Shown here piece after piece: positions 1 to 64,000 of a DNA stretch of 64,000 nt. Numbering within the stretch: the first letter of the stretch is position 1; every line of letters starts with the position of its first letter. Source of the DNA: a bacterium (GTDB lineage Bacteria; Omnitrophota; Gorgyraeia; Duberdicusellales; 4484-171); assembly GCA_021796115.1 (NCBI GenBank), contig JAJYOP010000001.1, positions 119,755 through 183,754 of the forward strand, written 5' to 3'. Under the pieces are notes generated by a model. It had not been told where the DNA came from and did no database searches. It saw only the letters and a list, made by a program, of their open reading frames with translations. The translations under genes were made by a program, and so were the position numbers.

Positions 1-66
1 CGTTTGGTCATTGGATGTTGAATATTGGAACTTGTTTGTACCTTGTCTCTTGGTTATTGGTTATTT
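1..66. repeat. Right arm of a long TTGG/ATTGG-word palindrome, truncated by the window edge
   Basis: Low-complexity TTGG/ATTGG words. The last 19 nt (48-66, TCTTGGTTATTGGTTATTT) are identical to 3417-3435, the end of the complete palindrome at 3236-3435. Confidence 0.6.
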
Positions 67-73
67 CTAGCGC

Positions 74-113
74 ATCTGTGCCCATCTGTGATTTGTATCT
101 GTGCTAATCTGTG
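74..113 (+). promoter_or_regulatory. ATCTGTG box array (4 exact boxes, 7-N3-7-N6-7-N3-7) upstream of ilvN
   Basis: Exact ATCTGTG at 74, 84, 97 and 107. The same spacing recurs at 42764, 49933 and 51929. Confidence 0.6.
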
Positions 114-133
114 TATGAGGAGCGAAGCGACGA

Positions 134-604
134 ATGAGACATATTATTTCAGCAACGGTAGATAATAAACCAGGTGTTCTTGCTAGAATTGCTGGATTAT
201 TTAGCGCGAGAGGTTACAATATAGCATCTTTAGCAGTAAGCGAAACCCTTGATCCCACTATTTCTTATCTGACTATGGTGGTTGAAGCCGAGGACGAGCG
301 GATATTGGAACAGATTAAAAAACAATTAAACAAACTTATAGATGTGATTACGGTTACTGATTTTACCAAAAAAGACCATATCGAAAGAGAACTCGTTCTT
401 TTGAAAATAGATTACTCTTCAAAAGATAAGGCAAAAATAGAGACTATCCTAAATAAATATGTGGCAAAAATTGTTTCGCACCAGGAGAACACCGCAATTA
501 TAGAAGCAGTAGGCAATCAAGAACAAATAAAACAACTTTTATCCGCACTTCTACAGTTCGGGATAAAAGAATTGGTTAGAACTGGAAGGCTCGCTATAGC
601 ATAA
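134..604 (+). CDS. ilvN: Acetolactate synthase small (regulatory) subunit
   Basis: N-terminal ACT-domain signature VDNKPGVLARIAGLFSARGYNIASL; followed by ilvC. Confidence 0.85.
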   Translation: MRHIISATVDNKPGVLARIAGLFSARGYNIASLAVSETLDPTISYLTMVVEAEDERILEQIKKQLNKLIDVITVTDFTKKDHIERELVLLKIDYSSKDKAKIETILNKYVAKIVSHQENTAIIEAVGNQEQIKQLLSALLQFGIKELVRTGRLAIA

Positions 605-606
605 GT

Positions 607-679
607 GTCAGAAGACAGACGACAGATGTCAGAAGTCAGAAAAAATCTGTCTTCTGTTGTCTGTCTTCTGACTTCTGAA
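607..679. repeat. Long imperfect hairpin of CAGAAG/CTTCTG words after ilvN (possible terminator)
   Basis: GTCAGAAGACAGACGACAGA... is complementary to ...TCTGTCTTCTGACTTCTGAC around an A6 loop. No clear U-tract follows. Confidence 0.55.
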
Positions 680-700
680 CAATAAAAAGGAGGTCCTAAG

Positions 701-1693
701 ATGGCTAAGGTGTATTACGATAAAGATGCAGATTTAAATCTTTTAAAAGGCAAAACTATTGCGATTATCGGCTACGGCATACAAGGCCGTGGTCAGGCGT
801 TATGTCTTCGTGATTCTGGCTCGAGCGTCGTGGTTTCAGAAATGCAGGGTACGCCGAACTATGAACAGGCTAAGAAGGATGGTTTTAATCCTGTTAGCGC
901 AGAAGAAGCTGCAAAACAAGCAGAGATTATTCAAATTCTTACCCAGGATCATGTCCAGGCGAAAGTTTATGTTGAGAGCATTAAACCAAATTTGAAAAAG
1001 GGGAAGGCTCTTTGTTTCTCTCACGGTTTTAACATCCGTTTTAAACAGATAAAACCGCCTAAGAGCGTTGACGTTTTTATGGTAGCTCCCAAAGGCCCTG
1101 GCGCGTTAGTCAGAAGAATGTACGAAGAGGGTAAAGGCGTTCCCTGTCTTGTAGCAGTTTTTCAGGACGCCACAGGAAATGCTTTAAAACTTGCCCTTGC
1201 CTATGCAAAAGCAATAGGCGGCACACGCATGGGAGTCATTGAAACTACTTTTGCCGAAGAAACCGAGACTGATTTGTTCGGTGAGCAAGCAGTTCTTTGC
1301 GGCGGAGTAAGCGAATTAATTAAGGCTGGCTTCGATACCTTAGTAGAAGCCGGCTATCAGCCAGAAATAGCTTATTTTGAGGTTTTACACGAACTTAAAC
1401 TAATCACCGATTTGATCCAGGAATTTGGCATAAGTGGTATGCGCCGCAGAGTTTCTAATACTGCTTGCTACGGAGATTTAACCAGAGGCCCGCGCATTAT
1501 CAACCAGCGGACACGCAAAGAGATGCAGAAGATTCTTAAAGAAATTCAGAAAGGAAAATTTGCCAAAGAATGGATTAAGGAAAATGAAACCGGCCGTAAC
1601 AATTTTAATCAGCTGCTTAAGGCTGGCGATGAGCATAAGATTGAGCAGGTGGGAAAGCAGTTGCGCGAGATGATGCCTTGGATGAAGAAATAG
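701..1693 (+). CDS. ilvC: Ketol-acid reductoisomerase
   Basis: [17 protein letters not shown] Rossmann motif, class I length (330 aa), GGAGG Shine-Dalgarno upstream. Confidence 0.95.
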
Positions 1694-1733
1694 GGTCCAA
1701 GGTAAAGGGTTCAGAGTACAGAAAAGAAAAAAA

Positions 1734-3233
1734 ATGGAAAAGATTATAATTTTTGATACGACATTAAGAGACGGGGAACAGGCTCCAGGAGCATCTTTGA
1801 CGCCGGAACAGAAAATCGAAGTTGCTTATCAACTCGAAAAACTGGGCGTAGATGTGATTGAAGCAGGTTTTCCTATTGCCAGCCCCGGAGATTTTAATGC
1901 GGTAAAAACGATTTCGCAGAAAATTAAAAACCGTATTATCTGCGGCCTGGCAAGATGCATAAAAGCCGATATCGAAGCGGCGCGCGGTTCTCTACAAAAA
2001 GCAGCTAATCCGCGCATTCATCTTTTCCTTGCTACCTCAAAAATCCATCTGCAGTATAAATTCAGGAAAGCAGAAGACGAAATTCTTGAACTAGCAGTTA
2101 ATTCGGTAAAACTTGCACGTAAGTATTTTGATGATATAGAATTTTCTCCGGAGGATGCGACCCGTACAGACAGGGAATTTCTCTTTAGGGTAGTTGAGGC
2201 AGCGATTAATGAAGGGGCAAAAACAATCAATATTCCAGATACGGTAGGCTATAGCTACCCCCAAGAAATTCACTCGCTGATTTATTCGATACTGAATAAC
2301 GTGCCGAATATAAATAAGGCGGTAATTTCGATTCATTGCCATGATGATTTGGGAATGGCTACAGCAAACTCTCTTTCCGCCATCCTTGCCGGCGCGCGCC
2401 AGGCGCATTGCACAATAAACGGGATAGGCGAGCGCGCAGGCAATGCCTCGCTTGAAGAAATTGTTATGGCCCTTAAGACACGTAAAGATATTTTTGGAAA
2501 TTTTTGCAACAATATAAATACGCAAGAAATTTTCCGCGCTTCACGCATAGTAAGCACATTGACGGGTTTTGTTATCCCTCCCAACAAAGCGATAGTAGGA
2601 GAGAATGCTTTCAGGCATGAGTCAGGCATACATCAGGATGCGGTTTTAAAACAAAGAACAACCTATGAAATAATTGATCCAAAGGTTGTTGGTGTTGAAA
2701 AAAGCGAGCTCGTTCTTGGCAAACATTCCGGCAGGCACGCCCTTATTGCCAGGCTCAAAAACCTGGGTTTTTCTTTTGACGACAAAAAAGTAGAGCTTAT
2801 TTTCAAAAGGTTCAAGGAATTAGCCGATAAAAAGAAGGAAATTTTCAATGACGATCTTGTCGCGCTGGTTACCGAAGAAACCAGCGAGAAGAAGAAAAAT
2901 TATGAATTGGTGTCAATACAGATTTCTTCCGAAACAAAAAAATCCGCGCAAAGCACGGTAAAAATAAAACACAAGAAAAAAATTCATGAAGCCAGTTCAA
3001 AAGGTGACGGCCCGGTAGATGCCTGTTATAAAGCAATCGATAAAATTACGAAAATAAAAACTAAATTAATTGCCTATAACTTGGAAGCAGTAACCAAAGG
3101 AAAAGATGCCCAGGGGCTTGCCCGGGTTGAGATAAGCGTCAAAGGGAAAATGATAGCCGGCAAGGCCACAAGTACAGATGTTATCGAAGCTTCGGCCAAG
3201 GCGTATTTGGACGCTTTAAATAGAATAGCTTGA
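1734..3233 (+). CDS. leuA: 2-isopropylmalate synthase (citramalate synthase not excluded)
   Basis: IFDTTLRDGEQ and HCHDDLGMATAN motifs, C-terminal LeuA dimerisation/regulatory region. Confidence 0.8.
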   Translation: MEKIIIFDTTLRDGEQAPGASLTPEQKIEVAYQLEKLGVDVIEAGFPIASPGDFNAVKTISQKIKNRIICGLARCIKADIEAARGSLQKAANPRIHLFLATSKIHLQYKFRKAEDEILELAVNSVKLARKYFDDIEFSPEDATRTDREFLFRVVEAAINEGAKTINIPDTVGYSYPQEIHSLIYSILNNVPNINKAVISIHCHDDLGMATANSLSAILAGARQAHCTINGIGERAGNASLEEIVMALKTRKDIFGNFCNNINTQEIFRASRIVSTLTGFVIPPNKAIVGENAFRHESGIHQDAVLKQRTTYEIIDPKVVGVEKSELVLGKHSGRHALIARLKNLGFSFDDKKVELIFKRFKELADKKKEIFNDDLVALVTEETSEKKKNYELVSIQISSETKKSAQSTVKIKHKKKIHEASSKGDGPVDACYKAIDKITKIKTKLIAYNLEAVTKGKDAQGLARVEISVKGKMIAGKATSTDVIEASAKAYLDALNRIA

Positions 3234-3235
3234 GA

Positions 3236-3435
3236 AATAACCAAGTTCCAAGATACAATAACCAAACAATAAACAAATTACAATGTACAAATTACAGACA
3301 AATCACAATTCCAAAATTACAATGACCAAATTGTTTTTGTTTGTAATTTTGGAATTGTTTATTGTCTATTGTTTATAATTTGTTATTTGTATATTGTAAT
3401 TTATTTGTATCTTGTATCTTGGTTATTGGTTATTT
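3236..3435. repeat. ~200 bp imperfect palindrome built from CCAA/AATTACAA words
   Basis: Perfect 17-bp core stem CAATTCCAAAATTACAA (3306-3322) / TTGTAATTTTGGAATTG (3341-3357), with flanking arms imperfectly complementary out to 3236 and 3435. Confidence 0.75.
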
Positions 3436-3444
3436 AATAAAACT

Positions 3445-3903
3445 ATGCGCTACATTATTAATGTAATTGCCATACTCGTTGTGGCAGCTATAGTTTCGCT
3501 TGCTGTCTACTTCAAAAATAATTCTACAATTTATCCCTTCCAAGGCGACGTTCATAAATTTCTTAAAGAAGTTTCCCAGTTCATGACAGCAACGAAAAGA
3601 AACATAAACATGAGTATTGCCCCTACGCGGAGAAAAAAAATTACTTTTATCGATAAAGAATCGATTCTTCGTCAATATATCCCATGGGTTTTTGGAGAAT
3701 TTACCGATGGTGATTGGAAAAATTTCTGGGGACTTATTTATAACCCCATCTCTGACCCAAAAAGCAAATATGGCCAGAAAAGATACCGCGCCAAGGAAGA
3801 AATAGAAGGTTATCTTATTGAAAATTATTCGAATCCTTTCAGCTATTTCAATAAAAGCCAGTGGCAAGATTTCTGGAATATTGTAGGCGCAGATATACAA
3901 TAA
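3445..3903 (+). CDS. Hypothetical membrane-anchored protein
   Basis: Start moved to MRYIINVIAILVV because the 3412 start lies inside the palindrome arm. One N-terminal TM helix; no family recognised. Confidence 0.5.
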   Translation: MRYIINVIAILVVAAIVSLAVYFKNNSTIYPFQGDVHKFLKEVSQFMTATKRNINMSIAPTRRKKITFIDKESILRQYIPWVFGEFTDGDWKNFWGLIYNPISDPKSKYGQKRYRAKEEIEGYLIENYSNPFSYFNKSQWQDFWNIVGADIQ

Positions 3904-3912
3904 ATATTATTA

Positions 3913-4776
3913 ATGTCTAAAACTCCCGCCATATTCGGTTTGTTGGGTTTTCCGGTAAGCCACAGTTTTTCGCCGGCTATGCATAACGCCGCCTTTAAAC
4001 ACCTTAACATTAACGCCGAATATAAATTGTTCGAAAAAAGGCCGGAAGAGGTAGAGAAATTTATTACTTCCTTAGAGAAGCAGAGTATTTCCGGCCTAAA
4101 CGTGACGGTTCCTTACAAAGAGAAGGTATTAGATTATGTAAAGATAGATAACGATTCTTTTTATGTCAGGCAAATAAAAGCAGTAAATACAATAGTAATG
4201 GAAAACGGCGTTCGAAAAGGATTTAATACCGATGCCCCGGGTTTCGAGAGGGATTTGAAAGAAAAAAGCGGGGATCCAAAAAATAAAAAAGCAGCTATTT
4301 TGGGTGCCGGAGGCGCTTCGCGTGCCGTCAGCTTTGTTTTAGCGAAAACAAAAGTCAAGGAGATAGCCATATACGATATTGACAAAAATAAATCTAAGAA
4401 TATAGTGGATTTAATTAAAAGTTTATTTCCGGGTTTTGCCATTTATTCGGTAAATCAGATAGAAGAATTAAAAATTAAAGAAAAAGACCTGCTTATTAAC
4501 GCAACCCCTATCGGTATGAAACCTGATGATCCTTGCCTGGTTATGGAAGAAATGCTGCATAAGAAGTTATTCGTTTACGACGTTATTTATAATCCGGTCA
4601 AAACAAAATTATTGGCCTTGGCGGAAAGGGCTGGAGCGAAAACAGCAAATGGTTTAGGTATGCTTTTATATCAAGGCGTAATCTCTTTTGAGTATTTTAC
4701 AGGAGAAAAAGCGCCCATAGATATAATGCAAAAAACACTTGAGGAGAGCCTGAAAAATGCCGGAAGCCGTAAATAG
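3913..4776 (+). CDS. aroE: Shikimate dehydrogenase
   Basis: GLLGFPVSHSFSPAMHNAAF and GAGGASRAV motifs. Confidence 0.9.
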   Translation: MSKTPAIFGLLGFPVSHSFSPAMHNAAFKHLNINAEYKLFEKRPEEVEKFITSLEKQSISGLNVTVPYKEKVLDYVKIDNDSFYVRQIKAVNTIVMENGVRKGFNTDAPGFERDLKEKSGDPKNKKAAILGAGGASRAVSFVLAKTKVKEIAIYDIDKNKSKNIVDLIKSLFPGFAIYSVNQIEELKIKEKDLLINATPIGMKPDDPCLVMEEMLHKKLFVYDVIYNPVKTKLLALAERAGAKTANGLGMLLYQGVISFEYFTGEKAPIDIMQKTLEESLKNAGSRK

Positions 4777-5599
4777 AATTTTTGTTTTTATCTTCGGAAC
4801 CATTGTTGGCAGTTTCTTGAATGTTTGCATATACAGGCTGCCGAAGGATGCTTCCATAGTAAAGCCCCGTTCTTTTTGCCCGCATTGTAAAACTCCCATA
4901 CTTTTCTACGATAATATACCCATAATAAGCTTTATTTTACTTAGAGGAAAATGCCGCAGCTGCAAAGAGAAAATTTCTTTAAGATACCCGCTGGTCGAAC
5001 TCATTACCGCCATAATATTTTTGGCGCTCTATCTTCATTTAGGGTTATCATGGCAACTGGCAAAATACATGTTCTTTTTCTCTCTACTTATCGTTGTATC
5101 GTTCATAGATATTGATTATCACGCGATACCCGCATACTTATGTTTTATCGGAATCGTGATGGGGTTGCTGTTTGAAGCAATCGCCACCGTAAATTTGCTA
5201 AAAGCAGGCCAGCTTACCAGCTTGGAGCTTATGCCCATATATATTTCTCTGCAAGGGCTGATTTTTGGTATGGGTTTTACTTACCTTTTCAAATTTTTCG
5301 GAGATATACTTCTCAGTATCTACCTTGGATTCCGCAAGAAAGAGTCTATCGAGGGAGAGAAAGAATCGCTTGGCTTGGGCGATGTTGACTTTATGGGCCT
5401 GGTCGGAGTGTTTCTTGGCATAAAAGCAGTAATTGTTGTTTTTTTTCTTGCACCTTTCTTTGCGCTACTTTATTCTGCTGGTGCATTATTTTTTAAAAAA
5501 TCTCATCTGATACCTTATCTCCCTTATCTTTCTCTGGCGACGGCAGTTTTCTTTTTTTGGGGAAATCAAATATTGAGATTTATCGGGTTTACTTTTTAA
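4757..5599 (+). CDS. pilD: Prepilin peptidase / N-methyltransferase (A24 family)
   Basis: CPHC...CRSC zinc motif, polytopic membrane protein, GLGDVDFMG aspartyl motif. Overlaps aroE by 20 nt. Confidence 0.85.
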   Translation: MPEAVNRIFVFIFGTIVGSFLNVCIYRLPKDASIVKPRSFCPHCKTPILFYDNIPIISFILLRGKCRSCKEKISLRYPLVELITAIIFLALYLHLGLSWQLAKYMFFFSLLIVVSFIDIDYHAIPAYLCFIGIVMGLLFEAIATVNLLKAGQLTSLELMPIYISLQGLIFGMGFTYLFKFFGDILLSIYLGFRKKESIEGEKESLGLGDVDFMGLVGVFLGIKAVIVVFFLAPFFALLYSAGALFFKKSHLIPYLPYLSLATAVFFFWGNQILRFIGFTF

Positions 5600-5612
5600 T
5601 TCGGAGGTAAAA

Positions 5613-6740
5613 ATGAGAATATTAACCTCAGGAGAATCGCACGGCGAATATATTGCTGCCATAATAGAAGGTTTTCCCAAGGGTGTGCTGATAGAGCAGG
5701 ATTTTATAAATCATGAGTTAAAGCGCAGAATGCAGGGTGTTGGCCGCGGCAAGCGTATGCTTATCGAAGATGATAAGATAGAAATAGTTTCCGGGTTACG
5801 TAATAAAATTTCTCTTGCCAGCCCCATAACCGTTTTATTAAGAAATAAAGATGTAAAAATATTTACGCAAAATAAAGACGAATTACCCGTACTTTCCATA
5901 CCGCGGCCTGCTCATGCTGATTTGGCAGGAGCGCTTAAATACAAAGAAGCCGATATCAGAAACATCCTTGAACGCGCTTCAGCGCGGGAAACCGTCGGCC
6001 GGGTCTGTGCTGGCGCCATATGCAAACAATTCCTCTCAAATTTCGGGATAGATATTGCAAGTTTTACTGTAAGCGTTGGAGAAGCTGCTTCTCATATTAA
6101 ACCCAAAAGTGTTTCTGATATAAAAACAAAAGTAAAGAATTCAAAACTTAATTGTATAGACATAACAATTGAAAAATCGATGATTCGTGAGATAGAAAAA
6201 GTCGGAAGCAATAAAGACAGCCTCGGCGGAGTTACAGAAATTTGGATAGATGGCCTACCGGCCGGTCTTGGCACATTCATGCATTTCGATAAGCGTCTTG
6301 ACGCAAAGCTTGCCGCAAGCCTTATGAGCATCCCCGGAGTAAAAGGTGTCGAAATAGGCCTTGGTTTTGATTACGCAAAGAAAAAGGGTTCTCTCTCGCA
6401 TGACGAAATTTATTATTCAAAAGCAAAAGGTTTTTACCGGGAGACAAACAATTCAGGCGGAATAGAAGGCGGCATCTCAACTGGCGAGCCAATTATTATA
6501 AGAATAGCCATGAAACCCATTGCAACTCTCCGGCAGCCTCTCAATTCGGTAAATATTGCTACAAAGAAAAAAGAAAAAGCAATCGTTGAGCGTTCCGACA
6601 CCTGTGCTATCGCTGCCTGCGGCGTAATTGCTGAAAATATGAGCGCCATAACCATAACCGAAAGTTTTTTAGACAAATTTGGCTGCGATAGCCTTGACGA
6701 GATAAAGGTTAACTATCGGAATTATGTTAGAACGCCCTGA
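5613..6740 (+). CDS. aroC: Chorismate synthase
   Basis: MRILTSGESHG N-terminus, SARETVGRV motif. Confidence 0.93.
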   Translation: MRILTSGESHGEYIAAIIEGFPKGVLIEQDFINHELKRRMQGVGRGKRMLIEDDKIEIVSGLRNKISLASPITVLLRNKDVKIFTQNKDELPVLSIPRPAHADLAGALKYKEADIRNILERASARETVGRVCAGAICKQFLSNFGIDIASFTVSVGEAASHIKPKSVSDIKTKVKNSKLNCIDITIEKSMIREIEKVGSNKDSLGGVTEIWIDGLPAGLGTFMHFDKRLDAKLAASLMSIPGVKGVEIGLGFDYAKKKGSLSHDEIYYSKAKGFYRETNNSGGIEGGISTGEPIIIRIAMKPIATLRQPLNSVNIATKKKEKAIVERSDTCAIAACGVIAENMSAITITESFLDKFGCDSLDEIKVNYRNYVRTP

Positions 6741-7000
6741 AAAACACACTTTACAGCGCAGAAGCGCTAAATCCCGCAAAAACGCAAAAAGGGAAAGCCT
6801 GAAGATTCATTTCATTCTTAGGTTTTGCGCTTTTACGGTAATTTTGTGCCTTTGCGGTGTAAATGGATTTTTTCAGAAGCCAGCGTTAAAAACCTTGACA
6901 ATTTAAGAAATTTCTGTAATTTATTTATAATACGAATAACCAGGAATCAAAGACGAGTAATCACTAATCTATTTGTGGAAATTCGTCCTTTGCTTCAGGT

Positions 7001-7062
7001 GGTTCGACTTTGCTCACCACAAGTCGTTCGTTCAGGAGGACTTTAAGCGCAGTCGAAGGGTC
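7001..7062. repeat. ~60 nt element bounded by the inverted repeat TTCGACT / AGTCGAA(GGG)
   Basis: Shares TTCGACTTTGCTCA and AGTCGAAGGGT with 42684-42735. Confidence 0.55.
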
Positions 7063-7112
7063 GTTTTGGATTCATGGCGATTCGTGTCAAAAAGGAGGAG
7101 GTGTTAAAAAGT

Positions 7113-7478
7113 ATGACTAAATTGTGTAAAATTTTATTGTGCGTTTTATGCTTAACTATGACAGGCGTGATGAATCCAGCAATTACTTTTTCCCAATCAG
7201 CAAAAGAATCAGCCGGCGAAGGGCCAGCAGTACAAGAAGCTTCAGGCGAAATAGTTTCCGTAGACGCAGCTAACCAGACAGTGGTAGTAAAAGTAAAGCA
7301 AAATGAAGCTGGGGAAACTTTCCAGGAAGTCAAACTTTTGGTTGGTACAAATACGATGATTGATAGCGAAAGTTCCAGCTTGACCATTTCCGATCTCAAA
7401 CCAGGAAACAGGGTAACAATAGTTTACGAAACGACAGCCAACGGCATAAATAAAGCGAATTCAATTATGGTTAAGTAG
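7113..7478 (+). CDS. Hypothetical secreted protein
   Basis: Start moved to MTKLCKILLCVLCL (AGGAGGAGG Shine-Dalgarno at ~7093). Has a signal peptide; no family recognised. Confidence 0.55.
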   Translation: MTKLCKILLCVLCLTMTGVMNPAITFSQSAKESAGEGPAVQEASGEIVSVDAANQTVVVKVKQNEAGETFQEVKLLVGTNTMIDSESSSLTISDLKPGNRVTIVYETTANGINKANSIMVK

Positions 7479-7537
7479 GCCATAATAAGGGGATGCATAA
7501 ATCAATTATGTTTGACAGCCCCGCTCGTTATACTCGC

Positions 7538-7600
7538 GGGGTAATTCGACTAAATACTTTTTTGACGGGAAGTCTAAAAAAGTATAGTCTCATTAAAGGA
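7538..7600 (+). promoter_or_regulatory. Conserved leader hairpin, copy 1 (GGGGTAATTCGAC - AU-rich stem - GTCTCATT - SD)
   Basis: Stem ATACTTTTTTGAC / GTC(T)AAAAAAGTAT. Homologous copies at 10370-10435 and 52291-52355. Confidence 0.6.
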
Positions 7601-7601
7601 G

Positions 7602-8078
7602 ATGAAAATGAAAAAAATCGCTTTCTTAATGGCGCTCATAATGATCTTCAGTATTTCCTGTGCTAAAAAAGCAGAAAAAAAGGTAGAAGCACCTCTTGAG
7701 TCAGAAACAATTGTTCCAGAAACAACAAATCCTGTCACACTCGAACCGCAGCCTCAAGGCACAACCATGACTACCAAAGAAGGCACATCTGTGGTAACGA
7801 AGGATGCTCTTACGCCTCAAGTGCCGGTTGCTACGGAGACCGCAGGTGCATCGGAGAAACCAACCCCAGAAAATATTCAAACTGCCTTAAAAAACGCTGG
7901 TTTATATACAGGCAATGTTGACGGAAAGATCGGCCCAAAAACAAAAAAAGCAATAGAAGCATTCCAGAAGCAGAACGGTTTAACTGCCGATGGCAAGGTT
8001 GGCCCAAAGACTTGGGATAGACTTAAAAGCTATTTAAGTAAAACAACAGAAGCTGTTCCGGCAGGAATCAAGAACTAA
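7602..8078 (+). CDS. Lipoprotein with C-terminal peptidoglycan-binding (PG_binding_1-like) domain
   Basis: Lipobox FSISC; C-terminal IQTALKNAGLYTGNVDGKIGPKTKKAIEAFQKQNGLTADGKVGPKTW. Confidence 0.75.
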   Translation: MKMKKIAFLMALIMIFSISCAKKAEKKVEAPLESETIVPETTNPVTLEPQPQGTTMTTKEGTSVVTKDALTPQVPVATETAGASEKPTPENIQTALKNAGLYTGNVDGKIGPKTKKAIEAFQKQNGLTADGKVGPKTWDRLKSYLSKTTEAVPAGIKN

Positions 8079-8132
8079 AGAGAGCGATAGATTATACAAA
8101 CAGAAGAGCAGAATTCAGTTGATATTTCAAAA

Positions 8133-8158
8133 CAGGGAACGGCTTAAACCGTTCCCTG
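8133..8158 (+). terminator. Hairpin CAGGGAACGG-loop-CCGTTCCCTG
   Basis: 10-bp perfect stem after the stop codon. A near-identical hairpin lies at 44721-44747. Confidence 0.6.
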
Positions 8159-8262
8159 CGAGAATTTTTATCCACCCAATTCTTATTTGACATTTCTAAA
8201 AGGAAGTATAAAATAAACTAATTCAGCTTTAAAGATTTTCAGGTTTAAGAAGGAGGTTTTAA

Positions 8263-8688
8263 ATGTTTTTAAAGATTATTTTCTCGGCTATACTAGTCTT
8301 GGGGCTGGTGGGGTGTGCAACTGGAAAGAATAGCGAACTTTCCGGCAGCCAAGGGCAAGAAATGCAGGCAAAGATTTCAGATTTAGAAAAGCAATTACAA
8401 TATAAAGATGAAGAAATCCGTGATTTAGAGGAAAAATTATCTAAGGCAAAAGTCCCGGAAACGACAGAAATAGTCAACGCTTCAGAAGTAGATATTACAA
8501 AAGTTACGCCAAAGAACATTCAAACCGCATTAAAAAATGCCGGATTTTATAGCGGAACAATAGATGGTAAAATCGGCAAAAAAACAAAGGAAGCAGTAAA
8601 AGAATTTCAAAAAGCAAACGAATTAAAAGCTGATGGAGTAGTTGGTAAACAGACCTGGATTAAATTACAAAAATATATCCAGCAATAA
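8263..8688 (+). CDS. Lipoprotein with coiled-coil and C-terminal peptidoglycan-binding domain (paralog of 7602-8078)
   Basis: Lipobox LVGC; C-terminal IQTALKNAGFYSGTIDGKIGKKTKEAVKEFQKANELKADGVVGKQTW. Confidence 0.75.
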   Translation: MFLKIIFSAILVLGLVGCATGKNSELSGSQGQEMQAKISDLEKQLQYKDEEIRDLEEKLSKAKVPETTEIVNASEVDITKVTPKNIQTALKNAGFYSGTIDGKIGKKTKEAVKEFQKANELKADGVVGKQTWIKLQKYIQQ

Positions 8689-8697
8689 AAATATTTT

Positions 8698-9672
8698 ATG
8701 AGTAAAAAACTGCCAGTAATTAAAAAGTTAATTTTGATTGCTTTGTTCCTTTCTTTTTCGGCCGGAAATTTGCGCGCCGCTACCAACGAAGAAAAAAAGA
8801 ATGAAGATTTAAAGAAACTTCAGGAAAAATTCACCTGGTGGCCTACCGATGCAAAGCCCGCTCCGATAAAAGATGAAACTACCGGAGGCTATTGGTGGTG
8901 GCCCAATAAGCCCGGCGAAACAAGGCCGTGGGGTAATCGAGGCTACATTTATGTCTATAAAATGATTTTTGATTACAAGGCAGAAGAACTACCGCCGCCA
9001 AAGCCACAGGAAAAAAGGCCATCGCTGCTTATTAAGAAGATAATTAAAAACGTAAAGATATATTTTGATTTTGACAGCGCTAAGTTAAGAAAAGATGCGA
9101 CACAAATTTTAGAAAGCGCAGTAAAAACGCTCGAAAAAGAAAAAGAAGCCGACATACTTATAACCGGCAATTGCGATATCCGCGGCTCCGAAAAATACAA
9201 TTTAAAACTTGGCAGAAAGCGTGCCGAAAGCGTAAAAAAATTCATGATTAATAACGGAATTCCCGAAGAAAGAATCCGTATTGTCAGCCGCGGTAAACTC
9301 GATGCCATTGCCCATGTAACCGATTTAGAAGGTATGCAGAAGGACCGGAATGCCCAATTTATGATTGCCGAAGTCGAAGAGATAATGGTTCCTTACACAG
9401 GAGAGGGCGGTTCAGAAGAAACTATTCCTTCCGATGCTAAAATGATAGAGGAAGGAAAATATATTGAAGAAAAAGAAGAACCGGTTGAAAGCGAAGTTAA
9501 GGTTTCAACAAGAGAATATACGGTTAAAAAAGGTGACTCTCTCTGGACAATAGCGCAACATGAATTAGGCAGCGGCCATCGCTGGAAATATATTTATGAG
9601 ATGAACAAGAAGGTAATTAAAAAGCCGAATAAGTTGAAAACTGGTACGAAAATACTAATCCCCATCGAGTAG
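8698..9672 (+). CDS. OmpA-family protein with C-terminal LysM domain
   Basis: OmpA_C-like IYFDFDSAKL...GNCDIRGSEKYNLKLGRKRAESV; LysM YTVKKGDSLWTIA...GTKILIP. Confidence 0.8.
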   Translation: MSKKLPVIKKLILIALFLSFSAGNLRAATNEEKKNEDLKKLQEKFTWWPTDAKPAPIKDETTGGYWWWPNKPGETRPWGNRGYIYVYKMIFDYKAEELPPPKPQEKRPSLLIKKIIKNVKIYFDFDSAKLRKDATQILESAVKTLEKEKEADILITGNCDIRGSEKYNLKLGRKRAESVKKFMINNGIPEERIRIVSRGKLDAIAHVTDLEGMQKDRNAQFMIAEVEEIMVPYTGEGGSEETIPSDAKMIEEGKYIEEKEEPVESEVKVSTREYTVKKGDSLWTIAQHELGSGHRWKYIYEMNKKVIKKPNKLKTGTKILIPIE

Positions 9673-9689
9673 GAATAAAATAACAATGT

Positions 9690-9729
9690 AAACGCTGATC
9701 GTAGCTAAAAGGGCTATGGTCAGCGTTTT
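9690..9729 (+). terminator. Intrinsic terminator
   Basis: AAACGCTGAtcGTAGC / GCTAtgGTCAGCGTTT stem followed by a T-run. Confidence 0.7.
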
Positions 9730-9955
9730 CTAATTTGTTTGCGCAGACAATTTATGTTCGCTTCGCTCCATAAATTACAGACCATAAGTTTTCTGCGAAA
9801 CAATCTTTGGCATTTACCTAATAAAATATTAAGGCAGGTGTCAAGTTAATTCGTACTGTGATTTTTTATTCGCCATGCCTGTCCACCAGGACGTCCTGTT
9901 GGGCTGCCCTTCAGGTAGTCTCAGGCTTGAAAAAAATCACATGCTCATTAAAAAA

Positions 9956-10282
9956 ATGAGAACCGTAGCGCTTTTATTTATTTCCAACATTTTTATGACT
10001 TTTGCCTGGTATGGACACCTAAAGTATAAGAATTCTCCTTTATGGATTGCAATATTTGTGAGCTGGCTTATTGCCTTTGTAGAATATTGTTTTCAGGTCC
10101 CGGCAAACCGCATAGGCTATTATGAATACAGCGCCGCCCAGCTTAAAACAATACAGGAAGTTATAACTTTGATAGTTTTTTCGGTATTTTCAGTTTTCTA
10201 TCTTAAAGAAGGTTTAAAATGGAATCATGCGGTAGGCTTCCTGCTTATAATTTTAGCAGTAGTATTTATTTTTAAAAAGTAA
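9956..10282 (+). CDS. DMT-superfamily small membrane protein (DUF486-like)
   Basis: Start moved to MRTVALLFISNIFMTFAWYGHLKYK, the typical N-terminus of this family. About 4 TM helices. Confidence 0.65.
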   Translation: MRTVALLFISNIFMTFAWYGHLKYKNSPLWIAIFVSWLIAFVEYCFQVPANRIGYYEYSAAQLKTIQEVITLIVFSVFSVFYLKEGLKWNHAVGFLLIILAVVFIFKK

Positions 10283-10369
10283 TAATAAGCACATCATTTT
10301 TTCAAGCACGAAGTGTGTAGAAAAAATGATAGTGCGAATTATCCCTTCACTTCGTCCCAAGCAAAGCTT

Positions 10370-10435
10370 GGGATAATTCGACTACACACTTTTTCAGATT
10401 TCCTGTCTGAAAAAGTGTAAGTCTCATTGGGAGGT
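10370..10435 (+). promoter_or_regulatory. Conserved leader hairpin, copy 2
   Basis: GGGATAATTCGAC, perfect 13-bp stem ACACTTTTTCAGA / TCTGAAAAAGTGT, GTCTCATT, GGGAGG Shine-Dalgarno. Confidence 0.6.
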
Positions 10436-10440
10436 GTGTA

Positions 10441-10854
10441 ATGAAAAAAGTCTTATTTTTATTAGCTATTTTTATAATTGTTATCGGTAATTTATATGCC
10501 CAGCAAACAGAGTCTCTTGATGGAAACGGTTGGAAATTACTTAACCGATACAGGGATGGCATGACTATGCGCATGGTTTTAGTGCAGGGTATTATCGCCG
10601 GCGCAGAGGCCATGAATCGCGAGCGCGCCAGAGAAATTTATCCAGGTAGCGATTATAACAAACTTTCCCTGATGATGGATGAGTTCTATAGCGAAGATAA
10701 AAATTTATCAATACCTACACAATATGCTTTATATGTCATTTTTTTAAAAATTAAAAATCACCCCAAAAACGAAATTGATGAAGCAATTAAAAAATTTAGA
10801 AAAGGTTTCCAGCCGCAGTTTTTAGAAATCGATAAAGAAAAAGCAAAAAAATAA
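10441..10854 (+). CDS. Hypothetical secreted protein
   Basis: Signal peptide MKKVLFLLAIFIIVIGNLYA; no family recognised. Confidence 0.55.
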   Translation: MKKVLFLLAIFIIVIGNLYAQQTESLDGNGWKLLNRYRDGMTMRMVLVQGIIAGAEAMNRERAREIYPGSDYNKLSLMMDEFYSEDKNLSIPTQYALYVIFLKIKNHPKNEIDEAIKKFRKGFQPQFLEIDKEKAKK

Positions 10855-10899
10855 TTTTGTATATTATTGACATAATCCGGTAGTGTGATAAATTAAAAA

Positions 10900-11271
10900 T
10901 TGATGATCGAAAGGCGCAAGTTTGATAGAGTATTTAAATCATCAATTGTGAGATTTAGATTTTTTAAAAGCCACCTCGGCATGTCTTCCCGTTGCGAGAA
11001 CATTTGTGAGGAAGGTATGCGCTTGGTTGCTCTCCAAAGGCTCTCACCCGGCATGATGCTTAATCTAAATTTCCAATTGGAAGAATTAGGCCCGCCAATT
11101 TTAGCTTCCGCCAAAGTGATATGGCAAAACAACAGGGATAATATTTACTATCCCTTTGCGGTAGGATTAAAATTCACCAAAATAAGTTCTGCCGACCGCG
11201 AAAGAATCGCTAGTTACATAAAAACAGCAAGCAGAGAAAACCCTTCTAATGCCCCTAAAGTCGTCCGTTAA
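10900..11271 (+). CDS. Stand-alone PilZ domain protein
   Basis: RRKFDR (RxxxR) near the N-terminus and a NICEEG variant of D/NxSxxG. Confidence 0.65.
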   Translation: MMIERRKFDRVFKSSIVRFRFFKSHLGMSSRCENICEEGMRLVALQRLSPGMMLNLNFQLEELGPPILASAKVIWQNNRDNIYYPFAVGLKFTKISSADRERIASYIKTASRENPSNAPKVVR

Positions 11272-11377
11272 TCCCTTATATTTAGCGAAAAAGAAGTTGC
11301 GAAGGCGTTTGCCTGTGTTATAATTTCCTATCTCTGCTTGACGATAAATTTCATCCCGTTACAGGGCGATTATAAGT

Positions 11378-11461
11378 GCCGAGGTAACTTCCGCCAAAGG
11401 CGGACCCGCCCACATATAAAAAATTATCGGTGGCGGGCAGTCGGTATCCGACTTCGCTACC
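11378..11461 (+). pseudogene. tRNA-Phe 5' fragment (acceptor 5' strand + D arm) interrupted by a 48-nt double-hairpin element
   Basis: GCCGAGGTAact[11390-11437]CAGTCGGTA matches GCCGAGGTAgctCAGTCGGTA of the intact tRNA-Phe 150 nt downstream. The upstream TAAGT is also shared. Confidence 0.55.
11390..11437. repeat. Double-hairpin element E, copy 1
   Basis: CCGCCAAAGGCGG + CCCGCCCACATATAAAAAATTATCGGTGGCGGG; ~90% identical to 59284-59328. Confidence 0.7.
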
Positions 11462-11526
11462 TTAAAAAATAGAGTGACTTATAATTTTGAAAATTATGTC
11501 ATCACTTAATGTGGTGGCTTTTAAGT

Positions 11527-11599
11527 GCCGAGGTAGCTCAGTCGGTAGAGCGAAGGACTGAAAATCCTTGCGTGGGGGGTTCGATTCCCTCCCTCGGCA
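11527..11599 (+). tRNA. tRNA-Phe (GAA)
   Basis: Cloverleaf folded by hand: acceptor GCCGAGG/CCTCGGC, anticodon loop CTGAAAA, T-loop TTCGATT. No encoded CCA. Confidence 0.9.
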
Positions 11600-11611
11600 C
11601 TGTATTATTTT

Positions 11612-11639
11612 AGAGAGGTTATAAAACCTCTCTTTTTTA
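11612..11639 (+). terminator. Intrinsic terminator after tRNA-Phe
   Basis: AGAGAGGTT-ATAA-AACCTCTCT followed by TTTTT. Confidence 0.85.
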
Positions 11640-11692
11640 TTGGGATTAGGCATAATTCTATATGAAAAACATACAATATCAAATTGTTAGGA

Positions 11693-11715
11693 AAATTTCT
11701 CCCAGGGAAAAATTT
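11693..11715. promoter_or_regulatory. 23-bp palindrome AAATTTCTCCC-A-GGGAAAAATTT (candidate operator)
   Basis: One mismatch between the half sites. Centred ~60 nt upstream of the inferred riboswitch transcription start. A related site lies at 12911-12931. Confidence 0.5.
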
Positions 11716-11727
11716 AGGAAAGTAGCC

Positions 11728-11758
11728 TTGCAATCTTGTTAAATATATGTTATACAAT
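11728..11758 (+). promoter_or_regulatory. Sigma70-like promoter of riboswitch cassette 1
   Basis: TTGCAA-N17-TATACAAT. A 32-nt block AATCTTGTTAAATATATGTTATACAATAAATG is identical at 52039-52070. Confidence 0.6.
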
Positions 11759-11789
11759 AAATGGTAAGGTAGTTCTTCAAAATTTATAG

Positions 11790-11937
11790 GAAAAAAGCTA
11801 ATCCTGAGAAACCAGGTGGCGCAACCCACGAACCAGAACATAGTTCGATTCGGTGGGTTGCCCGGCACCGAATTTATTCTGGTGCTGGGCAAAGCTTAAA
11901 GAGCCTAAAGCCGTAAGGCTATGGTAGTCAGCTGCCG
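11790..11937 (+). promoter_or_regulatory. GEMM-I-like cyclic-dinucleotide riboswitch aptamer, copy 1 (carries a ~66-nt insertion)
   Basis: AGCTAATCC..GAAA..GGCGCAA[insert]AAGCTTAAAGAGCCTAAAGCCGTAAGGCTATGGTAGTCAGCTGCCG resembles the Vc2 core GGCAAACC..GAAA..GGGACGCAAAGCC..GGCCTAAACC..CCGGTAGGTAGCGGGG. Confidence 0.65.
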
Positions 11938-11954
11938 TAAAATACAGAATGTTT

Positions 11955-11986
11955 AAAGCCCATAGTTTTGACTATGGGCTTTTTTG
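11955..11986 (+). terminator. Intrinsic terminator (riboswitch expression platform)
   Basis: AAAGCCCATAG-loop-CTATGGGCTTT followed by a T-run. Confidence 0.85.
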
Positions 11987-12129
11987 TTTGAGCAGGCAAT
12001 CTATGCTTGCTCTTACCGCAAGCGCAGGAGTTTGCATCCGGACCTAATCCCTTTTGCCAGAATTCTACGGGCTTTGTCCGTGCGGGTTCCAGGTTTTCAA
12101 AAATTGGCAAACTCCAGAAAATTTTACTT

Positions 12130-12158
12130 TTGATAACAAAGAAAAATTGTAATACAAT
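12130..12158 (+). promoter_or_regulatory. Sigma70-like promoter proximal to pilin 1
   Basis: TTGATA-N17-TACAAT, 25 nt upstream of the GGAGGG Shine-Dalgarno. Confidence 0.55.
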
Positions 12159-12182
12159 ATTACTATAAAAAGGAGGGTAGTA

Positions 12183-12548
12183 ATGAGAAATAAAAAAGGT
12201 TTTACGCTTATCGAATTAGTCATGGTTATTGTTATCCTGGGTATTTTGGCAGTAGTGGCCGCACCAAAGTATTTTAACCTTTCAGCATCCGCCAACCAGG
12301 CAGCAGAACAGGGTGTAGTGGGCGGAGTAAGGTCCGGTATCTCGAGTTATTTTGCGCAGAATAAAGCTTATCCTCTAACCCTGGACGCAGCTCTACCTGT
12401 TGCCTGTAGTACAGCAAACGCATGTTTTACAAACGTTCTCTCGCAGGGCGGTATCACTTCCCAATGGACAAAGGTTAGTAATACCCTTTATAGAGGGCCG
12501 ACTGGTACATCATACACTTATACTGTCGCAGATGGCTCGTTTCAATAA
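12183..12548 (+). CDS. Type IV pilin (paralog 1, canonical Gly at -1)
   Basis: Prepilin leader MRNKKG|FTLIELVMVIVILGILA with Glu+5; Cys-x6-Cys pair in the C-terminal part. Confidence 0.85.
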   Translation: MRNKKGFTLIELVMVIVILGILAVVAAPKYFNLSASANQAAEQGVVGGVRSGISSYFAQNKAYPLTLDAALPVACSTANACFTNVLSQGGITSQWTKVSNTLYRGPTGTSYTYTVADGSFQ

Positions 12549-12550
12549 TA

Positions 12551-12700
12551 ACGCGAGTTTTACATAGTCAGATAGCACTTATTGCCCCTGCAATGCTTCT
12601 TGTTTTTGCTTCCCTTGCTCCGGGAGAATAGTTGTATTCATCAGCCAAAGACCTCAAGAAAATCAGTAACAAAAGTATATTTTTCCCTGTACCCTCCTAC
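12551..12700 (+). pseudogene. Remnant of the PilX-like gene 5' end (start codon ATG changed to ACG)
   Basis: ACGCGAGTTTTACATAGTCAGATAGCACTTAT... aligns with ATGCGAGTTTTACAGAGTAAGGCTATAGCACTTAT at 17085 and 16451. Homology fades after ~130-150 nt and in-frame stops appear. Confidence 0.6.
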
Positions 12701-12910
12701 GAAATCACCATACCTACAAAGTAAGAATAGCCATAACTACTAAAAACCGCCCTTAACAGCACACCGTATTATCGGCCCCTTAGCTAAAAAATATTCCGGC
12801 AGTTGGCAAATATAAAAATGATTAAGCAATAGAATAATACCAGAGGCAGCAGACAACAAATTCGCCTCTAGGGAGTAAATCCGGCGTATACTTTATCAAA
12901 CTGTTGGGAG

Positions 12911-12931
12911 AATTTCTCTCAGGGAAAAATT
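12911..12931. promoter_or_regulatory. Second copy of the TTTCTC-N-GGGAAAAATT palindrome
   Basis: AATTTCTCTC-A-GGGAAAAATT, ~50 nt upstream of the extended -10 promoter in front of pilB. Confidence 0.45.
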
Positions 12932-12957
12932 AAAAAATAGATGGTGCAGAAAGATTG

Positions 12958-12966
12958 TGATATAAT
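12958..12966 (+). promoter_or_regulatory. Extended -10 promoter element upstream of pilB
   Basis: TGaTATAAT; no good -35 element. Confidence 0.45.
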
Positions 12967-13098
12967 AAAAATTATTCATCCAGGGAAAACCTTTAGTTTA
13001 TGAAAATAGAGCCCCGCGGACTTTAGTCTATGGGCCCAACGCGTAAAAAATTGCTCTCAAAGGCTGCTTAAATAATTATTGACGGATAGGAAGAAAAA

Positions 13099-14769
13099 AT
13101 GGCAGGCAGTTTAGAAATTTTAGATTTGTTATTAAAAGAAGGTTTAATAACTTCGGAACAGATTGAAAAGGCAAAAATAGAGACCAAACGTACCGGCCTA
13201 AGCATAGAGAGGGCTCTGGAAAAGTTAGGTTTTATTACCGAGGAAGATATCGTAAGGACACGGGCAAACGCACTGGGGATACCCTATATGGATTTGGAGA
13301 GCTGCCAAATTGACCCCAATATTATAAAACTAATTCCTGAAAGCATCGCCAGAAAATATAAAATCCTTCCTCTTTTTAAAATCGGCAACAGTCTTAATGT
13401 GGCGATGGTTAATCCCTCTGACATAGTTGCCATGGATCAGATACGAAGATTGATATCCAGCGGAGGGAACCTTGAGGTGATATTAGTAAGCCAAAAAAGC
13501 TTAGAGAAAGTTTTGGATGATTGTTTCGATACGAGCGGCGCAACCGCGAAGATACTTGAATCAATAGATAAGTCCGCCGGAAAAATAAAACAAACAGGGC
13601 TGATAGAAAGCGCCGATGAGGCGCCAGTCATAAAATTGGTCGACTCATTAATCGCCGAAGCAGTAAAAAACAGGGCTTCGGATATTCACATCGAGCCTGA
13701 ACAGGCAAATGTGCGGGTACGTTTCCGCATTGACGGAGCACTGCAAGAGATAAATTTCCTTCCTAAATCACTTCAGGATAATGTAGTGTCACGCATCAAA
13801 GTTTTATCCAAGATGGATATTGCGGAAACCCGCAGCCCGCAGGATGGCAGTATCAATATGAAGCTGGAAAACCGGGAATTAGATATCCGCGTTTCCACCT
13901 TTCCTACTATTTACGGAGAAAATGTCGTGATGCGGCTTTTAGACAAAACTTCGGTTTTGTTCGGGCTTAAGGACCTTGGGCTTTCAGAAGAGACTCTCAA
14001 CCAGTTTAATAAGCTTATCCGCCGGCCAAACGGAATAATCCTGGTTACCGGACCAACCGGCAGCGGAAAAACTACTACTCTATACGCGGCGCTTACCAGC
14101 ATCAGTTCCATGGAAAAGAATATTATTACCATCGAGGATCCGGTTGAATACGAGCTGCCTTTGATTCGGCAAACTCCCGTTAATACCAAAGCGGGGATTA
14201 CCTTTGCTAACGGCTTGCGCAGTATCCTCAGACAGGATCCGGATATTATTATGGTGGGAGAAATTCGTGACAAGGAGACTGTGGAAATAGCTATACAGGC
14301 CTCGCTTACGGGCCATCTTGTGTTTTCCACCCTGCATACCAATGATGCCGCTTCGGCGCTCACGCGTTTAATCGATATTGGCGTTGAGCCATTTTTAGTC
14401 TCAAGTTCCATCGTCGGCATTCTTGCTCAGCGTTTAGTGCGCCTGATTTGCCCAAAGTGCAAGGAGGCCTATACTCCTAGCAGCGATATTCTTGAGGAGC
14501 TTGGTCTTTCCAAACAGGAAGAATATTTACACGGTAAAGGTTGCCCAGTTTGCAAAAAAACCGGCTTTTTTGGCAGAGTGGGCATATTTGAATTGCTGGT
14601 TATCAATGAGGATATCCGTAAAATGATAGAGGCAAAAAGTTCTGCGGATGAGATAAAAAAAAGGGTCATCTCCCTCGGGATGACTACATTACGCCAGGAT
14701 GGCATTAATAAAATAAAACAGGGATTAACCACCGCCGAAGAGGTTGTTAAGGTAACAGAAATAGAATAG
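13099..14769 (+). CDS. pilB: Type IV pilus assembly ATPase (GspE/PilB/MshE family)
   Basis: N-terminal T2SSE_N-like repeats, Walker A GPTGSGKTTT, Asp/His boxes, tetracysteine CPKC...CPVC. Confidence 0.9.
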   Translation: MAGSLEILDLLLKEGLITSEQIEKAKIETKRTGLSIERALEKLGFITEEDIVRTRANALGIPYMDLESCQIDPNIIKLIPESIARKYKILPLFKIGNSLNVAMVNPSDIVAMDQIRRLISSGGNLEVILVSQKSLEKVLDDCFDTSGATAKILESIDKSAGKIKQTGLIESADEAPVIKLVDSLIAEAVKNRASDIHIEPEQANVRVRFRIDGALQEINFLPKSLQDNVVSRIKVLSKMDIAETRSPQDGSINMKLENRELDIRVSTFPTIYGENVVMRLLDKTSVLFGLKDLGLSEETLNQFNKLIRRPNGIILVTGPTGSGKTTTLYAALTSISSMEKNIITIEDPVEYELPLIRQTPVNTKAGITFANGLRSILRQDPDIIMVGEIRDKETVEIAIQASLTGHLVFSTLHTNDAASALTRLIDIGVEPFLVSSSIVGILAQRLVRLICPKCKEAYTPSSDILEELGLSKQEEYLHGKGCPVCKKTGFFGRVGIFELLVINEDIRKMIEAKSSADEIKKRVISLGMTTLRQDGINKIKQGLTTAEEVVKVTEIE

Positions 14770-14771
14770 CT

Positions 14772-15992
14772 ATGGGCATTTTTCAATATAAGGCAAGAGA
14801 TAAATTTAATCGGCCGAAAACCGGCGTACTTAGCGCCAGCTCCATAGATTTAGTGGCGGTAAAGCTAAAAAGCGAAGGTTATATTCCTATTTCCATTGTT
14901 CCCAAAAAAGAAAATGTGGCAGAGGTATTAAGCGATAAGGTTTCTCTGCGGGCAAAAGTGTCTTTTTCCGAGCTGAATGCTTTCACCCGCCAATTCCACA
15001 CGCTGCAAAAATCAGGCATTCCGATTCTTTTATCATTAACGGCGCTGGAAGAGCAGACGAAGAACCCGCTTTTTAAAAAAGTCATCGGCAAAATTACTAC
15101 TGATATAGCGGCAGGTTTAAAGCTTTCGGTTGCCTTGGAAAAATACCCCCGGATTTTTAATAAGATGTACACCAATATGGTTAAGACCGGAGAAGCCTCC
15201 GGACGTTTAGACGAAATCCTGTGGAGGCTGGTAGTATTAGGCGAACATGAGGAGCGTATCCGCATGCGTATTAAAGCTGCTACGCGCTATCCGATAATCG
15301 TGATAACCGCACTTAGCCTTGGTTTTATAGTTTTGACTACCTTTGTCGTGCCGCGCTTTGCAAAAATTTTCAGCCAATTCAAGGTAGATTTGCCTTTGCC
15401 CACCCGCATCCTTTTAGGGATACATTTTATTATCACGAAATTCTGGTGGCTGATTATAATTTTGGTTGTAGCAGGAGTTTTTGCTTTTTTGCGGATTATC
15501 CGTACCAATAAAGGCAGGCTCGTCTGGGATACTTTAAAACTAAAAATCCCTGTGTTTGGCCCTTTGATTTTAAAAATAATTGTTTCGCGCTTTACCAGGG
15601 TTACTGCCATACTTTTGTCTGCAGGTGTTTCTATCTTAGAGGTTTTAGACCTTACCTCCGAAGGCGCGGGGAATGTAGTTATTGCGCGCATAATTAATAA
15701 TATCAAAATAAGCGTTAATCAGGGCAAAGGCATGCTTGCGCCGATGAAAGAAAGCGGAATATTCCCTTCTGTCGTAATTCTGATGGTTTCTACTGGCGAA
15801 CAAACCGGCGCGATGAGTGAGCTCCTGACTCATGTTGCCGATTATTTCGACGAGCAGATAGATTATACCATTAGCAATCTGGTTGCCTTGATTGAGCCGA
15901 TTCTGATTTTTATTTTAGCTTGCGGAGTATTGCTAATGGCTTTAGGGATATTTTTACCAATGTGGAATATCATGTCGCTTTTTAAAAAATAA
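14772..15992 (+). CDS. pilC: Type IV pilus platform protein (GspF/PilC family)
   Basis: Duplicated T2SSF domain, 3 TM segments, 406 aa, directly after pilB. Confidence 0.88.
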   Translation: MGIFQYKARDKFNRPKTGVLSASSIDLVAVKLKSEGYIPISIVPKKENVAEVLSDKVSLRAKVSFSELNAFTRQFHTLQKSGIPILLSLTALEEQTKNPLFKKVIGKITTDIAAGLKLSVALEKYPRIFNKMYTNMVKTGEASGRLDEILWRLVVLGEHEERIRMRIKAATRYPIIVITALSLGFIVLTTFVVPRFAKIFSQFKVDLPLPTRILLGIHFIITKFWWLIIILVVAGVFAFLRIIRTNKGRLVWDTLKLKIPVFGPLILKIIVSRFTRVTAILLSAGVSILEVLDLTSEGAGNVVIARIINNIKISVNQGKGMLAPMKESGIFPSVVILMVSTGEQTGAMSELLTHVADYFDEQIDYTISNLVALIEPILIFILACGVLLMALGIFLPMWNIMSLFKK

Positions 15993-16079
15993 AAGAGATA
16001 ATTATTCAAAAAGTTAAACAAGGGGAGGGGTATCCTGAAATATAGATTAAGTATCTTAATATTCAAAAGGAGGGCGGTA

Positions 16080-16448
16080 ATGAGAAAGAAAAAAAGTTTT
16101 ACGCTTATCGAGTTAGTCATGGTTATTGTTATCCTGGGTATTTTAGCAATAGTGGCCGTACCAAAATATATTGATCTTTCAGGCCAAGCCAATCAGGCAG
16201 CAGAGCAGGGTGTTTTGGGCGGAGTCAGGTCCGGTATATCGACGTATTTTGCGCAGTTTAAAGCTTATCCAGCAACCTTGGATTCAGTTCCAATTCTTAC
16301 TTCCTGTAGTACCGCAAATCCATGTTTTACAAACGTTCTCTCGCAGGGCGGTGTTACTTCCCAATGGACAAAGACTAGTAATACCCTTTATAGAGGGCCG
16401 ACTGGTACATCATACACTTATAACTCTGCAGCTGGGACATTCCAATAA
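16080..16448 (+). CDS. Type IV pilin (paralog 2, Ser at -1)
   Basis: MRKKKS|FTLIELVMVIVILGILA; highly similar to 12183 and 16717. Confidence 0.8.
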   Translation: MRKKKSFTLIELVMVIVILGILAIVAVPKYIDLSGQANQAAEQGVLGGVRSGISTYFAQFKAYPATLDSVPILTSCSTANPCFTNVLSQGGVTSQWTKTSNTLYRGPTGTSYTYNSAAGTFQ

Positions 16449-16450
16449 TA

Positions 16451-16537
16451 ATGCGAGTTTTACAGAGTAAGGCTATAGCACTTATCGCCTGTGTAATACT
16501 TATTGTTTTTGCTTCTCTGGCTGTGTGGGGTGGATAG
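16451..16537 (+). pseudogene. Truncated 5' copy of the PilX-like gene (28 codons then stop)
   Basis: The first ~80 nt are identical to 17085-17165. The reading frame ends at TAG 16535-16537, at the duplication junction. Confidence 0.75.
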
Positions 16538-16552
16538 TTATGTTTGCCATTT

Positions 16553-16636
16553 TTCATTTTAGCTTGCGGAGTATGGCTAATGGCTTTAGGGGTGTTTTTG
16601 CCAAGGCGGAATATTATATCGCTTTTTAAAAAATAA
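16553..16636 (+). pseudogene. Remnant of the pilC 3' end
   Basis: Encodes ..ILACGVWLMALGVFLPRRNIISLFKK*, compared with the PilC C-terminus ILACGVLLMALGIFLPMWNIMSLFKK*. Confidence 0.8.
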
Positions 16637-16716
16637 AGGAGGTGGTGGTTCAAAGAGTCGATACAAGGGTGGTTGGAAAAATATAGAGATTAAGTATATC
16701 TAAAAGGAGGAGGATA

Positions 16717-17082
16717 ATGAGGAATAAAAAAAGTTTTACGCTTATCGAATTAATTATGGTTATTGTTATCCTGGGTATTTTAGCAATAGTGGCCGTACCA
16801 AAATATATTGATCTTTCAGGCCAAGCCAATCAGGCAGCAGAGCAGGGTGTTTTGGGCGGAGTCAGATCCGGTATATCGACTTTTTTTGCCTTTTGGAAAG
16901 CTTATCCACCAACCCTGGATAGTTCTCTCAATAGTGCCTGCAGCCCAACAAATGCATGTTTTACAAACGTTCTCTCGCAGGGCGGCATCATTTCTCAATG
17001 GACAAAAACTAGCGCTACAACTTATACTGGGCCGACCGGTACAATATACACTTATAACGCAGTAAATGGGACATTCCAATAA
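16717..17082 (+). CDS. Type IV pilin (paralog 3, Ser at -1)
   Basis: MRNKKS|FTLIELIMVIVILGILA; the first ~150 nt are nearly identical to paralog 2. Confidence 0.8.
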   Translation: MRNKKSFTLIELIMVIVILGILAIVAVPKYIDLSGQANQAAEQGVLGGVRSGISTFFAFWKAYPPTLDSSLNSACSPTNACFTNVLSQGGIISQWTKTSATTYTGPTGTIYTYNAVNGTFQ

Positions 17083-17084
17083 TA

Positions 17085-17873
17085 ATGCGAGTTTTACAGA
17101 GTAAGGCTATAGCACTTATCGCCTGTGTAATACTTATTGTTTTTGCTTCTCTGGCTGTGTGGGGAGTAGTTGTGTTTGTCGCTCAAAGGCTTCGGGCACA
17201 TACTGTAAAAGAAACATCCATCAAGGCTATTTATCTGGCGCAGGCAGGGCTTAATTATTCTTTATACCAGTATCGCCAGCGCGGAGTAGTTTTTTCAGGA
17301 AGAGTTAATCTGGATGCAAGCGATTATGCAGTAGTAAAAACAACCATCGGCGGCGGAGGAGCTTCTTCCGCCGTTATTGTTAATGCTGTAAAATCCTTTT
17401 TGGGAAATAATAATACGCAGTTACAAGGGGTAACTGTCGGAAATTTTTCGAGTTCCCCGATTACCATTAAGAAAATGATAGTGACCTGGACTTTGAATAA
17501 TAGGGCAATGCTTTCAATCCAGATTAGAGGCTTAACTGTTTGGTCCGGAAGAGCGACTTCGAGCCCTGCCGCTGTAAACATTATTAGCACCACTATACCT
17601 GCGAATAATGCTTACCCGATTAATATCCGGTTTAATAACTCGATGAGAAACACCATTATTACTTTACAATTTGTAATGAGTGACGGCACAATTACTTCTC
17701 CTTGTACGGTTTATCCGGCTCAAGGTTCTCTCTGTTCGCAAAGCCAGACACTTAGCATAAAAAGCATGGGTAAAACTACCCGTTCCGGCATATACCGGAC
17801 TGTTCAGGCTGTCTATAACGTATCTACGGGAGATGTCAACAGTTGTAGTGAAATCAATGCCACTGTACCTTAA
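17085..17873 (+). CDS. PilX-like pilus-associated protein (membrane anchored, not a prepilin)
   Basis: N-terminal TM helix followed by KAIYLAQAGLNYSLYQY, reminiscent of the PilX_N AxxAAEAGL motif. No G/FTLIE cleavage motif. Confidence 0.5.
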   Translation: MRVLQSKAIALIACVILIVFASLAVWGVVVFVAQRLRAHTVKETSIKAIYLAQAGLNYSLYQYRQRGVVFSGRVNLDASDYAVVKTTIGGGGASSAVIVNAVKSFLGNNNTQLQGVTVGNFSSSPITIKKMIVTWTLNNRAMLSIQIRGLTVWSGRATSSPAAVNIISTTIPANNAYPINIRFNNSMRNTIITLQFVMSDGTITSPCTVYPAQGSLCSQSQTLSIKSMGKTTRSGIYRTVQAVYNVSTGDVNSCSEINATVP

Positions 17874-18249
17874 AAAAAGTTTCACCTTAATCGAATTGAT
17901 TATGACTATAGTAGTGCTGGGGTTAATCGCCATTCCCTTAAGTATTTCTCTTACTGCGCAGGTAGAGGGTTTGGTTAAATCCGGACAATATACCCAAGCG
18001 CTTAATCTGGCGCGCTACGAAATGGAACGCGTTAATAACCTTCCTTTTGCAAGCGTTATTACTACCAGGTTTTCCCGGTATCAAGGTTATCCTTACGATG
18101 TGGTAGATACGGTAAGATATGTGCAGGGCGGCAGTGCGTCTGCCGAGGCGCTTAAACAGATAGCCATAAGCGTATCGAATGCAGGAACCAGTCAGGTATT
18201 AACAAGCCTTACTACTTATATTGCCAAAAACGTAAAGTATGGTTTATAA
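17857..18249 (+). CDS. Minor pilin / pseudopilin (prepilin-type N-terminal domain)
   Basis: MPLYLKKS|FTLIELIMTIVVLGLIA; start chosen at the Met nearest the leader. Confidence 0.7.
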   Translation: MPLYLKKSFTLIELIMTIVVLGLIAIPLSISLTAQVEGLVKSGQYTQALNLARYEMERVNNLPFASVITTRFSRYQGYPYDVVDTVRYVQGGSASAEALKQIAISVSNAGTSQVLTSLTTYIAKNVKYGL

Positions 18250-18790
18250 AAATAGCGCATTTACTCTTATCGAGCTGGTTATGACAATTGTGATAATCGG
18301 AATACTATCCGTAGTCGGAGCTTGGCTCATGGCTTATTTTGTGCAGGATTCTGTCTATATACCTCAGCAGCTGACTTCAGATATGGCAGGCCAAGAGGCT
18401 TTGGATATCATGATTGAAGGCGATAAGCAGGCTAAAGGTTTGCGTTTTAGCAAGGTAATCAGTAGTATAAGCAATAACCGGATTATTTTTACGAATCAGG
18501 ATGGCCAGACCATAACTTATATTTTGAATAGTGCTACCAACAAGCTTAGCCGTATAATTAACGGAACGTCTGCGCAAATTCCATATTATGCGGCCAGCGG
18601 CGTAAATATCGCCGCTGACGGCAGGGTGTTCTTTATTTATTACGATTCCAACGAAGCCATTACACGCATTGCGGCAAAAGTGCGCAGAATTGCTATTAAA
18701 CTCGTTGCTTCAACCGGTACAGGTTCTTTTCAAAACTGGAACGGAAAATCAGTTCTTGGCTCAAGTATCACAGTGCCCAGGTATCAATAG
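18239..18790 (+). CDS. Minor pilin / pseudopilin (prepilin-type N-terminal domain)
   Basis: MVYKNSA|FTLIELVMTIVIIGILS. Confidence 0.7.
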   Translation: MVYKNSAFTLIELVMTIVIIGILSVVGAWLMAYFVQDSVYIPQQLTSDMAGQEALDIMIEGDKQAKGLRFSKVISSISNNRIIFTNQDGQTITYILNSATNKLSRIINGTSAQIPYYAASGVNIAADGRVFFIYYDSNEAITRIAAKVRRIAIKLVASTGTGSFQNWNGKSVLGSSITVPRYQ

Positions 18791-18807
18791 CAAAAAAGGA
18801 GGGAAGT

Positions 18808-19047
18808 ATGGGAAAAGTAGTGCTTGTTTTTTGCGGTGCAGTTTCTTTGGTGGCGGGGATACTCTTCTTATTTTTTCCTAAAGCCCTGCAGAAAGCTAAT
18901 GACAATTTTAATAAAGCAACCAGCAAGGTGGCAGTGTCGCTTGATGAGCAGGTTTTGCGGGTGCGTGCAGGAATGGGTATATCCTGTATTTTGATTGCCG
19001 TTGGCTGTTTCTTTTTGGTTTATTGGATAATCAAAAAGCATGGCTAA
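18808..19047 (+). CDS. Small two-TM membrane protein
   Basis: GGAGGG Shine-Dalgarno, two hydrophobic helices; sits within the pilus operon. Confidence 0.5.
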   Translation: MGKVVLVFCGAVSLVAGILFLFFPKALQKANDNFNKATSKVAVSLDEQVLRVRAGMGISCILIAVGCFFLVYWIIKKHG

Positions 19048-20623
19048 ATTTTTATTCAGCCGGCGTAAATACATTCTGGTAATCGAAATAGGCAAAATAG
19101 CCTTGAAGGTAGCTTCTTTTTTGCGCTCTGCCTCAAGTTTAGAGCTATTAGACTACTCCTTAGAAAAAATAAATCCGGAAAACGATTCCTCTATCCAAAT
19201 CAGTGATTATCTGCACGCCTTTCTTAAGAAAGGCGTGCTTCCGGTAAAAGAGGCAATTTTAAGTATCGCGGATACGGATTCAGTAGCAATAAAATACTGC
19301 CAATTACCCGCCTTAAAACACAACGAGATATTAAGCGCAGCCATCTGGCAGCTAAAGGATCAGGTGCATTTTGACTTAGAAAGCGCTTATTTCGACTGGC
19401 GGGTTATTAAGGAATTCAGCGACGAAGAAGGTGCGCGCCAACAGGGTATTATTTTTGCGTTTTGCCGAAGAGAGGCAGTGGAAAAATACCTTGCTTGTCT
19501 TCGCCAATGCGGGTTGCACACTTCAGCAATTCTTGCCAGCGCGCTTAATTACGGCGAAGTCTTAAAGAGTTTAGCGAAAGATAAAACCGTTTCTTCGGAA
19601 ATAGTCCTTGACCTTGAATATCTTAATTCGGTTTTAAGCCTGTATATAGACAAGAAACTCCATTTTACCCGCTATCTGCCAGTTTCAGTGGACACCTACA
19701 CGCGTTCGTTGATAGGCACGCTTGCCTCTGAGAGGGGCAAAGTGGCTTTGACATTGAGTGAAGCTGAAGAAATAAGGGATAATATCGGAATACCTCAGGA
19801 CGCATCAGCCTTTGTTAAAGATAACCTGCAGGCAAGCCAGATTATTTCTTTAATCCGGCCGGTCCTTGAGAGCATAGTAAGGGAAACCAAACACTCCCTG
19901 AATTATTTTACCTCTACCCTTAATGCGCCGTTGCCGCAGATTATTTATACTACCGGCTTAGGGGCAAACCTGAAGAATCTGGACGCTTATCTGGCCAAAG
20001 AACTGGGTTTTCCCGTCGAAAGGCTTCCCTTTCCGGAAATTCTTTCTACCACGCGCATAAGCCAGGCCAAAGTGGAAAAAGATCGCAGCCAGCTGGTAAG
20101 CTGCGTGGGGGCTGTTTTGTTAGCCGGCCGCAATGTCAGCCTTTTAGCCGGAGGAGTAAGGATGCGTTGGGTTACGAATGCGTTAACAAAACGCTTGCTT
20201 TCTTTCTTCGCTGTCATAGGAGGAGTAGTTTTATTTCTCATGCTTATCTCTATTCTATCCATTCCCGTATATAGTTATCGCTTGAAAAAAGCCAAGAGTT
20301 TTTTTAGTGATAAAAAACAGCTTGCTTCTTTTTTTGAAAAAGCACAGACGGGAGGAAACCTGGTTTTTGAAGTTTCGCGCCAGCGGCTTAGCCTGGATGC
20401 ATTCCTGAATTTTATCAGCGAGTCTATTCCCGCTGGGCTACGCTTAAACGAGTTAGAGCTTAATCAATATCATGGCGAACTAACCCTTCAGGGGGAGGCG
20501 CGCCGGTCTCAGGATCTGGAGGCATTTTTAAAAAAGCTTGAGGCCTCAGATTATTTTTTAAGCCTTAAGCCTGTTACTATGCAAAGCCGGGATTTTAAGA
20601 TAAAATGCAAACTGCAATATTAA
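19040..20623 (+). CDS. PilM-PilN fusion (MshI-like pilus assembly protein)
   Basis: ~370-aa actin-like PilM-type region, then TM LLSFFAVIGGVVLFLMLISILSIPVY and a PilN-like periplasmic domain. Confidence 0.65.
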   Translation: MAKFLFSRRKYILVIEIGKIALKVASFLRSASSLELLDYSLEKINPENDSSIQISDYLHAFLKKGVLPVKEAILSIADTDSVAIKYCQLPALKHNEILSAAIWQLKDQVHFDLESAYFDWRVIKEFSDEEGARQQGIIFAFCRREAVEKYLACLRQCGLHTSAILASALNYGEVLKSLAKDKTVSSEIVLDLEYLNSVLSLYIDKKLHFTRYLPVSVDTYTRSLIGTLASERGKVALTLSEAEEIRDNIGIPQDASAFVKDNLQASQIISLIRPVLESIVRETKHSLNYFTSTLNAPLPQIIYTTGLGANLKNLDAYLAKELGFPVERLPFPEILSTTRISQAKVEKDRSQLVSCVGAVLLAGRNVSLLAGGVRMRWVTNALTKRLLSFFAVIGGVVLFLMLISILSIPVYSYRLKKAKSFFSDKKQLASFFEKAQTGGNLVFEVSRQRLSLDAFLNFISESIPAGLRLNELELNQYHGELTLQGEARRSQDLEAFLKKLEASDYFLSLKPVTMQSRDFKIKCKLQY

Positions 20624-21201
20624 AACAATTAATTCTAAGTCAATTGGGTAAGCTTAAGAAAGTTAACCTTAAATCTGCGAGGCAAAAAAAAATAATTGCC
20701 GCCTCGGTATTTATTATAATATTAGCTTTGGCTTATTTTCTTACGCTAAATACGCGCCAGCACTTGAGCCAAGATACGCTTTATTGGGAAGGCCGGGCAG
20801 CGCTAGCAAAAAACCTTTTGGCTAAATTCAAATCAGAAGAGGTAGTTCTTCATCTTTTAAAACAACAGGCCCGGAACTCCCAACGCATCATACGCTTGCC
20901 ACAGGGCCAAGATATAGTTCAGGCGGCCGAAGAGTACGCTCAAAGGATGAATATCCGGATAATTAATACAAAAAGTAAGGCCACGCATACCATTGTTATT
21001 GACTCCCGCGATGTCCAGGTTTATACAGTAGAGATAAAAGCCGAAGCCGGTTTTGTTAATCTCATGCGCTATTTTAACATGCTTTACCGAATTACCCCGG
21101 ATTTTGTTTCCGTAGACAGGCTAAAAGTTAGCAGAGATGCAAAAAATCAGGATAAGTTAAACGTTCAGGCAGAATTGAAGTTTTATCACTTATCATCATG
21201 A
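20605..21201 (+). CDS. PilO/MshJ-like pilus assembly protein
   Basis: Single TM, coiled-coil then alpha/beta domain. The call rests mainly on position between the PilMN fusion and the secretin. Confidence 0.5.
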   Translation: MQTAILKQLILSQLGKLKKVNLKSARQKKIIAASVFIIILALAYFLTLNTRQHLSQDTLYWEGRAALAKNLLAKFKSEEVVLHLLKQQARNSQRIIRLPQGQDIVQAAEEYAQRMNIRIINTKSKATHTIVIDSRDVQVYTVEIKAEAGFVNLMRYFNMLYRITPDFVSVDRLKVSRDAKNQDKLNVQAELKFYHLSS

Positions 21202-21674
21202 AGAAATTAGAGAAAAAAGACAGGTTAGAGCTGATTGTTACGGTTATTCTAATCATCGTTTTCATTGTTTTAGTTGCCGCCGTAAACCTGCACAAAAGTA
21301 CCGCCAGCCCGGATTACGCGCGTACTGCGCCGACAATATTTCGTACAAAGCAATACTTTAAAGACGGCGGGCAGCGTAACAAAGGCACGTCATTTATATT
21401 AAACAACTCTTACGGAGACATAGCCAGAATAAAACGCAATCCTTTTTCCTACGGCGTTTCCGGAAATAACCAGGAAGCAGGTCGCCTATCTAATTTATCG
21501 CTTACGGGAATAATCTGGAACATAACTAAGCCGTCAGCGGTAATTAATGGGCAAACCGTGGCTGTGGGGGATGTTATCGAAAATTTTAAGGTTACGCAGA
21601 TTAAGCAGGACAGCGTGGTCATAGAGAACGCAAATTCCAGGCTGGAATTGAAATTAAATCAAGGAGGGTCTTAA
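21198..21674 (+). CDS. Pilus assembly accessory protein with GspB/MshK/PilP-like C-terminal domain
   Basis: N-terminal TM. The C-terminal LTGIIWNITKPSAVINGQTVAVGDVIENFKVTQIKQDSVVIE is paralogous to the C-terminus of 24123-24596. Confidence 0.45.
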   Translation: MKKLEKKDRLELIVTVILIIVFIVLVAAVNLHKSTASPDYARTAPTIFRTKQYFKDGGQRNKGTSFILNNSYGDIARIKRNPFSYGVSGNNQEAGRLSNLSLTGIIWNITKPSAVINGQTVAVGDVIENFKVTQIKQDSVVIENANSRLELKLNQGGS

Positions 21675-21693
21675 AAAGGGAGGATATGGCTAG

Positions 21694-23310
21694 ATGAAGA
21701 AATATAAAATTATTGGAGAAATATCACTATTTTTATTCTTGCCTTATTTTTTTCTTTTCGCCGCCTCCGGCTATATTGAGTCTCTTGAGTTCAAAGATAC
21801 GGATATCAGGCAGGTTTTAAATGCTATTGCTGCCGAGGCCAGGAAGGAAGGCGACAATATAAATATTGTTGCCAGCCCTGAAGTGGAAGGGCTGGTCACC
21901 ATTGATTTAAAGAATATCGACTGGCGCACAGCATTAAAAACAATTCTTAAGACTTACAATTATGGCTATACAGAGCGTGGCGACATTATTACTGTCTCCG
22001 GCTCATTGGGGCCGTCTAGCCAGACCGGCTTAAAGATGGAATTGTTTAAATTTAAATACCTCTATGCGGATGTCGCTAAGAAACTAATCTCGCCTTTACT
22101 TTCTCCGGACGGAAAAGTTTCGGTTTTGGATATCCCGGAAGAAAGAATATATTCCAGCGGTACGGATTTATCTGCACAGAGTATGCCGTCGTCAAGCAGC
22201 ACTAACACCGGCGCAACGCCTTCGCCCACAGGCAATCCCACAGGCCAGGAAAGTCAAGGCCAGGCAAGCACAACCCATTCCAAAAGCCTGGTTGTTTACG
22301 ATACCGCGGAGAAACTTGACCAGATAAGCACTCTTTTGAGCGAACTGGACGTGATGCCAAAGCAAGTTTTAATCCAGGCGATTATTATGGAGGTAAGCCA
22401 GGATAGTCTTAAGGATATCGGTTTTGACTGGGGCACAGGCATTGGCGGTGCAACGTCAACTACCGGCCCTCTTCCAGTAAACGTACGCGGCGGAACTTTG
22501 GGCGGCCAGGGCATGAATTCCCAGGTTAACCCAAGTGTTTTTAATCCGTCAGAGAACAACGCAGCTTCATCGCCCGTGAATGGAATCTATCCCTATAATA
22601 CAGGGCTTCAGGTTCTATTCCAGAAGTTAAGCGGCACAAAATTTGAAGTAATTTTGCATGCCTTGGAAGAGGATGTCCGGACCAACACTCTTTCTAAGCC
22701 CATTATTCTGACTGCGAATAATCAAATGGCCTCTATCTTGATCGGCACGCAATATCCGATTATCCAAACCTCTTCAAGTACTCAGAGCACCTATTTAGTC
22801 GGCGGCTCGTTGCAGCAATATTTGGATGTGGGCATACAACTGAAAGTCAGGCCGCAGATTTGCGGTTCGCATGATCAATACATAAATTTGCTGCTTCATC
22901 CCATGGTCTCTACCATTAACAGTTATGCCAAAGTTTTTAGTTCGCAGCAGACGAGCCCGCTCGTAAGCCAACAGCCTATAGTCCAATATCCTATTATAGA
23001 TACCCGCGAAGCAGAGACGCAGATGTTTCTTAAAGACGGGGAAACTATTGTCATGGGCGGATTGCTTAAAAACGTGAAGTCAAACGAAGACACAGGCGTG
23101 CCTTTCTTAAGCAAGATTCCTCTATTGGGCAAGCTATTTAACCGTTCTACAAAGGATAAAAGTAAAATGGATTTGATGATTTTTATTACAGCCAAGATTG
23201 TTAAGCCCGGCGAAGTTTTGCCTCAAGAGGTCCTGGAAACAGAGACGCTTAAAAACCAATTTAAAGAGACGCAGCAAAAAGATAAAGCCGGCAGTAATTT
23301 TAAGAAATAG
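21694..23310 (+). CDS. Type IV pilus / T2SS-family secretin (PilQ/MshL-like)
   Basis: Secretin C-domain with GVPFLSKIPLLGKLF motif, N-terminal secretin-N modules, Ser/Thr/Pro-rich linker. Confidence 0.85.
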   Translation: MKKYKIIGEISLFLFLPYFFLFAASGYIESLEFKDTDIRQVLNAIAAEARKEGDNINIVASPEVEGLVTIDLKNIDWRTALKTILKTYNYGYTERGDIITVSGSLGPSSQTGLKMELFKFKYLYADVAKKLISPLLSPDGKVSVLDIPEERIYSSGTDLSAQSMPSSSSTNTGATPSPTGNPTGQESQGQASTTHSKSLVVYDTAEKLDQISTLLSELDVMPKQVLIQAIIMEVSQDSLKDIGFDWGTGIGGATSTTGPLPVNVRGGTLGGQGMNSQVNPSVFNPSENNAASSPVNGIYPYNTGLQVLFQKLSGTKFEVILHALEEDVRTNTLSKPIILTANNQMASILIGTQYPIIQTSSSTQSTYLVGGSLQQYLDVGIQLKVRPQICGSHDQYINLLLHPMVSTINSYAKVFSSQQTSPLVSQQPIVQYPIIDTREAETQMFLKDGETIVMGGLLKNVKSNEDTGVPFLSKIPLLGKLFNRSTKDKSKMDLMIFITAKIVKPGEVLPQEVLETETLKNQFKETQQKDKAGSNFKK

Positions 23311-23319
23311 AGAATAAAC

Positions 23320-24126
23320 ATGTATCGGGATTTCCTCAATTACTACGAATTAAGGAGCGTAGCTTTTAATATTACCAGCAATCCTGATTTCTTTTTTGAA
23401 AGCCGTTCTCATCAGGAAGCCATTTGTTCGTTATTATTCGGAATTCATGAAAGAAAAGGGATAATTCTGATTACCGGAGAGGTGGGAACCGGCAAAACCA
23501 CTCTCTGCAAGGCGCTTTTTAATAAACTTCCCGCGGAAGTAAAAATTTCCTTGATTCTTAATCCTTTTTTCAGCGAAGTCCAGTTGCTTAAAGCGATAGC
23601 CGAGGATTTCGGCTTAAAGGTCAGAAGCATAGAATTGCTTGATATTATCAATATTATAAACTCTTTTCTCATTAAGCTGAGTTTAAATAATGGCAACGCG
23701 GTTTTGGTAATCGATGAAGCGCAAAATCTTACTAATCAGCAGTTAGAACAAATCAGATTGCTTTCTAATTTAGAAACTAAAGACGAGAAGCTTCTGCAAA
23801 TTGTCCTGGTCGGGCAGCCGGAGTTAAAAGAAAAGATAAGCCAGTATAACTTAAGGCAGATTTACCAAAGAATCGTGGTCAAGAGCCACCTTACTCCACT
23901 TATGGATTATGAAGTTAAAGAATATATTGATTTCAGGCTGGGAAAAGCCGGCCATGGCAATGTAATTATCGCTCCGGAAGCCTACAGGATGATATACGAT
24001 TTTAGTAAAGGCATTCCCCGGCTGATTAATATTCTTTGCGAGCGGGCCATGATTTTAGGTTTCGTCCGCCAGCAGAGGATTTTGACAGAAGAGATATTTT
24101 TCAATTGCATTGAAGAGGTAAGATGA
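23320..24126 (+). CDS. ExeA/MshM-family AAA ATPase
   Basis: Walker A GEVGTGKTT, Walker B LVIDEAQNL, GQPEL motif typical of the GspA/ExeA family. Confidence 0.8.
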   Translation: MYRDFLNYYELRSVAFNITSNPDFFFESRSHQEAICSLLFGIHERKGIILITGEVGTGKTTLCKALFNKLPAEVKISLILNPFFSEVQLLKAIAEDFGLKVRSIELLDIINIINSFLIKLSLNNGNAVLVIDEAQNLTNQQLEQIRLLSNLETKDEKLLQIVLVGQPELKEKISQYNLRQIYQRIVVKSHLTPLMDYEVKEYIDFRLGKAGHGNVIIAPEAYRMIYDFSKGIPRLINILCERAMILGFVRQQRILTEEIFFNCIEEVR

Positions 24127-24596
24127 GTATTTTATACGACTACTTGAAAGTTTTAGAGAAAAAAAGAGGCCAGAGAATCTTAGACCAGCAGACAGCCGCC
24201 GGGCAAAAAAAGACAGTTATCCCGCCGTCTTACTGGCGAGCAAGTTTTGTTTTTCTTGCCGCGGTTTTAATTGTTTTTTTATTTTTCAGAAATGCAAAAA
24301 ATAATCAACCAAAAATAGCCGAGAAAATAGATACCAACCAGCAAAGCAATAGCCCCATTCCCAAGGATTCCAATAGCCTTGTTAGTAATAGCGACTCCAC
24401 TTTAGATTATTCTCTTAACGGCATTATTTATAATTCCAATTTTCCTTTCGCAATAATTAACGGCAAGTTGGTGGAAAAAAATGCAAAGATTGGTGACTGG
24501 CGGGTTGCGGAAATTTACCCTTCAGAGGTTAAGCTGGAGAATATCAACAATAATGCAGTGCTTACGCTTAAATTAAATTTATCCGACGAAAAATAA
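24123..24596 (+). CDS. GspB-like protein (partner of the ExeA-like ATPase)
   Basis: TM anchor; C-terminal LNGIIYNSNFPFAIINGKLVEKNAKIGDWRVAEIYPSEVKLEN. ATGA overlap with the ATPase gene. Confidence 0.5.
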   Translation: MSILYDYLKVLEKKRGQRILDQQTAAGQKKTVIPPSYWRASFVFLAAVLIVFLFFRNAKNNQPKIAEKIDTNQQSNSPIPKDSNSLVSNSDSTLDYSLNGIIYNSNFPFAIINGKLVEKNAKIGDWRVAEIYPSEVKLENINNNAVLTLKLNLSDEK

Positions 24597-24644
24597 CAAA
24601 AATTTTATTGGAACTTTTGAAAACTGCATAATAATATTAATAAG

Positions 24645-26606
24645 ATGAAGATATCGGGCACACAAAAACAATCAAAGCGCAGAGATTTTAAGGAACTTAA
24701 ATATAAATATCAGCTGCTGAGAAACCTGATGGATTTCATCCCCGATGTTATCTATTTTAAAGATAGAAAAGGCAGGTTTATTATGGTGAATCAGGCTCAT
24801 GCCAAAGGCTTGGGAGTAAAGCCCGAAACGCTGATAGGAAAGACTGACTTTGATATTTTCCCCAAAGAGAGGGCAACGAGAATGGTTCAGGATGACGAAC
24901 GGGTTATGGCTTGCGGCAAGCCCATAATCGATAAAATAGAGCGGGCTACCCGGCCGGATGGCGTAGATAATTATGTTTCCACGACCAAGATTCCGCGTTA
25001 TGACCATCAAGGCAAAGTTATAGGCCTTATTGGGATTACCAGGGATATTACCCGGCGTATGCAGTTTGAACGAATGAAAAGAGATAAAATAAACATAGAA
25101 AAGAAGCTCGAGTCTCTCAGAGAACTCAATGCGATGAAGTCAGAGTTTGTCTCTACTGTTTCTCACGAACTGCGCACCCCCCTGGCGATAATCAAGCAGT
25201 TAATCACGCTTATCCTTAATGAAACTGTCGGAAAACTAAAGGATAAGCAGAAGGAAGTGCTTGTAAAGGTATTGGAAAATTCCGACCGCCTGAAAAAAAT
25301 AATTGATGATTTGCTGGACATCTCCCGCATCGAAAGAAACACCTTAAGGCTTCGCTATTCGCTGGTTGACATTGTAGGCCTGGTTAAAGAATCATCAGGA
25401 TTTTTTACAAAATTAGCCGAAGAGAAAAATATACGCCTGAAATATTCTTATCCTAAAGAAACAATCAATCTTTTCGTCGACGCTGACCGGATAAACCAGG
25501 TCATAGGTAATCTTATCAGCAACGCCATTAAATTCACTGCCGACGGCGGAGAGATAAAGGTAGAGATAAAGATTTTTGAAACAAAAGTCAGATTGGGGTT
25601 CATAGATACCGGCATAGGCATTGCCAAACCTGAGTTGCCCCTAGTATTTAGCAAATTTACCCAGCTTTCTAAGATGCCGGCATCAGAAAATAAAGGCGTA
25701 GGATTAGGGCTGGCGATATGCAAGGATTTGGTTGAAAAACATAAAGGAGAAATTTGGGTTGAATCCAAAGTCGGAGTGGGGAGTAGGTTCTATTTCACTT
25801 TACCCCGCTTTTACACTTTCGATATGCTGGACAAAAATATAAGGGAGAAAGTAAGCAACCTGATAAAGAATGGCGTATCCGTATATAATATTACCTTGCT
25901 GATTTTAAATTACACCGAATTCAGGCATAGGTTTAAGATAAGGGCTAAGACGTTATTGGCGGATTTGCGCGTCATTATTGATACGGCGCTAAAATATGAG
26001 CAGGAAGAAAAAGATGCGATGGTCATGGTAAATGCTAAGTTAGGCAAGTTCAGTATTGTTCTTCCCAGAGTGACGGATAAGCTGGCAGTCAAAATTTCAG
26101 AACTGCTTAAATATAAAATAAAGGATTATTTTGTAAAAAATACGATTGAAGATGTTTTTATAACCGTAGGCACATTATCTTATTCGCAGAAAATATTTTC
26201 GCATGGCAAAGGGTCTTCTGCCTCGCAGTTTTCAATTAAAGAAATATATATAGGTTCAGAAACACGGCTTTGTAAGAGAATACCCATTAAAACAACTGTC
26301 AAGCTTTTTCTGGTTGGGGGTAAAATAGAGTTATGCGAATCCGTGGATATTTCGGAGACGGGCATATGTTTATTAACCAGCCAGTTATTGAAAACAGATA
26401 TGCAGGTGAAGTTGAGCATCGCGCTTCCGGAAAATGAGGAGCTTATTATTGTAACAAAAGCGCGGGTAGTTTGGATAAAAAAGAACGAACCCTCACTTCT
26501 TAAAGAGGCTAATCAATACAAGGTAGGCCTGGAATTTATAAGCTTGGCTCCTAAATATACCAAGGCTATCCGCGGAATAGTAAAACGCAACTTTCATAAA
26601 GGTTAG
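24645..26606 (+). CDS. Cytoplasmic PAS sensor histidine kinase with a GGDEF-like degenerate middle region and a C-terminal PilZ domain
   Basis: PAS (FIPDVIYFKDRKGRFIMVN), H-box SHELRTPL, HATPase GVGLGLAICKDLVEKHKGEIWVES. C-terminal PilZ has RLCKR (RxxxR) + DISETG (DxSxxG) from nt ~26259. Confidence 0.8.
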   Translation: MKISGTQKQSKRRDFKELKYKYQLLRNLMDFIPDVIYFKDRKGRFIMVNQAHAKGLGVKPETLIGKTDFDIFPKERATRMVQDDERVMACGKPIIDKIERATRPDGVDNYVSTTKIPRYDHQGKVIGLIGITRDITRRMQFERMKRDKINIEKKLESLRELNAMKSEFVSTVSHELRTPLAIIKQLITLILNETVGKLKDKQKEVLVKVLENSDRLKKIIDDLLDISRIERNTLRLRYSLVDIVGLVKESSGFFTKLAEEKNIRLKYSYPKETINLFVDADRINQVIGNLISNAIKFTADGGEIKVEIKIFETKVRLGFIDTGIGIAKPELPLVFSKFTQLSKMPASENKGVGLGLAICKDLVEKHKGEIWVESKVGVGSRFYFTLPRFYTFDMLDKNIREKVSNLIKNGVSVYNITLLILNYTEFRHRFKIRAKTLLADLRVIIDTALKYEQEEKDAMVMVNAKLGKFSIVLPRVTDKLAVKISELLKYKIKDYFVKNTIEDVFITVGTLSYSQKIFSHGKGSSASQFSIKEIYIGSETRLCKRIPIKTTVKLFLVGGKIELCESVDISETGICLLTSQLLKTDMQVKLSIALPENEELIIVTKARVVWIKKNEPSLLKEANQYKVGLEFISLAPKYTKAIRGIVKRNFHKG

Positions 26607-26609
26607 GTT

Positions 26610-26981
26610 ATGGCAAAAAAGAGGATATTGTTGGTTGAAGACGAAGCCGATATGGCCTACGCATTAACGCTGCAACTCGAAGCAGTTAATTACGAGGTTT
26701 TAAAAGCGGCTGACGGCTTGGCTGGTTTAGATAAGGCGCGCAAAGAAAAACCTGATTTAATCATATTGGATTTAATGCTTCCTAAAGTGGATGGTTTTAA
26801 AGTCTGCGCTCTCCTTAAAAGAGACCAGCGTTACGCAAAAATTCCTGTAATTTTGTTGACGGCACGCGCGCAGGAATCAGATATAAAGATAGGTGAAGAA
26901 TGCGGAGCCAACGCCTATATGACCAAGCCATACGATGATAAGGTGCTGATTGCAAAAATTGAAGAGTTATTAAAAAAATAA
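26610..26981 (+). CDS. Single-domain response regulator (CheY-like receiver)
   Basis: ILLVEDE..., DLIILDLMLPKVDG phospho-acceptor Asp, T and K motifs. Confidence 0.88.
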   Translation: MAKKRILLVEDEADMAYALTLQLEAVNYEVLKAADGLAGLDKARKEKPDLIILDLMLPKVDGFKVCALLKRDQRYAKIPVILLTARAQESDIKIGEECGANAYMTKPYDDKVLIAKIEELLKK

Positions 26982-27106
26982 TGGCATGAGGGCTGTTAAT
27001 CCTTCGAAGAAACCATCCGGCTTTAGGGCTATCCTTAAAAGGTATGTAAACCCTACCCCCTTCGGGGTTAGCCCCCTTCCTTACGGGTCCCCTGGGCTTC
27101 ATAAAT

Positions 27107-27688
27107 ATGTCTTCTTTTAACTATATGGATGAAGCAGAATTAATACGCCGGTGCATAAATAAAGAAAAAGAAGCCTGGGACGTTTTTGTTAAGCGCTATG
27201 CTAAATTAATTTACTGGGCAATAAAAAAAAGATTTAGCTTAAGTAACTTTGCCTTTAGCGATGATGACGTCCAAAATATTTTTCAGGAAGTTTTTCTCTC
27301 AATTATTAAAGAAGACAAACTTATGCAATTAAAAGATTCAAAAATGGTCTCGGGTTGGCTAGCGATGGTAGCTTCCAATAAGACCATAGATTTTATGCGC
27401 GAAAAAATCCGTGTATCAGAGCATTTCATCTATGATGCGCCGCCATCAAAAGAGCAGAAGCCGGCTAATAATTTATTCGACAAAGAAACAACGGACATCG
27501 TAAAAAATATTATTGATACCTTGTCAAATAAGGAGAAAATCATTATTTCTCTAAATCTGTTTGAAGATAAAACTCACAGGGAAATAGGTAGTATGCTCGA
27601 TATACCAATAAGCACAGTTTCTACCATAATTTCCAGAACCAAGATAAAACTTAAAGAACAATTAAAAACCAAAGGAATCGGAGGTTGA
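27107..27688 (+). CDS. ECF-type sigma-70 family RNA polymerase sigma factor
   Basis: Region 2 (VQNIFQEVFLSI) and region 4 HTH (HREIGSMLDIPISTVSTIISRTKIKL). Confidence 0.8.
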   Translation: MSSFNYMDEAELIRRCINKEKEAWDVFVKRYAKLIYWAIKKRFSLSNFAFSDDDVQNIFQEVFLSIIKEDKLMQLKDSKMVSGWLAMVASNKTIDFMREKIRVSEHFIYDAPPSKEQKPANNLFDKETTDIVKNIIDTLSNKEKIIISLNLFEDKTHREIGSMLDIPISTVSTIISRTKIKLKEQLKTKGIGG

Positions 27689-27698
27689 AGAATAAAAA

Positions 27699-28247
27699 AT
27701 GAAAGACTTGGAAAACTTGATAAAACAGCACTTAAAAACTACGGGAAATACGGAAAAAACCGCTAACTGTCCCTCTGAAAAAGTGCTATCAGACTACCTC
27801 GAGCACAAATTATCCGGCCATGAAGAAGGGGTATTGGAAGAACATATTAGCCATTGTGGCTTTTGTTTGTCACAAATCAGCCTGGCATATGAGGCACAAA
27901 AAGAAAAAATAATACCCAAAGTGCCGGCGCAATTGATCGAAAAAGTAAAAAACTTTATTGCGGCTGACAAAGCCGGTATTTCTGCCAAAATGGCTAAAAA
28001 GAGAAAGATAAAAAAGAACTTATTCCTGGCTGCTACGCTCATATTTTTCGTTCTTTCGTTCCTAATTCACAAATATTTTATGCAGTTCTTATTCGCGGGA
28101 CTTATTGTCGGATTTCGTTGGGCTTTAGAAAGTGAAAATGCACGGACATTGATTATGGTCATAGATTCCTGGCGCAAACACGCGCATAACGATGATGAAG
28201 AGATAGAAAAACGCCTGAAAGATAGATTTTCTAAACGCGATTTGTAA
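27699..28247 (+). CDS. Anti-sigma factor (zf-HC2 type) with TM segment
   Basis: HxxxCxxC motif HISHCGFCLSQI, central TM helix, directly after the ECF sigma gene. Confidence 0.65.
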   Translation: MKDLENLIKQHLKTTGNTEKTANCPSEKVLSDYLEHKLSGHEEGVLEEHISHCGFCLSQISLAYEAQKEKIIPKVPAQLIEKVKNFIAADKAGISAKMAKKRKIKKNLFLAATLIFFVLSFLIHKYFMQFLFAGLIVGFRWALESENARTLIMVIDSWRKHAHNDDEEIEKRLKDRFSKRDL

Positions 28248-28467
28248 TAAAAAATACCCACGGGCCTTGGTCCGTGCGAGCTCGAGGGTATATTTTCGTA
28301 AACTCCCCAATTTTATTATTAATTCCAGCCAGGCCCTTTCCGCAAGAAAATTTTTAAAATTTTTGAAAGTATTTTGACTTCTCCATCGTCTATTAAGTAA
28401 GGGAGACAAAAGTACCATAATTATTCTTTAAAAAAGCCTGTCCTTGCGGCAGGCAGAGGAGGTATCA

Positions 28468-28725
28468 ATGGAGTTGGATTTTAAAGTTACAAGACTGCAT
28501 AAGTTTGACGGCACCGGAGCGACAAAAGCAATGTGTGACATTGCAATTTCCGACCAGATTGTCATCAAGGGTTTCAGAATTGTTGAAGGCAAAAACGGCT
28601 TGTTTGTTGGTTTGCCGCAAGAAAAAGGTAAAAACGGCAAATGGTATGATTGTGCCTTCCCCTTAACCCCCGAGGTTCGCGAAGCTCTAAATAAAACTGT
28701 GCTTAGCGCGTATCAGGCCGGCTAA
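28468..28725 (+). CDS. spoVG: SpoVG family protein
   Basis: Start moved to MELDFKVTRL (GAGGAGG Shine-Dalgarno 6 nt upstream). KAMCDIAISDQIVIKGFRIVEGKNGLFVGLP matches the SpoVG core. Confidence 0.8.
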   Translation: MELDFKVTRLHKFDGTGATKAMCDIAISDQIVIKGFRIVEGKNGLFVGLPQEKGKNGKWYDCAFPLTPEVREALNKTVLSAYQAG

Positions 28726-28742
28726 CTTCATACGTGCCTCTG

Positions 28743-28781
28743 CTTGCGCCGGGTTTACTTCACGCCCGGCGCAAGTTTCTT
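28743..28781 (+). terminator. Intrinsic terminator after spoVG
   Basis: CTTGCGCCGGG-loop-CCCGGCGCAAG followed by TTTCTT. Confidence 0.75.
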
Positions 28782-28949
28782 AGCTATCTTTGAGGTTATC
28801 CGTCAACTCATGAAGCCTATTCCGGAAGAACCAAAACGGAAAATTGGTTTTGTAGCGATTAAAATATTTTTCTGACAATATTTAGCGAAAATTAAAAAAT
28901 AATTTGACAAATCATCAAATTAATGTTAAAAAAGGAGTAATGAAATAAT

Positions 28950-30452
28950 ATGATTAATTTAAGAAGTATTTGTCGAAAATTCTTGCTTCTAACTTGCTTC
29001 TCAATGCTCCCTCATAATTCTTACGCGGTTTTTATAAATGTGGAAGACATCGAAGATGCGTACATAAAAAGAATCGCTATTTCGCCGCTCGATGAAAGCC
29101 TCATTTATGTCGGTTCAAAGAACGCGCTTTTTAAAAGCATTGACAGCGGAAAGACCTTTCAAAAGATTTACGTTTTTAAAGACGAAGAACTCTCGCATAT
29201 TGCCTTTGACCCGATAAGCGCAAATACCGCCTATGTAGCTGCTACAAGACATTTGTACAAGGTAACTGACAAAATTGATATGATATACCGCGCCGCGGAC
29301 GAAGAAACCATTTTAAGCGTAGCAAAATATAAAGACGGAATATACATTGGTACGACAAGCGGGCTGTATTTTAGTTCCGAAGATATCTTGAAATGGCAAA
29401 AAATCGGCGGGCTGACTGACGCAGTTTCAATTAATTACCTTGAACCGTCCCAAGACGGTTTATATCTTGCTGCAAACAAAGGAGTGTATTTTTTTAAAAA
29501 TAAAGATAATATCAGACGAATATTTGTTTTGCGCGATAACGAGGCAGAAGGCGAAGAGGAAAACGGCATAGTCGCAAATATCATAAAAGTCGACATCTTT
29601 GACAAAAATAAAATCTGGCTTGGCGCTACTAACGGGATTTTTCTATCCAGCGATAAAGGAGAAAATTGGCGCAAACTTTATTTAGGCAGCCTGGACAGCT
29701 TAAACATTATTTCGTTGGCACAAACTAAATTAGAAAAGGATTCTATTTACGCAGGCACCCTTAAAGGTTTCTTTAAAGCTAATTTAAAAACAAATTCCTC
29801 AAAGCAGATTTTTGAAGGCCTTTATTCGGATGAAATCTTTTGGGTAGCTTTTTCCGCCAGCGGAGAAATCTATCTTGCCACTTCAAGAGGATTATTTGAA
29901 ACCGCATATTTTAACGCGCCGTCAAACAAACGTTCCATTGAAGAAATATTAAAGGGTGAGCCATCGATACGGGAAATCCAACAAGCAGCTATCCGTTATA
30001 ACGAAACAAGTCCAGACAAAATAAGGCAATGGAGAAATGCCGTAAAGGTCAGGGCATTATTCCCTACGCTAAAGCTTGATTATGACAAAACCATAACCAC
30101 CGCCTTAGGCGCAACTTATGATCGTGTCCAGGTTGGTCCCCGCGATTGGGGCGTAAGTTTTTCTTGGGATATCGCGGATTTAGTCTGGAATACCCGCGAA
30201 ACCGACATTGATACACGAAGTCGGCTTAATACCCAATTAAGGCTTGATATACTTGATGAGATAAACCGGGTCTATTTTGAGCGTTTAAGGGTTAAAAAGG
30301 AAATTGTCTCTAATAATTTACCGGAAGAAGAATTGTGCCAAAAAGATTTAAGATTACAGGAATTAACTGCTATAATAGATGGGTATACGGGAGGATACTT
30401 TTCTAAAAGAGTTGCTGAATTAAATCAAGAACCATGCAGGAAAAGCCAGTAG
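28950..30452 (+). CDS. Secreted BNR/Asp-box repeat (beta-propeller-like) protein with an unrecognised C-terminal region
   Basis: Signal peptide; Asp-box-like SIDSGKTF and SSDKGENW. Confidence 0.55.
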   Translation: MINLRSICRKFLLLTCFSMLPHNSYAVFINVEDIEDAYIKRIAISPLDESLIYVGSKNALFKSIDSGKTFQKIYVFKDEELSHIAFDPISANTAYVAATRHLYKVTDKIDMIYRAADEETILSVAKYKDGIYIGTTSGLYFSSEDILKWQKIGGLTDAVSINYLEPSQDGLYLAANKGVYFFKNKDNIRRIFVLRDNEAEGEEENGIVANIIKVDIFDKNKIWLGATNGIFLSSDKGENWRKLYLGSLDSLNIISLAQTKLEKDSIYAGTLKGFFKANLKTNSSKQIFEGLYSDEIFWVAFSASGEIYLATSRGLFETAYFNAPSNKRSIEEILKGEPSIREIQQAAIRYNETSPDKIRQWRNAVKVRALFPTLKLDYDKTITTALGATYDRVQVGPRDWGVSFSWDIADLVWNTRETDIDTRSRLNTQLRLDILDEINRVYFERLRVKKEIVSNNLPEEELCQKDLRLQELTAIIDGYTGGYFSKRVAELNQEPCRKSQ

Positions 30453-31471
30453 TTTTGATACTTTGCGGTGGAAGGTCGTTAAGGCTCTGGCCGCTCTCTG
30501 AATATAAAAGCAAAAATTTTATCGATATCTTCGGTTTTTCTCCTCTTGAACTCACCGTTAAGAGATTTTTAAAGATAACCTCGCAGGATAATATTTTCCT
30601 TGTTGCCAGCAGCAAGGAAAGAAATGCTTTAATAAAACTAAAACTCATAAGAAAGGAAAATATCTTTCTTGAGCCCGATAGTAAAAATACTTCCGCCGCC
30701 ATACTGCTTTCTTTATTTTGCCTGAGAAGAAGATTTTCTCAAGACAAAACCCTTATAATTTCGCCGGTAGACCATCTGATAAAAGAAGAAAAACTTTTTT
30801 TTAACGCGCTGAATACTTCTCTAAATGTTGCCAAAGAAGGTTGGATTGTTACTTTAGGCATAGAGCCAACTTCTCCTACGCCAAACTTTGGCTATATTCA
30901 AACTGGAGAGGAGGTAAGTAAAAATACATTTTCGATAAAAAGATTTGTGGAAAAGCCAAGCCGCCAGGAAGCAGAAGAACTTATCCGTCGTGGAAATTAT
31001 TTTTATAACAGTGGATTGTTTATTGCCTCTCTTTCAACGCTTGATAGAGAATATAAAAAATACAGCAATTCCTACACTATTTTTTCTAATATTTTTAAGA
31101 AACCATATTATTCAAAAGATTTATTGCAAGCCTACAAAAAAATAGAGGATATACCTTTTGATAAAGCTATCATGGAGCGCACTAAAAAAGCAATGATGGT
31201 TAAGGCTAAGTTTTTCTGGAAGGATTTCGGCTCTTGGCACGCAATATACGAAGCATTGCCCAAAGATAAAGACGGCAATGTCAAAAAAGGAAGGGTTTTT
31301 ACGCATAATGCCGCCAACAATCTTCTTTATTTAAGTGATGCAAAAAAGAAAGTCCTGGTTATTGGCCTTGAAGATTTATTCTTCATTGATACCGACAAAT
31401 TCACCCTCCTTACCCAACGTAATTATATAGACAACCTCAAACTCGCCCTCAAGGAGTTTAAAAAAAATTGA
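30434..31471 (+). CDS. Mannose-1-phosphate guanylyltransferase-like nucleotidyltransferase
   Basis: N-terminal ILCGGRSLRLWPLS (GxGxRLxPLS) motif, ~345 aa, no isomerase domain. Confidence 0.7.
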   Translation: MQEKPVVLILCGGRSLRLWPLSEYKSKNFIDIFGFSPLELTVKRFLKITSQDNIFLVASSKERNALIKLKLIRKENIFLEPDSKNTSAAILLSLFCLRRRFSQDKTLIISPVDHLIKEEKLFFNALNTSLNVAKEGWIVTLGIEPTSPTPNFGYIQTGEEVSKNTFSIKRFVEKPSRQEAEELIRRGNYFYNSGLFIASLSTLDREYKKYSNSYTIFSNIFKKPYYSKDLLQAYKKIEDIPFDKAIMERTKKAMMVKAKFFWKDFGSWHAIYEALPKDKDGNVKKGRVFTHNAANNLLYLSDAKKKVLVIGLEDLFFIDTDKFTLLTQRNYIDNLKLALKEFKKN

Positions 31472-31555
31472 TAAGTCTTCCCGGCGCCGCATTGCATTAT
31501 AAGCCCGCCATTTAAAATCTTGTTTGATTCTGTATTTGTTTTATAATATCAAGCT

Positions 31556-32485
31556 ATGAACTACTTTTACGGGCCGGTTCCGTCAAGAAGATTGGGATTC
31601 TCTTTGGGGGTGAATTTAACGCCCCAAAAATACTGCACTTTTGACTGTATCTACTGCCAAATCGGCAAAACTTCGAAGAAAACCGTCGAGAGGTTTTTCC
31701 CTGTGAATATGGAAAACTTCGAAAGGCAGTTAAAGGAAATTATCCGCAAGAACCAAAAAATCGATTACATTTCTATCTCTGGTTCTGGCGAGCCGACACT
31801 CCATAAAAGTCTTGATTTAATCATCGATACCATAAAACACACAACTCAAAATAAATACCCGGTTGCAGTAATTACTAATTCATCGCTTTTGTATCAAAAA
31901 GAGGTAAGGAAAGAACTGGCGAGAGCAGATTTGATTGTGCCTTCGCTTGATGCGGCAACAAAAAAAAGTTTTTATAAAATAGATAAACCGCAAAAAAGTA
32001 TAACTTTTAAGAAGATAATTAACGGCCTTATCGCTCTTCGCAAAGAATTTAAAGGCAAAATCTGGCTGGAAATTATGCTTATCGGCGGTATTAATGATTC
32101 CATAGCCGACGCTTATAAATTCAAGGCACTGGTTAAAAAGATTAATCCGGATAAAGTGCAGTTAAATTTACCAGTGCGGCCCTCGGGCGCAAAAATAAGC
32201 TTTCCGGAATACGCCAGAGTCAAGCAAATAAAGAAAATTATCGGGCCAAAAACCGAAATCGTCTCATCGTTCTACAAACAAGCGCAAAAGCGGTTTTCGG
32301 CAAGTATCACGCAGGACATTATAAGATATTTAAAAGTAAGGCCGGCAACTTTAATTGATTTAGCCAAGTCAATGGGGCAGGATAAAACTTATCTTGAAAA
32401 ACAATTAAAAAAGTTATTGGCCAAAAGCATTGTAAAAATAAAGACACATAATAATAAAAAATATTTTATCTATGCTCAAAGATAA
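31556..32485 (+). CDS. Radical SAM protein with C-terminal winged-helix-like region
   Basis: YGPVPSRRLGFSLGVNL then CTFDCIYC (CxxxCxxC). Confidence 0.7.
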   Translation: MNYFYGPVPSRRLGFSLGVNLTPQKYCTFDCIYCQIGKTSKKTVERFFPVNMENFERQLKEIIRKNQKIDYISISGSGEPTLHKSLDLIIDTIKHTTQNKYPVAVITNSSLLYQKEVRKELARADLIVPSLDAATKKSFYKIDKPQKSITFKKIINGLIALRKEFKGKIWLEIMLIGGINDSIADAYKFKALVKKINPDKVQLNLPVRPSGAKISFPEYARVKQIKKIIGPKTEIVSSFYKQAQKRFSASITQDIIRYLKVRPATLIDLAKSMGQDKTYLEKQLKKLLAKSIVKIKTHNNKKYFIYAQR

Positions 32486-33119
32486 TTTTGAAAATATATT
32501 AAAAGAAATTCCCCCAAACGTGGAGCTTGTGGTGGCGGCAAAATCAAGAACAGTCAAAGAAATAGAGGAGGTGATTTCCGCCGGCGCAAAGATTATTGGC
32601 GAAAATTACGTAAAAGAAGCGGGTGAAAAATACGCCTTAATCGGCAAAAAAGTAGAGTGGCATTTAATTGGCCATCTGCAGAAAAATAAAGTTAAAGATG
32701 CCGTAAGAATTTTTGATATGATAGAAAGCCTTGATTCGGCAGATTTAGCGGCCGCAATAAATAAAGAGTGCCGAAAAGTGCAGAAAATCATGCCGGTATT
32801 GATTGAGATTAATTCTGCGGCGGAATGGCAAAAGGCCGGAATTTTACCGGAAGATTTTAATGCTTTTATGGAGGAGATATTAAAGTTGAAAGCCATAAAG
32901 CCAATGGGTTTAATGACCATGGGGGCATTGCTGAAAAACCCGCAGGATATGCGCCCCTTTTTTGAAAAAACCCGGCAAATTTTCGAAAAAGCGAAAAAAA
33001 TTTTCATGCTTAACGATTGGAAATATCTTTCCATGGGCATGAGCGATAGTTATAAAGTAGCTATAGAAGAAGGGGCTAATATGGTACGAATAGGAACGGC
33101 GATATTTGGTCCGCGATAA
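32472..33119 (+). CDS. yggS: YggS-family pyridoxal-phosphate homeostasis protein
   Basis: LVVAAKSRTV (PLP lysine), HLIGHLQKNKV, SMGMSDSY, RIGTAIFG. Confidence 0.85.
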   Translation: MLKDNFENILKEIPPNVELVVAAKSRTVKEIEEVISAGAKIIGENYVKEAGEKYALIGKKVEWHLIGHLQKNKVKDAVRIFDMIESLDSADLAAAINKECRKVQKIMPVLIEINSAAEWQKAGILPEDFNAFMEEILKLKAIKPMGLMTMGALLKNPQDMRPFFEKTRQIFEKAKKIFMLNDWKYLSMGMSDSYKVAIEEGANMVRIGTAIFGPR

Positions 33120-33126
33120 CACAGGT

Positions 33127-33156
33127 ATCCACGATTTTTATCTGTGATCATCTGTA
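33127..33156 (+). promoter_or_regulatory. Partial ATCTGTG array (3 boxes) directly upstream of the MBL-fold gene
   Basis: ATCCACG-N6-ATCTGTG-N3-ATCTGTA; TATAAT at 33155-33160. Confidence 0.45.
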
Positions 33157-33166
33157 TAATAAAGAT

Positions 33167-33874
33167 ATGACAATAAAAATACTTTTCGATAAAGAAAAAC
33201 TGGACTCCAGGTTTGAAAGCGGTTGGGGTATTTCCTATTTACTTGGCGATATGCTTTTTGATACAGGAGAAAAACCCGAGTATCTTTTACATAACATGAA
33301 AGCTTTGGGAATAAATCCGGAAGAGCTTAAAAAGGTAATAATCTCCCATAACCACTGGGACCACCGCGCAGGACTATGGGATTTACTTAAAATAAATAAG
33401 GATTTAGAAATCTATGGCTGTTCAGATTTTTTTGATGAATTTAAAGATAAGCTTAAGGGCTATAATTTTATAAAAATCGAGGCCTCTAAAGAGATAGGTA
33501 AAAATATATACACAACCGGGCCATTTAAAGCATCGCACAAAGGCATGCCGATTTTAGAACAGTCGCTTATTGTCCAGAATAAAGATAGTATTTCAATTAT
33601 ATGCGCCTGCGGCCATATGGGTTTAATAGATTTAATAAATAAGGCGAAATCACTTTTTAACGGTTTAAAAATAAATTTGCTTCTCGGCGGTTTTCATTTT
33701 ATCGAGGCCGACATGCGTATGGCACAATATGTAGTCAGCCAAATTAAAAAATCAGGCATAGTAAAAATTGCCCCGGCTCATTGCACCGGAAACGAAGTCG
33801 CAAAGCTATTTAAAGATTTATACGGCAAAAATTTTATTACCATAAAAACCGGCACCGAAATAGAACTATGGTAA
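33167..33874 (+). CDS. MBL-fold metallo-hydrolase
   Basis: HxHxDH motif SHNHWDH. Confidence 0.7.
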   Translation: MTIKILFDKEKLDSRFESGWGISYLLGDMLFDTGEKPEYLLHNMKALGINPEELKKVIISHNHWDHRAGLWDLLKINKDLEIYGCSDFFDEFKDKLKGYNFIKIEASKEIGKNIYTTGPFKASHKGMPILEQSLIVQNKDSISIICACGHMGLIDLINKAKSLFNGLKINLLLGGFHFIEADMRMAQYVVSQIKKSGIVKIAPAHCTGNEVAKLFKDLYGKNFITIKTGTEIELW

Positions 33875-33896
33875 GTAAAAAATATATAATAATTTA

Positions 33897-35165
33897 TCAC
33901 AATTTCTTGTTCAATTTCCTGACGAAGTTTTTTATCTCCCAAAAATCCCTTATTTTATCCTGCTGAAAAAATCCGAAAATTGAATTGTTATGTAAAAGCG
34001 GCTCTTTAAACTCCGGAGGATATTCTTCAAATAATTTAGTTCCCGGAACAGGAGAAAATTCCGCCAAAGATACCCGCGCGCCCAAAGAATTTAAAAACTC
34101 CACATCTTTGCGAAGATCTTCCAGGTTTTGCCGCGGAAATCCCAATAAAAGATATACGCTAACCCCCCCATTTTTAAAGCCGCTATTTTTCAATAAATTC
34201 AAGCCCTTTACAAGGTCATCCCTATTTACTTTATCGCCCCAGAGTTTTTGTAAGGAAGAGTCGAGGGTCTCAAGGCCAAAGTGAGGATTAACGAAGCCGG
34301 AATTTTTTAGGAGTGCGGCCATCTCTTCGTCAAGAAACCGCAGGTGTAACGCATTAGGCGTATGGAAATTTATATTTAATTTTAATTCGTTTATTGCCCT
34401 AAGGATCCTTTTTGCATATTCAGGTTCATAGAAAAAGGCGTCATCATAGAGCACAAAATCTTTCATCCCTCCCGCCGCATATTTTTTAATAAAATTTATA
34501 ACTTTATCTTCCGGCAAGCGGAAAAAATCCGGAAATAATTTTTTTATCGCACAGTAGTTACAATTAAAAGGACAGCCCCATGACGTTCGAAAGACAATAT
34601 AATCAAGCGTTTTATAAAAATCATCATACTCCGGGAGGGTTGCGTAAAGTTTTTCGAAATCATATTCGATACCGAAAAGTTTGAAAAAATCTCCAAGCTC
34701 TTCATTGCCAAAAACAAAATCACATCCACTATTTAGCTTCGCATGATCTTTACAGAGCGTGGCATAAGTTCCGCCAAGAACTATTTTTATGCCGGGAAAT
34801 TCTTTTTTAAGAATATTTGCTGCTTCGATGATTCCCGGATACCAATAGGTCATGGAAGAAGTGATTAGTATATAATCAGGTTTTTTATCCCTGATTTTTT
34901 CTCTAAACTTATCCAAGCTGATGCCGTATCTTTTAAAATAACGTGGTATAGAATCAAACATTTTTGGCTTCTCGATTATTTCATTAAGATATTTGCCTCT
35001 GCCAAAAGTAGCGCTGGTTAATTTTTCTTCAAGGCAGTCAATGTAGCTGACATTTGCTTTCTTTTGCTTAAGATAGGAAAGTATGACTAAAAAACCATAA
35101 GGCTTTAGCCAGAAATCATAAGCCGCAAAATCATAAATCCATGGATTTATAGCTAGGATATTCAT
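33897..35165 (-). CDS. B12-binding-domain radical SAM protein
   Basis: N-terminal cobalamin-binding-like domain, CPFNCNYC cluster motif, 422 aa. Confidence 0.7.
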   Translation of the reverse strand: MNILAINPWIYDFAAYDFWLKPYGFLVILSYLKQKKANVSYIDCLEEKLTSATFGRGKYLNEIIEKPKMFDSIPRYFKRYGISLDKFREKIRDKKPDYILITSSMTYWYPGIIEAANILKKEFPGIKIVLGGTYATLCKDHAKLNSGCDFVFGNEELGDFFKLFGIEYDFEKLYATLPEYDDFYKTLDYIVFRTSWGCPFNCNYCAIKKLFPDFFRLPEDKVINFIKKYAAGGMKDFVLYDDAFFYEPEYAKRILRAINELKLNINFHTPNALHLRFLDEEMAALLKNSGFVNPHFGLETLDSSLQKLWGDKVNRDDLVKGLNLLKNSGFKNGGVSVYLLLGFPRQNLEDLRKDVEFLNSLGARVSLAEFSPVPGTKLFEEYPPEFKEPLLHNNSIFGFFQQDKIRDFWEIKNFVRKLNKKL

Positions 35166-35208
35166 CTCGCGATAATTATATCAAATATGGTATAATATTT
35201 ATAAAAAT

Positions 35209-36195
35209 ATGCTGGAAAACATTTTTCGACAAACAATTACTGAATACGATTTGATAGAGAAGAAGGACCGGATAATCCTTGGCATTTCTGGCGGACCGGA
35301 TTCTCTATTTATGCTTTATCAATTCCATAATCTTGCCAAAGAGTATAAATTGCATCTTGTTTGTGCACACTTTAACCATATGCTAAGGCAAGAGGCTGAC
35401 GACGAAGAGGAGTATGCAAAAAATTTATGCAAAAATCTTGGCCTCGATTTTATCAGTGAAAAAAAAGATGTGAAAAAGTTTTTTGCCGGTGATTCGCTTG
35501 AGCAAACCGCAAGAAACCTTCGTTTTGATTTCTTTTTAAAATGCAGCCGGCACTATAAAATAAAAAAAATCGCCCTTGCTCACCATAAAGATGACCTTAT
35601 TGAAACGATTCTCATGCGCCTATTCCGCGGAACGGGCATAAAAGGGTTACGCGGCTTTCTTCCAAAATCAAAATATAAAGGATTAACCATTATCCGGCCG
35701 TTGATTGAAATGCGAAAGCAAGAAATTGTTTCCTGGCTTAAAGAAAATAAAATTGAATACTGCCTGGATAAAAGTAATTTTGAAGATAAATTTTTTCGTA
35801 ACCGTATACGGCTTAAATTAATACCATTCCTTGAGGAGCTCAATCCAAGCATTGTCCAAAATTTGTCTAATTTGAGTAAGACTATTTCGCTTGATTATGA
35901 TTTTATCTATACGTTTTCCCGTAATGCCTTCAACTTGCTCAAAAAAGGCGATTCTAAGCGAGAAGTTAAACTCTCCCTTGAAGGGCTCAAAAAACTGCAT
36001 CCTGCCATACTCAAAAATGTCATCAGGATTGCTTTTGAAGAAGTAAAGGGCGACACGCGAAAATTAGAGCTTAGGCATATGGATGAAATAATTGATCTTA
36101 TCTTCAAAAGACCTGTCGCTAGCATTGTGCACCTGCCATCGCTTTCTGTCAGAAAAGAGCAGAATATAGTCATTATTAAAACCTTGATTTTGTAA
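35209..36195 (+). CDS. tilS: tRNA(Ile)-lysidine synthetase
   Basis: PP-loop GISGGPDS, LAHHKDD motif. Confidence 0.88.
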   Translation: MLENIFRQTITEYDLIEKKDRIILGISGGPDSLFMLYQFHNLAKEYKLHLVCAHFNHMLRQEADDEEEYAKNLCKNLGLDFISEKKDVKKFFAGDSLEQTARNLRFDFFLKCSRHYKIKKIALAHHKDDLIETILMRLFRGTGIKGLRGFLPKSKYKGLTIIRPLIEMRKQEIVSWLKENKIEYCLDKSNFEDKFFRNRIRLKLIPFLEELNPSIVQNLSNLSKTISLDYDFIYTFSRNAFNLLKKGDSKREVKLSLEGLKKLHPAILKNVIRIAFEEVKGDTRKLELRHMDEIIDLIFKRPVASIVHLPSLSVRKEQNIVIIKTLIL

Positions 36196-36219
36196 GGCCA
36201 TAAAGTATAATACCTATCT

Positions 36220-38115
36220 ATGGAAAACAAGAAAAAAACCCAAAATCCAAATTTCATCCGCGGGGCCACCATCTGGATAATAATATTTATGGGGCTGATG
36301 GCCTTGACCAATATTTTTTCTTTTAAGCTCAATATTAAAGAGCTTAATTACAGTGAATTTTACAGATTGGTTGAAGATAATCCCCGGAATAATACTATAA
36401 AATTGGCAAAAGAAACAGATAACGAAATCACGGGAGAATTTACCGAAAAAGGCGCAAAGGAAATCGGGGAAGGTAAGGAGTATTTTAAAGTTTATATCCC
36501 GGAAAACGATAAAGACATGCTTGCGCTTTTAAGAAAGAATGTAAACAAGTTTACGATAGAGCCCCCAAAAGCATGGGCAAACATGCTTTACTATTTATTC
36601 CCGACCCTTATTTTTATTGCTTTTCTCTGGTATTTTTCCTATAAAGGAAACCAATTGGGTTCGCGCGTCTGGAGTTTCGGAAGATCAAGAGCGCAAGTTA
36701 TTGAAAAAGAAAAAGCAACAAGAATTACCTTTAAAGATGTTGCCGGGATAGATGAAGCTAAGGAAGAATTGACAGAGATTATAGAATTTCTAAAAGATCC
36801 TAAAAAATTTCAACGCCTCGGAGGTCACATTCCCAAAGGCGTTCTGCTTGTCGGCCCTCCAGGTTGTGGGAAAACGCTTCTTGCTAAAGCAGTTGCCGGC
36901 GAAGCAGAAGTACCGTTTTTTAGTATCAGTGGTTCCGACTTCGTTGAGATGTTTGTTGGCGTGGGTGCATCGCGTGTGCGCGATTTATTCGACCAGGCCA
37001 AGAAGGCCGCAAAACTTGGGGGCCGCGGGTGCATAGTTTTTATCGATGAAATAGATGCGGTGGGCCGGCAGCGGTTTGCCGGTATCGGCGGAGGCCACGA
37101 TGAAAGAGAACAAACCTTGAACCAATTGCTTGCCGACATGGATGGTTTTCAAACTGAAGAAGGAATAATTGTTATGGCGGCAACAAACCGTCCGGATGTT
37201 TTAGACCCCGCACTGCTTAGGCCGGGCAGATTCGACAGGCATATTATCGTAAATCTTCCTGATATAAAGGGAAGGGAGGAAGTATTAAAAGTTCATACCA
37301 GGAAAGTTAAGTTATCGGAAAAGGTCGACTTAAAATCATTGGCGGCTCAAACGCCGGGCTTTTCCGGCGCTGATTTGGCAAATCTTTGCAATGAAGCCGC
37401 GCTGCTTGCCGCAAGGCATAATAAAGAATCAGTTGAGCAAATTGATTTTGAAAAATCCATAGAAAGGATAATGATTGGGCCGGAAAAGAAAAGCCATGTT
37501 ATGTCAAAGAAAGACAAAGAAATTACTGCGATACATGAAGCAGGTCATGCGCTTATTTCGCTTTTACTTACCGAGCTTGATCCTCCAAAACGCGTTTCGA
37601 TAATTCCAAGAGGCCTTGCCGGAGGTTACACCTTCGCTCCCCCGATAGAAGATAAGCACCATTGGTTTAAGAACGAAATATTTGCAAGAATCGTTTTTGC
37701 CCTTGGCGGCAGGGCATCTGAAGAGATAAAATTACACGACATTACAACCGGCGCTCAAGATGATTTGGAAAAGGCTTCGCAGATGGCAAGGCATATGATT
37801 ACCAAGTTTGGTATGTCTGAGAGGCTTGGAAATATTACTTTGGGCCGGCGTGAAGGGCCGGTATTTTTAGGCCGGGACTTACTTGAAGAAAAAAATTACA
37901 GCGAAGAAACCGCCCGCATTATCGATGAAGAAGTAAAAAAAATTATTGATCAGGCTTACAAAAAAGCAAAAGATCTGCTAGCTGACAATGCAGACAAACT
38001 TAAAAGCCTTTCCGACGCTTTGGTTGAAAAAGAGGTTCTCGATGGAGAAGAGGTAAAGAAAATTACCGGAATTTTCAGAAAGTCCCCCACAGAAGACAAA
38101 GGGGATACCGCATAG
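36220..38115 (+). CDS. ftsH: ATP-dependent zinc metalloprotease FtsH
   Basis: Two TM helices, Walker [12 protein letters not shown], zinc motif HEAGHAL. Confidence 0.95.
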
Positions 38116-38145
38116 TTTTCCCGCTATTTTCGTCTTAAAATTTAG

Positions 38146-39360
38146 ATGAAGATCACTCCTGTAAAAATCGAAAATGAATCTCAAGCAAAGAATTTAATGT
38201 CTTGCCTTGGCGTAACCAGCCAAGGCATCAATATCTTATCTCCAAAAAGCGTTTACGCTGTTTTTAAGATAGAGGGTATAAAATCTTGGGAAGCAAACAT
38301 CATAAAACAACATTTACTTTCGTTAGGGTCAGATAGCGCAATAGAAAGAACGGCTTTAATCAAAAATATAAAAACTGCAACGCTTATTTTCGGCAGCGTC
38401 AGCCAGCTTGAAAAATTATGTCTAAAGCTGAAAAACCAGCCTTTTAGCCTCAAAGATATAGCTAACGAATTATCTTTTTACCTCGGTAATTTTTTTAAAA
38501 CAGAATTTATTTTTAAGGCCCGCGACAAAACATTAAAAATAAACAAACCGATTGTTTGCGGCGTAATAAATCTGACGACTGATTCTTTTTCCGGCGACGG
38601 ATTGTTGAAACACCAGTTGTCAAATGGACAATACCAAAAATTAATATTGAGGGAAGCGGAAACGATGGTTAAAGCAGGAGCAGAAATGTTAGATTTAGGA
38701 GCCGAATCCTCAAGGCCGCATTCCAAACCGATACCTGAATCCGAAGAAACAAAAAGGATAGCTCCGGCCGTTGCAACAGTCAGAAAGGAATTTAAAAACA
38801 TAATACTTTCAGTAGATACCTATAAATTTAATGTTGCAAAAATTGCCGCCGAAGAGGGTGCGGATGTAATCAACGATATCACAGCTTTACGCAAATCGCC
38901 AGAAATAATTAATTTGATAAAAAAACAAGAACTTGGCGTTATCATCATGCATATGAAAGGTATTCCCGCCACAATGCAAAAAAATCCGCATTATAAAAAT
39001 ACAACTGAAGATATACTTGATTTTTTTAAAAGCCGGGTTTTGCTTTTAGACCGGAAAAAAATAGACCGTAATCGTATTTTACTTGATCCAGGCATAGGTT
39101 TTGGAAAAACCGTGGAAGACAATCTTAAAATCATAAGGGAATTATATAAATTTAAAATATTAGGGTTTCCTGTTTTTCTTGGTTTATCGCGAAAATATTT
39201 TATCGGCAAAATCCTGGACAAAACCGTAAATGAAAGGCTTTATGGAACTATTGCCGGGAATGTGGTAGCATATATAAATGGAGCAAATATATTAAGAGTC
39301 CATGATGTAAAAGAAAATAAAGAAGCGCTTGATATCGCATTTAATATAATAAACATTTAA
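38146..39360 (+). CDS. folP: Dihydropteroate synthase with a ~130-aa N-terminal extension
   Basis: GVINLTTDSFSGDG, DLGAESSRP and DPGIGFGK motifs start at about residue 135. The N-terminal domain is not recognised. Confidence 0.8.
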   Translation: MKITPVKIENESQAKNLMSCLGVTSQGINILSPKSVYAVFKIEGIKSWEANIIKQHLLSLGSDSAIERTALIKNIKTATLIFGSVSQLEKLCLKLKNQPFSLKDIANELSFYLGNFFKTEFIFKARDKTLKINKPIVCGVINLTTDSFSGDGLLKHQLSNGQYQKLILREAETMVKAGAEMLDLGAESSRPHSKPIPESEETKRIAPAVATVRKEFKNIILSVDTYKFNVAKIAAEEGADVINDITALRKSPEIINLIKKQELGVIIMHMKGIPATMQKNPHYKNTTEDILDFFKSRVLLLDRKKIDRNRILLDPGIGFGKTVEDNLKIIRELYKFKILGFPVFLGLSRKYFIGKILDKTVNERLYGTIAGNVVAYINGANILRVHDVKENKEALDIAFNIINI

Positions 39361-39363
39361 AAC

Positions 39364-40113
39364 ATGTTTTTAAGATTCTTAAACGCGAGGACGATTCTAG
39401 AAATAATTATACTCTGGGCCGTTATATACCGGGTATTGGTTTCTTTGAAAGGAACGAGGGGCGTTTATATTATAAGAGGAATTATCGTTTTGATAATTTC
39501 TTATTTTATCTTCCAGAAATTAGGGCTTACGGTATTAATCTGGCTGCTTACCAATTTTTTCGCCTTTTACTTGATAATTATCGTTGTAATATTCCAGCCT
39601 GAATTGCGCGAGGCGCTCATAAAATTAGGCCAGCGCCATATTTTTTATAAAGGCCTGGGTAAAGAAGAGATAGAAAAAATATTAAGAGAAATCGTTTCTG
39701 CAGTAAGTATTCTTTCCAGGAAAAAAATAGGCGCACTTATCGCCATTAAAAGGGAAATGGGCCTTAAAGATTATATAGAAAGCGGCGTTATGGTTAACGC
39801 AGATTTGAGCTCTGAATTATTGCAAAATATATTTCATCCGCTGGCGCCTCTTCATGATGGAGGAGTTATCGTCGAAGGTCCAAAAATAGTTGCTGCCTCC
39901 TGTCTTTTTCCGCACAGCGACAGTTTGAATCTTGAAAAAGGCATAGGCATGCGTCATCGTTCAGGTATAGGGCTTTCCGAACATTCGGATGCCCTTGTGG
40001 TAATTGTTTCAGAGGAGAATGGGCACATATCTTTGGCGATAAATGGCCAATTAACCGGAGACTTAACTTCGGATGATCTCCTTACCATTTTGAAAGGGCA
40101 ATTAAGCAAATGA
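39364..40113 (+). CDS. cdaA: Diadenylate cyclase (membrane-anchored CdaA type)
   Basis: Three N-terminal TM helices; DAC domain motifs HDGGVIV and GMRHRSGIGLSE. Confidence 0.88.
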   Translation: MFLRFLNARTILEIIILWAVIYRVLVSLKGTRGVYIIRGIIVLIISYFIFQKLGLTVLIWLLTNFFAFYLIIIVVIFQPELREALIKLGQRHIFYKGLGKEEIEKILREIVSAVSILSRKKIGALIAIKREMGLKDYIESGVMVNADLSSELLQNIFHPLAPLHDGGVIVEGPKIVAASCLFPHSDSLNLEKGIGMRHRSGIGLSEHSDALVVIVSEENGHISLAINGQLTGDLTSDDLLTILKGQLSK

Positions 40114-40256
40114 AGATAAAATTTTTAAAACTAAGAAAATTAAACATAAAGGAATTAATAACCTATAATTTCTGGCTAAAGATGATTTCTTTAGGCATAG
40201 CAATAGTTGTCTGGCTTTATGTAAGTAATCAAATCACAAAAGGTCTCAAGATATAA
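40110..40256 (+). CDS. 48-aa single-TM ORF overlapping the cdaA stop (ATGA); resembles only the N-terminal anchor of CdaR/YbbR
   Basis: Not in the ORF track (below 60 aa). MKIKFLKLRKLNIKELITYNFWLKMISLGIAIVVWLYVSNQITKGLKI. Occupies the position of cdaR. Confidence 0.4.
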   Translation: MKIKFLKLRKLNIKELITYNFWLKMISLGIAIVVWLYVSNQITKGLKI

Positions 40257-40267
40257 TTAAAATAAAA

Positions 40268-40981
40268 ATGAAACTGGGTGTAAATATTGACCATATCGCA
40301 ACCTTGCGCCGGGCTAGAGGCACGTTTTATCCCGACCCGGTCGTAGGGGCTTTACTTTGTGAATATAGCGGTGCAAGCTCAATTGTCGCTCATCTTAGAG
40401 AAGACAGGCGCCACATCAAAGAGAGAGATATTTTATTGATTAAAAAAGCAATAAAGATACCTTTTAACCTGGAGATGTCCATAAATAAAGATATCGTAGA
40501 TTTTGCATTAAAGATAAAACCAGACCAGGCAACTTTGGTTCCGGAAAAGCGCCAGGAGCTTACTACTGAAGGCGGAATCGATTTAATAAAAAATTATAAA
40601 AAAGTTGAGTTTGCCGTAAAAAAATTACAGAAAAAAGGCATAACCGTCAGTTTATTTATTAATCCAAGCAAAGCGCAAGTTGAGAAAGCAAAGCAAATCG
40701 GCGCCGAGCACATTGAATTTAATACCGGGGAATACTCCGAAGCAAAAGCTAAAAGCTCGATAAAAAAAGAATTGAAACAAATAAAAGATACAGCTACCTT
40801 TGCGAAAAAAATGGGATTTTTCGTTGCCGCCGGTCACGGGCTTGATTACGAAAATGTAAAAGCAATCGCCAGTATAAAAGAAATAGAAGAATTAAATATC
40901 GGCCATTCAATAATTTGCCGTTCAATTTTTGTAGGTATAGCGGCGGCAGTCAAAGAAATGCGGTCATTACTGAAAAAGTGA
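40268..40981 (+). CDS. pdxJ: Pyridoxine 5'-phosphate synthase
   Basis: LGVNIDHIATLRRARG, EDRRHI, GHGL motifs. Confidence 0.92.
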   Translation: MKLGVNIDHIATLRRARGTFYPDPVVGALLCEYSGASSIVAHLREDRRHIKERDILLIKKAIKIPFNLEMSINKDIVDFALKIKPDQATLVPEKRQELTTEGGIDLIKNYKKVEFAVKKLQKKGITVSLFINPSKAQVEKAKQIGAEHIEFNTGEYSEAKAKSSIKKELKQIKDTATFAKKMGFFVAAGHGLDYENVKAIASIKEIEELNIGHSIICRSIFVGIAAAVKEMRSLLKK

Positions 40982-40987
40982 AACTTT

Positions 40988-41013
40988 CCGGTCTTTAAGA
41001 CCGGGACTTTTTT
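40988..41013 (+). terminator. Intrinsic terminator after pdxJ
   Basis: CCGGTC-TTTAA-GACCGG followed by a T6 run. Confidence 0.8.
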
Positions 41014-41167
41014 CCGGCGCAAGAATATTGCTCGCATATTCATCCAGCCCTTCGAGAAGGGCTGGATTCATCTCCAGGCTATCCGAAGAAATGGCCCTTC
41101 CGGATACCTTTTAAGGAAGGCCATAAAGCCATGGGATTCTTGCGGAGGGGATTAAAATCAAAATGTT

Positions 41168-41548
41168 ATGGTAGTCGGCGTTGGCATAGATATGGTCAAA
41201 ATTGAGAAGATACAAAACGCAATCGAGCGTTTAGGCAAGGCTTTTATCGCTAAGATTTTTAATCCACAAGAAGTGAAAAATATTTCGGAAGGTAAAATGT
41301 ATTATCAACGTTTAGCGGCGCGCTTTGCGGCAAAAGAAGCAATAATAAAAGCAATTTCTAAAGAAAAACCGCTAGCTTTAAAAGATATCGTCATATTAAA
41401 TAAACCAAATGGGGCGCCCTATTGCGAATTTAAAAAAGACTTGGGAATAAAAATTTTTCTTTCCATAACCCACATCGAAGATTACGCAGTTGCCTGTGCG
41501 GTAGCAGAGAAAAACAAAGGGCGAAAGAATAAAGTTAAAGGGCGATGA
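41168..41548 (+). CDS. acpS: Holo-[acyl-carrier-protein] synthase
   Basis: VGIDMVKIEKI, FAAKEAIIKA, SITHIEDYAVA motifs. Confidence 0.9.
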   Translation: MVVGVGIDMVKIEKIQNAIERLGKAFIAKIFNPQEVKNISEGKMYYQRLAARFAAKEAIIKAISKEKPLALKDIVILNKPNGAPYCEFKKDLGIKIFLSITHIEDYAVACAVAEKNKGRKNKVKGR

Positions 41549-42399
41549 GATTACCAAAACACTTATTGAAACGAAAGCCAGACACCCATAAAGGTGATTA
41601 CGGTTTTATTTTCGTATTGGGCGGATCACCAGGGCTAACCGGCGCAGTTTCTTTATGCGCCAGCGCAGCCTTAAGAATGGGTTCCGGATTGGTAAGAGCA
41701 GGAGTTCCGGTATCTTTAGGAAGTATTCTCTCGACGAAACTTACCGAAGCTACTACTCTTTTTCTTGAAGAAGAGAACGGGTATCTTTCGGAAAAAGGTT
41801 TTAAGCAAATAGAAGCTTTACTGGAAAGGATAGATGTGATTGCTTTGGGAGGAGGAGCCTCTCAGGAACCTTGCGCAAGAAAGCTGCTCTTAAAAGTAAT
41901 TGAAAATATCGATAAACCAATGGTGATAGATGCAGACGCTTTAAATGCTATTTCCACGGATTTAACTGTTTTGGAGAGAAGAAAATCGAAACAATTAGTA
42001 TTAACTCCACACAATGTGGAATTTTTACGTTTAACCAAACTCAAGGTCGAAGATATAAAACGAAAACGAAAAGACCTTGTCAAAGATTTTGCTTTTAAGT
42101 ATAATCTAACTCTTCTATTAAAGGGGCATCGCACATTAGTAACTAATGGCAAAGAGTTATTTGAAAATAATACGGGAAATCCCGGTATGGCGACTGCCGG
42201 TTCAGGTGACATTCTGGCCGGGATAATTGCTTCACTCTTGGGACAAGGTTTGAGCTGTTTCGAAGCGGCAAAAATCGGCGTTTATCTGCACGGATTAGCC
42301 GGAGATTTGGCGGCGAAAGATAAAACAGAAATTTGTCTTATCGCTTCAGATATTATAGAATATTTGCCTAAGGTGATAAAGAAGATTAGTAACACGTAG
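41545..42399 (+). CDS. nnrD: ADP-dependent NAD(P)H-hydrate dehydratase (YjeF C-terminal type)
   Basis: HKGDYG, GAVSLCASAALRMGSGLV, GSGDILAGII motifs. Confidence 0.85.
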   Translation: MRLPKHLLKRKPDTHKGDYGFIFVLGGSPGLTGAVSLCASAALRMGSGLVRAGVPVSLGSILSTKLTEATTLFLEEENGYLSEKGFKQIEALLERIDVIALGGGASQEPCARKLLLKVIENIDKPMVIDADALNAISTDLTVLERRKSKQLVLTPHNVEFLRLTKLKVEDIKRKRKDLVKDFAFKYNLTLLLKGHRTLVTNGKELFENNTGNPGMATAGSGDILAGIIASLLGQGLSCFEAAKIGVYLHGLAGDLAAKDKTEICLIASDIIEYLPKVIKKISNT

Positions 42400-42441
42400 C
42401 AGGTTATGCGTGTTACGTGCGACGTAATACATAATAAAACC

Positions 42442-42514
42442 GCCCAGGTAGCTCAGTTGGTAGAGCTCCTCACTTGTAATGAGGGGGTCGAAGGTTCGAG
42501 TCCTTTCCTGGGCT
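42442..42514 (+). tRNA. tRNA-Thr (TGT)
   Basis: Acceptor GCCCAGG/CCTGGGC, anticodon loop CTTGTAA, T-loop TTCGAGT. Confidence 0.9.
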
Positions 42515-42683
42515 TTGTGTACGAAAATGTTAGCAGATGAAAATCGCAGATGGTCACAGATGAGAAATTCCAATAACCAATTTCTAAATTACAAACAAAT
42601 TCCAATATTCAATGATTCAAATTCCAAACCCAAAGCGTTCGGAACATTGGCCTTTTGGTCATTGAAATTTATTTGAAATTTGT

Positions 42684-42735
42684 CCTTCGACTTTGCTCAG
42701 GACACCCTTGAGCGAGTGAAAACGAGTCGAAGGGT
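42684..42735. repeat. CCTTCGACT...AGTCGAAGG element, copy 2
   Basis: Shares the 14-mer TTCGACTTTGCTCA and the 11-mer AGTCGAAGGGT with 7001-7062. Confidence 0.55.
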
Positions 42736-42763
42736 TGGTGTTTGGAGCTTGAGATTTGATAAT

Positions 42764-42804
42764 ATCTGTATTAATCTGTGGTTTGTTGTCTGTGCTGATC
42801 TATG
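42764..42804 (+). promoter_or_regulatory. ATCTGTG box array (degenerate, 4 boxes) directly upstream of tRNA-Tyr
   Basis: ATCTGTA-N3-ATCTGTG-N7-GTCTGTG-N3-ATCTATG. A possible promoter TTGGTG-N17-GATAAT lies at 42735-42763. Confidence 0.5.
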
Positions 42805-42810
42805 AAAATT

Positions 42811-42893
42811 GGGCAGGTTCCTGAGCGGCCAAAAGGGACAGACTGTAAATCTGTTGTGCTTGCACTTCGGAGGTTCAAATCCTCCCCTGCCCA
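42811..42893 (+). tRNA. tRNA-Tyr (GTA)
   Basis: Class II tRNA with long variable arm, acceptor GGGCAGG/CCTGCCC, anticodon loop CTGTAAA. Confidence 0.88.
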
Positions 42894-42998
42894 TTCTTCT
42901 TCGCCCGACACTAATTGAAACCGCAGGTCGGGCCTCGAAGGAATAGTTCCTGCGAAGCCCGACCGGCGATTACCTTGCGAATAGCGAAGCAGAACATT
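42894..42998 (+). repeat. Conserved tRNA 3' trailer element, copy 1
   Basis: Starts TTCTTCTTCGCCCG immediately after the discriminator base. Homologous to 56836-56968, which follows tRNA-Ala. Confidence 0.65.
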
Positions 42999-43030
42999 TT
43001 CTTAAAAAGGATAAACGAAACTAAGATGAC

Positions 43031-43101
43031 GCGGGCGTAGTTCAATGGCAGAACACTAGCCTTCCAAGCTGGATATGTCGGTTCGATCCCGATCGCCCGC
43101 T
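43031..43101 (+). tRNA. tRNA-Gly (TCC)
   Basis: Acceptor GCGGGCG/CGCCCGC, anticodon loop CTTCCAA, T-loop TTCGATC. Confidence 0.88.
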
Positions 43102-43199
43102 TACTGAGACTTGCAATCTTTCAGACAGGAAGTCTGAAAAATTGCCTAGTCGAAATACCCCCGAGCGACCGAAGGGAGCGAGTGGGGTAATAAATAAAC

Positions 43200-44204
43200 A
43201 TGAAACAAAAGATTTCCATACTCGGTGCCGGCGGTTGGGGGACTACTTTAGCCGTTGTTCTTTCCGGTAAAAAAAATCTAGAGACAACATTATGGTCGGC
43301 ATTTCCCGAACAAGTCGAGCAAATTATTAAAGAAAGAGAAAACAAAGATTTTCTTCCTTCCGTAAAAATACCAAAAAACTTGAAAATTACCTCTAGCCTC
43401 AAATCAGTGCTGTCTGCAAATATAATTATTTTAGCAATACCTGCCGAACATCTGCGAAGCTGTCTTGTTAATATTAATGTGGCAGGAGTTGATTTTAAAA
43501 ACAAGCTTTTTTTAAGTGTGATTAAAGGAATAGAAATAAAAAGCCTGAAGCGACCGAGCGAAATATTACACGAAATGCTTAATTTACCTTATGAACAGAT
43601 AGTAGTTCTCTCCGGCCCGACAATTGCTAAAGAGGTAGCGCAAGGTATACCTGCAGTTGCAACGGTTGCCTCCAATTCGTACGCCAACGCACAAAAAATC
43701 CAAAAAATATTCGAATCAACAAATCTTCGGCTTTATACCCATAAAGATATGATTGGTATAGAAACAGCCGGCGCGCTAAAAAATATTATCGCTATTGCCT
43801 GCGGTATTTCCGATGGCCTTGGTTTTGGAACAAATACTAAATCAGCAATAATTTGCCGCGGTTTAAAAGAGATGATGCGTTTCGGCAGAGCTCTGCATAT
43901 AAACGAATCAGCATTTTTAGGGATAAGCGGAATAGGGGATTTATGCACAACATGTTTTTCTAACTTCTCAAGAAATAGATTTATCGGCAAACAAATTGCT
44001 TCAGGCAAAGCACTCAATGAAGTATTAAAAAATATGAAAATGGTTGCTGAAGGCGTGACGACGGTGAAGTCCGTTTATAACATAACTAAAAAATATAAAA
44101 TAGATATGCCGATAACTAAAGAGATATATCTTATTCTTTATAAAAATAAATCTCCCAAAATAGCAGTTAAGGATTTGATGGGCCGCCCATTGAAGGATGA
44201 ATAG
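43200..44204 (+). CDS. gpsA: NAD(P)H-dependent glycerol-3-phosphate dehydrogenase
   Basis: ISILGAGGWGTTLA, GALKNIIAIA and GDLxxTC motifs. Confidence 0.92.
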   Translation: MKQKISILGAGGWGTTLAVVLSGKKNLETTLWSAFPEQVEQIIKERENKDFLPSVKIPKNLKITSSLKSVLSANIIILAIPAEHLRSCLVNINVAGVDFKNKLFLSVIKGIEIKSLKRPSEILHEMLNLPYEQIVVLSGPTIAKEVAQGIPAVATVASNSYANAQKIQKIFESTNLRLYTHKDMIGIETAGALKNIIAIACGISDGLGFGTNTKSAIICRGLKEMMRFGRALHINESAFLGISGIGDLCTTCFSNFSRNRFIGKQIASGKALNEVLKNMKMVAEGVTTVKSVYNITKKYKIDMPITKEIYLILYKNKSPKIAVKDLMGRPLKDE

Positions 44205-44228
44205 CCAACCAATTAAAGGAGGGTTAAT

Positions 44229-44711
44229 ATGAAAAGGTTATTTTCGTTTCTCTTATGTCTTTTGTTTGTTGTTACAATTTCAGGCTGTGAAAGTAATAAA
44301 ACTAGGGTAGCTGAGGGCGCAGTAATTGGAGGGCTTGTGGGAGGTGCTGCTGGCGGGATCATCGGACATCAAAGCGGACATGCCGGAGTTGGCGCAGGTA
44401 TCGGTATAGCTGCAGGGGCGCTCACGGGTGCCTTAATCGGTAGCCAAATAAATAAGCCACAAACCCAACAGCAGCCCCAAGCTACTAACCAATCCGTTCA
44501 AAATACACAAGTACAACAACCAGCCGTTCAAGGTGGCCAGCTTTCGATAGATCAAATAGTTCAGCTGCATAAACAGGGAATAAGTGATGACGAAATTATT
44601 GCTAAGATTCACAGTACGAATTCAAAATTTGCCCTTTCAACCGAAGGTGTTAATTATCTAAAACAACAGGGATTGAGTCAAAAGGTTATTGACTCCATGC
44701 AAAGTAAATAA
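44229..44711 (+). CDS. Glycine-zipper lipoprotein
   Basis: Lipobox ISGC, GGxxGGxxGG glycine zipper, Gln-rich linker. Confidence 0.6.
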   Translation: MKRLFSFLLCLLFVVTISGCESNKTRVAEGAVIGGLVGGAAGGIIGHQSGHAGVGAGIGIAAGALTGALIGSQINKPQTQQQPQATNQSVQNTQVQQPAVQGGQLSIDQIVQLHKQGISDDEIIAKIHSTNSKFALSTEGVNYLKQQGLSQKVIDSMQSK

Positions 44712-44720
44712 TATTTCCGG

Positions 44721-44747
44721 CAGGGAACGGTTTTAAAACGTTCCCTG
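44721..44747 (+). terminator. Hairpin CAGGGAACG-loop-CGTTCCCTG
   Basis: Same stem sequence as 8133-8158. Confidence 0.6.
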
Positions 44748-44805
44748 CACTCGATAGTTACTTGCCTAAGGCGCAAAGTGTGATAAAATTAAAATAAAAT
44801 AAGCT

Positions 44806-45141
44806 ATGAATAATATAGATTGGCAAGGTTTTAGCAGTAGATTTTCCGGATATTTAAACGAACTAACAAGTTTCAATTTTCATATATCCAACCCGGTATT
44901 CTGGCTCTTCTTCTGCATACTTTTCTTAGTGCTATTAAAATTATGGACGGCAAAAAAAGCTTTTTCTTTTTGTGCTGTAATCGCTTTGATTTTGCTGGCA
45001 TCAACTAAAATCGAAGCCAATATTTTAAGTTTTTTTAGCCGGGGCGGAGAATCATTTGATGGCGTAATTATAAGGATAGTTACAATGGTAATTATTTGCA
45101 TAGTAATATTGTATTATTCTTGCATAAAAAGCAATTATTGA
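44806..45141 (+). CDS. Hypothetical membrane protein
   Basis: Three predicted TM helices; no family recognised. Confidence 0.45.
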   Translation: MNNIDWQGFSSRFSGYLNELTSFNFHISNPVFWLFFCILFLVLLKLWTAKKAFSFCAVIALILLASTKIEANILSFFSRGGESFDGVIIRIVTMVIICIVILYYSCIKSNY

Positions 45142-45375
45142 TTGATAAATGTAAACTTTTTCTTCCTTGATCGCCTTCCAATTCTTGCTTTACAGCCTAA
45201 AAAAAGCCTAGTATAATAACACAAATTAAGCCAGTCAGGTTTATTTAAGGTAACAATTCTTTAATTATTTTGCTTCCCCGGAACCACTACGGGGTGACAG
45301 CTAGCCAAGAAAAAGCTTCTCTGAAACACTTCGAGGCGAGCATCATATAAGGGGCAGAGCCCCTATGACTTTTAC

Positions 45376-45451
45376 CGGGGGATAGCGCAGTCCGGATTAG
45401 CGCACTTGAATGGGGTTCAAGAGGCCGTGGGTTCAATTCCCACTCCCCCGA
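45376..45451 (+). tRNA. tRNA-Pro (GGG)
   Basis: Acceptor CGGGGGA/TCCCCCG, anticodon loop ATGGGGT, T-loop TTCAATT. Confidence 0.85.
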
Positions 45452-45529
45452 TTCTATAGTTTTATGTTAAATTCCATGGCGGGAGTCCCTTGGACTAAAA
45501 TAAAAATGTGTGTTTGTTAGGAGGTAAAA

Positions 45530-45895
45530 ATGGATAAATATAAGGGCGAAGAGCGAAGAAAATTTCCAAGAGCAAATGCAAATTTTGTTGTAAGTTATAG
45601 ACTAAAAGAACATCCTGGTACTTATGATCTTAGCCAGACAAAAAATGTAAGCCAGGGGGGAATGCTTATTACCACAAATAAAAAATTTGATAATGGTATA
45701 CAATTGGCAATGACAATAAGGTTTCCGTTTGTTAACCAGAAAATAGAAGTTACAGCAGAAGTTATTGATTCAAAAGAAATAGTTAAAGGCTTAATATATG
45801 AAACACGTTTAAAATTTGTGGATTTGCCAGACGGATTTTTTAAAGAACTTGGCGACTTTATAAAGGAGTTATTAGAAAGATGGTCAAAAAAATAG
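45530..45895 (+). CDS. Stand-alone PilZ domain protein
   Basis: RRKFPR (RxxxR) and NVSQGG (D/NxSxxG). Confidence 0.75.
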   Translation: MDKYKGEERRKFPRANANFVVSYRLKEHPGTYDLSQTKNVSQGGMLITTNKKFDNGIQLAMTIRFPFVNQKIEVTAEVIDSKEIVKGLIYETRLKFVDLPDGFFKELGDFIKELLERWSKK

Positions 45896-47148
45896 GTATA
45901 ATCGGATTAGGCAATGTTGGGGCAGCCACACTTAAATCGCTGGCTGACCACTCCTCACTCGTTAAGCGTCGCACCTCGGTAAAGATTGAAGTAAAAATAG
46001 CCTGCGATTCACGAAAAAGTAAAGGAAAAATTGCTTCTAAATACGGGGTCCCTTTTACTACTGATGCCTCTAAAGTCATCAATGATCCGCAAATAGACAT
46101 AATAGTTGAATTAATCGGCGGAATTGAGCCGGCCCTCACATTTATTAAACAGGCGTTAGAAAACGGAAAAAATGTCGTTACTGCCAATAAGGCTCTTTTA
46201 GCCGAGCGCGGCAAAGAGCTTTTTTCTCTTGCGCATCGAAAAGGAAAAAATATAGGTTTTGAAGCATCTGTTTGCGGAGCAATACCGCTTATAAAAAGTA
46301 TTTCTGAAGGGCTGGTCGCTTGCGATATCAAGAAGATATACGGCATCTTAAACGGCACAACCAATTATATACTTTATAAAATGGGTAGCGATAAAATTGA
46401 TTTTTCGCTGGCACTGCGCAAAGCCCAGAAAAAAGGTTTTGCCGAAAGAAAACCGCATTTTGATATATCAGGAATCGATACGCTTAATAAATTATGCATT
46501 TTAAGCTATCTTTGTTTTGGGGTGTGGCCCTCTTTGGAACGGGTATATGCCGAAGGCATTTCTAAAATTAGTATGCTTGATATAGTTTGTGCGGAGGAAT
46601 TAAATTACAGAGTAAAACTTTTGGCTATCGCAAAAAGAAAAGGCGATTCTCTTGATTTAAGGGTCCACCCTACGCTGGTTCCGATAGGTCATCCTTTGTC
46701 AGAAGTTTCTTATGCTTATAATGCGGTTTATCTTGATACGCATCCGGCAGGGGATCTGCTTTTTTATGGCCGCGGCGCAGGCGGCCCACCTACTTCATCG
46801 GCAGTTATCTCTGATATAGTCAGCCTATCACAAGGAAGCAAAATTTCCGAACGGGAAAAAGAGAAAATAAAACTTAAAAATATAAAAAGTGTCCGGTCCC
46901 GTTATTATATAAGATTTATGGCCCATGATGAGCCAGGAGTTCTAGCGAAGGTTTCAAAGATTCTTGCCTCGCAGCACATCAGTATCGCTTCAGTTACGCA
47001 GAAAGAAAAATTACACAGAAAATTTGTTCCGGTAATCATGATTACCCATGCCGCAAAAGAAGCTGATATGCAGAGAGCGCTTGAAAGGATAGATAAACTC
47101 ACCGTAATAAAAAGCCCGTCGCAAATAATAAGAATAGAGGACTTCTAA
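45880..47148 (+). CDS. hom: Homoserine dehydrogenase
   Basis: [17 protein letters not shown]-terminal ACT domain. Confidence 0.9.
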
Positions 47149-48218
47149 TGGCTTACCAGGGCCTAATTTCACGTTACGCTAAATTTTTGCCGGTAACAAA
47201 AAATACGCCAATCGTTACCCTGCTCGAAGGCAACACCCCGCTTATTTATTCGCCGAAAATTTCTAAACTGCTTGGCAAAAATTTTAAAGTTTATTTAAAA
47301 TACGAAGGTTTGAATCCGACCGGCTCTTTCAAGGATAGAGGGATGACTATGGCGATTTCTAAAGCCAAAGAAGAAGGCCACACTGCGGTTATTTGTGCTT
47401 CAACTGGAAACACATCGGCATCGGCGGCAGCATATTCTGCTCGGGCAAATTTAAAATGCATAGTTATAATTCCTGAAGGAGCCATTGCTTTAGGTAAATT
47501 AGCGCAGGCACTTATTCATAATGCAACAGTAATTGCCATAAGGGGTAATTTCGACGGCGCACTTACCATTGTTCGTGAAATGGCTTCTAATTACCCAGTT
47601 CAACTCGTTAATTCCATTAACCCTTACCGTATAGAAGGTCAAAAAACTGCTTCCTTTGAAATTTGTGATTATTTAGGAAGAGTGCCGGATTTTCATATCC
47701 TTCCCGTCGGTAATGCCGGAAATATTACGGCCTATTGGAAAGGCTATAAGGAATACTATGCGTGCAAAAAAATAAATTCTTTGCCACAGATGTTAGGTTT
47801 TCAGGCAAAGGGTGCAGCTCCGATAGTTTACGGCTATCCAATCAGAAATCCAAAAACCATCGCCACGGCAATTAAAATCGGTAACCCCGCAAGCTGGCAG
47901 CAGGCCAAAACAGCAAGAGACGAATCGCGAGGGTTAATTGATGCTGTAAGCGATAACGAAATAATCTATGCCTATAAATATCTGGCTAAGGAAGAAGGGA
48001 TATTTTGCGAACCCGCCTCCGCCGCATCAGTTGCCGGATTATTTCAACTTATAAAACAAAGATTTTTTGAAAAAATTAAAAATAAAAAAGAAATCGTTAT
48101 TAGTTGTACCCTTACCGGCCACGGTTTAAAAGACCCGCAACTTGCCATAAAGAGCATAAAAAATCCGCCAACCGTAAAAGCAGAATTAACTGCAGTAGCA
48201 AAAGCAGCAGGAATCTAA
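47148..48218 (+). CDS. thrC: Threonine synthase
   Basis: PLP-lysine motif [16 protein letters not shown] overlap with hom. Confidence 0.92.
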
Positions 48219-48236
48219 AAAGAAAACAAAAATATC

Positions 48237-49829
48237 ATGAAAGATTTTTCGCAAAAAATTTCAAAAATTTTAGAGGACATCATAAAAAAAGAATACGAAG
48301 CTGTTATTGATGAGCCATTGTGGGAAGCCTCGCCACGGCAGGATTTTGGCGACCTTTCTTCGATGGCAGCTTTAAAACTTGCTTCTAGGCTTAAACAGGA
48401 TCCTCTGGAAATAGCTTCAAACCTCAAGGCCCACCTGGAAGAAAAAATTAAAAGCGATGTAGAAAAAATAGAGATTTTAAAACCCGGCTTTATCAATATT
48501 TTTATCGCAAAAGAAGTTTTGTTAAATTCTTTAAACGACATTCTGGAAAGTAAAGAAAAGTTTTTCCAGCGCAACCTAAAAAGAAAGATTATCCTCGAAT
48601 TTTTAAGTGCAAATCCAACCGGCCCGTTATCTATTGCCCATGGCCGGCAGGCGGTAGTTGGCGATGTTGTTGGAAATATTTTAGAATTTTTTGGGGATTA
48701 CGTCGTAAGGGAATATTATATTAATGATGCCGGAAAACAATTGGATCTTTTTATCGAGTCGGTAAAAGAGCGTATAAAAGAGATAAATGGAGAAAAATTT
48801 GCCATACCTGAAGGCGGATATCTTGGTGAATACGTAAAAGATGTTGCCAACGCTTGCGTCAGCGAGAAACCAAAGGATATTCGGGAATTCGCGCTTTCCT
48901 ATGAACTTTCCCTTATAAAGAAAGATTTGGAACAATTAGGAATACATTTTGATAATTGGATAAGTCAGCAGAAACTGATTGACGATAAAAAAATCGAAAA
49001 AGTAATCGATATTCTTAAAAAGAAAGGTCTGATTTTTGAACGGGAGAATGCCATTTGGTTTTCGGCAACTAAGTTTGGAGATGATAAAGACAGGGTAATT
49101 AAAAAAAGCGACGGCGAACTGACTTATTTTGCCTCCGATATCGCCTATCATGAAGATAAGATCGAACGTAAAACCCAACAGCTGATAAATCTTTGGGGGC
49201 CAGACCACCACGGGTATATCGAAAGGGTTAAATCTGCCATTCATGCCTTAGGTTATGACAAAGAGATTTTAAAAGTTATTATTATCCAGCTTGTAACTTT
49301 AAAGACCAAAGAGAAGATGTCGAAAAGGAAAGGCACGGCGGTTTTACTTTCTGATTTGATCAGCGAAGTGGGCAAAGATGCCACGCGTTTTTATTATCTG
49401 GTCAGGAAAAATTCTTCGCATTTAGAGTTTGATATTGATCTTGCCGAAGACATGTCTTTTAATAATCCTTTGTATTATGTCCAATATGCTTCTTCGCGTA
49501 TCGAGAGTATTTTTCAAAAGGCCGGGATTAAGAAATTCGATTCTAAACATACCAGTAATCTAGAAGGAAATGATGATTTAGCAGTTATCCGTATGCTCTT
49601 ACAATTTTCCTATGCGCTTGAAAAAGCTTATTACAGTTTAGAACCCGTATTTATTATCGAATATTTAAAAGCTCTCGCTGCGGTCTTTCATAAATTTTAT
49701 GAAACAAACCAAGTCATCGGTAAAGACAAAAATTTAGAAAAAGCGCGTCTTAACCTTTTAGAAGGAACCCGAATAGTCTTGCATTGCGCGTTAAATCTCC
49801 TCGGTATCACCCCGGCGAAAAAAATGTAA
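48237..49829 (+). CDS. argS: Arginine--tRNA ligase
   Basis: SANPTGPLSIAHGR (HIGH-type) motif, class I fold, C-terminal DALR-like domain. Confidence 0.9.
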   Translation: MKDFSQKISKILEDIIKKEYEAVIDEPLWEASPRQDFGDLSSMAALKLASRLKQDPLEIASNLKAHLEEKIKSDVEKIEILKPGFINIFIAKEVLLNSLNDILESKEKFFQRNLKRKIILEFLSANPTGPLSIAHGRQAVVGDVVGNILEFFGDYVVREYYINDAGKQLDLFIESVKERIKEINGEKFAIPEGGYLGEYVKDVANACVSEKPKDIREFALSYELSLIKKDLEQLGIHFDNWISQQKLIDDKKIEKVIDILKKKGLIFERENAIWFSATKFGDDKDRVIKKSDGELTYFASDIAYHEDKIERKTQQLINLWGPDHHGYIERVKSAIHALGYDKEILKVIIIQLVTLKTKEKMSKRKGTAVLLSDLISEVGKDATRFYYLVRKNSSHLEFDIDLAEDMSFNNPLYYVQYASSRIESIFQKAGIKKFDSKHTSNLEGNDDLAVIRMLLQFSYALEKAYYSLEPVFIIEYLKALAAVFHKFYETNQVIGKDKNLEKARLNLLEGTRIVLHCALNLLGITPAKKM

Positions 49830-49898
49830 GATTCACAGATGATCACACCTGTTCTTGCGGCAGTCAGGGATAGAAAATCATGAGATGCCACAGATACA

Positions 49899-49926
49899 TT
49901 GATTTTCTCTAAGAGGATAATATAAT
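49899..49926 (+). promoter_or_regulatory. Sigma70-like promoter upstream of recJ
   Basis: TTGATT-N16-TATAAT. It places the ATCTGTG array at about +1 to +40 of the transcript. Confidence 0.55.
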
Positions 49927-49932
49927 AAAAAT

Positions 49933-49973
49933 ATCTGTTACTATCCGGGTCTGTTAATCTGTGGTTATCTGCG
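49933..49973 (+). promoter_or_regulatory. ATCTGTG box array (4 boxes, partly degenerate) upstream of recJ
   Basis: ATCTGTT-N3-ATCCGGG-N7-ATCTGTG-N3-ATCTGCG. Inverted CACAGAT boxes lie at 49834, 49844 and 49889. Confidence 0.55.
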
Positions 49974-49980
49974 TAAAAAA

Positions 49981-51651
49981 ATGAAACGCAAAATCTGGAA
50001 AATAAAAGAACTTACTCCTTACGCAGCAACTTTGGGGCAAAAATATCAGATATCCGCATATCTTGCCCAAATTCTTCTTAATAGAAATATCCCCGAAGAG
50101 GATTTTCATTCTTTTTTAAACCACGATATAAACTCCATTCATTCCTGCCTGCTTTTGCCTGATATCGAAAAGGCAGTTTGCCGTATAAAAAAAGCAATTA
50201 ACGATAAAGAAAAAATTCTTGTTGTCGGCGACTATGACGTTGATGGGATTATGTCCCTAGCTATTTTTAACGAATTTATTAAAACATCCCCCGCGTTATT
50301 TTCTTTTTATATTCCTCACCGCATAAAAGAGGGCTATGGTTTAAATATCGAAGTCATAAAACAGGCAAAAAGAGAAAAGCGGACTTTAATTATCGCTTTT
50401 GACTGCGGGACTAATTCAAAAGAAGAAATAGAGCTGGCGCATTCCTATGGAATAGACATGATAATCGTTGACCACCATCACCCCAAAGATGGCCGCAATA
50501 ATCCATTTGCTTTTATCAATCCTAAACGTAAAGATTCAAAATATCCTTTTACCGAGTTAAGCGGCGCTGCGCTTTCTTTTAAACTTCTCGAGGCCCTAAT
50601 CGGCAAAGACGCTTTTAGTATGCTTGATTTAGTAGCTCTTTCGCTGGTATGCGATGTTGTTCCTTTAAAAGGTGAGAATAGAACGTTATTAAAAGAGGGG
50701 CTCAATTTATTAAAAACTAATAACCGGCCTGCAGTCTCCGCACTTTGTAAAGTTGCAAAAATAAGAAAAGAAAACATTACTGCATTTCATATCGGTTATA
50801 TATTAGGCCCGCGCATAAATGCCTCAGGAAGGATTGCTTCTGCCAGCGAATCTCTGCGGATGTTCTTAAGCGATGACGAAAAAGAAATTTTCTCTATCGC
50901 GTCTAAACTTCAAGAATATAACCAATTACGAAAAGATATTGAGCTTGATATTTTAAGGGAAGCTGAACAAAAAATAGAGAATAATTTATCGCAAAACTAT
51001 GCAATAGTTGTTGACGGAGAAGGCTGGCATTCGGGAGTTTTAGGTATTGTAGCTTCACGATTAGCCGACAAATATTACCGGCCGTCATTTGTGATTTCGT
51101 TTGAGGATGGTTTGGGAAAGGGTTCCGCGCGCTCGATACACAGCGTGCATCTCATGGAAGCTTTAGAAAAATGTTCCAAGTCCTTGTCTACTTACGGCGG
51201 GCACAGAAAAGCCGCCGGCATAGAAATTTTTAAAGAAGGTTTGGATGAATTTCGCAAAAATATAAACAATTATATAAAAGAGAATGTAGAAGCAAAAGAT
51301 CTAATCCCCATTCTGGACATAGATTTAAAATTAGATTTTAATGATATAAATGTCAATTTTGTAGAGTCCCTGGAAAGTTTAGAGCCTTTTGGCGAAGAAA
51401 ATCCCAAAGCTATGTTTGCCAGTTCTTCCGTCAGCAAAAAGAGTTCTCCTAAAAAAATAAACAGCGGTTATTCTGTCTGGCTTACCGATGGCAAAAAAAC
51501 TTTGGAAGCAGCAGTTTATGATAGTGGATTGCTTGATATCTTAGAATATGCTGATAAGTTTGATGTAGCCTATAACCTGCAGAAAAATACCTACCATAAC
51601 GAGCCGGTTTTAGCTATTAGGGATATTGCTATGTCTAGCGACAAAATTTAG
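49981..51651 (+). CDS. recJ: Single-stranded-DNA-specific exonuclease RecJ
   Basis: DHH family motifs VVGDYDVDGI, FDCG, DHHH. Confidence 0.9.
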   Translation: MKRKIWKIKELTPYAATLGQKYQISAYLAQILLNRNIPEEDFHSFLNHDINSIHSCLLLPDIEKAVCRIKKAINDKEKILVVGDYDVDGIMSLAIFNEFIKTSPALFSFYIPHRIKEGYGLNIEVIKQAKREKRTLIIAFDCGTNSKEEIELAHSYGIDMIIVDHHHPKDGRNNPFAFINPKRKDSKYPFTELSGAALSFKLLEALIGKDAFSMLDLVALSLVCDVVPLKGENRTLLKEGLNLLKTNNRPAVSALCKVAKIRKENITAFHIGYILGPRINASGRIASASESLRMFLSDDEKEIFSIASKLQEYNQLRKDIELDILREAEQKIENNLSQNYAIVVDGEGWHSGVLGIVASRLADKYYRPSFVISFEDGLGKGSARSIHSVHLMEALEKCSKSLSTYGGHRKAAGIEIFKEGLDEFRKNINNYIKENVEAKDLIPILDIDLKLDFNDINVNFVESLESLEPFGEENPKAMFASSSVSKKSSPKKINSGYSVWLTDGKKTLEAAVYDSGLLDILEYADKFDVAYNLQKNTYHNEPVLAIRDIAMSSDKI

Positions 51652-51864
51652 TTTCGCGCTCTTAATGCACTTTGTGCAGACGAAAACCCTTTTTACCTTG
51701 CCCTCAACAATAATCCTTCTTTTTTGAAGATTGGGGAGGAATTTTCTTTTTGTAATCCCGGTAGTTTTTTTACCTACACCGCCTTCCCTTTTGGCTTTAC
51801 CGCGCCTTATTATTGAATTTCCGCCGATGGTTTTTTTACTGCAAATTTCACAACGCCTGCTCAT
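51610..51864 (-). CDS. rpmB: Ribosomal protein bL28 (zinc-ribbon form)
   Basis: Start moved to MSRRCEICSKK (AAGGAG Shine-Dalgarno upstream). CxxC...CxxC, RKFLPNLQ motif. The 3' end overlaps the recJ 3' end by 42 nt, convergently. Confidence 0.8.
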   Translation of the reverse strand: MSRRCEICSKKTIGGNSIIRRGKAKREGGVGKKTTGITKRKFLPNLQKRRIIVEGKVKRVFVCTKCIKSAKLNFVARHSNIPNS

Positions 51865-51928
51865 ATTTATTACTCCTTTTATACACAGATAGTCAGAGAT
51901 GTGGAAGCGGATAATCACAGATGATTTT

Positions 51929-51968
51929 ATCTGTGATTATCTGTGATCTTTATCTGTGGCCATCTGTG
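51929..51968 (+). promoter_or_regulatory. ATCTGTG box array (4 exact boxes)
   Basis: Exact boxes at 51929, 51939, 51952 and 51962. Inverted CACAGAT boxes lie at 51884 and 51916. The perfect hairpin ATAATCACAGAT-GATTTT-ATCTGTGATTAT spans 51911-51940. Confidence 0.6.
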
Positions 51969-52034
51969 TACCCAAAATTATTATAACTATACTTATAAAT
52001 CAGCTATTGTCAAGGAAAATCTGGGGAAATCGTC

Positions 52035-52065
52035 TTGTAATCTTGTTAAATATATGTTATACAAT
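52035..52065 (+). promoter_or_regulatory. Sigma70-like promoter of riboswitch cassette 2
   Basis: TTGTAA-N17-TATACAAT; near-identical to 11728-11758. Confidence 0.6.
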
Positions 52066-52097
52066 AAATGACAAACCAGTTCTTTAAAATTTATACG

Positions 52098-52176
52098 AAA
52101 AAAGCTAACCTTGGGAAATCAGGGGGCGCAAAGCTTAAAGAGCCTAAAGCCATAAGGCTATGGTAGTCAGCTGCCG
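52098..52176 (+). promoter_or_regulatory. GEMM-I-like cyclic-dinucleotide riboswitch aptamer, copy 2 (compact)
   Basis: AAAAGCTAACCTTGGGAAATCAGGGGGCGCAAAGCTTAAAGAGCCTAAAGCCATAAGGCTATGGTAGTCAGCTGCCG aligns by eye with the Vibrio cholerae Vc2 core. Confidence 0.75.
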
Positions 52177-52195
52177 TTATTTTATTTGAAAGGTT

Positions 52196-52226
52196 AAACC
52201 CATAGCTTGTAGCTATGGGTTTTTTA
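52196..52226 (+). terminator. Intrinsic terminator (riboswitch expression platform)
   Basis: AAACCCATAGC-loop-GCTATGGGTTT followed by a T-run. Confidence 0.85.
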
Positions 52227-52290
52227 TTGAAAACCCCACTCGCAATTCGACCAGGTCTTTTTGCAAAGCAAAAAGACAGTCTCATTGCTC

Positions 52291-52355
52291 GGGGGTAATT
52301 CGCACTTGTCTTTTTTCAGACAGGAGTCTGAAAAAAGACTGTGCTCATTAGGAGG
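52291..52355 (+). promoter_or_regulatory. Conserved leader hairpin, copy 3
   Basis: GGGGGTAATTCGCAC, perfect 13-bp stem GTCTTTTTTCAGA / TCTGAAAAAAGAC, GTGCTCATT, AGGAGG Shine-Dalgarno. A related module (AATTCGAC..GTCTCATT) lies at 52244-52288. Confidence 0.6.
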
Positions 52356-52360
52356 TGGCT

Positions 52361-52696
52361 ATGTTAAGGAAAGCCGTGGGTTTACTTATTGTGTGTTTAA
52401 TGGTTATGTCAGTGAGCGCATTTGCCGAAGACAATAATGCGCTTGCTAAATTGGGCAGAGGGTTAACCAATGCCGTGACAGGAGTAGTAGAAATTCCAAA
52501 GCAAATTTATCTTGTTTCGCAGGAGAAAGAACCCATCACAGGCATTACTTATGGCACAGCCAAAGGTATATGCTATGGGTTAATGCGTACGGCAGCCGGA
52601 GTTTATGACACCCTTGCTTTCGCAATCCCTCCTTATGATAAACCGGTTATGGAGCCTGCATTTGTGTTTGAAGGATGGCAGGCGGAGAAAAAGTAA
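52361..52696 (+). CDS. Small secreted protein resembling the exosortase-system-associated TIGR04073 family
   Basis: Start moved to the ATG 5 nt after the Shine-Dalgarno. Signal peptide; KLGRGLTNAVTGVVEIPKQIY, GTAKGICYGLMRTAAGVYDTLAF, EPAFVF. Confidence 0.6.
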   Translation: MLRKAVGLLIVCLMVMSVSAFAEDNNALAKLGRGLTNAVTGVVEIPKQIYLVSQEKEPITGITYGTAKGICYGLMRTAAGVYDTLAFAIPPYDKPVMEPAFVFEGWQAEKK

Positions 52697-52712
52697 AATC
52701 TGAATAAGAAAA

Positions 52713-52755
52713 ATATAAGGGTACAGGCTTGAATGGCTTGTACCCTTATATTTTT
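52713..52755. terminator. Bidirectional terminator between convergent genes
   Basis: ATATAAGGGTACAGGC-loop-GCTTGTACCCTTATAT, flanked by A-run and T-run. Confidence 0.85.
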
Positions 52756-52760
52756 ACAGG

Positions 52761-53846
52761 CTAAATTTTCAGTAATCTGCCTGCTTCGTCTATTTTTTCA
52801 AGTAACTGCTTATCTTCTTTATCCGTTGCCAGCGCTTTTGCTTTTTTTAAATAAGAAATCGCCCCATTATTTTTGCCAATATTCAGATAAACCATGGCAA
52901 TATTATAATATATTTTTGGATTCCGTTTCTCTAAATCAAGTGCTTTGTGCAGCGCATCGAGAGCTTCTTTGTATTCTTTGAGCCTGCCATAGGCCCCGCC
53001 TAAATTTATGTAAGCGTTTATATCTTTCGGGTCTAATTCCACGGTTTTCTTAAAACACTCTATAGCCTGTTTAAGATTTTCCATACGAACATGCATAACG
53101 CCCAACCTATAATAAGTTTCTTTATTTGTGGTATCACACAACGCGCTTACATTAAGAAGAACTACTCCCTCTTCCTGCCTTCCGTTTTCAAAGGATTTCG
53201 AGCCTTCCTCTAAAAGTTTTTTTGCCACTTCTTTATTTTGCTGATTTTTTTCTATCAAATAACTGATATTTTCTTCGCATTTATCAACGATAGTTTTTTG
53301 CCCCCGGCTTTTAAAAAGCGTGCCCGCTTTTACGAGATCTATCAAAGCCATATCCGGCTGGCCGTTTTTTAAATAAAGCATGCCGCGATTAAACAAAGCC
53401 TCTTTTAAGAGCGGATTAATATTAGTAGCTTTATCATAATATTTTACAGCTTCCTGGTATTCGGAGTTTTTTTGCAGACATAACCCCAAATTATAAAATA
53501 CGATATCCTTTTTCGTATTATCCTGTAAACTTTCGGCCTTTTTTAAAGTTATAATCGCGCTTCGATAATTGCCGCGTTTTATTGATACGACAGCAAGGTC
53601 TATGTATGCTTCACTTTTATCAGGAACAAGTTCACGGGCTTTGAAAAAAGAATATTTCGCATTGTTCAATTGGTTTTGTTCAAGGCAGGATAAACCTTGG
53701 TTTATGTAATCGTCGTAAAGCTTTTGGAGGTTATTTTGCGAATCATTTTTTTTCGAATATTTTTCATTTACTAACTGCGTATAAGCAAGATGCGGCACGG
53801 CAATAACTAGGAGCAAGATTAATAAAATAAAAAATATTTTTTTCAT
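52761..53846 (-). CDS. Secreted tetratricopeptide (TPR) repeat protein
   Basis: Signal peptide; repeated A..Y..A....P....A TPR pattern across the protein. Confidence 0.75.
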   Translation of the reverse strand: MKKIFFILLILLLVIAVPHLAYTQLVNEKYSKKNDSQNNLQKLYDDYINQGLSCLEQNQLNNAKYSFFKARELVPDKSEAYIDLAVVSIKRGNYRSAIITLKKAESLQDNTKKDIVFYNLGLCLQKNSEYQEAVKYYDKATNINPLLKEALFNRGMLYLKNGQPDMALIDLVKAGTLFKSRGQKTIVDKCEENISYLIEKNQQNKEVAKKLLEEGSKSFENGRQEEGVVLLNVSALCDTTNKETYYRLGVMHVRMENLKQAIECFKKTVELDPKDINAYINLGGAYGRLKEYKEALDALHKALDLEKRNPKIYYNIAMVYLNIGKNNGAISYLKKAKALATDKEDKQLLEKIDEAGRLLKI

Positions 53847-53855
53847 CTATTTTAT

Positions 53856-55793
53856 TTAAATTTCCTGCCGTAATTGTTTTTCCGCATCAACTGCATCGCG
53901 GTTAACCTTGGATAAAACATGCGAAATTCTTATCTTCAAATTCTCGCTAATCGTCTTTGAGGAATAAATTTCTTTTAAAACCTGGATACTCATCCTGAAA
54001 TATCTGACGATTTCGCCTTCGTCTATTTCGCAGAATCTATTAATCCGTTCAAATTCCGTACCGCGTATCCAGGCTGTTGCAGCCTCGCTTAAATGGAAGT
54101 AAAAATTTTTGCTTAAAGGATAAATCCTGAAAGTTCTTTCTTGCTTATGTATACCGCCTAAAAATTTATTTAATTCCTGTTTCAGCCTTTTAACTTTTTT
54201 ATTCAATTTTGGCTTTTTTTCTCCTTTACGTGGTTCATAGGTAAGAGCGCATATGGTAACAAAGAGTTCTTCTTCGTCAAGTGAGTCAAGAAACCCATTG
54301 TCAAAAAGTTCTCCTATCTGAAGTTCAAAACTATAAACCTTGGAAGCAAGGTCAGCTTTCCAGCTTATGCCGCCTTCAATTATATAACGTAAATCAGTAA
54401 GCAAAGATACTTTTCGCTTGAGCAACCCGAGTACTTCTTTTTGCTCAAAGGCATTTGCCTGATGGAAATGGAATGATTGCGGATAAATATCGAAAATTTT
54501 GTTTCCCATTATTTTATATAAATTCAATATAGTCGCGTAACAGGAATTGAGCTGGCTCTCTATCGGCTCATAGCTTCCATGAATTATGTCTGCAAGCGAT
54601 GTTATGTCTATGTGACAGGGGTTTATTTTCATGAAGACATTGCCTTCTTTGTCTATGCCGCGCCTTCCGGCACGGCCCGCCATTTGATAAAAATCGCGCG
54701 TTTTTAAAAATCCGTGATATCGGCCATAGAATTTAGACATCGCATCGAAAACAACGGTTCTCGCCGGCATATTTATTCCGAGAGCAAAGGTTTCGGTTGT
54801 AAAAATAAGTTTTATCAAGCCGGTCGTAAAGAGCTGTTCCACTATTTCTTTTAGGGTAGGCAGTAACCCTGCATGATGATAAGCAATACCTTTTTTTATT
54901 AAAGGGTAAAGGTAATTCACATGCGGAGAAGAGGAGATATCAAACTTTTTAACCAGCTCATTAAATAAATTAATCATTTTATTTTGTTCTTCATTATTAA
55001 GGAAATTAAAATAGCCAACTTCTTCAGCTAATTCTTCGCAGCGCCGGCGCGAGAAAGAAAAATAAAGGCAGGGGAGGGCATTGTTATTTTTCAGATATTC
55101 GATAAGAGTATTCATGCGGTTTGGCCGGATATGAGTATAATAATTATGGTGATACTCTTTTATCCTGTCCTTAAGATAACCAGAGTTTTTTAAAGCTTCA
55201 AGGTTGGGAAAGATTTCGTTGTTGCATTGAAAGTAAAAATGCAGCGGCACCGGACGGGTTTTTTCCTTAACCGCAATAAGCGGGAATTTATGAACTTTTT
55301 TAAACCATTCGACAAATTGGTCAATGTTAGGAATGGTAGCCGAAAGGGCAAGCATCTTCATATGGGGGGGCAGCAGGATTATCGCCTCTTCCCATACCGT
55401 GCCTCTTTCTATGTCGGCAAGATAATGTATTTCGTCAAAAATCAACCAATCGCGGTGTGTGAATTCTTCGGGGTCAACCAAAATTGCATTACGGAATATT
55501 TCGGTCGTCATAATCAATATCGGGGCGTTTCTGTTGATGCTGACGTCGCCGGTGAGAATTCCTACTTTGCCGGGATATTTTTTGGAAAAGTCGCGGAATT
55601 TCTGGTTGGAAAGAGCTTTTATCGGCGCGGTATAGATAACACCTTTATTATTTTTTATACAATCGTTGATTATGTATTCGGCAATTAAGGTTTTTCCGGC
55701 ACCGGTGGGAGCGCTGACAATAACGGAGTTGTTTTGGCGCGCATAATCTATGGCTTCCTGTTGAAATTTGTCTAAAGTAAATTCATGCGGCAT
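53856..55793 (-). CDS. Superfamily 2 DEAD/DEAH-box helicase (Ski2/HelY-like)
   Basis: Motif I SAPTGAGKT, II FDEIHY, III SATIPN, VI QMAGRAGRRG. Confidence 0.8.
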   Translation of the reverse strand: MPHEFTLDKFQQEAIDYARQNNSVIVSAPTGAGKTLIAEYIINDCIKNNKGVIYTAPIKALSNQKFRDFSKKYPGKVGILTGDVSINRNAPILIMTTEIFRNAILVDPEEFTHRDWLIFDEIHYLADIERGTVWEEAIILLPPHMKMLALSATIPNIDQFVEWFKKVHKFPLIAVKEKTRPVPLHFYFQCNNEIFPNLEALKNSGYLKDRIKEYHHNYYTHIRPNRMNTLIEYLKNNNALPCLYFSFSRRRCEELAEEVGYFNFLNNEEQNKMINLFNELVKKFDISSSPHVNYLYPLIKKGIAYHHAGLLPTLKEIVEQLFTTGLIKLIFTTETFALGINMPARTVVFDAMSKFYGRYHGFLKTRDFYQMAGRAGRRGIDKEGNVFMKINPCHIDITSLADIIHGSYEPIESQLNSCYATILNLYKIMGNKIFDIYPQSFHFHQANAFEQKEVLGLLKRKVSLLTDLRYIIEGGISWKADLASKVYSFELQIGELFDNGFLDSLDEEELFVTICALTYEPRKGEKKPKLNKKVKRLKQELNKFLGGIHKQERTFRIYPLSKNFYFHLSEAATAWIRGTEFERINRFCEIDEGEIVRYFRMSIQVLKEIYSSKTISENLKIRISHVLSKVNRDAVDAEKQLRQEI

Positions 55794-55837
55794 AATAAAT
55801 TATTATACCAAAATTTCATCAGCGTAGAAATCATATA

Positions 55838-56494
55838 TTATATTTTCCGTAAAAACGATTCAGCAATTTTTCTTTTGCGCTTAAGGCAATATAAATTAGG
55901 TTTATAATAAAGCCACTGAAGAAGCTTTAAAGACTCTTTTTTGGCAAAGCGCAATTTATGCATATTTGTTTTATCCTTTTTATAGGTGCTTATGTCGCCT
56001 CTTATATTAATAATTTTTTTTAATTTATAGGAAATCCATTTTATATGTTTTTGGCTTGCAGACAGAAAATTAACATACAATCTTTTGTAAATATATTTTG
56101 GATTCTTAAAAGTGTTATATTTATCTTCGTATGTGGCTATAGACCCGTCACCATCTAAATGTCCTCTTAGAAAATCCGCTAAAAATTTATGAGGTATTTT
56201 TATAGCTTTTATCCGAAAAGTCTTACGTGGCATCAGACCAATAGAGATAAGCCAATTATAAAAGCATACATTTCCAAACTGAATCCTATAACATTGTCTT
56301 TTTGTGTAGCCGCCTTTAGGATTTTTAGTAATCTTATTTTTTAGATTTAAGCATTTACGAAAAGTATATAAAAGTTGTTTATCTGAAGAAGTAATGCTGA
56401 TGTGTCTTTTATCTGAAGATAAGTTTCCGTCAGTTGTGATGAGGCCAACTGCATAGGCTAGGTTTGATGTCCATTTGAAACATCTAATGCCCAT
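55838..56494 (-). CDS. LAGLIDADG-family homing endonuclease (two-motif, single chain)
   Basis: LAYAVGLITTDGNL and FLRGHLDGDGSI. Start set at MGIRCFKW, because the upstream part of the tracked ORF runs through tRNA-Leu. Confidence 0.75.
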   Translation of the reverse strand: MGIRCFKWTSNLAYAVGLITTDGNLSSDKRHISITSSDKQLLYTFRKCLNLKNKITKNPKGGYTKRQCYRIQFGNVCFYNWLISIGLMPRKTFRIKAIKIPHKFLADFLRGHLDGDGSIATYEDKYNTFKNPKYIYKRLYVNFLSASQKHIKWISYKLKKIINIRGDISTYKKDKTNMHKLRFAKKESLKLLQWLYYKPNLYCLKRKRKIAESFLRKI

Positions 56495-56508
56495 AAATTG
56501 GGAATAAA

Positions 56509-56592
56509 TGCCGAAGGAGGGAGTTGAACCCTCATGGAGTTGCCCCCATCGGTTTTTGAGACCGACTTGTATGCCAGTTCCAACACTTCGGC
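56509..56592 (-). tRNA. tRNA-Leu (CAA)
   Basis: Class II cloverleaf folded by hand: acceptor GCCGAAG/CTTCGGC, anticodon loop CTCAAAA, long variable arm, T-arm GAGGG-TTCAACT-CCCTC. Uninterrupted. Confidence 0.88.
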
Positions 56593-56762
56593 AAAGCAAA
56601 AAGATGATAACATCCTTGATTTTCTTTGTCAATTGACAACTTCTTTGCATAATGATATGATTTCTCTCGTTGTTCGTTCACTAACTTCTTAAGGCACTTC
56701 GGCGAGCGCGCCTCAGTGCCGATAAAAAATAAGGTATAACCCTAAATAATTGCTTTTTTATC

Positions 56763-56835
56763 GGGGCCGTAGTACAGTTGGGAGTACGCTTGCATGGCAT
56801 GCAAGAGGTCGGGGGTTCAAATCCCCCCGGCTCCA
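56763..56835 (+). tRNA. tRNA-Ala (GGC)
   Basis: Acceptor GGGGCCG/CGGCTCC with the G3:U70 identity pair, anticodon loop ATGGCAT. Confidence 0.85.
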
Positions 56836-56968
56836 TTCTTCTTCGCCCGTCGCCAACCGAAACCACGGGTCCGGGCTTCGAAGAAACAGGCTCTTTTCGC
56901 CAAGGCGAAGAAGAATGTTCCTGCGAAGCCATACCAGCGATTACTTTGCGAATGGCGAAACAGAACAC
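56836..56968 (+). repeat. Conserved tRNA 3' trailer element, copy 2 (with a ~35-nt extra segment)
   Basis: TTCTTCTTCGCCCG...TTCCTGCGAAGCC...GCGATTAC.TTGCGAAT.GCGAA.CAGAACA aligns with 42894-42998. TTCTTCTTCGCC (56836-56847) pairs with GGCGAAGAAGAA (56905-56916). Confidence 0.65.
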
Positions 56969-57033
56969 TTATATTTTTTGAAAAATAGAAGTTTTTATTG
57001 CCTTTGTTGATATTGGGTATCGATCATTAAAAA

Positions 57034-57627
57034 ATGAGCCCAAATTTTTTTGATATTTATTTTCCGCTAATATTTTTTTCAATATTTTTATTCGTTTTCA
57101 TATTTTCTATTCATTCCGGCAAAGGAAAATTCAAAAATCTATTAAATTTTCCGAATGGCCGTATTTCCAAGTTTTCGCTTATTCCGACATTTAAGGGGCA
57201 ATACCAGGGACTTGATTTTTCAATCTATCTTTTGCCGGCAGGGAAGGGTTCGCCGCCATACTTGATGATTTCGGTTTTGAAAAGCGCCTCATTTACCTTA
57301 CATATATATAAAGAAACCGGATTGACTAAATTGGGCAAAAAATTAGGTATGGTACGCGAAGTAGAAATTAATGACGAATTATTTGATGATAAATTTGTTC
57401 TTTCTTCTAATAATCGCACCCAAACAGTTAATTATCTTAATAATTCGACGATCAAGAATACAATTAAAGAACTTTTTGACAATGGTTTTATAGAGCTTAT
57501 CATAAACCGGAAGGGGGCTTGTATTAAAAAACCCAATTACATAGTAGAAAAAGATATTACCATGCAAAATATAACAACAATTTTACAGAAACTAAATTTA
57601 TTAGCCAGAGGATTATACGGAGAATAA
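57034..57627 (+). CDS. Hypothetical membrane-anchored protein
   Basis: N-terminal TM helix; no family recognised. Confidence 0.45.
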   Translation: MSPNFFDIYFPLIFFSIFLFVFIFSIHSGKGKFKNLLNFPNGRISKFSLIPTFKGQYQGLDFSIYLLPAGKGSPPYLMISVLKSASFTLHIYKETGLTKLGKKLGMVREVEINDELFDDKFVLSSNNRTQTVNYLNNSTIKNTIKELFDNGFIELIINRKGACIKKPNYIVEKDITMQNITTILQKLNLLARGLYGE

Positions 57628-57630
57628 ATT

Positions 57631-59133
57631 ATGAAAGTATATTTAGCCGGGTTTAATGTTGATACAACCGTTCTGAAAGAGCTTGAGGAAAAATCCGGCA
57701 AGCGCGAGGATATCACCCCGGAAGTACTTTCCGCAGCCTATGCCCGAATTAGCCGCGATCCCCGCCCGATAAACGAAATTAGGGCCGACGCACGTAAGGA
57801 AGTTGAGCGCAGCCGCAAATCCAATCAAACGATTATTTTTAAAATGGGCCATCACTCTGTGGCCGAACACGCAATATTTAACTTTGATATTCTAGGAGTA
57901 TCGCGCTTAGCCATGGAAGAGGCCGAGCATTTCAGGCTCTGCTCTTATACCGAAAAATCGCAACGCTATATTACCTTAGATAAAGATTTTGTCATACCGG
58001 AAGAGATAAAAGGGACTCACGAAGAAGCACTATTTGTAAAAACAATACACCTCCAAAACGAAGCTTATTTTAAACTTTTCGAAAAATTAAAAGATTATGT
58101 ATTTAAAAAACATAAAGATTTAGCTGCCGACCCGAAAAAACATAATTTGCTTGAAGGCTGGGCAAAGGAAGACGCCAGGTATATTACTGCGCTGGCCACA
58201 GAGTCCCAGGTAGGAATGACGATTAATGCAAGAGTCCTCGAATTGCTTTTACGCAGATTTGCCTCTTCGCCTTTATCAGAGGTAAAGAATTTAGGCAAAT
58301 TGATTTTTGAACAAGTTAATCCCATTGCGCCTTCGATAGTAATTTTTCGCGAGGCAAATGACCGCGACGTTAAAACCTATCCAGAATTAAGAGAAGTTAC
58401 AAAAGACTTATTTGAAAAGATTTACGAAAAAAAGATAAAAGAAGTTGAATTGGTTGAATATCCAGAAGACGGCGATAAGTTAATTTTGTCAGCGCTCCTT
58501 CATACCGCAGGAAATCTCCCCTATAAAAAATGCAAGTCAATTGCTGCAAAATTGCGCCGGAAAAAATCTGAAGAAATTTTAAAGGCCACCTGGCGCAATA
58601 TGCAGTTTTATGATTCGATGCTGCGTGAATTCGAATACGTGAATTTAACTTTTAACATTGTTTTGTCCGCGGCGTGTTTCGGCCAGCTTAAGCGCCACCG
58701 CATGTCTACTATCACCTCGCAAAGTTATGACCCGAATTTAGGTCTTACCATCCCTGAATCGATAAAGGAAATCGGAATGGAAAAATATTTTAGGGAAATT
58801 ATTGATAAAACTAACGATACTTATGCAGTTATAAATAAGAAAATTCCATTTGCCGCGCCATATATTTTGACCAACGCGCACCGAAAAAGAGTTTTAATGC
58901 GGTTAAATCTTCGCGAGCTATACCATATATCGCGCCTGAGAGAAGATCAACATGCACAGTGGGATATTCAGAATATTTCAGCTGCCATGAGCAAGGAAGC
59001 AAAAAAAGTAATGCCGCTTGCATCAAGTTTGCTTTGCGGCAAAGACAAATACAATGAAGATTATCAACAAATATTTGGACAATTACCCGCGATAACGCAG
59101 GCGGTTCTGCCCGGCGCACGCAAAATACAATAA
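57631..59133 (+). CDS. thyX: FAD-dependent thymidylate synthase, tandem-ThyX architecture
   Basis: Two ThyX-like halves: HFRLCSYTEKSQRY and LKRHRMSTITSQSY resemble RHRxxSxxxxSxRY. Confidence 0.65.
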   Translation: MKVYLAGFNVDTTVLKELEEKSGKREDITPEVLSAAYARISRDPRPINEIRADARKEVERSRKSNQTIIFKMGHHSVAEHAIFNFDILGVSRLAMEEAEHFRLCSYTEKSQRYITLDKDFVIPEEIKGTHEEALFVKTIHLQNEAYFKLFEKLKDYVFKKHKDLAADPKKHNLLEGWAKEDARYITALATESQVGMTINARVLELLLRRFASSPLSEVKNLGKLIFEQVNPIAPSIVIFREANDRDVKTYPELREVTKDLFEKIYEKKIKEVELVEYPEDGDKLILSALLHTAGNLPYKKCKSIAAKLRRKKSEEILKATWRNMQFYDSMLREFEYVNLTFNIVLSAACFGQLKRHRMSTITSQSYDPNLGLTIPESIKEIGMEKYFREIIDKTNDTYAVINKKIPFAAPYILTNAHRKRVLMRLNLRELYHISRLREDQHAQWDIQNISAAMSKEAKKVMPLASSLLCGKDKYNEDYQQIFGQLPAITQAVLPGARKIQ

Positions 59134-59283
59134 TTACACTGAATAAAACTCTAAACTCGCCCGCCACCGTAATATTTTATTTAGGCGGGTCAGTCTTTGG
59201 CTGAAAACCCTAAACTCTAAACAAACTCAAAACTCTAAATCACAAACACTAAACGTTTCGAGTTTATGATTTGTTTAGGATTT

Positions 59284-59328
59284 CCCGCCAGAGGCGGGTC
59301 CGCCCACATATAAAAAATATCGGTGGCG
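59284..59328. repeat. Double-hairpin element E, copy 2
   Basis: CCCGCCAGAGGCGGGTCCGCCCACATATAAAAAATATCGGTGGCG, embedded in a larger CTAAAC/GTTTAG-word palindrome (59140-59360). Confidence 0.7.
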
Positions 59329-59368
59329 AAAGAGTTTAGTATTTAGAGTTTAAAATTGGGTTCTTTCT

Positions 59369-60226
59369 ATGCTAAAATTAGGCTGTCATGTCTCAATTGC
59401 CGGAAAGATTTACGAAGCTGTAGACAGAGCGAAAGGCTTAGGCTGTACCACCATGCAGATTTTTGCCCGCAATCCCCGGCAGTGGAGAAAAGGCGGCCTG
59501 GCGAAAGAAGATATAAAAATATTTAAGGAAAAATTAAAAAAAGCCAAGATAAGCCCGGTAGCCGTTCATATACCATATATTTTAAATTTGGCCTCGGCAA
59601 AAAACAGTTTTCATAAAATCACGATAAGAGAATTTACACAGGATTTAATTGAGGCTGACGAGCTGGGTGCAGATTTTCTTGTGACCCATATGGGTTCTTA
59701 TAAAGGTACAACCGAAAAACTGGGCCTTTTAAAAATAGTAAAAGCTCTTAAAAAAATCCTTAAAAACGCAGCTCCAAAAAAAACCAAAGTGCTTTTAGAG
59801 AACACTTCCGGAAGCGGGCATTGGCTGGGATATAAATTCTCGCATCAGAAATTTATCTTCGAAAGAATGGATTGGCCGGAAAGCGTTGGGTTGTGTCTGG
59901 ATACGGCCCATTGTTACGCAGCGGGATATGATATAAGTAATTCCGAAGGGTTGAACGCCGTTATTTCGGAGATAGATGAAGAGGTTGGCCTGAAATATCT
60001 TGAAGTAATTCATTTAAATGACACAAAGGAAAAATTAGGCTCTTTAAAAGACAGACATTGTGATATCGGAGAAGGCAATATTGGGGAAAAAGGATTTGAT
60101 CTTATCCTGCATCACAAATTTTTGAGGACTTTGCCTTTTATCCTTGAAACGCCGAAAGAAACTGATGAAGACGATATAAGAAATTTAAATCTTGTAAAGA
60201 AAATTTATAATGATAAGTTAGAATAA
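59369..60226 (+). CDS. nfo: Deoxyribonuclease IV (endonuclease IV)
   Basis: LGCHVSIAG N-terminus, TIM-barrel AP endonuclease 2 pattern with HxxY, LEN and HLND motifs. Confidence 0.88.
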   Translation: MLKLGCHVSIAGKIYEAVDRAKGLGCTTMQIFARNPRQWRKGGLAKEDIKIFKEKLKKAKISPVAVHIPYILNLASAKNSFHKITIREFTQDLIEADELGADFLVTHMGSYKGTTEKLGLLKIVKALKKILKNAAPKKTKVLLENTSGSGHWLGYKFSHQKFIFERMDWPESVGLCLDTAHCYAAGYDISNSEGLNAVISEIDEEVGLKYLEVIHLNDTKEKLGSLKDRHCDIGEGNIGEKGFDLILHHKFLRTLPFILETPKETDEDDIRNLNLVKKIYNDKLE

Positions 60227-60227
60227 T

Positions 60228-62681
60228 ATGGAATACAACAAAAGTATCGACAAAAAATGGCAGGATTTCTGGGATAGAGAACGTATTTTCAGTACCGACA
60301 CTAAAAATACGAAGGATAAATATTACTGCCTGGTGATGTTTCCGTATCCATCCGCGGCCCTGCATGTCGGCCATGCGAGAAATTACATTATCGGTGATGC
60401 CGTCAGCCGCTACAAAAGGATGAAAGGTTTTAACGTGCTTTCGCCGATAGGTTTTGACGCCTTCGGCCTTCCGGCAGAAAACGCCGCGATAAAAGGAGGG
60501 TTTCATCCAAAGACCTCCACGCTTAATAACATCGCCACCATGAGGACTCAGCTTAAAAGCTGGGGTATCGGCTATGATTGGGATAGAGAGGTAATCTCTT
60601 GCCTTCCTGAATACTACAAATGGACGCAGTGGATTTTTACAAAACTTTTTGAAAAGGGTTTGGCTTATAAAAAGAAAGCTGCAGTTAACTGGTGCCCATC
60701 TTGCATGACTGTGCTTGCTAACGAACAGGTTATATCAGGAAGTTGCGAACGCTGCGATACAAAAGTAGTTGAACGTGATTTGTCGCAATGGTTTTTTAAA
60801 ATAACCGAATACGCTCAAAACTTACTTGATGATATTTCGCTGCTCAAGGCTTGGCCGGAACGCGTAAAAACCATGCAGACAAACTGGATTGGTAAATCAA
60901 CCGGCGTAAATATTGAATTTAAAGTTGAAGGCGAAGATAAAATACTTACCTGCTATACCACGCGCGTTGATACTATTTTTGGCGTAACTTACATGGTGCT
61001 TGCGCCGGAGCATCCGGCAATCCACGATTTAATCAAAAATAATCCTGACAAACAAAAAATTTATGCCTTTATAGAAAAAGCACGCGTTCAGGATAAGACA
61101 GACCGGGCTTCGGAAACCGTAGCCAAGGAAGGTATTTTTACCGGCCGCTACGTGATTAATCCGGTAAACGGCAAAAAAGTTCCGCTCTGGATTGCCAATT
61201 ATGTTTTGATGGAATACGGTACTGGAGCGGTAATGGCTGTACCGACACATGATAACCGCGATTTTGAATTTGCGAAAAAATACAGATTATCTTTAGAGGT
61301 AGTTATTGATAATCCAAAAGGACATTTAGATACAACCAAGATGAATGCAGCTTACGTTGAAGATGGAATTATGGTTAATTCCGGCGAATTTAACGGTCTT
61401 GGCAATCAAGAAGCAATTGAGAAAATCGCTGATTGGATGGAAAAGAAAAAAATCGGAAGGCGTTCGGTGCATTTCCGGCTTCGCGACTGGCTAATTTCGC
61501 GCCAGCGCTATTGGGGCGCGCCCATACCGATTATTTACTGCGAAAAATGCGGAGAAGTTGCCATACCGGAAAAAGATTTGCCGGTATACTTGCCGGAAAA
61601 TGTCGCTTTTAAACCAACCGGACAATCACCGCTAGTCGATTCAACGGAATTTTTAAATACAAAATGCCCTAAATGTGGCGGCAAAGCCAAACGCGAAACC
61701 GACACAATGGATACGTTTGTTGATTCAAGCTGGTATTTCCTGCGTTACATTTCGCCAAAAGAAAAAGCACGAGCTTTTGATGCCGCTCTGGTAAATAAAT
61801 GGCTGCCGGTTGATCAATATATCGGCGGAGTAGAACATGCGATATTGCATCTTTTGTATTCAAGATTTATTACGAAAGTGCTTTGCGATTTAAAATATAT
61901 AGATTTTAAGGAGCCTTTCGGCGCTTTGTTTACCCAAGGCATGATTGTAAAAAATGGCGCAAAAATGTCTAAGTCAAAGGGTAACACCGTTGCGCCTGAC
62001 TACATTATTGATGAATATGGCGCCGATGTCATGCGGCTTTATATTCTTTTTATGGGCCCTCCGGAGAAAGATGCCGAGTGGCAGGATGAAGGATTGCAAG
62101 GCTCATGGAGATTCTTGCAAAGAGCTCTTCGTTTGGTTGAAATGCTCGAAAATTACAAAGATTCAAAAGAAAACAAAGAACTTAATAATTACGAAAAAGA
62201 CCTGGTGCGAAAAATCCATTCAACAATAAAAGAAGTAACCCAGGACCTGGAAAGCTCATTTCAGTTTAATACCGCCATCTCGCGGATTATGGAATTAGTC
62301 AACCAGGTCTATAAAAGTATAAACGAAGGAATGGTGCGAAAAGAAATTTTTAGAGAAGCAGTAAGTACTGTTTTTATCCTGCTTTCTCCTTTTACTCCGC
62401 ATATCGCAGAAGAGGTAAATAGCGCGCTTGGATTCAGCGGTTCGATATTAAAGAGAAAGTGGCCGGATTTCAAAGAAGAATTAATTAAAACCGAAGAAAT
62501 AGAAATTGCTGTTTCCGTAAACGGAAAACTGCGCGACAAATTAATGATTAATGTCAATTGGAGCAAAGAAAAAATAGAGCAAAAAGCCCTTTCATCCAGC
62601 AAAATTCAAAGCTTCCTGCAAGGAAAACTTCCCAAAAAAATCATCTACGTCTCGGGGCGAATGGTTAACATTGTTATATAA
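60228..62681 (+). CDS. leuS: Leucine--tRNA ligase
   Basis: HVGHARNY (HIGH) and KMSKSKGN (KMSKS) motifs, 817 aa. Confidence 0.95.
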   Translation: MEYNKSIDKKWQDFWDRERIFSTDTKNTKDKYYCLVMFPYPSAALHVGHARNYIIGDAVSRYKRMKGFNVLSPIGFDAFGLPAENAAIKGGFHPKTSTLNNIATMRTQLKSWGIGYDWDREVISCLPEYYKWTQWIFTKLFEKGLAYKKKAAVNWCPSCMTVLANEQVISGSCERCDTKVVERDLSQWFFKITEYAQNLLDDISLLKAWPERVKTMQTNWIGKSTGVNIEFKVEGEDKILTCYTTRVDTIFGVTYMVLAPEHPAIHDLIKNNPDKQKIYAFIEKARVQDKTDRASETVAKEGIFTGRYVINPVNGKKVPLWIANYVLMEYGTGAVMAVPTHDNRDFEFAKKYRLSLEVVIDNPKGHLDTTKMNAAYVEDGIMVNSGEFNGLGNQEAIEKIADWMEKKKIGRRSVHFRLRDWLISRQRYWGAPIPIIYCEKCGEVAIPEKDLPVYLPENVAFKPTGQSPLVDSTEFLNTKCPKCGGKAKRETDTMDTFVDSSWYFLRYISPKEKARAFDAALVNKWLPVDQYIGGVEHAILHLLYSRFITKVLCDLKYIDFKEPFGALFTQGMIVKNGAKMSKSKGNTVAPDYIIDEYGADVMRLYILFMGPPEKDAEWQDEGLQGSWRFLQRALRLVEMLENYKDSKENKELNNYEKDLVRKIHSTIKEVTQDLESSFQFNTAISRIMELVNQVYKSINEGMVRKEIFREAVSTVFILLSPFTPHIAEEVNSALGFSGSILKRKWPDFKEELIKTEEIEIAVSVNGKLRDKLMINVNWSKEKIEQKALSSSKIQSFLQGKLPKKIIYVSGRMVNIVI

Positions 62682-62713
62682 TATAAATTTCTGCCGTCAA
62701 AGATTGCGTTAAT

Positions 62714-62825
62714 CGGTTGCGGTTGCGATACGCGTTATGGTTGCGTTATTCGCTTTACGTAAAAAAATAAGATTCACCGCGTAATCGATAGACACGGGAC
62801 GAAACGAGCTGCGTAACCGCAACCG
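62714..62825. repeat. GTTGCG/CGCAAC-word palindrome after leuS
   Basis: CGGTTGCGGTTGCG (62714-62727) pairs with CGTAACCGCAACCG (62812-62825). Flanked by the 11-nt direct repeat TATAAATTTCT at 62682 and 62836. Confidence 0.65.
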
Positions 62826-62859
62826 TAAAACGATTTATAAATTTCTTGCTTTGTAAAAT

Positions 62860-63222
62860 ATGTTTTCCCTAACCCCTCGCGAACGGAAAGTTTTGATTTT
62901 TATCACCGCTATAATTTTTTGCGGAGCGGTTTTGAGGTTTTTAAAGATAGATTTCTCTCGCAAGAAAGCCGTCAAAGAGATGAATTCAGCCCTCTTGGCA
63001 GGCACGCAAAACCAAAGCGAGCCTCAGCCAACAATTATTAATGTTAATACTGCCTCGCAAAAAGAGTTGGAAAGGCTTCCCGGCGTAGGCCCGGAAATTG
63101 CCCGGCGCATTATCGAATACCGCCAAACTAAAGGCAGCTTTATTATGGTTGATGATTTAAAGAAAATTAGAGGTCTCGGCGATAAAAAAATAGAAAAGAT
63201 AAAAAATCTTATTACCCTCTAA
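62860..63222 (+). CDS. comEA: ComEA-family DNA-binding competence protein
   Basis: N-terminal TM; helix-hairpin-helix INVNTASQKELERLPGVGPEIARRIIEYR. Confidence 0.85.
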   Translation: MFSLTPRERKVLIFITAIIFCGAVLRFLKIDFSRKKAVKEMNSALLAGTQNQSEPQPTIINVNTASQKELERLPGVGPEIARRIIEYRQTKGSFIMVDDLKKIRGLGDKKIEKIKNLITL

Positions 63223-63255
63223 ATTCCAAACCAGAAAACGGGTTTTAAACAAAAA

Positions 63256-64000
63256 ATGTTTAAAAAAATATTCAACGCTGCATTATTGAATTTCTGGCTC
63301 TTTATTGCTTTTGCCTGCGGCATTATTTTTGCTTTTTATTTTGCTTCTTTACCAATCTTTATTTTTACATTTATAACTTCCGTTATCTTGGTTTTATTTT
63401 TTTATAAGCAGCAGCAATTTTTGCTTTCAGATATTTTTATTATCCTCTTGTTTTTTTCTTTAGGCGCACTCTCTTATTTGCCTTATTCCTATAATGATGC
63501 AGATGATTTTCTGGGCGGAGAGAATACCTATGTTTTAAAAGTTTCTTCGTTGCCGCAAAAGTATCTTTCCAAAAATGCTTTTCTTGCAGAGATTAATGAA
63601 ATAAACGGTATTCCCGTAATGCTTCGGGCAAGAGTAATTGACTACGATAAAAAGATGGATTATTTAGACAAATATAAAGTGACAGGAAAATTATCTGAAA
63701 GGCAGTTTAATAATTTTAAATTTTATACTCTTTGGGTAAAAACAAATGCTTATCAAGAAAAGCTTGCAATGAATATGTGGGATAAGGCCACTAAACAATT
63801 GAGCTACCGGTTGCTCGATATTTTTAAGAAAAATTTGAATCATGAAAGTTATCGATTCCTTGGTTCAGTTTTTTTGGGCCGGCGCGAATTGCTGGATAAA
63901 GAAGAAAAAGGAATTTTTACCGATGCCGGCATTGCCCATCTTCTTGCTATAAGCGGTTCCAATATCGGGCTTACCGCAGTAGTGCTTTTTTTCATGCTTA
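63256..64000 (+). CDS. comEC: ComEC/Rec2-family DNA internalisation channel (5' partial, runs off the window)
   Basis: Not in the ORF track because no stop falls in the window. Open frame from ATG 63256; polytopic N-terminus, OB-like region, GIAHLLAISGSNIG motif. Confidence 0.75.
   Translation, partial: MFKKIFNAALLNFWLFIAFACGIIFAFYFASLPIFIFTFITSVILVLFFYKQQQFLLSDIFIILLFFSLGALSYLPYSYNDADDFLGGENTYVLKVSSLPQKYLSKNAFLAEINEINGIPVMLRARVIDYDKKMDYLDKYKVTGKLSERQFNNFKFYTLWVKTNAYQEKLAMNMWDKATKQLSYRLLDIFKKNLNHESYRFLGSVFLGRRELLDKEEKGIFTDAGIAHLLAISGSNIGLTAVVLFFML

Follow-up and report, generated by a model that had tools for sequence, protein, structure and literature searches.

A type IV pilus cluster with three related pilin genes

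The window, by which we mean the whole 64,000-nucleotide stretch that was analyzed, belongs to an Omnitrophota metagenome contig and holds a type IV pilus cluster made up of pilB, pilC, pilin, an unnamed membrane-anchored gene, two minor pilins, a pilMN fusion and a secretin (Table 1). Pfam searches placed T2SSE, T2SSF, PilM_2 plus PilN and Secretin domains within positions 13099-23310, and a prepilin peptidase gene, pilD (A24 peptidase), lies at 4757-5599. The unnamed gene, referred to below as the downstream gene, begins with an ATG that overlaps the second stop of the pilin (TAATAATG) and has syntenic homologues, 33-34% identical, in three related loci (L003, L023 and L024). The preliminary description had labeled it PilX-like, a name that found no support in sequence searches: Pfam gave no match at E<=5 except DUF2861 at 0.1, NCBIfam gave no meaningful match, a search of PDB sequences gave none below 0.4, and the protein is without a G/FxxxE (prepilin) motif. 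What is conserved is synteny only. One minor pilin of the cluster has Ser at position -1, as do pilins A and B.

Table 1. Features of the pilin locus (positions within the window)
Feature	Positions	Strand	Description
Structured leader upstream of P0	11709..11984	+	Paralogue of the c-di-GMP-I riboswitch leader 52016-52225; terminator hairpin 11955-11982
Sigma-70-like promoter match	12130..12158	+	TTGATA-17-TACAAT; 10/12; 25 nt upstream of P0 start; consensus match only
P0 cassette	12168..12638	+	Shine-Dalgarno site, pilin, decayed downstream-gene stub; blastn 84.5% to A, 79% to B
Pilin P0	12183..12548	+	Intact 121-aa prepilin, canonical Gly at -1; PF07963 37.4 bits, TIGR02532 34.6 bits
Decayed downstream-gene stub after P0	12551..12638	+	ACG for ATG, early TAG, indels; about 72% identical to 17085-17178
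pilB-type assembly ATPase	13099..14769	+	MshEN (c-di-GMP-binding type) N-terminal domain; Pfam T2SSE 6.8e-140, MshEN 3e-18
pilC-type platform protein	14772..15992	+	Pfam T2SSF 2.9e-50
Tandem unit A	15906..16548	+	643 nt; pilC 3' end, Shine-Dalgarno spacer, pilin A, downstream-gene 5' stub
Pilin A	16080..16448	+	Intact 122-aa prepilin, Ser instead of Gly at -1; PF07963 31.0 bits, TIGR02532 19.2 bits
110-nt exact block	16119..16228	+	Equals 16756-16865 (pilin B); longest exact match; putative A/B gene-conversion tract
Pilin A segment grouping with P0, not B	16246..16421	+	Maximum chi-square breakpoints 16246/16411
98-nt exact block	16433..16530	+	Equals 17067-17164; pilin end and downstream-gene stub; putative A/B gene-conversion tract
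Downstream-gene 5' stub	16451..16537	+	28 codons, then TAG from a 2-nt indel
Duplication joint	16547..16552	.	Downstream-gene sequence (to ~16546) abuts pilC 3' sequence (from ~16549-16553); alignments
Tandem unit B	16549..17178	+	630 nt; pilC 3' stub, spacer, pilin B, first 94 nt of intact downstream gene
pilC 3' stub	16553..16636	+	27 codons and stop; 89.5% nt identity to 15907-15992; no indels
Pilin B	16717..17082	+	Intact 121-aa prepilin, Ser at -1; PF07963 31.7 bits, TIGR02532 20.3 bits
Downstream gene	17085..17873	+	262 aa, N-terminal hydrophobic anchor; synteny conserved
Two minor-pilin-like genes after downstream gene	17833-18249, 18239-18790	+	PF07963 matches; order as in relatives (synteny)

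All three pilins score above the cut-offs for PF07963 (21.2 bits) and TIGR02532 (16.3 bits), contain FTLIEL and carry the N-terminal class III signal of a type IV prepilin (short basic leader, cleavage site ahead of F, Glu at +5, hydrophobic alpha-1 helix). A Cys76/Cys82 pair is conserved. P0 deviates at 1 of 56 conserved positions and is the most family-typical of the three copies; pilin B departs from 4 of the 56 near-invariant positions. Gly occupies position -1 in 110 of the 117 homologues, whereas pilins A and B have Ser there, which makes their processing by prepilin peptidase uncertain. An AF2 model of pilin A (pLDDT 89) shows a long N-terminal helix; its helical stretches are 9-25 and 34-60, and short strands lie at 103-115. 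When this model was compared with the PDB by Foldseek, PilA5 was the best match (6xxe_A; E=9e-3, TM about 0.4, 33% identity) and there was none at E<=0.001. The family profile matches solved major pilins, namely MshA (2.9e-15), PilE and PilA5 (1.1e-11), with only the N-terminal ~60 residues covered.

Duplication of the pilin cassette in place

Self-blastn of 11500-18500 paired 15906-16546 with 16549-17178 (E=0; 646 columns, 85.0% identical), and a repeat search returned head-to-tail pairs spaced 644, 637 and 634 nt. This reproduces the tandem periodicity of ~637 nt put forward in the preliminary description; the pilin starts that it gave, 16080 and 16717, are ATGs exactly 637 nt apart. Each unit holds a complete pilin gene (121-122 aa), a spacer with a Shine-Dalgarno site and ~95 nt of the next gene's start, and the left end of unit A, as bounded by blastn, is the last 87 nt of pilC (15906-15992). 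From unit to unit the spacer is only 65% identical, with indels.

The remnants of both flanking genes, also proposed earlier, are present at the joint. The downstream-gene stub translates to MRVLQSKAIALIACVILIVFASLAVWGG followed by a stop, and its first 27 residues are those of the 262-aa gene. The complete identity once claimed between 16451-16531 and 17085-17165 holds at 80 of 81 positions and fails at 16531 (T vs A, a synonymous difference). The pilC stub, which has no Shine-Dalgarno site in 16553-16636, translates to FILACGVWLMALGVFLPRRNIISLFKK followed by a stop and is a diverged PilC C-terminus, identical at 22 of 27 residues. Sequence at the joint is unique, and microhomology at 16547-16552 is no longer resolvable in the alignments. 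With both stubs in place, the earlier proposal that the cassette was duplicated in situ, leaving truncated flanking genes at the joint, is borne out. Illegitimate (unequal) recombination joined a site ~94 nt inside the downstream gene to one 87 nt short of the pilC end and doubled a ~640-bp cassette in tandem; both pilins remained complete and furnished with their own Shine-Dalgarno sites, and the pilC 3' stub and the downstream-gene 5' stub were kept at the joint. Judged by comparison with relatives, the tandem duplication in place is the derived state because seven related loci (L001, L002, L003, L007, L015, L016 and L023) have one pilin only at this position, flanked by pilC and the same downstream gene.

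The contig comes from a short-read metagenome assembly (contig name k141_326913), and pilin A was matched in ENA and NCBI only on this same 283-kb contig, no independent assembly being found. These observations would suit an assembly artefact, in which the assembler either concatenated two strain variants of a single pilin locus or expanded a repeat. We nevertheless consider an artefact highly improbable, given that: (i) the copies are 15% diverged and the longest exact repeat, 110 nt, falls short of k=141, the value that the contig name implies; (ii) a tandem path requires k-mers that link the 5' region of the downstream gene with the 3' end of pilC, and such k-mers can arise only from DNA that contains the joint; (iii) the pilC stub and the spacer bear substitutions and indels of their own, as an old and real copy would and (iv) tandem pairs occupy the same position in three other Omnitrophota assemblies, one of them on a 1.19-Mb contig.

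Pilin genes are often exchanged between strains, and the extra copies might in principle have been gained horizontally instead of duplicated in place. They are, however, edged by fragments of the cluster's own pilC and own downstream gene, and among 5.8 billion proteins searched, each of the three pilins is closest to the other two (for pilin A, 80% identity to pilin B, 79% to P0 and 70% to the next match). No pilin above 85% identity to A, B or P0 was found in a foreign genome with different flanks. Horizontal gain is thus exceedingly improbable.

A third copy upstream of pilB

A third, dispersed copy of the cassette, overlooked in the preliminary description, lies ~4 kb upstream of the tandem, in front of pilB. 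Since the right end of its cassette coincides with that of the tandem unit, P0 may be a copy made from an earlier form of copy A; similarity is absent beyond 12638 (p=0.68).

The structured leader upstream of P0 (fold z=-6.7) aligns with the bona fide copy at 52016-52225 in blastn blocks of 84% and 83%. Homology extends over the P1 hairpin region (11790-11824), the P2 half (11890-11945) and the terminator, and a structured insertion of ~65 nt (11825-11888) interrupts the leader between P1 and P2. The P2 half differs from 52129-52184 at 6 of 56 positions, one inside the aptamer and five in the tail after ...GCCGT. In a 500-nt cmscan search the leader scored 32.1 bits (E=1.6e-4), below the Rfam gathering score of 35 bits for the c-di-GMP-I riboswitch (RF01051). 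As for the promoter-like match in front of P0, the total of such matches across the region does not exceed that in shuffles; a promoter-like site was also looked for in the spacers before A and B, and none was found there. The copies probably differ in regulation: A and B would lie in a pilBC operon context, and P0 would stand alone behind its riboswitch-like leader and promoter-like site.

Copy A is a mosaic

The 5' half of pilin A and the downstream-gene stub match B, and the 3' part of pilin A matches P0, a mosaic that the preliminary description had also missed. Identities for A-B and P0-A are, respectively, 95.8 and 86.1% in the pilin 5' segment, 83.2 and 96.0% in the pilin 3' segment and 93.6 and 72.7% in the pilin end plus stub; within 16246-16421 of pilin A, the conserved part 16321-16421 matches P0 at 96% and B at 83%. 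The maximum chi-square value was 33.7 (permutation p=0.0005, from three short sequences with about 105 informative sites), and the breakpoints lie close to 16246 and 16411. The same mosaic appears in synonymous divergence, dS between A and B being 0.14 in codons 1-56 versus 0.36-0.63 downstream, and outgroup-polarized derived residues are shared by A and B in the 5' half and by A and P0 in the 3' part. Set against the spacer (65%) and the pilC stub (89.5%), identity in the two exact blocks (110 and 98 nt) is above the neutral expectation; at the pilC-stub divergence of 10.5%, the chance of 98 identical bases is 0.895^98 = 1.9e-5. Given the mosaic and the permutation result, we therefore favor gene conversion among the paralogues over divergence alone.

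In a history of divergence without exchange, a single tandem duplication would have been followed by purifying selection acting on the N-terminal helix, while the exposed C-terminal half changed faster and perhaps in a diversifying manner. Such a history would account for the distribution of differences between pilins A and B (2 in the first 55 residues and 22 in the remaining 67), for an N-terminal helix that is near-invariant across 117 homologues and for dN/dS of 0.62 in the variable region versus 0.18 in the N-terminal part. What selection at the protein level leaves unexplained is the lack of any synonymous difference in the 110-nt block, the run of 98 identical bases over a truncated, presumably non-functional stub when the spacer is at 65%, and the 96% identity of the pilin A 3' part to P0. 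Furthermore, derived residues switch partner between the halves, no segment has dN/dS above 1, and the significant recombination signal (p=0.0005) contradicts a history free of exchange. We regard divergence alone as quite unlikely. The preliminary description was correct in noting near-identical 5' halves and diverged C-terminal halves, but its reading of them as diversification after duplication is incomplete in view of the mosaic and the exact blocks; post-duplication diversification is probably not the main cause of the A/B pattern. Positive diversifying selection has no support from dN/dS, since the ratio is below 1 in every segment.

Returning to gene conversion, homologous recombination between the copies would have overwritten parts of copy A since the duplication, by at least two interlocus tracts with either direction possible. 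The pilC stub (89.5%) and the spacer (65%) disagree on the age of the duplication, and the history must therefore be more complicated than two tracts. As a whole explanation, tandem duplication and later gene conversion yielding three intact pilin variants is one that we hold with considerable confidence. The outcome would be three major-pilin variants with a common filament-forming N-terminal helix, differing mainly in residues 57-82 and the C-terminal sheet. It is speculative that they provide alternative pilus surface properties, for example in adhesion specificity or escape from pilus-binding phages.

Tandem pilin pairs in related loci

Tandem pilin pairs are found at three other loci: L024 (ERZ25039512 contig_50884; unit 400 nt, 89.8% identity), L012 (JAHFHI010000021; 581 nt, 91.6%) and L025 (ERZ23498361 scaffold_63; ~460 nt, 66%). 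They resemble the window in cluster architecture, in pilin family (52-74% aa identity) and in having two head-to-tail pilins straight after pilC; the L024 unit, like ours, includes the start of the downstream gene (its first ~17 nt). They differ in unit length and boundaries (the unit here being ~637 nt) and in that a pilC stub was not seen in any of the three; L024 also has no third copy upstream of pilB. The different unit lengths argue that such pilin duplications recur. Because paralogues cluster by genome in the pilin tree, the pairs would represent either independent events or copies homogenized within each genome.

Comparison with known pilin systems

In Thermus thermophilus, Neuhaus and colleagues are said to have described in 2020 two pilins, PilA4 and PilA5, that form two filament types, so that small paralogues served by one machinery build distinct filaments. 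Among PDB structures, the 111-residue PilA5 comes closest to our pilin A model, although the match is weak (TM about 0.4); PilA4 and PilA5 differ from the pilins here in being distant paralogues and not recent tandem copies.

In Xylella, according to the portion of the source used here, pilA2 is tandemly duplicated in X. taiwanensis and the pilA1 and pilA2 paralogues of X. fastidiosa have different roles, in pilus number and location versus twitching (PMC8176220). As in the window, a major pilin gene of the type IV class, sited within a pilus cluster, has been duplicated in tandem in one lineage. The phylum and the pilin family are different, however, and flanking gene stubs or a gene-conversion mosaic are not described in that portion (PMC8176220). 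Stigmatella aurantiaca, a myxobacterium, likewise resembles our case in having several full-length major-pilin paralogues in one genome, and the excerpt drawn on here reports that its expressed homologues, pilA Sa1-4, differ in assembly and retraction behavior (PMC3776727). Those pilins are larger with an unrelated C-terminal domain, and neither a duplication joint nor a conversion mosaic is described in that excerpt (PMC3776727).

In Neisseria pilE/pilS antigenic variation, pilin segments pass non-reciprocally among several copies in the genome, some donors being in tandem, and a G4 structure upstream of pilE is required (PMC4534519). A programmed system of this type, with one expression site, the other copies as donors and frequent exchange in the population, would agree with the segment movement seen here and with the inclusion of the exposed C-terminal region among the exchanged or variable parts; it would also suit the thought that Omnitrophota use their type IV pili for attachment to host cells (PMC10066038). 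The pilS copies, up to 19 in number, are silent, being without a promoter, ribosome-binding site and 5' coding part (PMC4534519). In contrast, the three genes here are complete: each encodes a leader peptide and the whole N-terminal helix from an ATG start codon, with AAAAGGAGG as its Shine-Dalgarno site. The copies number only three, 11000-18000 contains no G-quadruplex motif (G3+N1-7 x4) on either strand, and the tracts are few and in part old (the P0-A tract is 96%, not 100%, identical). Programmed variation is, in our view, very unlikely.

A small, self-contained recombination repertoire is a further reading: in populations of an Omnitrophota nanobacterium living attached to a host, ongoing gene conversion among the three expressed, full-length paralogues would reshuffle exposed portions of the pilus fiber, with P0 switched by its c-di-GMP-riboswitch-derived leader. 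We consider it unlikely, but if it were true, the pilus surface would vary without cassettes in a lineage that is environmental and non-pathogenic.

Implications for Omnitrophota pilins

The three-copy duplication with segment swaps is real, but it is an ordinary kind of gene-family evolution; both pilin gene duplication and exchange between pilin copies are already known from cultured bacteria. From an uncultivated phylum, the locus contributes a clean and datable case: the joint and the gene stubs on either side of it reveal how the duplication came about, and the stubs and spacer act as an internal neutral yardstick that exposes the later gene conversion. Short-read binning may mishandle pilin loci of this type, a lesson for annotation and for population studies, and pilin trees in the group will mislead unless recombination between paralogues is considered. 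Three further tandem duplications in related genomes, considered with this one, suggest that changes in copy number recurrently affect the major pilin of Omnitrophota.

The duplicated cassette and its joint

Alignment of 11500-18500 against itself (blastn) confirms the tandem duplication of a pilin cassette claimed in the preliminary description: 15906-16546 pairs with 16549-17178 at 85.0% identity over 646 columns (E=0), and a repeat search recovered the same pair in three pieces whose spacings (644, 637 and 634 nt) differ because of small indels. Each unit opens with the 3'-terminal ~87 nt of pilC and a spacer whose end is AAAAGGAGG; there follow a complete pilin ORF (A in the first unit, B in the second) and the initial ~95 nt of the next gene. 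The two remnants that had been proposed at the joint were borne out as well. The truncated downstream gene translates as MRVLQSKAIALIACVILIVFASLAVWGG followed by a stop that arises from a 2-nt indel, and its first 27 residues are identical to the start of the 262-aa gene that follows pilin B; the pilC stub translates as FILACGVWLMALGVFLPRRNIISLFKK followed by a stop, and matches the PilC C-terminus at 22 of 27 residues. The block said to be identical at 16451-16531 is so up to 16530 (the true block being 16433-16530); position 16531 differs, synonymously. The name PilX-like, given earlier to the downstream gene, finds no support: there was no match in Pfam (E up to 5), NCBIfam or PDB (phmmer), and the gene is conserved in relatives by position and 33-34% identity only.

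Indirect arguments drawn from the sequence favour a real structure over an assembly artefact. The units have diverged by 15%, their longest exact match, at 110 nt, does not reach the k-mer length that the contig name k141_326913 implies, and the stubs bear substitutions of their own. Furthermore, the joint sequence is unique, and neither a one-copy strain nor a mix of one-copy strains would supply it. As to an independent assembly of the same population, an exact look-up of the pilin A protein matched one 283-kb contig only (ENA ERZ27233560, k141_326913; also in NCBI), and PilC scans of metagenomes and genomes gave no match above 73% identity.

Positions of features in the window and in related loci
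Feature	Position	Property or identity
Prepilin peptidase	4757-5599	
c-di-GMP-linked parts	10903-11271, 13099-14769, 24645-26606	
38-nt element, first copy	11677-11714	
P0 leader	11709-11984	z=-6.7
Insertion in P0 leader	11825-11888	~65 nt
Terminator hairpin of P0 leader	11955-11982	
Sigma-70-like match before P0	12130-12158	10/12
P0 cassette	12168-12638	
P0 pilin	12183-12548	121 aa
38-nt element, second copy	12894-12931	
Pilin A ORF	16080-16448	122 aa
Pilin 5' part	16080-16245	A-B 95.8%; P0-A 86.1%
Residue -1, pilin A	16095-16097	Ser
Pilin 3' part	16321-16421	A-B 83.2%; P0-A 96.0%
Pilin end and stub	16422-16531	A-B 93.6%; P0-A 72.7%
Downstream-gene stub	16451-16537	
pilC stub	16553-16636	
Pilin B ORF	16717-17082	121 aa
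Residue -1, pilin B	16732-16734	Ser
Downstream gene	17085-17873	262 aa
Residue -1, first minor pilin	17878-17880	Ser
Residue -1, second minor pilin	18254-18256	Ala
PilM-PilN fusion	19040-20623	527 aa
AAA_22 ATPase	23320-24126	
Bona fide c-di-GMP-I riboswitch leader	52016-52225	65.5 bits
c-di-GMP-I riboswitch in that leader	52093-52178	65.5 bits
ORF after riboswitch	52355-52696	111-113 aa
L024 tandem pilin pair	6587-7389	unit 400 nt, 89.8%
L012 tandem pilin pair	398-1371	unit 581 nt, 91.6%
L025 tandem pilin pair	7025-7805	unit about 460 nt, 66%

Pilin number in related loci

In scans based on PilC, the locus falls among Omnitrophota MAGs. Among related Omnitrophota loci (numbered with the prefix L) with sequence available downstream of pilC, seven (L001, L002, L003, L007, L015, L016 and L023) have a single pilin between pilC and the same downstream gene, and three others have two tandem pilins with differing repeat units (table). 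A search of 5.8 billion proteins returned pilin B (80%) and P0 (79%), a third, dispersed copy of the cassette upstream of pilB, as the nearest relatives of pilin A, with the next match at 70%; in a neighbour-joining tree the paralogues group by genome. Because of the one-pilin relatives, this nearest-relative search and the clustering by genome, the tandem state in the window is taken to be derived. Duplication of this pilin gene recurs in the clade, the events in L024, L012 and L025 being seemingly independent.

At its end the first unit of L024 includes the initial ~17 nt of the downstream gene, a shorter counterpart of the stub in the window. In L001 (11600-12228), L002, L007 and L016, the single pilin is separated from the downstream gene by about 650 nt.

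Exchange among the three copies

The P0 cassette comprises a Shine-Dalgarno site, an intact pilin and a decayed downstream-gene stub in which ACG stands in place of ATG and a TAG comes early. A stub reaching past the tandem joint would prove an independent origin of P0, but this candidate was dropped, as local alignment to the downstream gene beyond 12638 was no better than shuffles (p=0.68) and the right end of P0 falls at the same place as that of the tandem unit. For the same reasons P0 may be a copy of an earlier form of unit A. Apart from P0, A, B and two minor pilins, the 64-kb window contains no further pilin copies or cassette fragments.

When the three copies are compared column by column, copy A switches its closest partner along its length (table). 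A maximum chi-square scan of informative sites placed breakpoints near 16246 and 16411, with 1 in 2001 permutations as extreme. The neutral yardsticks within the A-B pair are the spacer, at 65% identity and with several indels, and the pilC stub, at 89.5%; A and B nevertheless have in common exact blocks of 110 nt within the pilin (16119-16228) and 98 nt across the truncated stub, and the probability of 98 identical bases at the divergence of the pilC stub is about 2e-5. Synonymous divergence follows the same outline: dS between A and B rises from 0.14 in codons 1-56 to 0.36-0.63 beyond them, and between P0 and A it is 0.33 and then 0.23. Set against outgroup pilins, P0 keeps the family-typical residues of the 5' half (AVVA, YFNLS, GVVGG), with derived ones common to A and B; in the 3' part it is B that keeps the typical SATTYTGP, with SNTLYRGP common to A and P0. 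No one tree fits the three copies, and at least two exchange tracts between paralogues, in either direction, are required. The scenario that fits the spacer best would begin with an old tandem duplication, after which a copy of the old A would have been relocated upstream as P0, and B would recently have overwritten two parts of A.

The preliminary description had taken near-identical 5' halves and diverged C-terminal halves as the pattern of pilin diversification. The A-B identities of the two parts do differ in this way, but the mosaic with P0 calls for exchange and Nei-Gojobori dN/dS is 0.18-0.62 across all segments and pairs. Positive selection on the pilins was also considered; with no ratio above 1 in any segment or pair, diversifying selection is not demonstrated.

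The pilins and the pilus cluster

All three ORFs are intact and retain the conserved Cys pair; with both PF07963 and TIGR02532 they score above the curated cut-off. A profile built from 120 homologues matches solved major pilins through the N-terminal helix (MshA at 2.9e-15, Geobacter PilA-N, PilE and Thermus PilA5). AlphaFold predicts pilin A with confidence (pLDDT 89), including the long N-terminal helix; Foldseek against PDB gave weak matches only, the best being PilA5 (E=9e-3). At the 56 positions conserved at 90% or more in 117 other homologues, P0 departs once, A twice and B four times. Position -1, just before the predicted prepilin cleavage site, is occupied by Gly in P0 and 110 of the 117 homologues, and by Ser in A and B (table). 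Since one minor pilin of the same cluster has Ser and another Ala at this position, the prepilin peptidase may accept the Ser of A and B. Among the related loci, Ser at -1 also occurs in the second tandem pilin of L025.

Neighbouring genes encode a PilB-type ATPase with an MshEN domain, PilC, two minor-pilin-like proteins, a PilM-PilN fusion and a secretin. The fusion, a single protein, also occurs in L003, L024 and L025. Directly 3' of the secretin lies an AAA_22 ATPase gene whose score with the XrtA/PEP-CTERM-associated ATPase model is 273 bits (cut-off 324), and L024 has the same gene after its secretin. Several parts linked to c-di-GMP lie around the cluster. One is a stand-alone PilZ protein, another the MshEN domain that the ATPase carries, and a further one a PAS histidine kinase ending in a PilZ domain; a similar kinase lies upstream of the cluster in L024.

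Sequences upstream of the pilins

Neither spacer has a plus-strand sigma-70-like match before A or B, and promoter-like matches overall were not above shuffles (19 versus 16.9 +/- 4.1). Because no promoter-like site precedes them, A and B are probably transcribed together with pilBC or from a promoter of a type outside the scan. P0 is preceded by a sigma-70-like match and by a strongly structured leader with a terminator hairpin at its end. With 32.1 bits against the c-di-GMP-I model, this leader falls just short of the gathering score (35). It is clearly paralogous to a second leader in the window, that of the bona fide riboswitch, with two blocks at 84% and 83% identity; the promoter-like block, P1 hairpin, P2 half and terminator are common to both. 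The lower score is due to a structured insertion between the P1 and P2 helices. That the insertion might be a repeated mobile element was rejected, there being no second copy in the window. In nine related loci no riboswitch reached the gathering score and the P0 leader had no counterpart.

The bona fide riboswitch, with its terminator, lies upstream of an ORF with a signal-peptide-like N-terminus and no Pfam match. A 38-nt element, TATCAAAYTGTTRGGARAATTTCTCYCAGGGAAAAATT, is present twice (34/38 identical); one copy sits shortly before the promoter-like block of the P0 leader and the other ~170 nt upstream of pilB, beside TGATATAAT, an extended -10-like sequence. The element is a candidate shared regulator-binding site.

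Relation to known systems

The closest parallels are the tandem pilin pairs of other Omnitrophota (L024, L012 and L025) and lineage-specific pilA duplications, for example pilA2 in Xylella taiwanensis (PMC8176220). Myxobacteria have several full-length pilin paralogues of differing behaviour (PMC3776727). There is also a likeness to Neisseria pilE/pilS, where pilin segments pass between copies too; that system is defined by donors that are silent, having neither promoter nor ribosome-binding site, by a large number of copies and by a G4 element (PMC4534519). These features were looked for at the pilins of the window and were absent, with no G-quadruplex motif on either strand of 11000-18000. 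We consider it quite improbable that the pilus undergoes ongoing recombinational variation with one copy linked to a riboswitch.

In Omnitrophota type IV pili are near-universal and have a proposed role in host attachment (PMC10066038); pilin copy number is not addressed in the searched passages of that paper or of a 2026 preprint on complete Omnitrophota genomes. The window contains a real, lineage-specific tandem duplication within a three-copy major-pilin family whose members have exchanged segments. It is a neat instance of a well-known process rather than a system of a new kind.

Follow-up and report, generated by a model that had tools for sequence, protein, structure and literature searches.

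A TIGR04073-family gene of Candidatus Omnitrophota preceded by a class-I cyclic-di-GMP-type riboswitch that has its own promoter and terminator

Among the described systems closest to the locus analyzed here is Vc2 from Vibrio cholerae (Rfam RF01051), with which the locus shares the overall fold, the GAAA tetraloop of P2, the 11-nt receptor of P3 (CCUAAG/UAUGG), A47 and C92. It differs from Vc2 in carrying A instead of G at position 20 and U in place of A23, in using a separate intrinsic terminator as its expression platform, and in both its host (Omnitrophota) and its regulated gene (TIGR04073). The Geobacter GEMM-Ib riboswitches Gs1761 and Gm0970 share with it the fold as well as the A at the equivalent of Vc2 G20. 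These Geobacter riboswitches also precede pilus and envelope genes. The Geobacter examples are ON switches, whereas the architecture described below points to OFF, and the sister genomes of the present organism differ from them in having G20 at the orthologous locus.

A further point of comparison is Cd1, located upstream of the flagellar operon of Clostridioides difficile, in which a GEMM-I aptamer and an intrinsic terminator control a surface-appendage operon through ligand-induced termination (OFF). The present cassette likewise places an intrinsic terminator after a GEMM-I aptamer, and OFF is the predicted direction here. It differs from Cd1 in phylum and in downstream genes; moreover, the competing strand is apparently the tetraloop-receptor strand of P3, whereas in Cd1 it is the 3′ strand of P1. 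Two Rfam variant families, RF03167 (GGC) and RF03168 (UAU), are built on the same scaffold with the three ligand-contacting positions altered; the copy studied here reads A-A-C and corresponds to neither.

The window, that is, the whole 64,000-nt stretch of DNA that was analyzed, comes from a Candidatus Omnitrophota genome, and its positions 52035-52360 form the 5′ leader of a TIGR04073-family gene. This leader is a class-I cyclic-di-GMP-type riboswitch equipped with its own promoter and terminator, and it is an ordinary member of its RNA family except for one binding-site base. Taken jointly, the evidence is best explained by a sigma-70-type promoter, a GEMM-I aptamer and a ligand-induced terminator (OFF) that would respond to c-di-GMP or 3′,3′-cGAMP, a combined reading to which we assign a probability of about 0.7. 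We refer to this cassette as copy 2 and to its paralog at 11728-11986 as copy 1. Copy 2 is findable by any Rfam-based annotation. Beyond routine annotation are the clade-wide link with TIGR04073, the genome-specific G20A substitution in both copies, and the unusually high frequency of large inserts within the internal loop of P2.

Architecture of the cassette and its downstream gene

Orthologous leaders were obtained from a genome scan (L001-L003), a metagenome DNA-pattern scan with the P3 hairpin (L010-L016), and look-ups of 12 proteins, comprising the window's own product and 11 homologs. The features of copy 2 and its surroundings are as follows.

51613-51864, minus strand: rpmB (ribosomal protein L28), divergent from the TIGR04073 gene
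51986-52013, minus strand: divergent rpmB promoter, TTGACA-16-TATAGT, 11 of 12 matches, forming the upstream boundary of the cassette
52035-52063, plus strand: sigma-70-type promoter, with −35 TTGTAA at 52035-52040, a 17-nt spacer and extended −10 TGT-TATACA at 52055-52063
52079-52088, plus strand: leader motif GTTCTTTAAA (consensus GYTCTTTAAA), 3′ of the predicted start and 5′ of the aptamer, present in most orthologs
52093-52178, plus strand: GEMM-I (c-di-GMP-I) aptamer, Rfam RF01051
52103, plus strand: A20, aptamer landmark
52104-52105, plus strand: G21-C22, pairing with G45-C46 at 52128-52129
52109-52124, plus strand: P2 hairpin, with the GAAA tetraloop at 52115-52118
52130, plus strand: A47, aptamer landmark
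52132-52172, plus strand: P3, with the receptor halves CCUAAAG at 52143-52149 and CUAUGG at 52158-52163
52174, plus strand: C92, aptamer landmark
52196-52228, plus strand: intrinsic terminator, 12-bp stem AAACCCAUAGCU/AGCUAUGGGUUU with loop UGU, then a U tract
52229-52349, plus strand: post-terminator leader with two hairpins (stems 52255-52277 and 52308-52339)
52361-52696, plus strand: TIGR04073-family gene, ATG at 52361, stop ending at 52696, Shine-Dalgarno sequence AGGAGG at 52350-52355

In 17 of 18 orthologous leaders the promoter block follows the pattern cTTGnA-N14-TATGTTATA at constant spacing, and this pattern corresponds to a −35 element, a 17-nt spacer and an extended −10 element (TGn-TATAnn). 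Read in this way, the block places the predicted start of transcription near 52070. The divergent rpmB promoter is conserved at all syntenic loci. Downstream of the predicted start, the leader motif at 52079-52088 is able to pair with the 5′ strand of P3, UUAAAGAGC, in copy 2. A general anti-aptamer role for this motif (GYUCUUUAAA) was considered and rejected, as its pairing with the P3 5′ strand is neither maintained nor covarying in the orthologs.

The first-pass annotation had described the region as a promoter-riboswitch-terminator cassette, a description borne out by an RF01051 match to 52093-52178 on the plus strand (65.5 bits, E = 1.4e-10, against a gathering score of 35 bits), which spans model positions 1-87, the full model, and by a hairpin followed by a T run at 52196-52222. 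Judged from its sequence by model score, helices and tertiary-contact motifs, the element is a genuine GEMM-I riboswitch in the structural sense. Both the sequence and the Rfam alignment place a GNRA tetraloop in P2 and its receptor in P3, which defines the type-1 architecture. Of the c-di-GMP-I ligand contacts G20, A47 and C92, the latter two are present and position 20 is A. The aptamer would thus fold with the GAAA tetraloop of P2 facing a matching 11-nt receptor in P3, and the ligand would be held in the three-way junction.

Between the terminator and the gene, the two hairpins of the post-terminator leader correspond to a single unit duplicated in tandem (52244-52265 and 52297-52318). The second hairpin and its flanks, AATTCGCAC...GTGCTCATT, are kept in L001, L029 and L032 with changed stem sequences, and L002 and L010 are without both hairpins.

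The gene encodes a product of 111 aa with a signal peptide ending AFA/E and the motif KLGRGLTNAVTGVVEIP. Its profile score against NCBIfam TIGR04073 (90.7 bits, cut-off 50, profile positions 3-75 of 75) confirms the initial view of a TIGR04073-like secreted protein, and its homologs are named TIGR04073 by NCBI and JGI. No Pfam domain was found in the product. The AlphaFold model (pLDDT 79.8) comprises a signal helix, a hairpin of two long helices and an extended tail that carries the conserved motif PPYDKPxxEPxFVFEGW; comparison with the PDB returned no significantly similar solved fold, the best E-value being 2.6. TIGR04073 is an exosortase system-associated family, and a simple pattern search for a PEP-CTERM-like motif gave no match among the ORFs of the window. 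Searches of a paper library returned nothing on TIGR04073 and nothing linking a c-di-GMP riboswitch with exosortase.

Conservation among orthologs and the paralogous copy

The nearest protein relatives in the genome collection are from Candidatus Omnitrophota MAGs, with 81%, 76% and 46% identity. The syntenic neighborhood is organized as argS-recJ-rpmB(−) / riboswitch-TIGR04073(+) / TPR(−)-DEAD helicase(−), and every syntenic ortholog recovered has a match to the Rfam GEMM-I clan just upstream of the gene (35-76 bits), the aptamers of L031-L033 having been recognized by eye from sequence. In L017, the gene and the riboswitch are inverted jointly relative to their neighbors. A second Omnitrophota paralog type, represented by L027 and L028 in the arrangement EamA-TIGR04073-LexA, is without the riboswitch and has a similar promoter directly before the gene. 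Additionally, no riboswitch was found within 3 kb of TIGR04073 homologs in Nitrospira, Geobacteraceae, a deltaproteobacterium and Lentisphaerae. Because the syntenic orthologs carry the riboswitch, whereas the paralogs and the homologs from other phyla do not, the pairing of riboswitch and TIGR04073 is a conserved feature of one Omnitrophota clade and not of the whole protein family. One ortholog, L024, differs in having the Rfam variant c-di-GMP-I-GGC (RF03167) as its best match (62.4 bits, gathering score 59); this assignment is probably an alignment tie, since a single G separates L024 from L023.

Covariation was evaluated in a set of 19 distinct aptamers to which the Rfam consensus pairs were applied, after removal of large inserts from five of them. 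Standard pairs occupied 94.5% of cells compared with 84.4% in column shuffles (0 of 500 shuffles reached the observed value), and both sides had changed in 9 of 20 pairs. In a control with partners slid by 1-3 columns, pairing fell to 19-47%. Most of the covariation resides in P2 (5 of 6 pairs), and the 2-bp helix G21-C22/G45-C46 becomes G-U/A-C in L011 and L015. The aptamer helices proposed at first pass are thus supported in related genomes, and the covariation among the 19 orthologous leaders indicates that the aptamer is under selection for structure.

Selection on structure had originally been argued from a comparison of the two copies within the window; the conclusion stands on the orthologs, and the two-copy P2 comparison falls away as its basis. 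The five differences in the P2-like stem that had been taken as compensatory amount to a C-G pair replaced by unpaired U·U, a G·U pair replaced by unpaired A·C, and a U·G pair converted to C-G by a change on one side. As P2 contains no standard-to-standard pair change between the copies, we rejected the comparison as evidence of covariation. The compensation claimed for the terminator takes the form of paired insertions/deletions on both arms, by which 12 bp are kept in each copy.

The paralogous cassette and the gene that follows it are located as follows.

11728-11986, plus strand: paralogous copy 1, with the promoter block at 11732-11763, the aptamer at 11787-11939 and the terminator at 11955-11982
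12183-12548: pilin gene, downstream of copy 1

The two cassettes of the window align end to end save for a 68-nt block present in copy 1 only. As originally reported, the 32-nt promoter block AATCTTGTTAAATATATGTTATACAATAAATG is identical in both copies; it occurs exactly twice, at 11732-11763 and 52039-52070, where no occurrence would be expected by chance. The 3′ half of the aptamer, 49 nt at 11889-11937 and 52128-52176, also agrees with the earlier description in differing at a single position.

The 68-nt block is a palindromic insert at 11825-11892 that interrupts the copy 1 aptamer in the P2 internal loop. With this insert, copy 1 scores 32.1 bits against RF01051, under the threshold of 35, and its position below the Rfam threshold is attributable to the insert. 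The sub-threshold score was absent from the first-pass annotation. A homologous insert with two compensated pairs is found at the same site in L014, and 8 of the 19 orthologs have their P2 internal loop enlarged by a long palindromic insert, which pushes scores to or below the threshold. Such insert-bearing forms may define an expanded GEMM-I architecture. The inserts have terminal inverted repeats and 4-nt flanking duplications, and the insert termini read CCCRSGAACCAGAAC and CCCUGUUAGA. A search for further copies, as multi-copy mobile elements, found none in the window or in the 36 loci, and the copy 1 insert matches no Rfam family as a known RNA.

The operon downstream of copy 1 is MSHA/type IV pilus-like; its products are a pilin carrying an N-terminal methylation motif, T2SSE (with MshEN), T2SSF, a second protein with an N-terminal methylation motif (pilin-like), PilM/N, a secretin and an AAA ATPase.

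Position 20 and the choice of ligand

In the Rfam alignment, position 20 (Vc2 numbering) is a conserved G just 5′ of the G-C/C-G helix, and in the window it is A. Both window copies carry this A (AAAAAAGCUAAC), whereas G is found in 17 of 17 other orthologs; in copy 2 the A is read from one assembly, a second assembly with the same protein ending 89 nt upstream of the gene. The assignment of positions 20, 47 and 92 was verified with the literature and the RF03168 ‘UAU’ consensus, which, compared with RF01051, has U at position 20 and U at the first C of gCC and keeps the A after CGC. These differences fit the three-letter naming of positions 20, 47 and 92 and thereby support the mapping of position 20. 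Both window copies consequently bear the sequence hallmark of GEMM-Ib, an A at the equivalent of Vc2 G20. Furthermore, both share A23U. Together, A20 and U23 create the sequence AAGCUA, complementary to UAGCUU in the terminator, through which the two changes might have a role in the expression platform and not in ligand choice.

With A20 present in both copies, the ligand would be either c-di-GMP or 3′,3′-cGAMP. A selective GEMM-Ib-type switch for 3′,3′-cGAMP, under which the pilin operon and the TIGR04073 gene would constitute a cGAMP regulon, is a possibility that we put forward tentatively. It draws on the contrast between A20, shared by the two window copies, and the G of the 17 other orthologs, on the position mapping backed by the ‘UAU’ consensus, and on published work: G20 contacts the Hoogsteen edge of one guanine of c-di-GMP and is replaced by A in the cGAMP riboswitches of GEMM-Ib (PMC6140456), of which Gm0970 strongly prefers cGAMP, with a selectivity of ~1600-fold (PMC8835794). 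The same literature also weighs against selectivity, as A20 alone is bispecific in Vc2 G20A, with about equal Kd values of 53 nM for c-di-GMP and 120 nM for cGAMP, and some natural GEMM-Ib members are bispecific (PMC6140456). The role that AAGCUA might play in the expression platform tells in the same direction, as does a search of all ORFs of the 64-kb window, which found no GG[DE]EF-type motif. A last argument against cGAMP selectivity comes from the copy 1 operon, whose pilus ATPase has an MshEN domain. MshEN is a c-di-GMP receptor domain, and its presence on this ATPase suggests that the organism uses c-di-GMP.

Still more tentative is the idea of a messenger switch within one Omnitrophota clade, based on G20A in both copies of this genome and the G20 kept by sister genomes. 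The earlier proposal that one messenger co-regulates the pilin and the envelope protein is plausible, with the identification of that messenger as c-di-GMP qualified by A20 in both copies.

Terminator, switch direction and biological meaning

The terminator hairpin of copy 2 (52196-52222) has a folding energy of −16.3 kcal/mol and the tail UUUUUUAUU, as expected of an intrinsic terminator, and begins seventeen nt 3′ of the aptamer. An equivalent hairpin with a U tract is found in 19 of 19 orthologs, with energies of −12 to −23 kcal/mol, and is always clear of the aptamer, from which it is separated by 9-21 nt. Conservation of the stem core CCCAUAG/CUAUGGG goes far beyond the need of a terminator; the orthologs are kin, and this conservation could partly reflect common descent. 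In copy 2, the 3′ arm of the terminator repeats the aptamer receptor word GCUAUGG, and in 13 of 19 leaders the 3′ arm opens with the receptor word (7-11 nt). For L021, the receptor word and its terminator copy are both AAGCUAUGG instead of AAGGCUAUGG. From a terminator that does not overlap the aptamer and a 3′ arm that repeats the tetraloop-receptor strand, we infer that the switch probably acts by ligand-induced termination (OFF).

Under the proposed mechanism, the terminator 5′ arm CCCAUAGCU has two potential partners, its own 3′ arm and the near-identical aptamer receptor strand AGGCUAUGG. Without ligand, the receptor strand, or AAGCUA in this genome, would capture the 5′ arm, forming an antiterminator and permitting read-through into the gene; with ligand bound, the aptamer would be locked, the terminator would form and transcription would stop. 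The receptor strand is the best intra-aptamer partner of the 5′ arm in ~14 of 19 leaders, with duplex energies of −7.5 to −12.7 kcal/mol and shuffled-arm z-scores mostly between −2 and −3. L003, L017, L023 and copy 1 are exceptions, in which the 5′ arm has its best partner elsewhere or only a weak one. An A-U to G-C change in the terminator of L019 leaves pairing of the arm with the receptor strand retained via wobbles.

When transcripts are truncated before the 3′ arm, the arm-receptor antiterminator is the minimum-energy fold in L002, L003, L011, L012, L019, L021 and L025. The corresponding helix in copy 2 has an equilibrium probability of ~0.01, and forcing it costs ~2 kcal/mol in the truncated transcript and ~9 kcal/mol in the full one. 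In the truncated fold of both window copies, AAGCUA (positions 19-24; 52102-52107 in copy 2) pairs with UAGCUU, the last nucleotides of the terminator 5′ arm, and this helix, being incompatible with a bound aptamer, also points to OFF. Equilibrium folding was rejected as proof of an antiterminator, the results being mixed across copies.

Counting against OFF, induction by c-di-GMP is the more natural expectation for exosortase-linked envelope genes. An ON switch, in which the ligand prevents termination and turns on the TIGR04073 gene and the pilin, nevertheless appears unlikely. In its favor, terminator-bearing GEMM-Ib riboswitches of Geobacter are ON switches, c-di-GMP frequently induces genes linked to the envelope or to exopolysaccharide, and the antiterminator in copy 2 has weak equilibrium support. 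Such a switch would, however, require a terminator whose 5′ arm shares sequence with an aptamer strand sequestered by the ligand, whereas the hairpin is separate in all 19 leaders, and the aptamer segments complementary to the 5′ arm are only those occupied in the bound aptamer. It is very improbable that the unit acts independently of a ligand, either by producing a short stand-alone RNA, with the gene driven from elsewhere, or with its terminator as a constitutive attenuator. The gap of 135 nt with extra hairpins between the terminator and the start codon would suit such a role, as would a terminator-gene spacer ranging from ~50 to ~290 nt among orthologs. The plus strand at 52227-52360, however, contains no promoter-like site from which the gene could be driven, and the riboswitch lies directly upstream of the gene in every syntenic ortholog and moved with it in the L017 inversion. 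The riboswitch-less paralogs L027 and L028, in which a similar promoter stands directly before the gene, likewise argue against ligand independence. Ligand-induced termination is accordingly the reading we prefer for the direction of the switch.

These findings do not overturn current understanding. They provide TIGR04073, a family without known function, with a regulatory input in the form of a cyclic dinucleotide. Because the riboswitch link holds across the Omnitrophota clade, TIGR04073 becomes a candidate part of a cell surface controlled by cyclic dinucleotides, beside a type IV/MSHA-like pilus. The frequency of P2 inserts implies that annotation at the Rfam threshold will miss some functional-looking copies in Omnitrophota. 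The G20A substitution in both copies of one genome represents a small, testable case of possible ligand retuning. If a messenger switch has indeed taken place, surface-structure genes would answer to 3′,3′-cGAMP instead of c-di-GMP, riboswitch-based cGAMP signaling would be present in a candidate phylum of ultra-small bacteria, and the sister genomes would offer a natural pair in which the same locus responds to different ligands.

P2 internal-loop inserts in the riboswitch family

The copy 1 riboswitch, which precedes the pilin operon, contains an insert that has a homolog at the identical site in L014, a related locus in which the insert-bearing riboswitch precedes a TIGR04073 ortholog. Hairpin inserts of 36–70 nt are also present in the P2 internal loop of six further orthologous riboswitches, located on either the 3' or the 5' side of the loop.

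Inserts in the P2 internal loop
Window 11825-11892, copy 1: insert of 68 nt, 3' side of the loop
L014 ~1010-1076 (-): homologous insert of 67 nt, site identical to that of the copy 1 insert
L013, L025, and L029: inserts on the 3' side of the loop
L001 2651-2710, L011, and L032: inserts on the 5' side of the loop

The copy 1 and L014 inserts are bounded by near-identical terminal inverted repeats (CCCRSGAACCAGAAC), and both are flanked by a GCAA duplication. Sequence comparison of the two revealed two compensated pairs, and no further copies of this insert were found in the window or in the 36 loci. The shared insert could be a MITE-like element that has inserted here, or else an extra structural domain. 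Among the remaining riboswitches, a GGYA duplication flanks the 5'-side inserts, and the termini CCCUGUUAGA...UCUAACGGGG are common to those of L001 and L011. For L013, L025, and L029, Rfam scores drop to 35–40 bits.

Model assignment and rearrangement of orthologous cassettes

At L024, positions 2297-2405, the top-scoring model was that of the variant family c-di-GMP-I-GGC (RF03167), which gave 62.4 bits (gathering score, 59). The L023 riboswitch, which differs from that of L024 by one G, is scored as RF01051. The GGC assignment probably reflects two models that score about equally, and not a genuine change in the binding site. In L017, the riboswitch-TIGR04073 unit (2275-2845) is inverted with respect to the helicase and recJ genes on its flanks, so the cassette relocated as a single block at this locus.

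Leader elements of the TIGR04073 gene

In copy 2, the cassette preceding the TIGR04073-family gene of the window, sequence elements were identified on both sides of the aptamer and terminator.

Leader elements of copy 2
Window 52079-52088: GYTCTTTAAA motif
Window 52229-52349: post-terminator leader with two hairpins

The GYTCTTTAAA motif is conserved at equivalent sites in most orthologs, lying 10–25 nt past the predicted transcription start, and is anti-Shine-Dalgarno-like in sequence. In minimum-energy folds of the window sequence, it pairs with either the AAAGAGC of P3 or the AGGAGG of the gene, and its pairing is inconsistent across orthologs. The two post-terminator hairpins are tandem duplicates of a single unit, which lies at 52244-52265 and again at 52297-52318. 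The Shine-Dalgarno-adjacent hairpin, bordered by AATTCGCAC...GTGCTCATT, is retained in L001, L029, and L032, where its stem sequences differ; the L002 and L010 leaders lack it.

The 5' leader of the divergent, minus-strand rpmB gene (window 51880-51970) is densely filled with CACAGAT/ATCTGTG palindromes. Similar palindromes occur past the terminator in the TIGR04073 leaders of L011, L013, L015, and L016, which suggests that a repeated palindromic element family is present in these genomes.

Coding features of the window and the pilus ATPase

Immediately downstream of a long-arm tRNA gene (56509-56592, minus strand), an ORF at 55841-56494 on the same strand contains homing-endonuclease motifs of the LAGLIDADG type (Pfam LAGLIDADG_3, 34.3 bits).

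Downstream of copy 1, the T2SSE pilus ATPase (window 13099-14769) carries an N-terminal MshEN domain (66 bits). MshEN is a c-di-GMP-binding domain. Given its presence in an ATPase encoded downstream of the riboswitch, cyclic dinucleotides may act on the pilus twice, through RNA as well as through protein.
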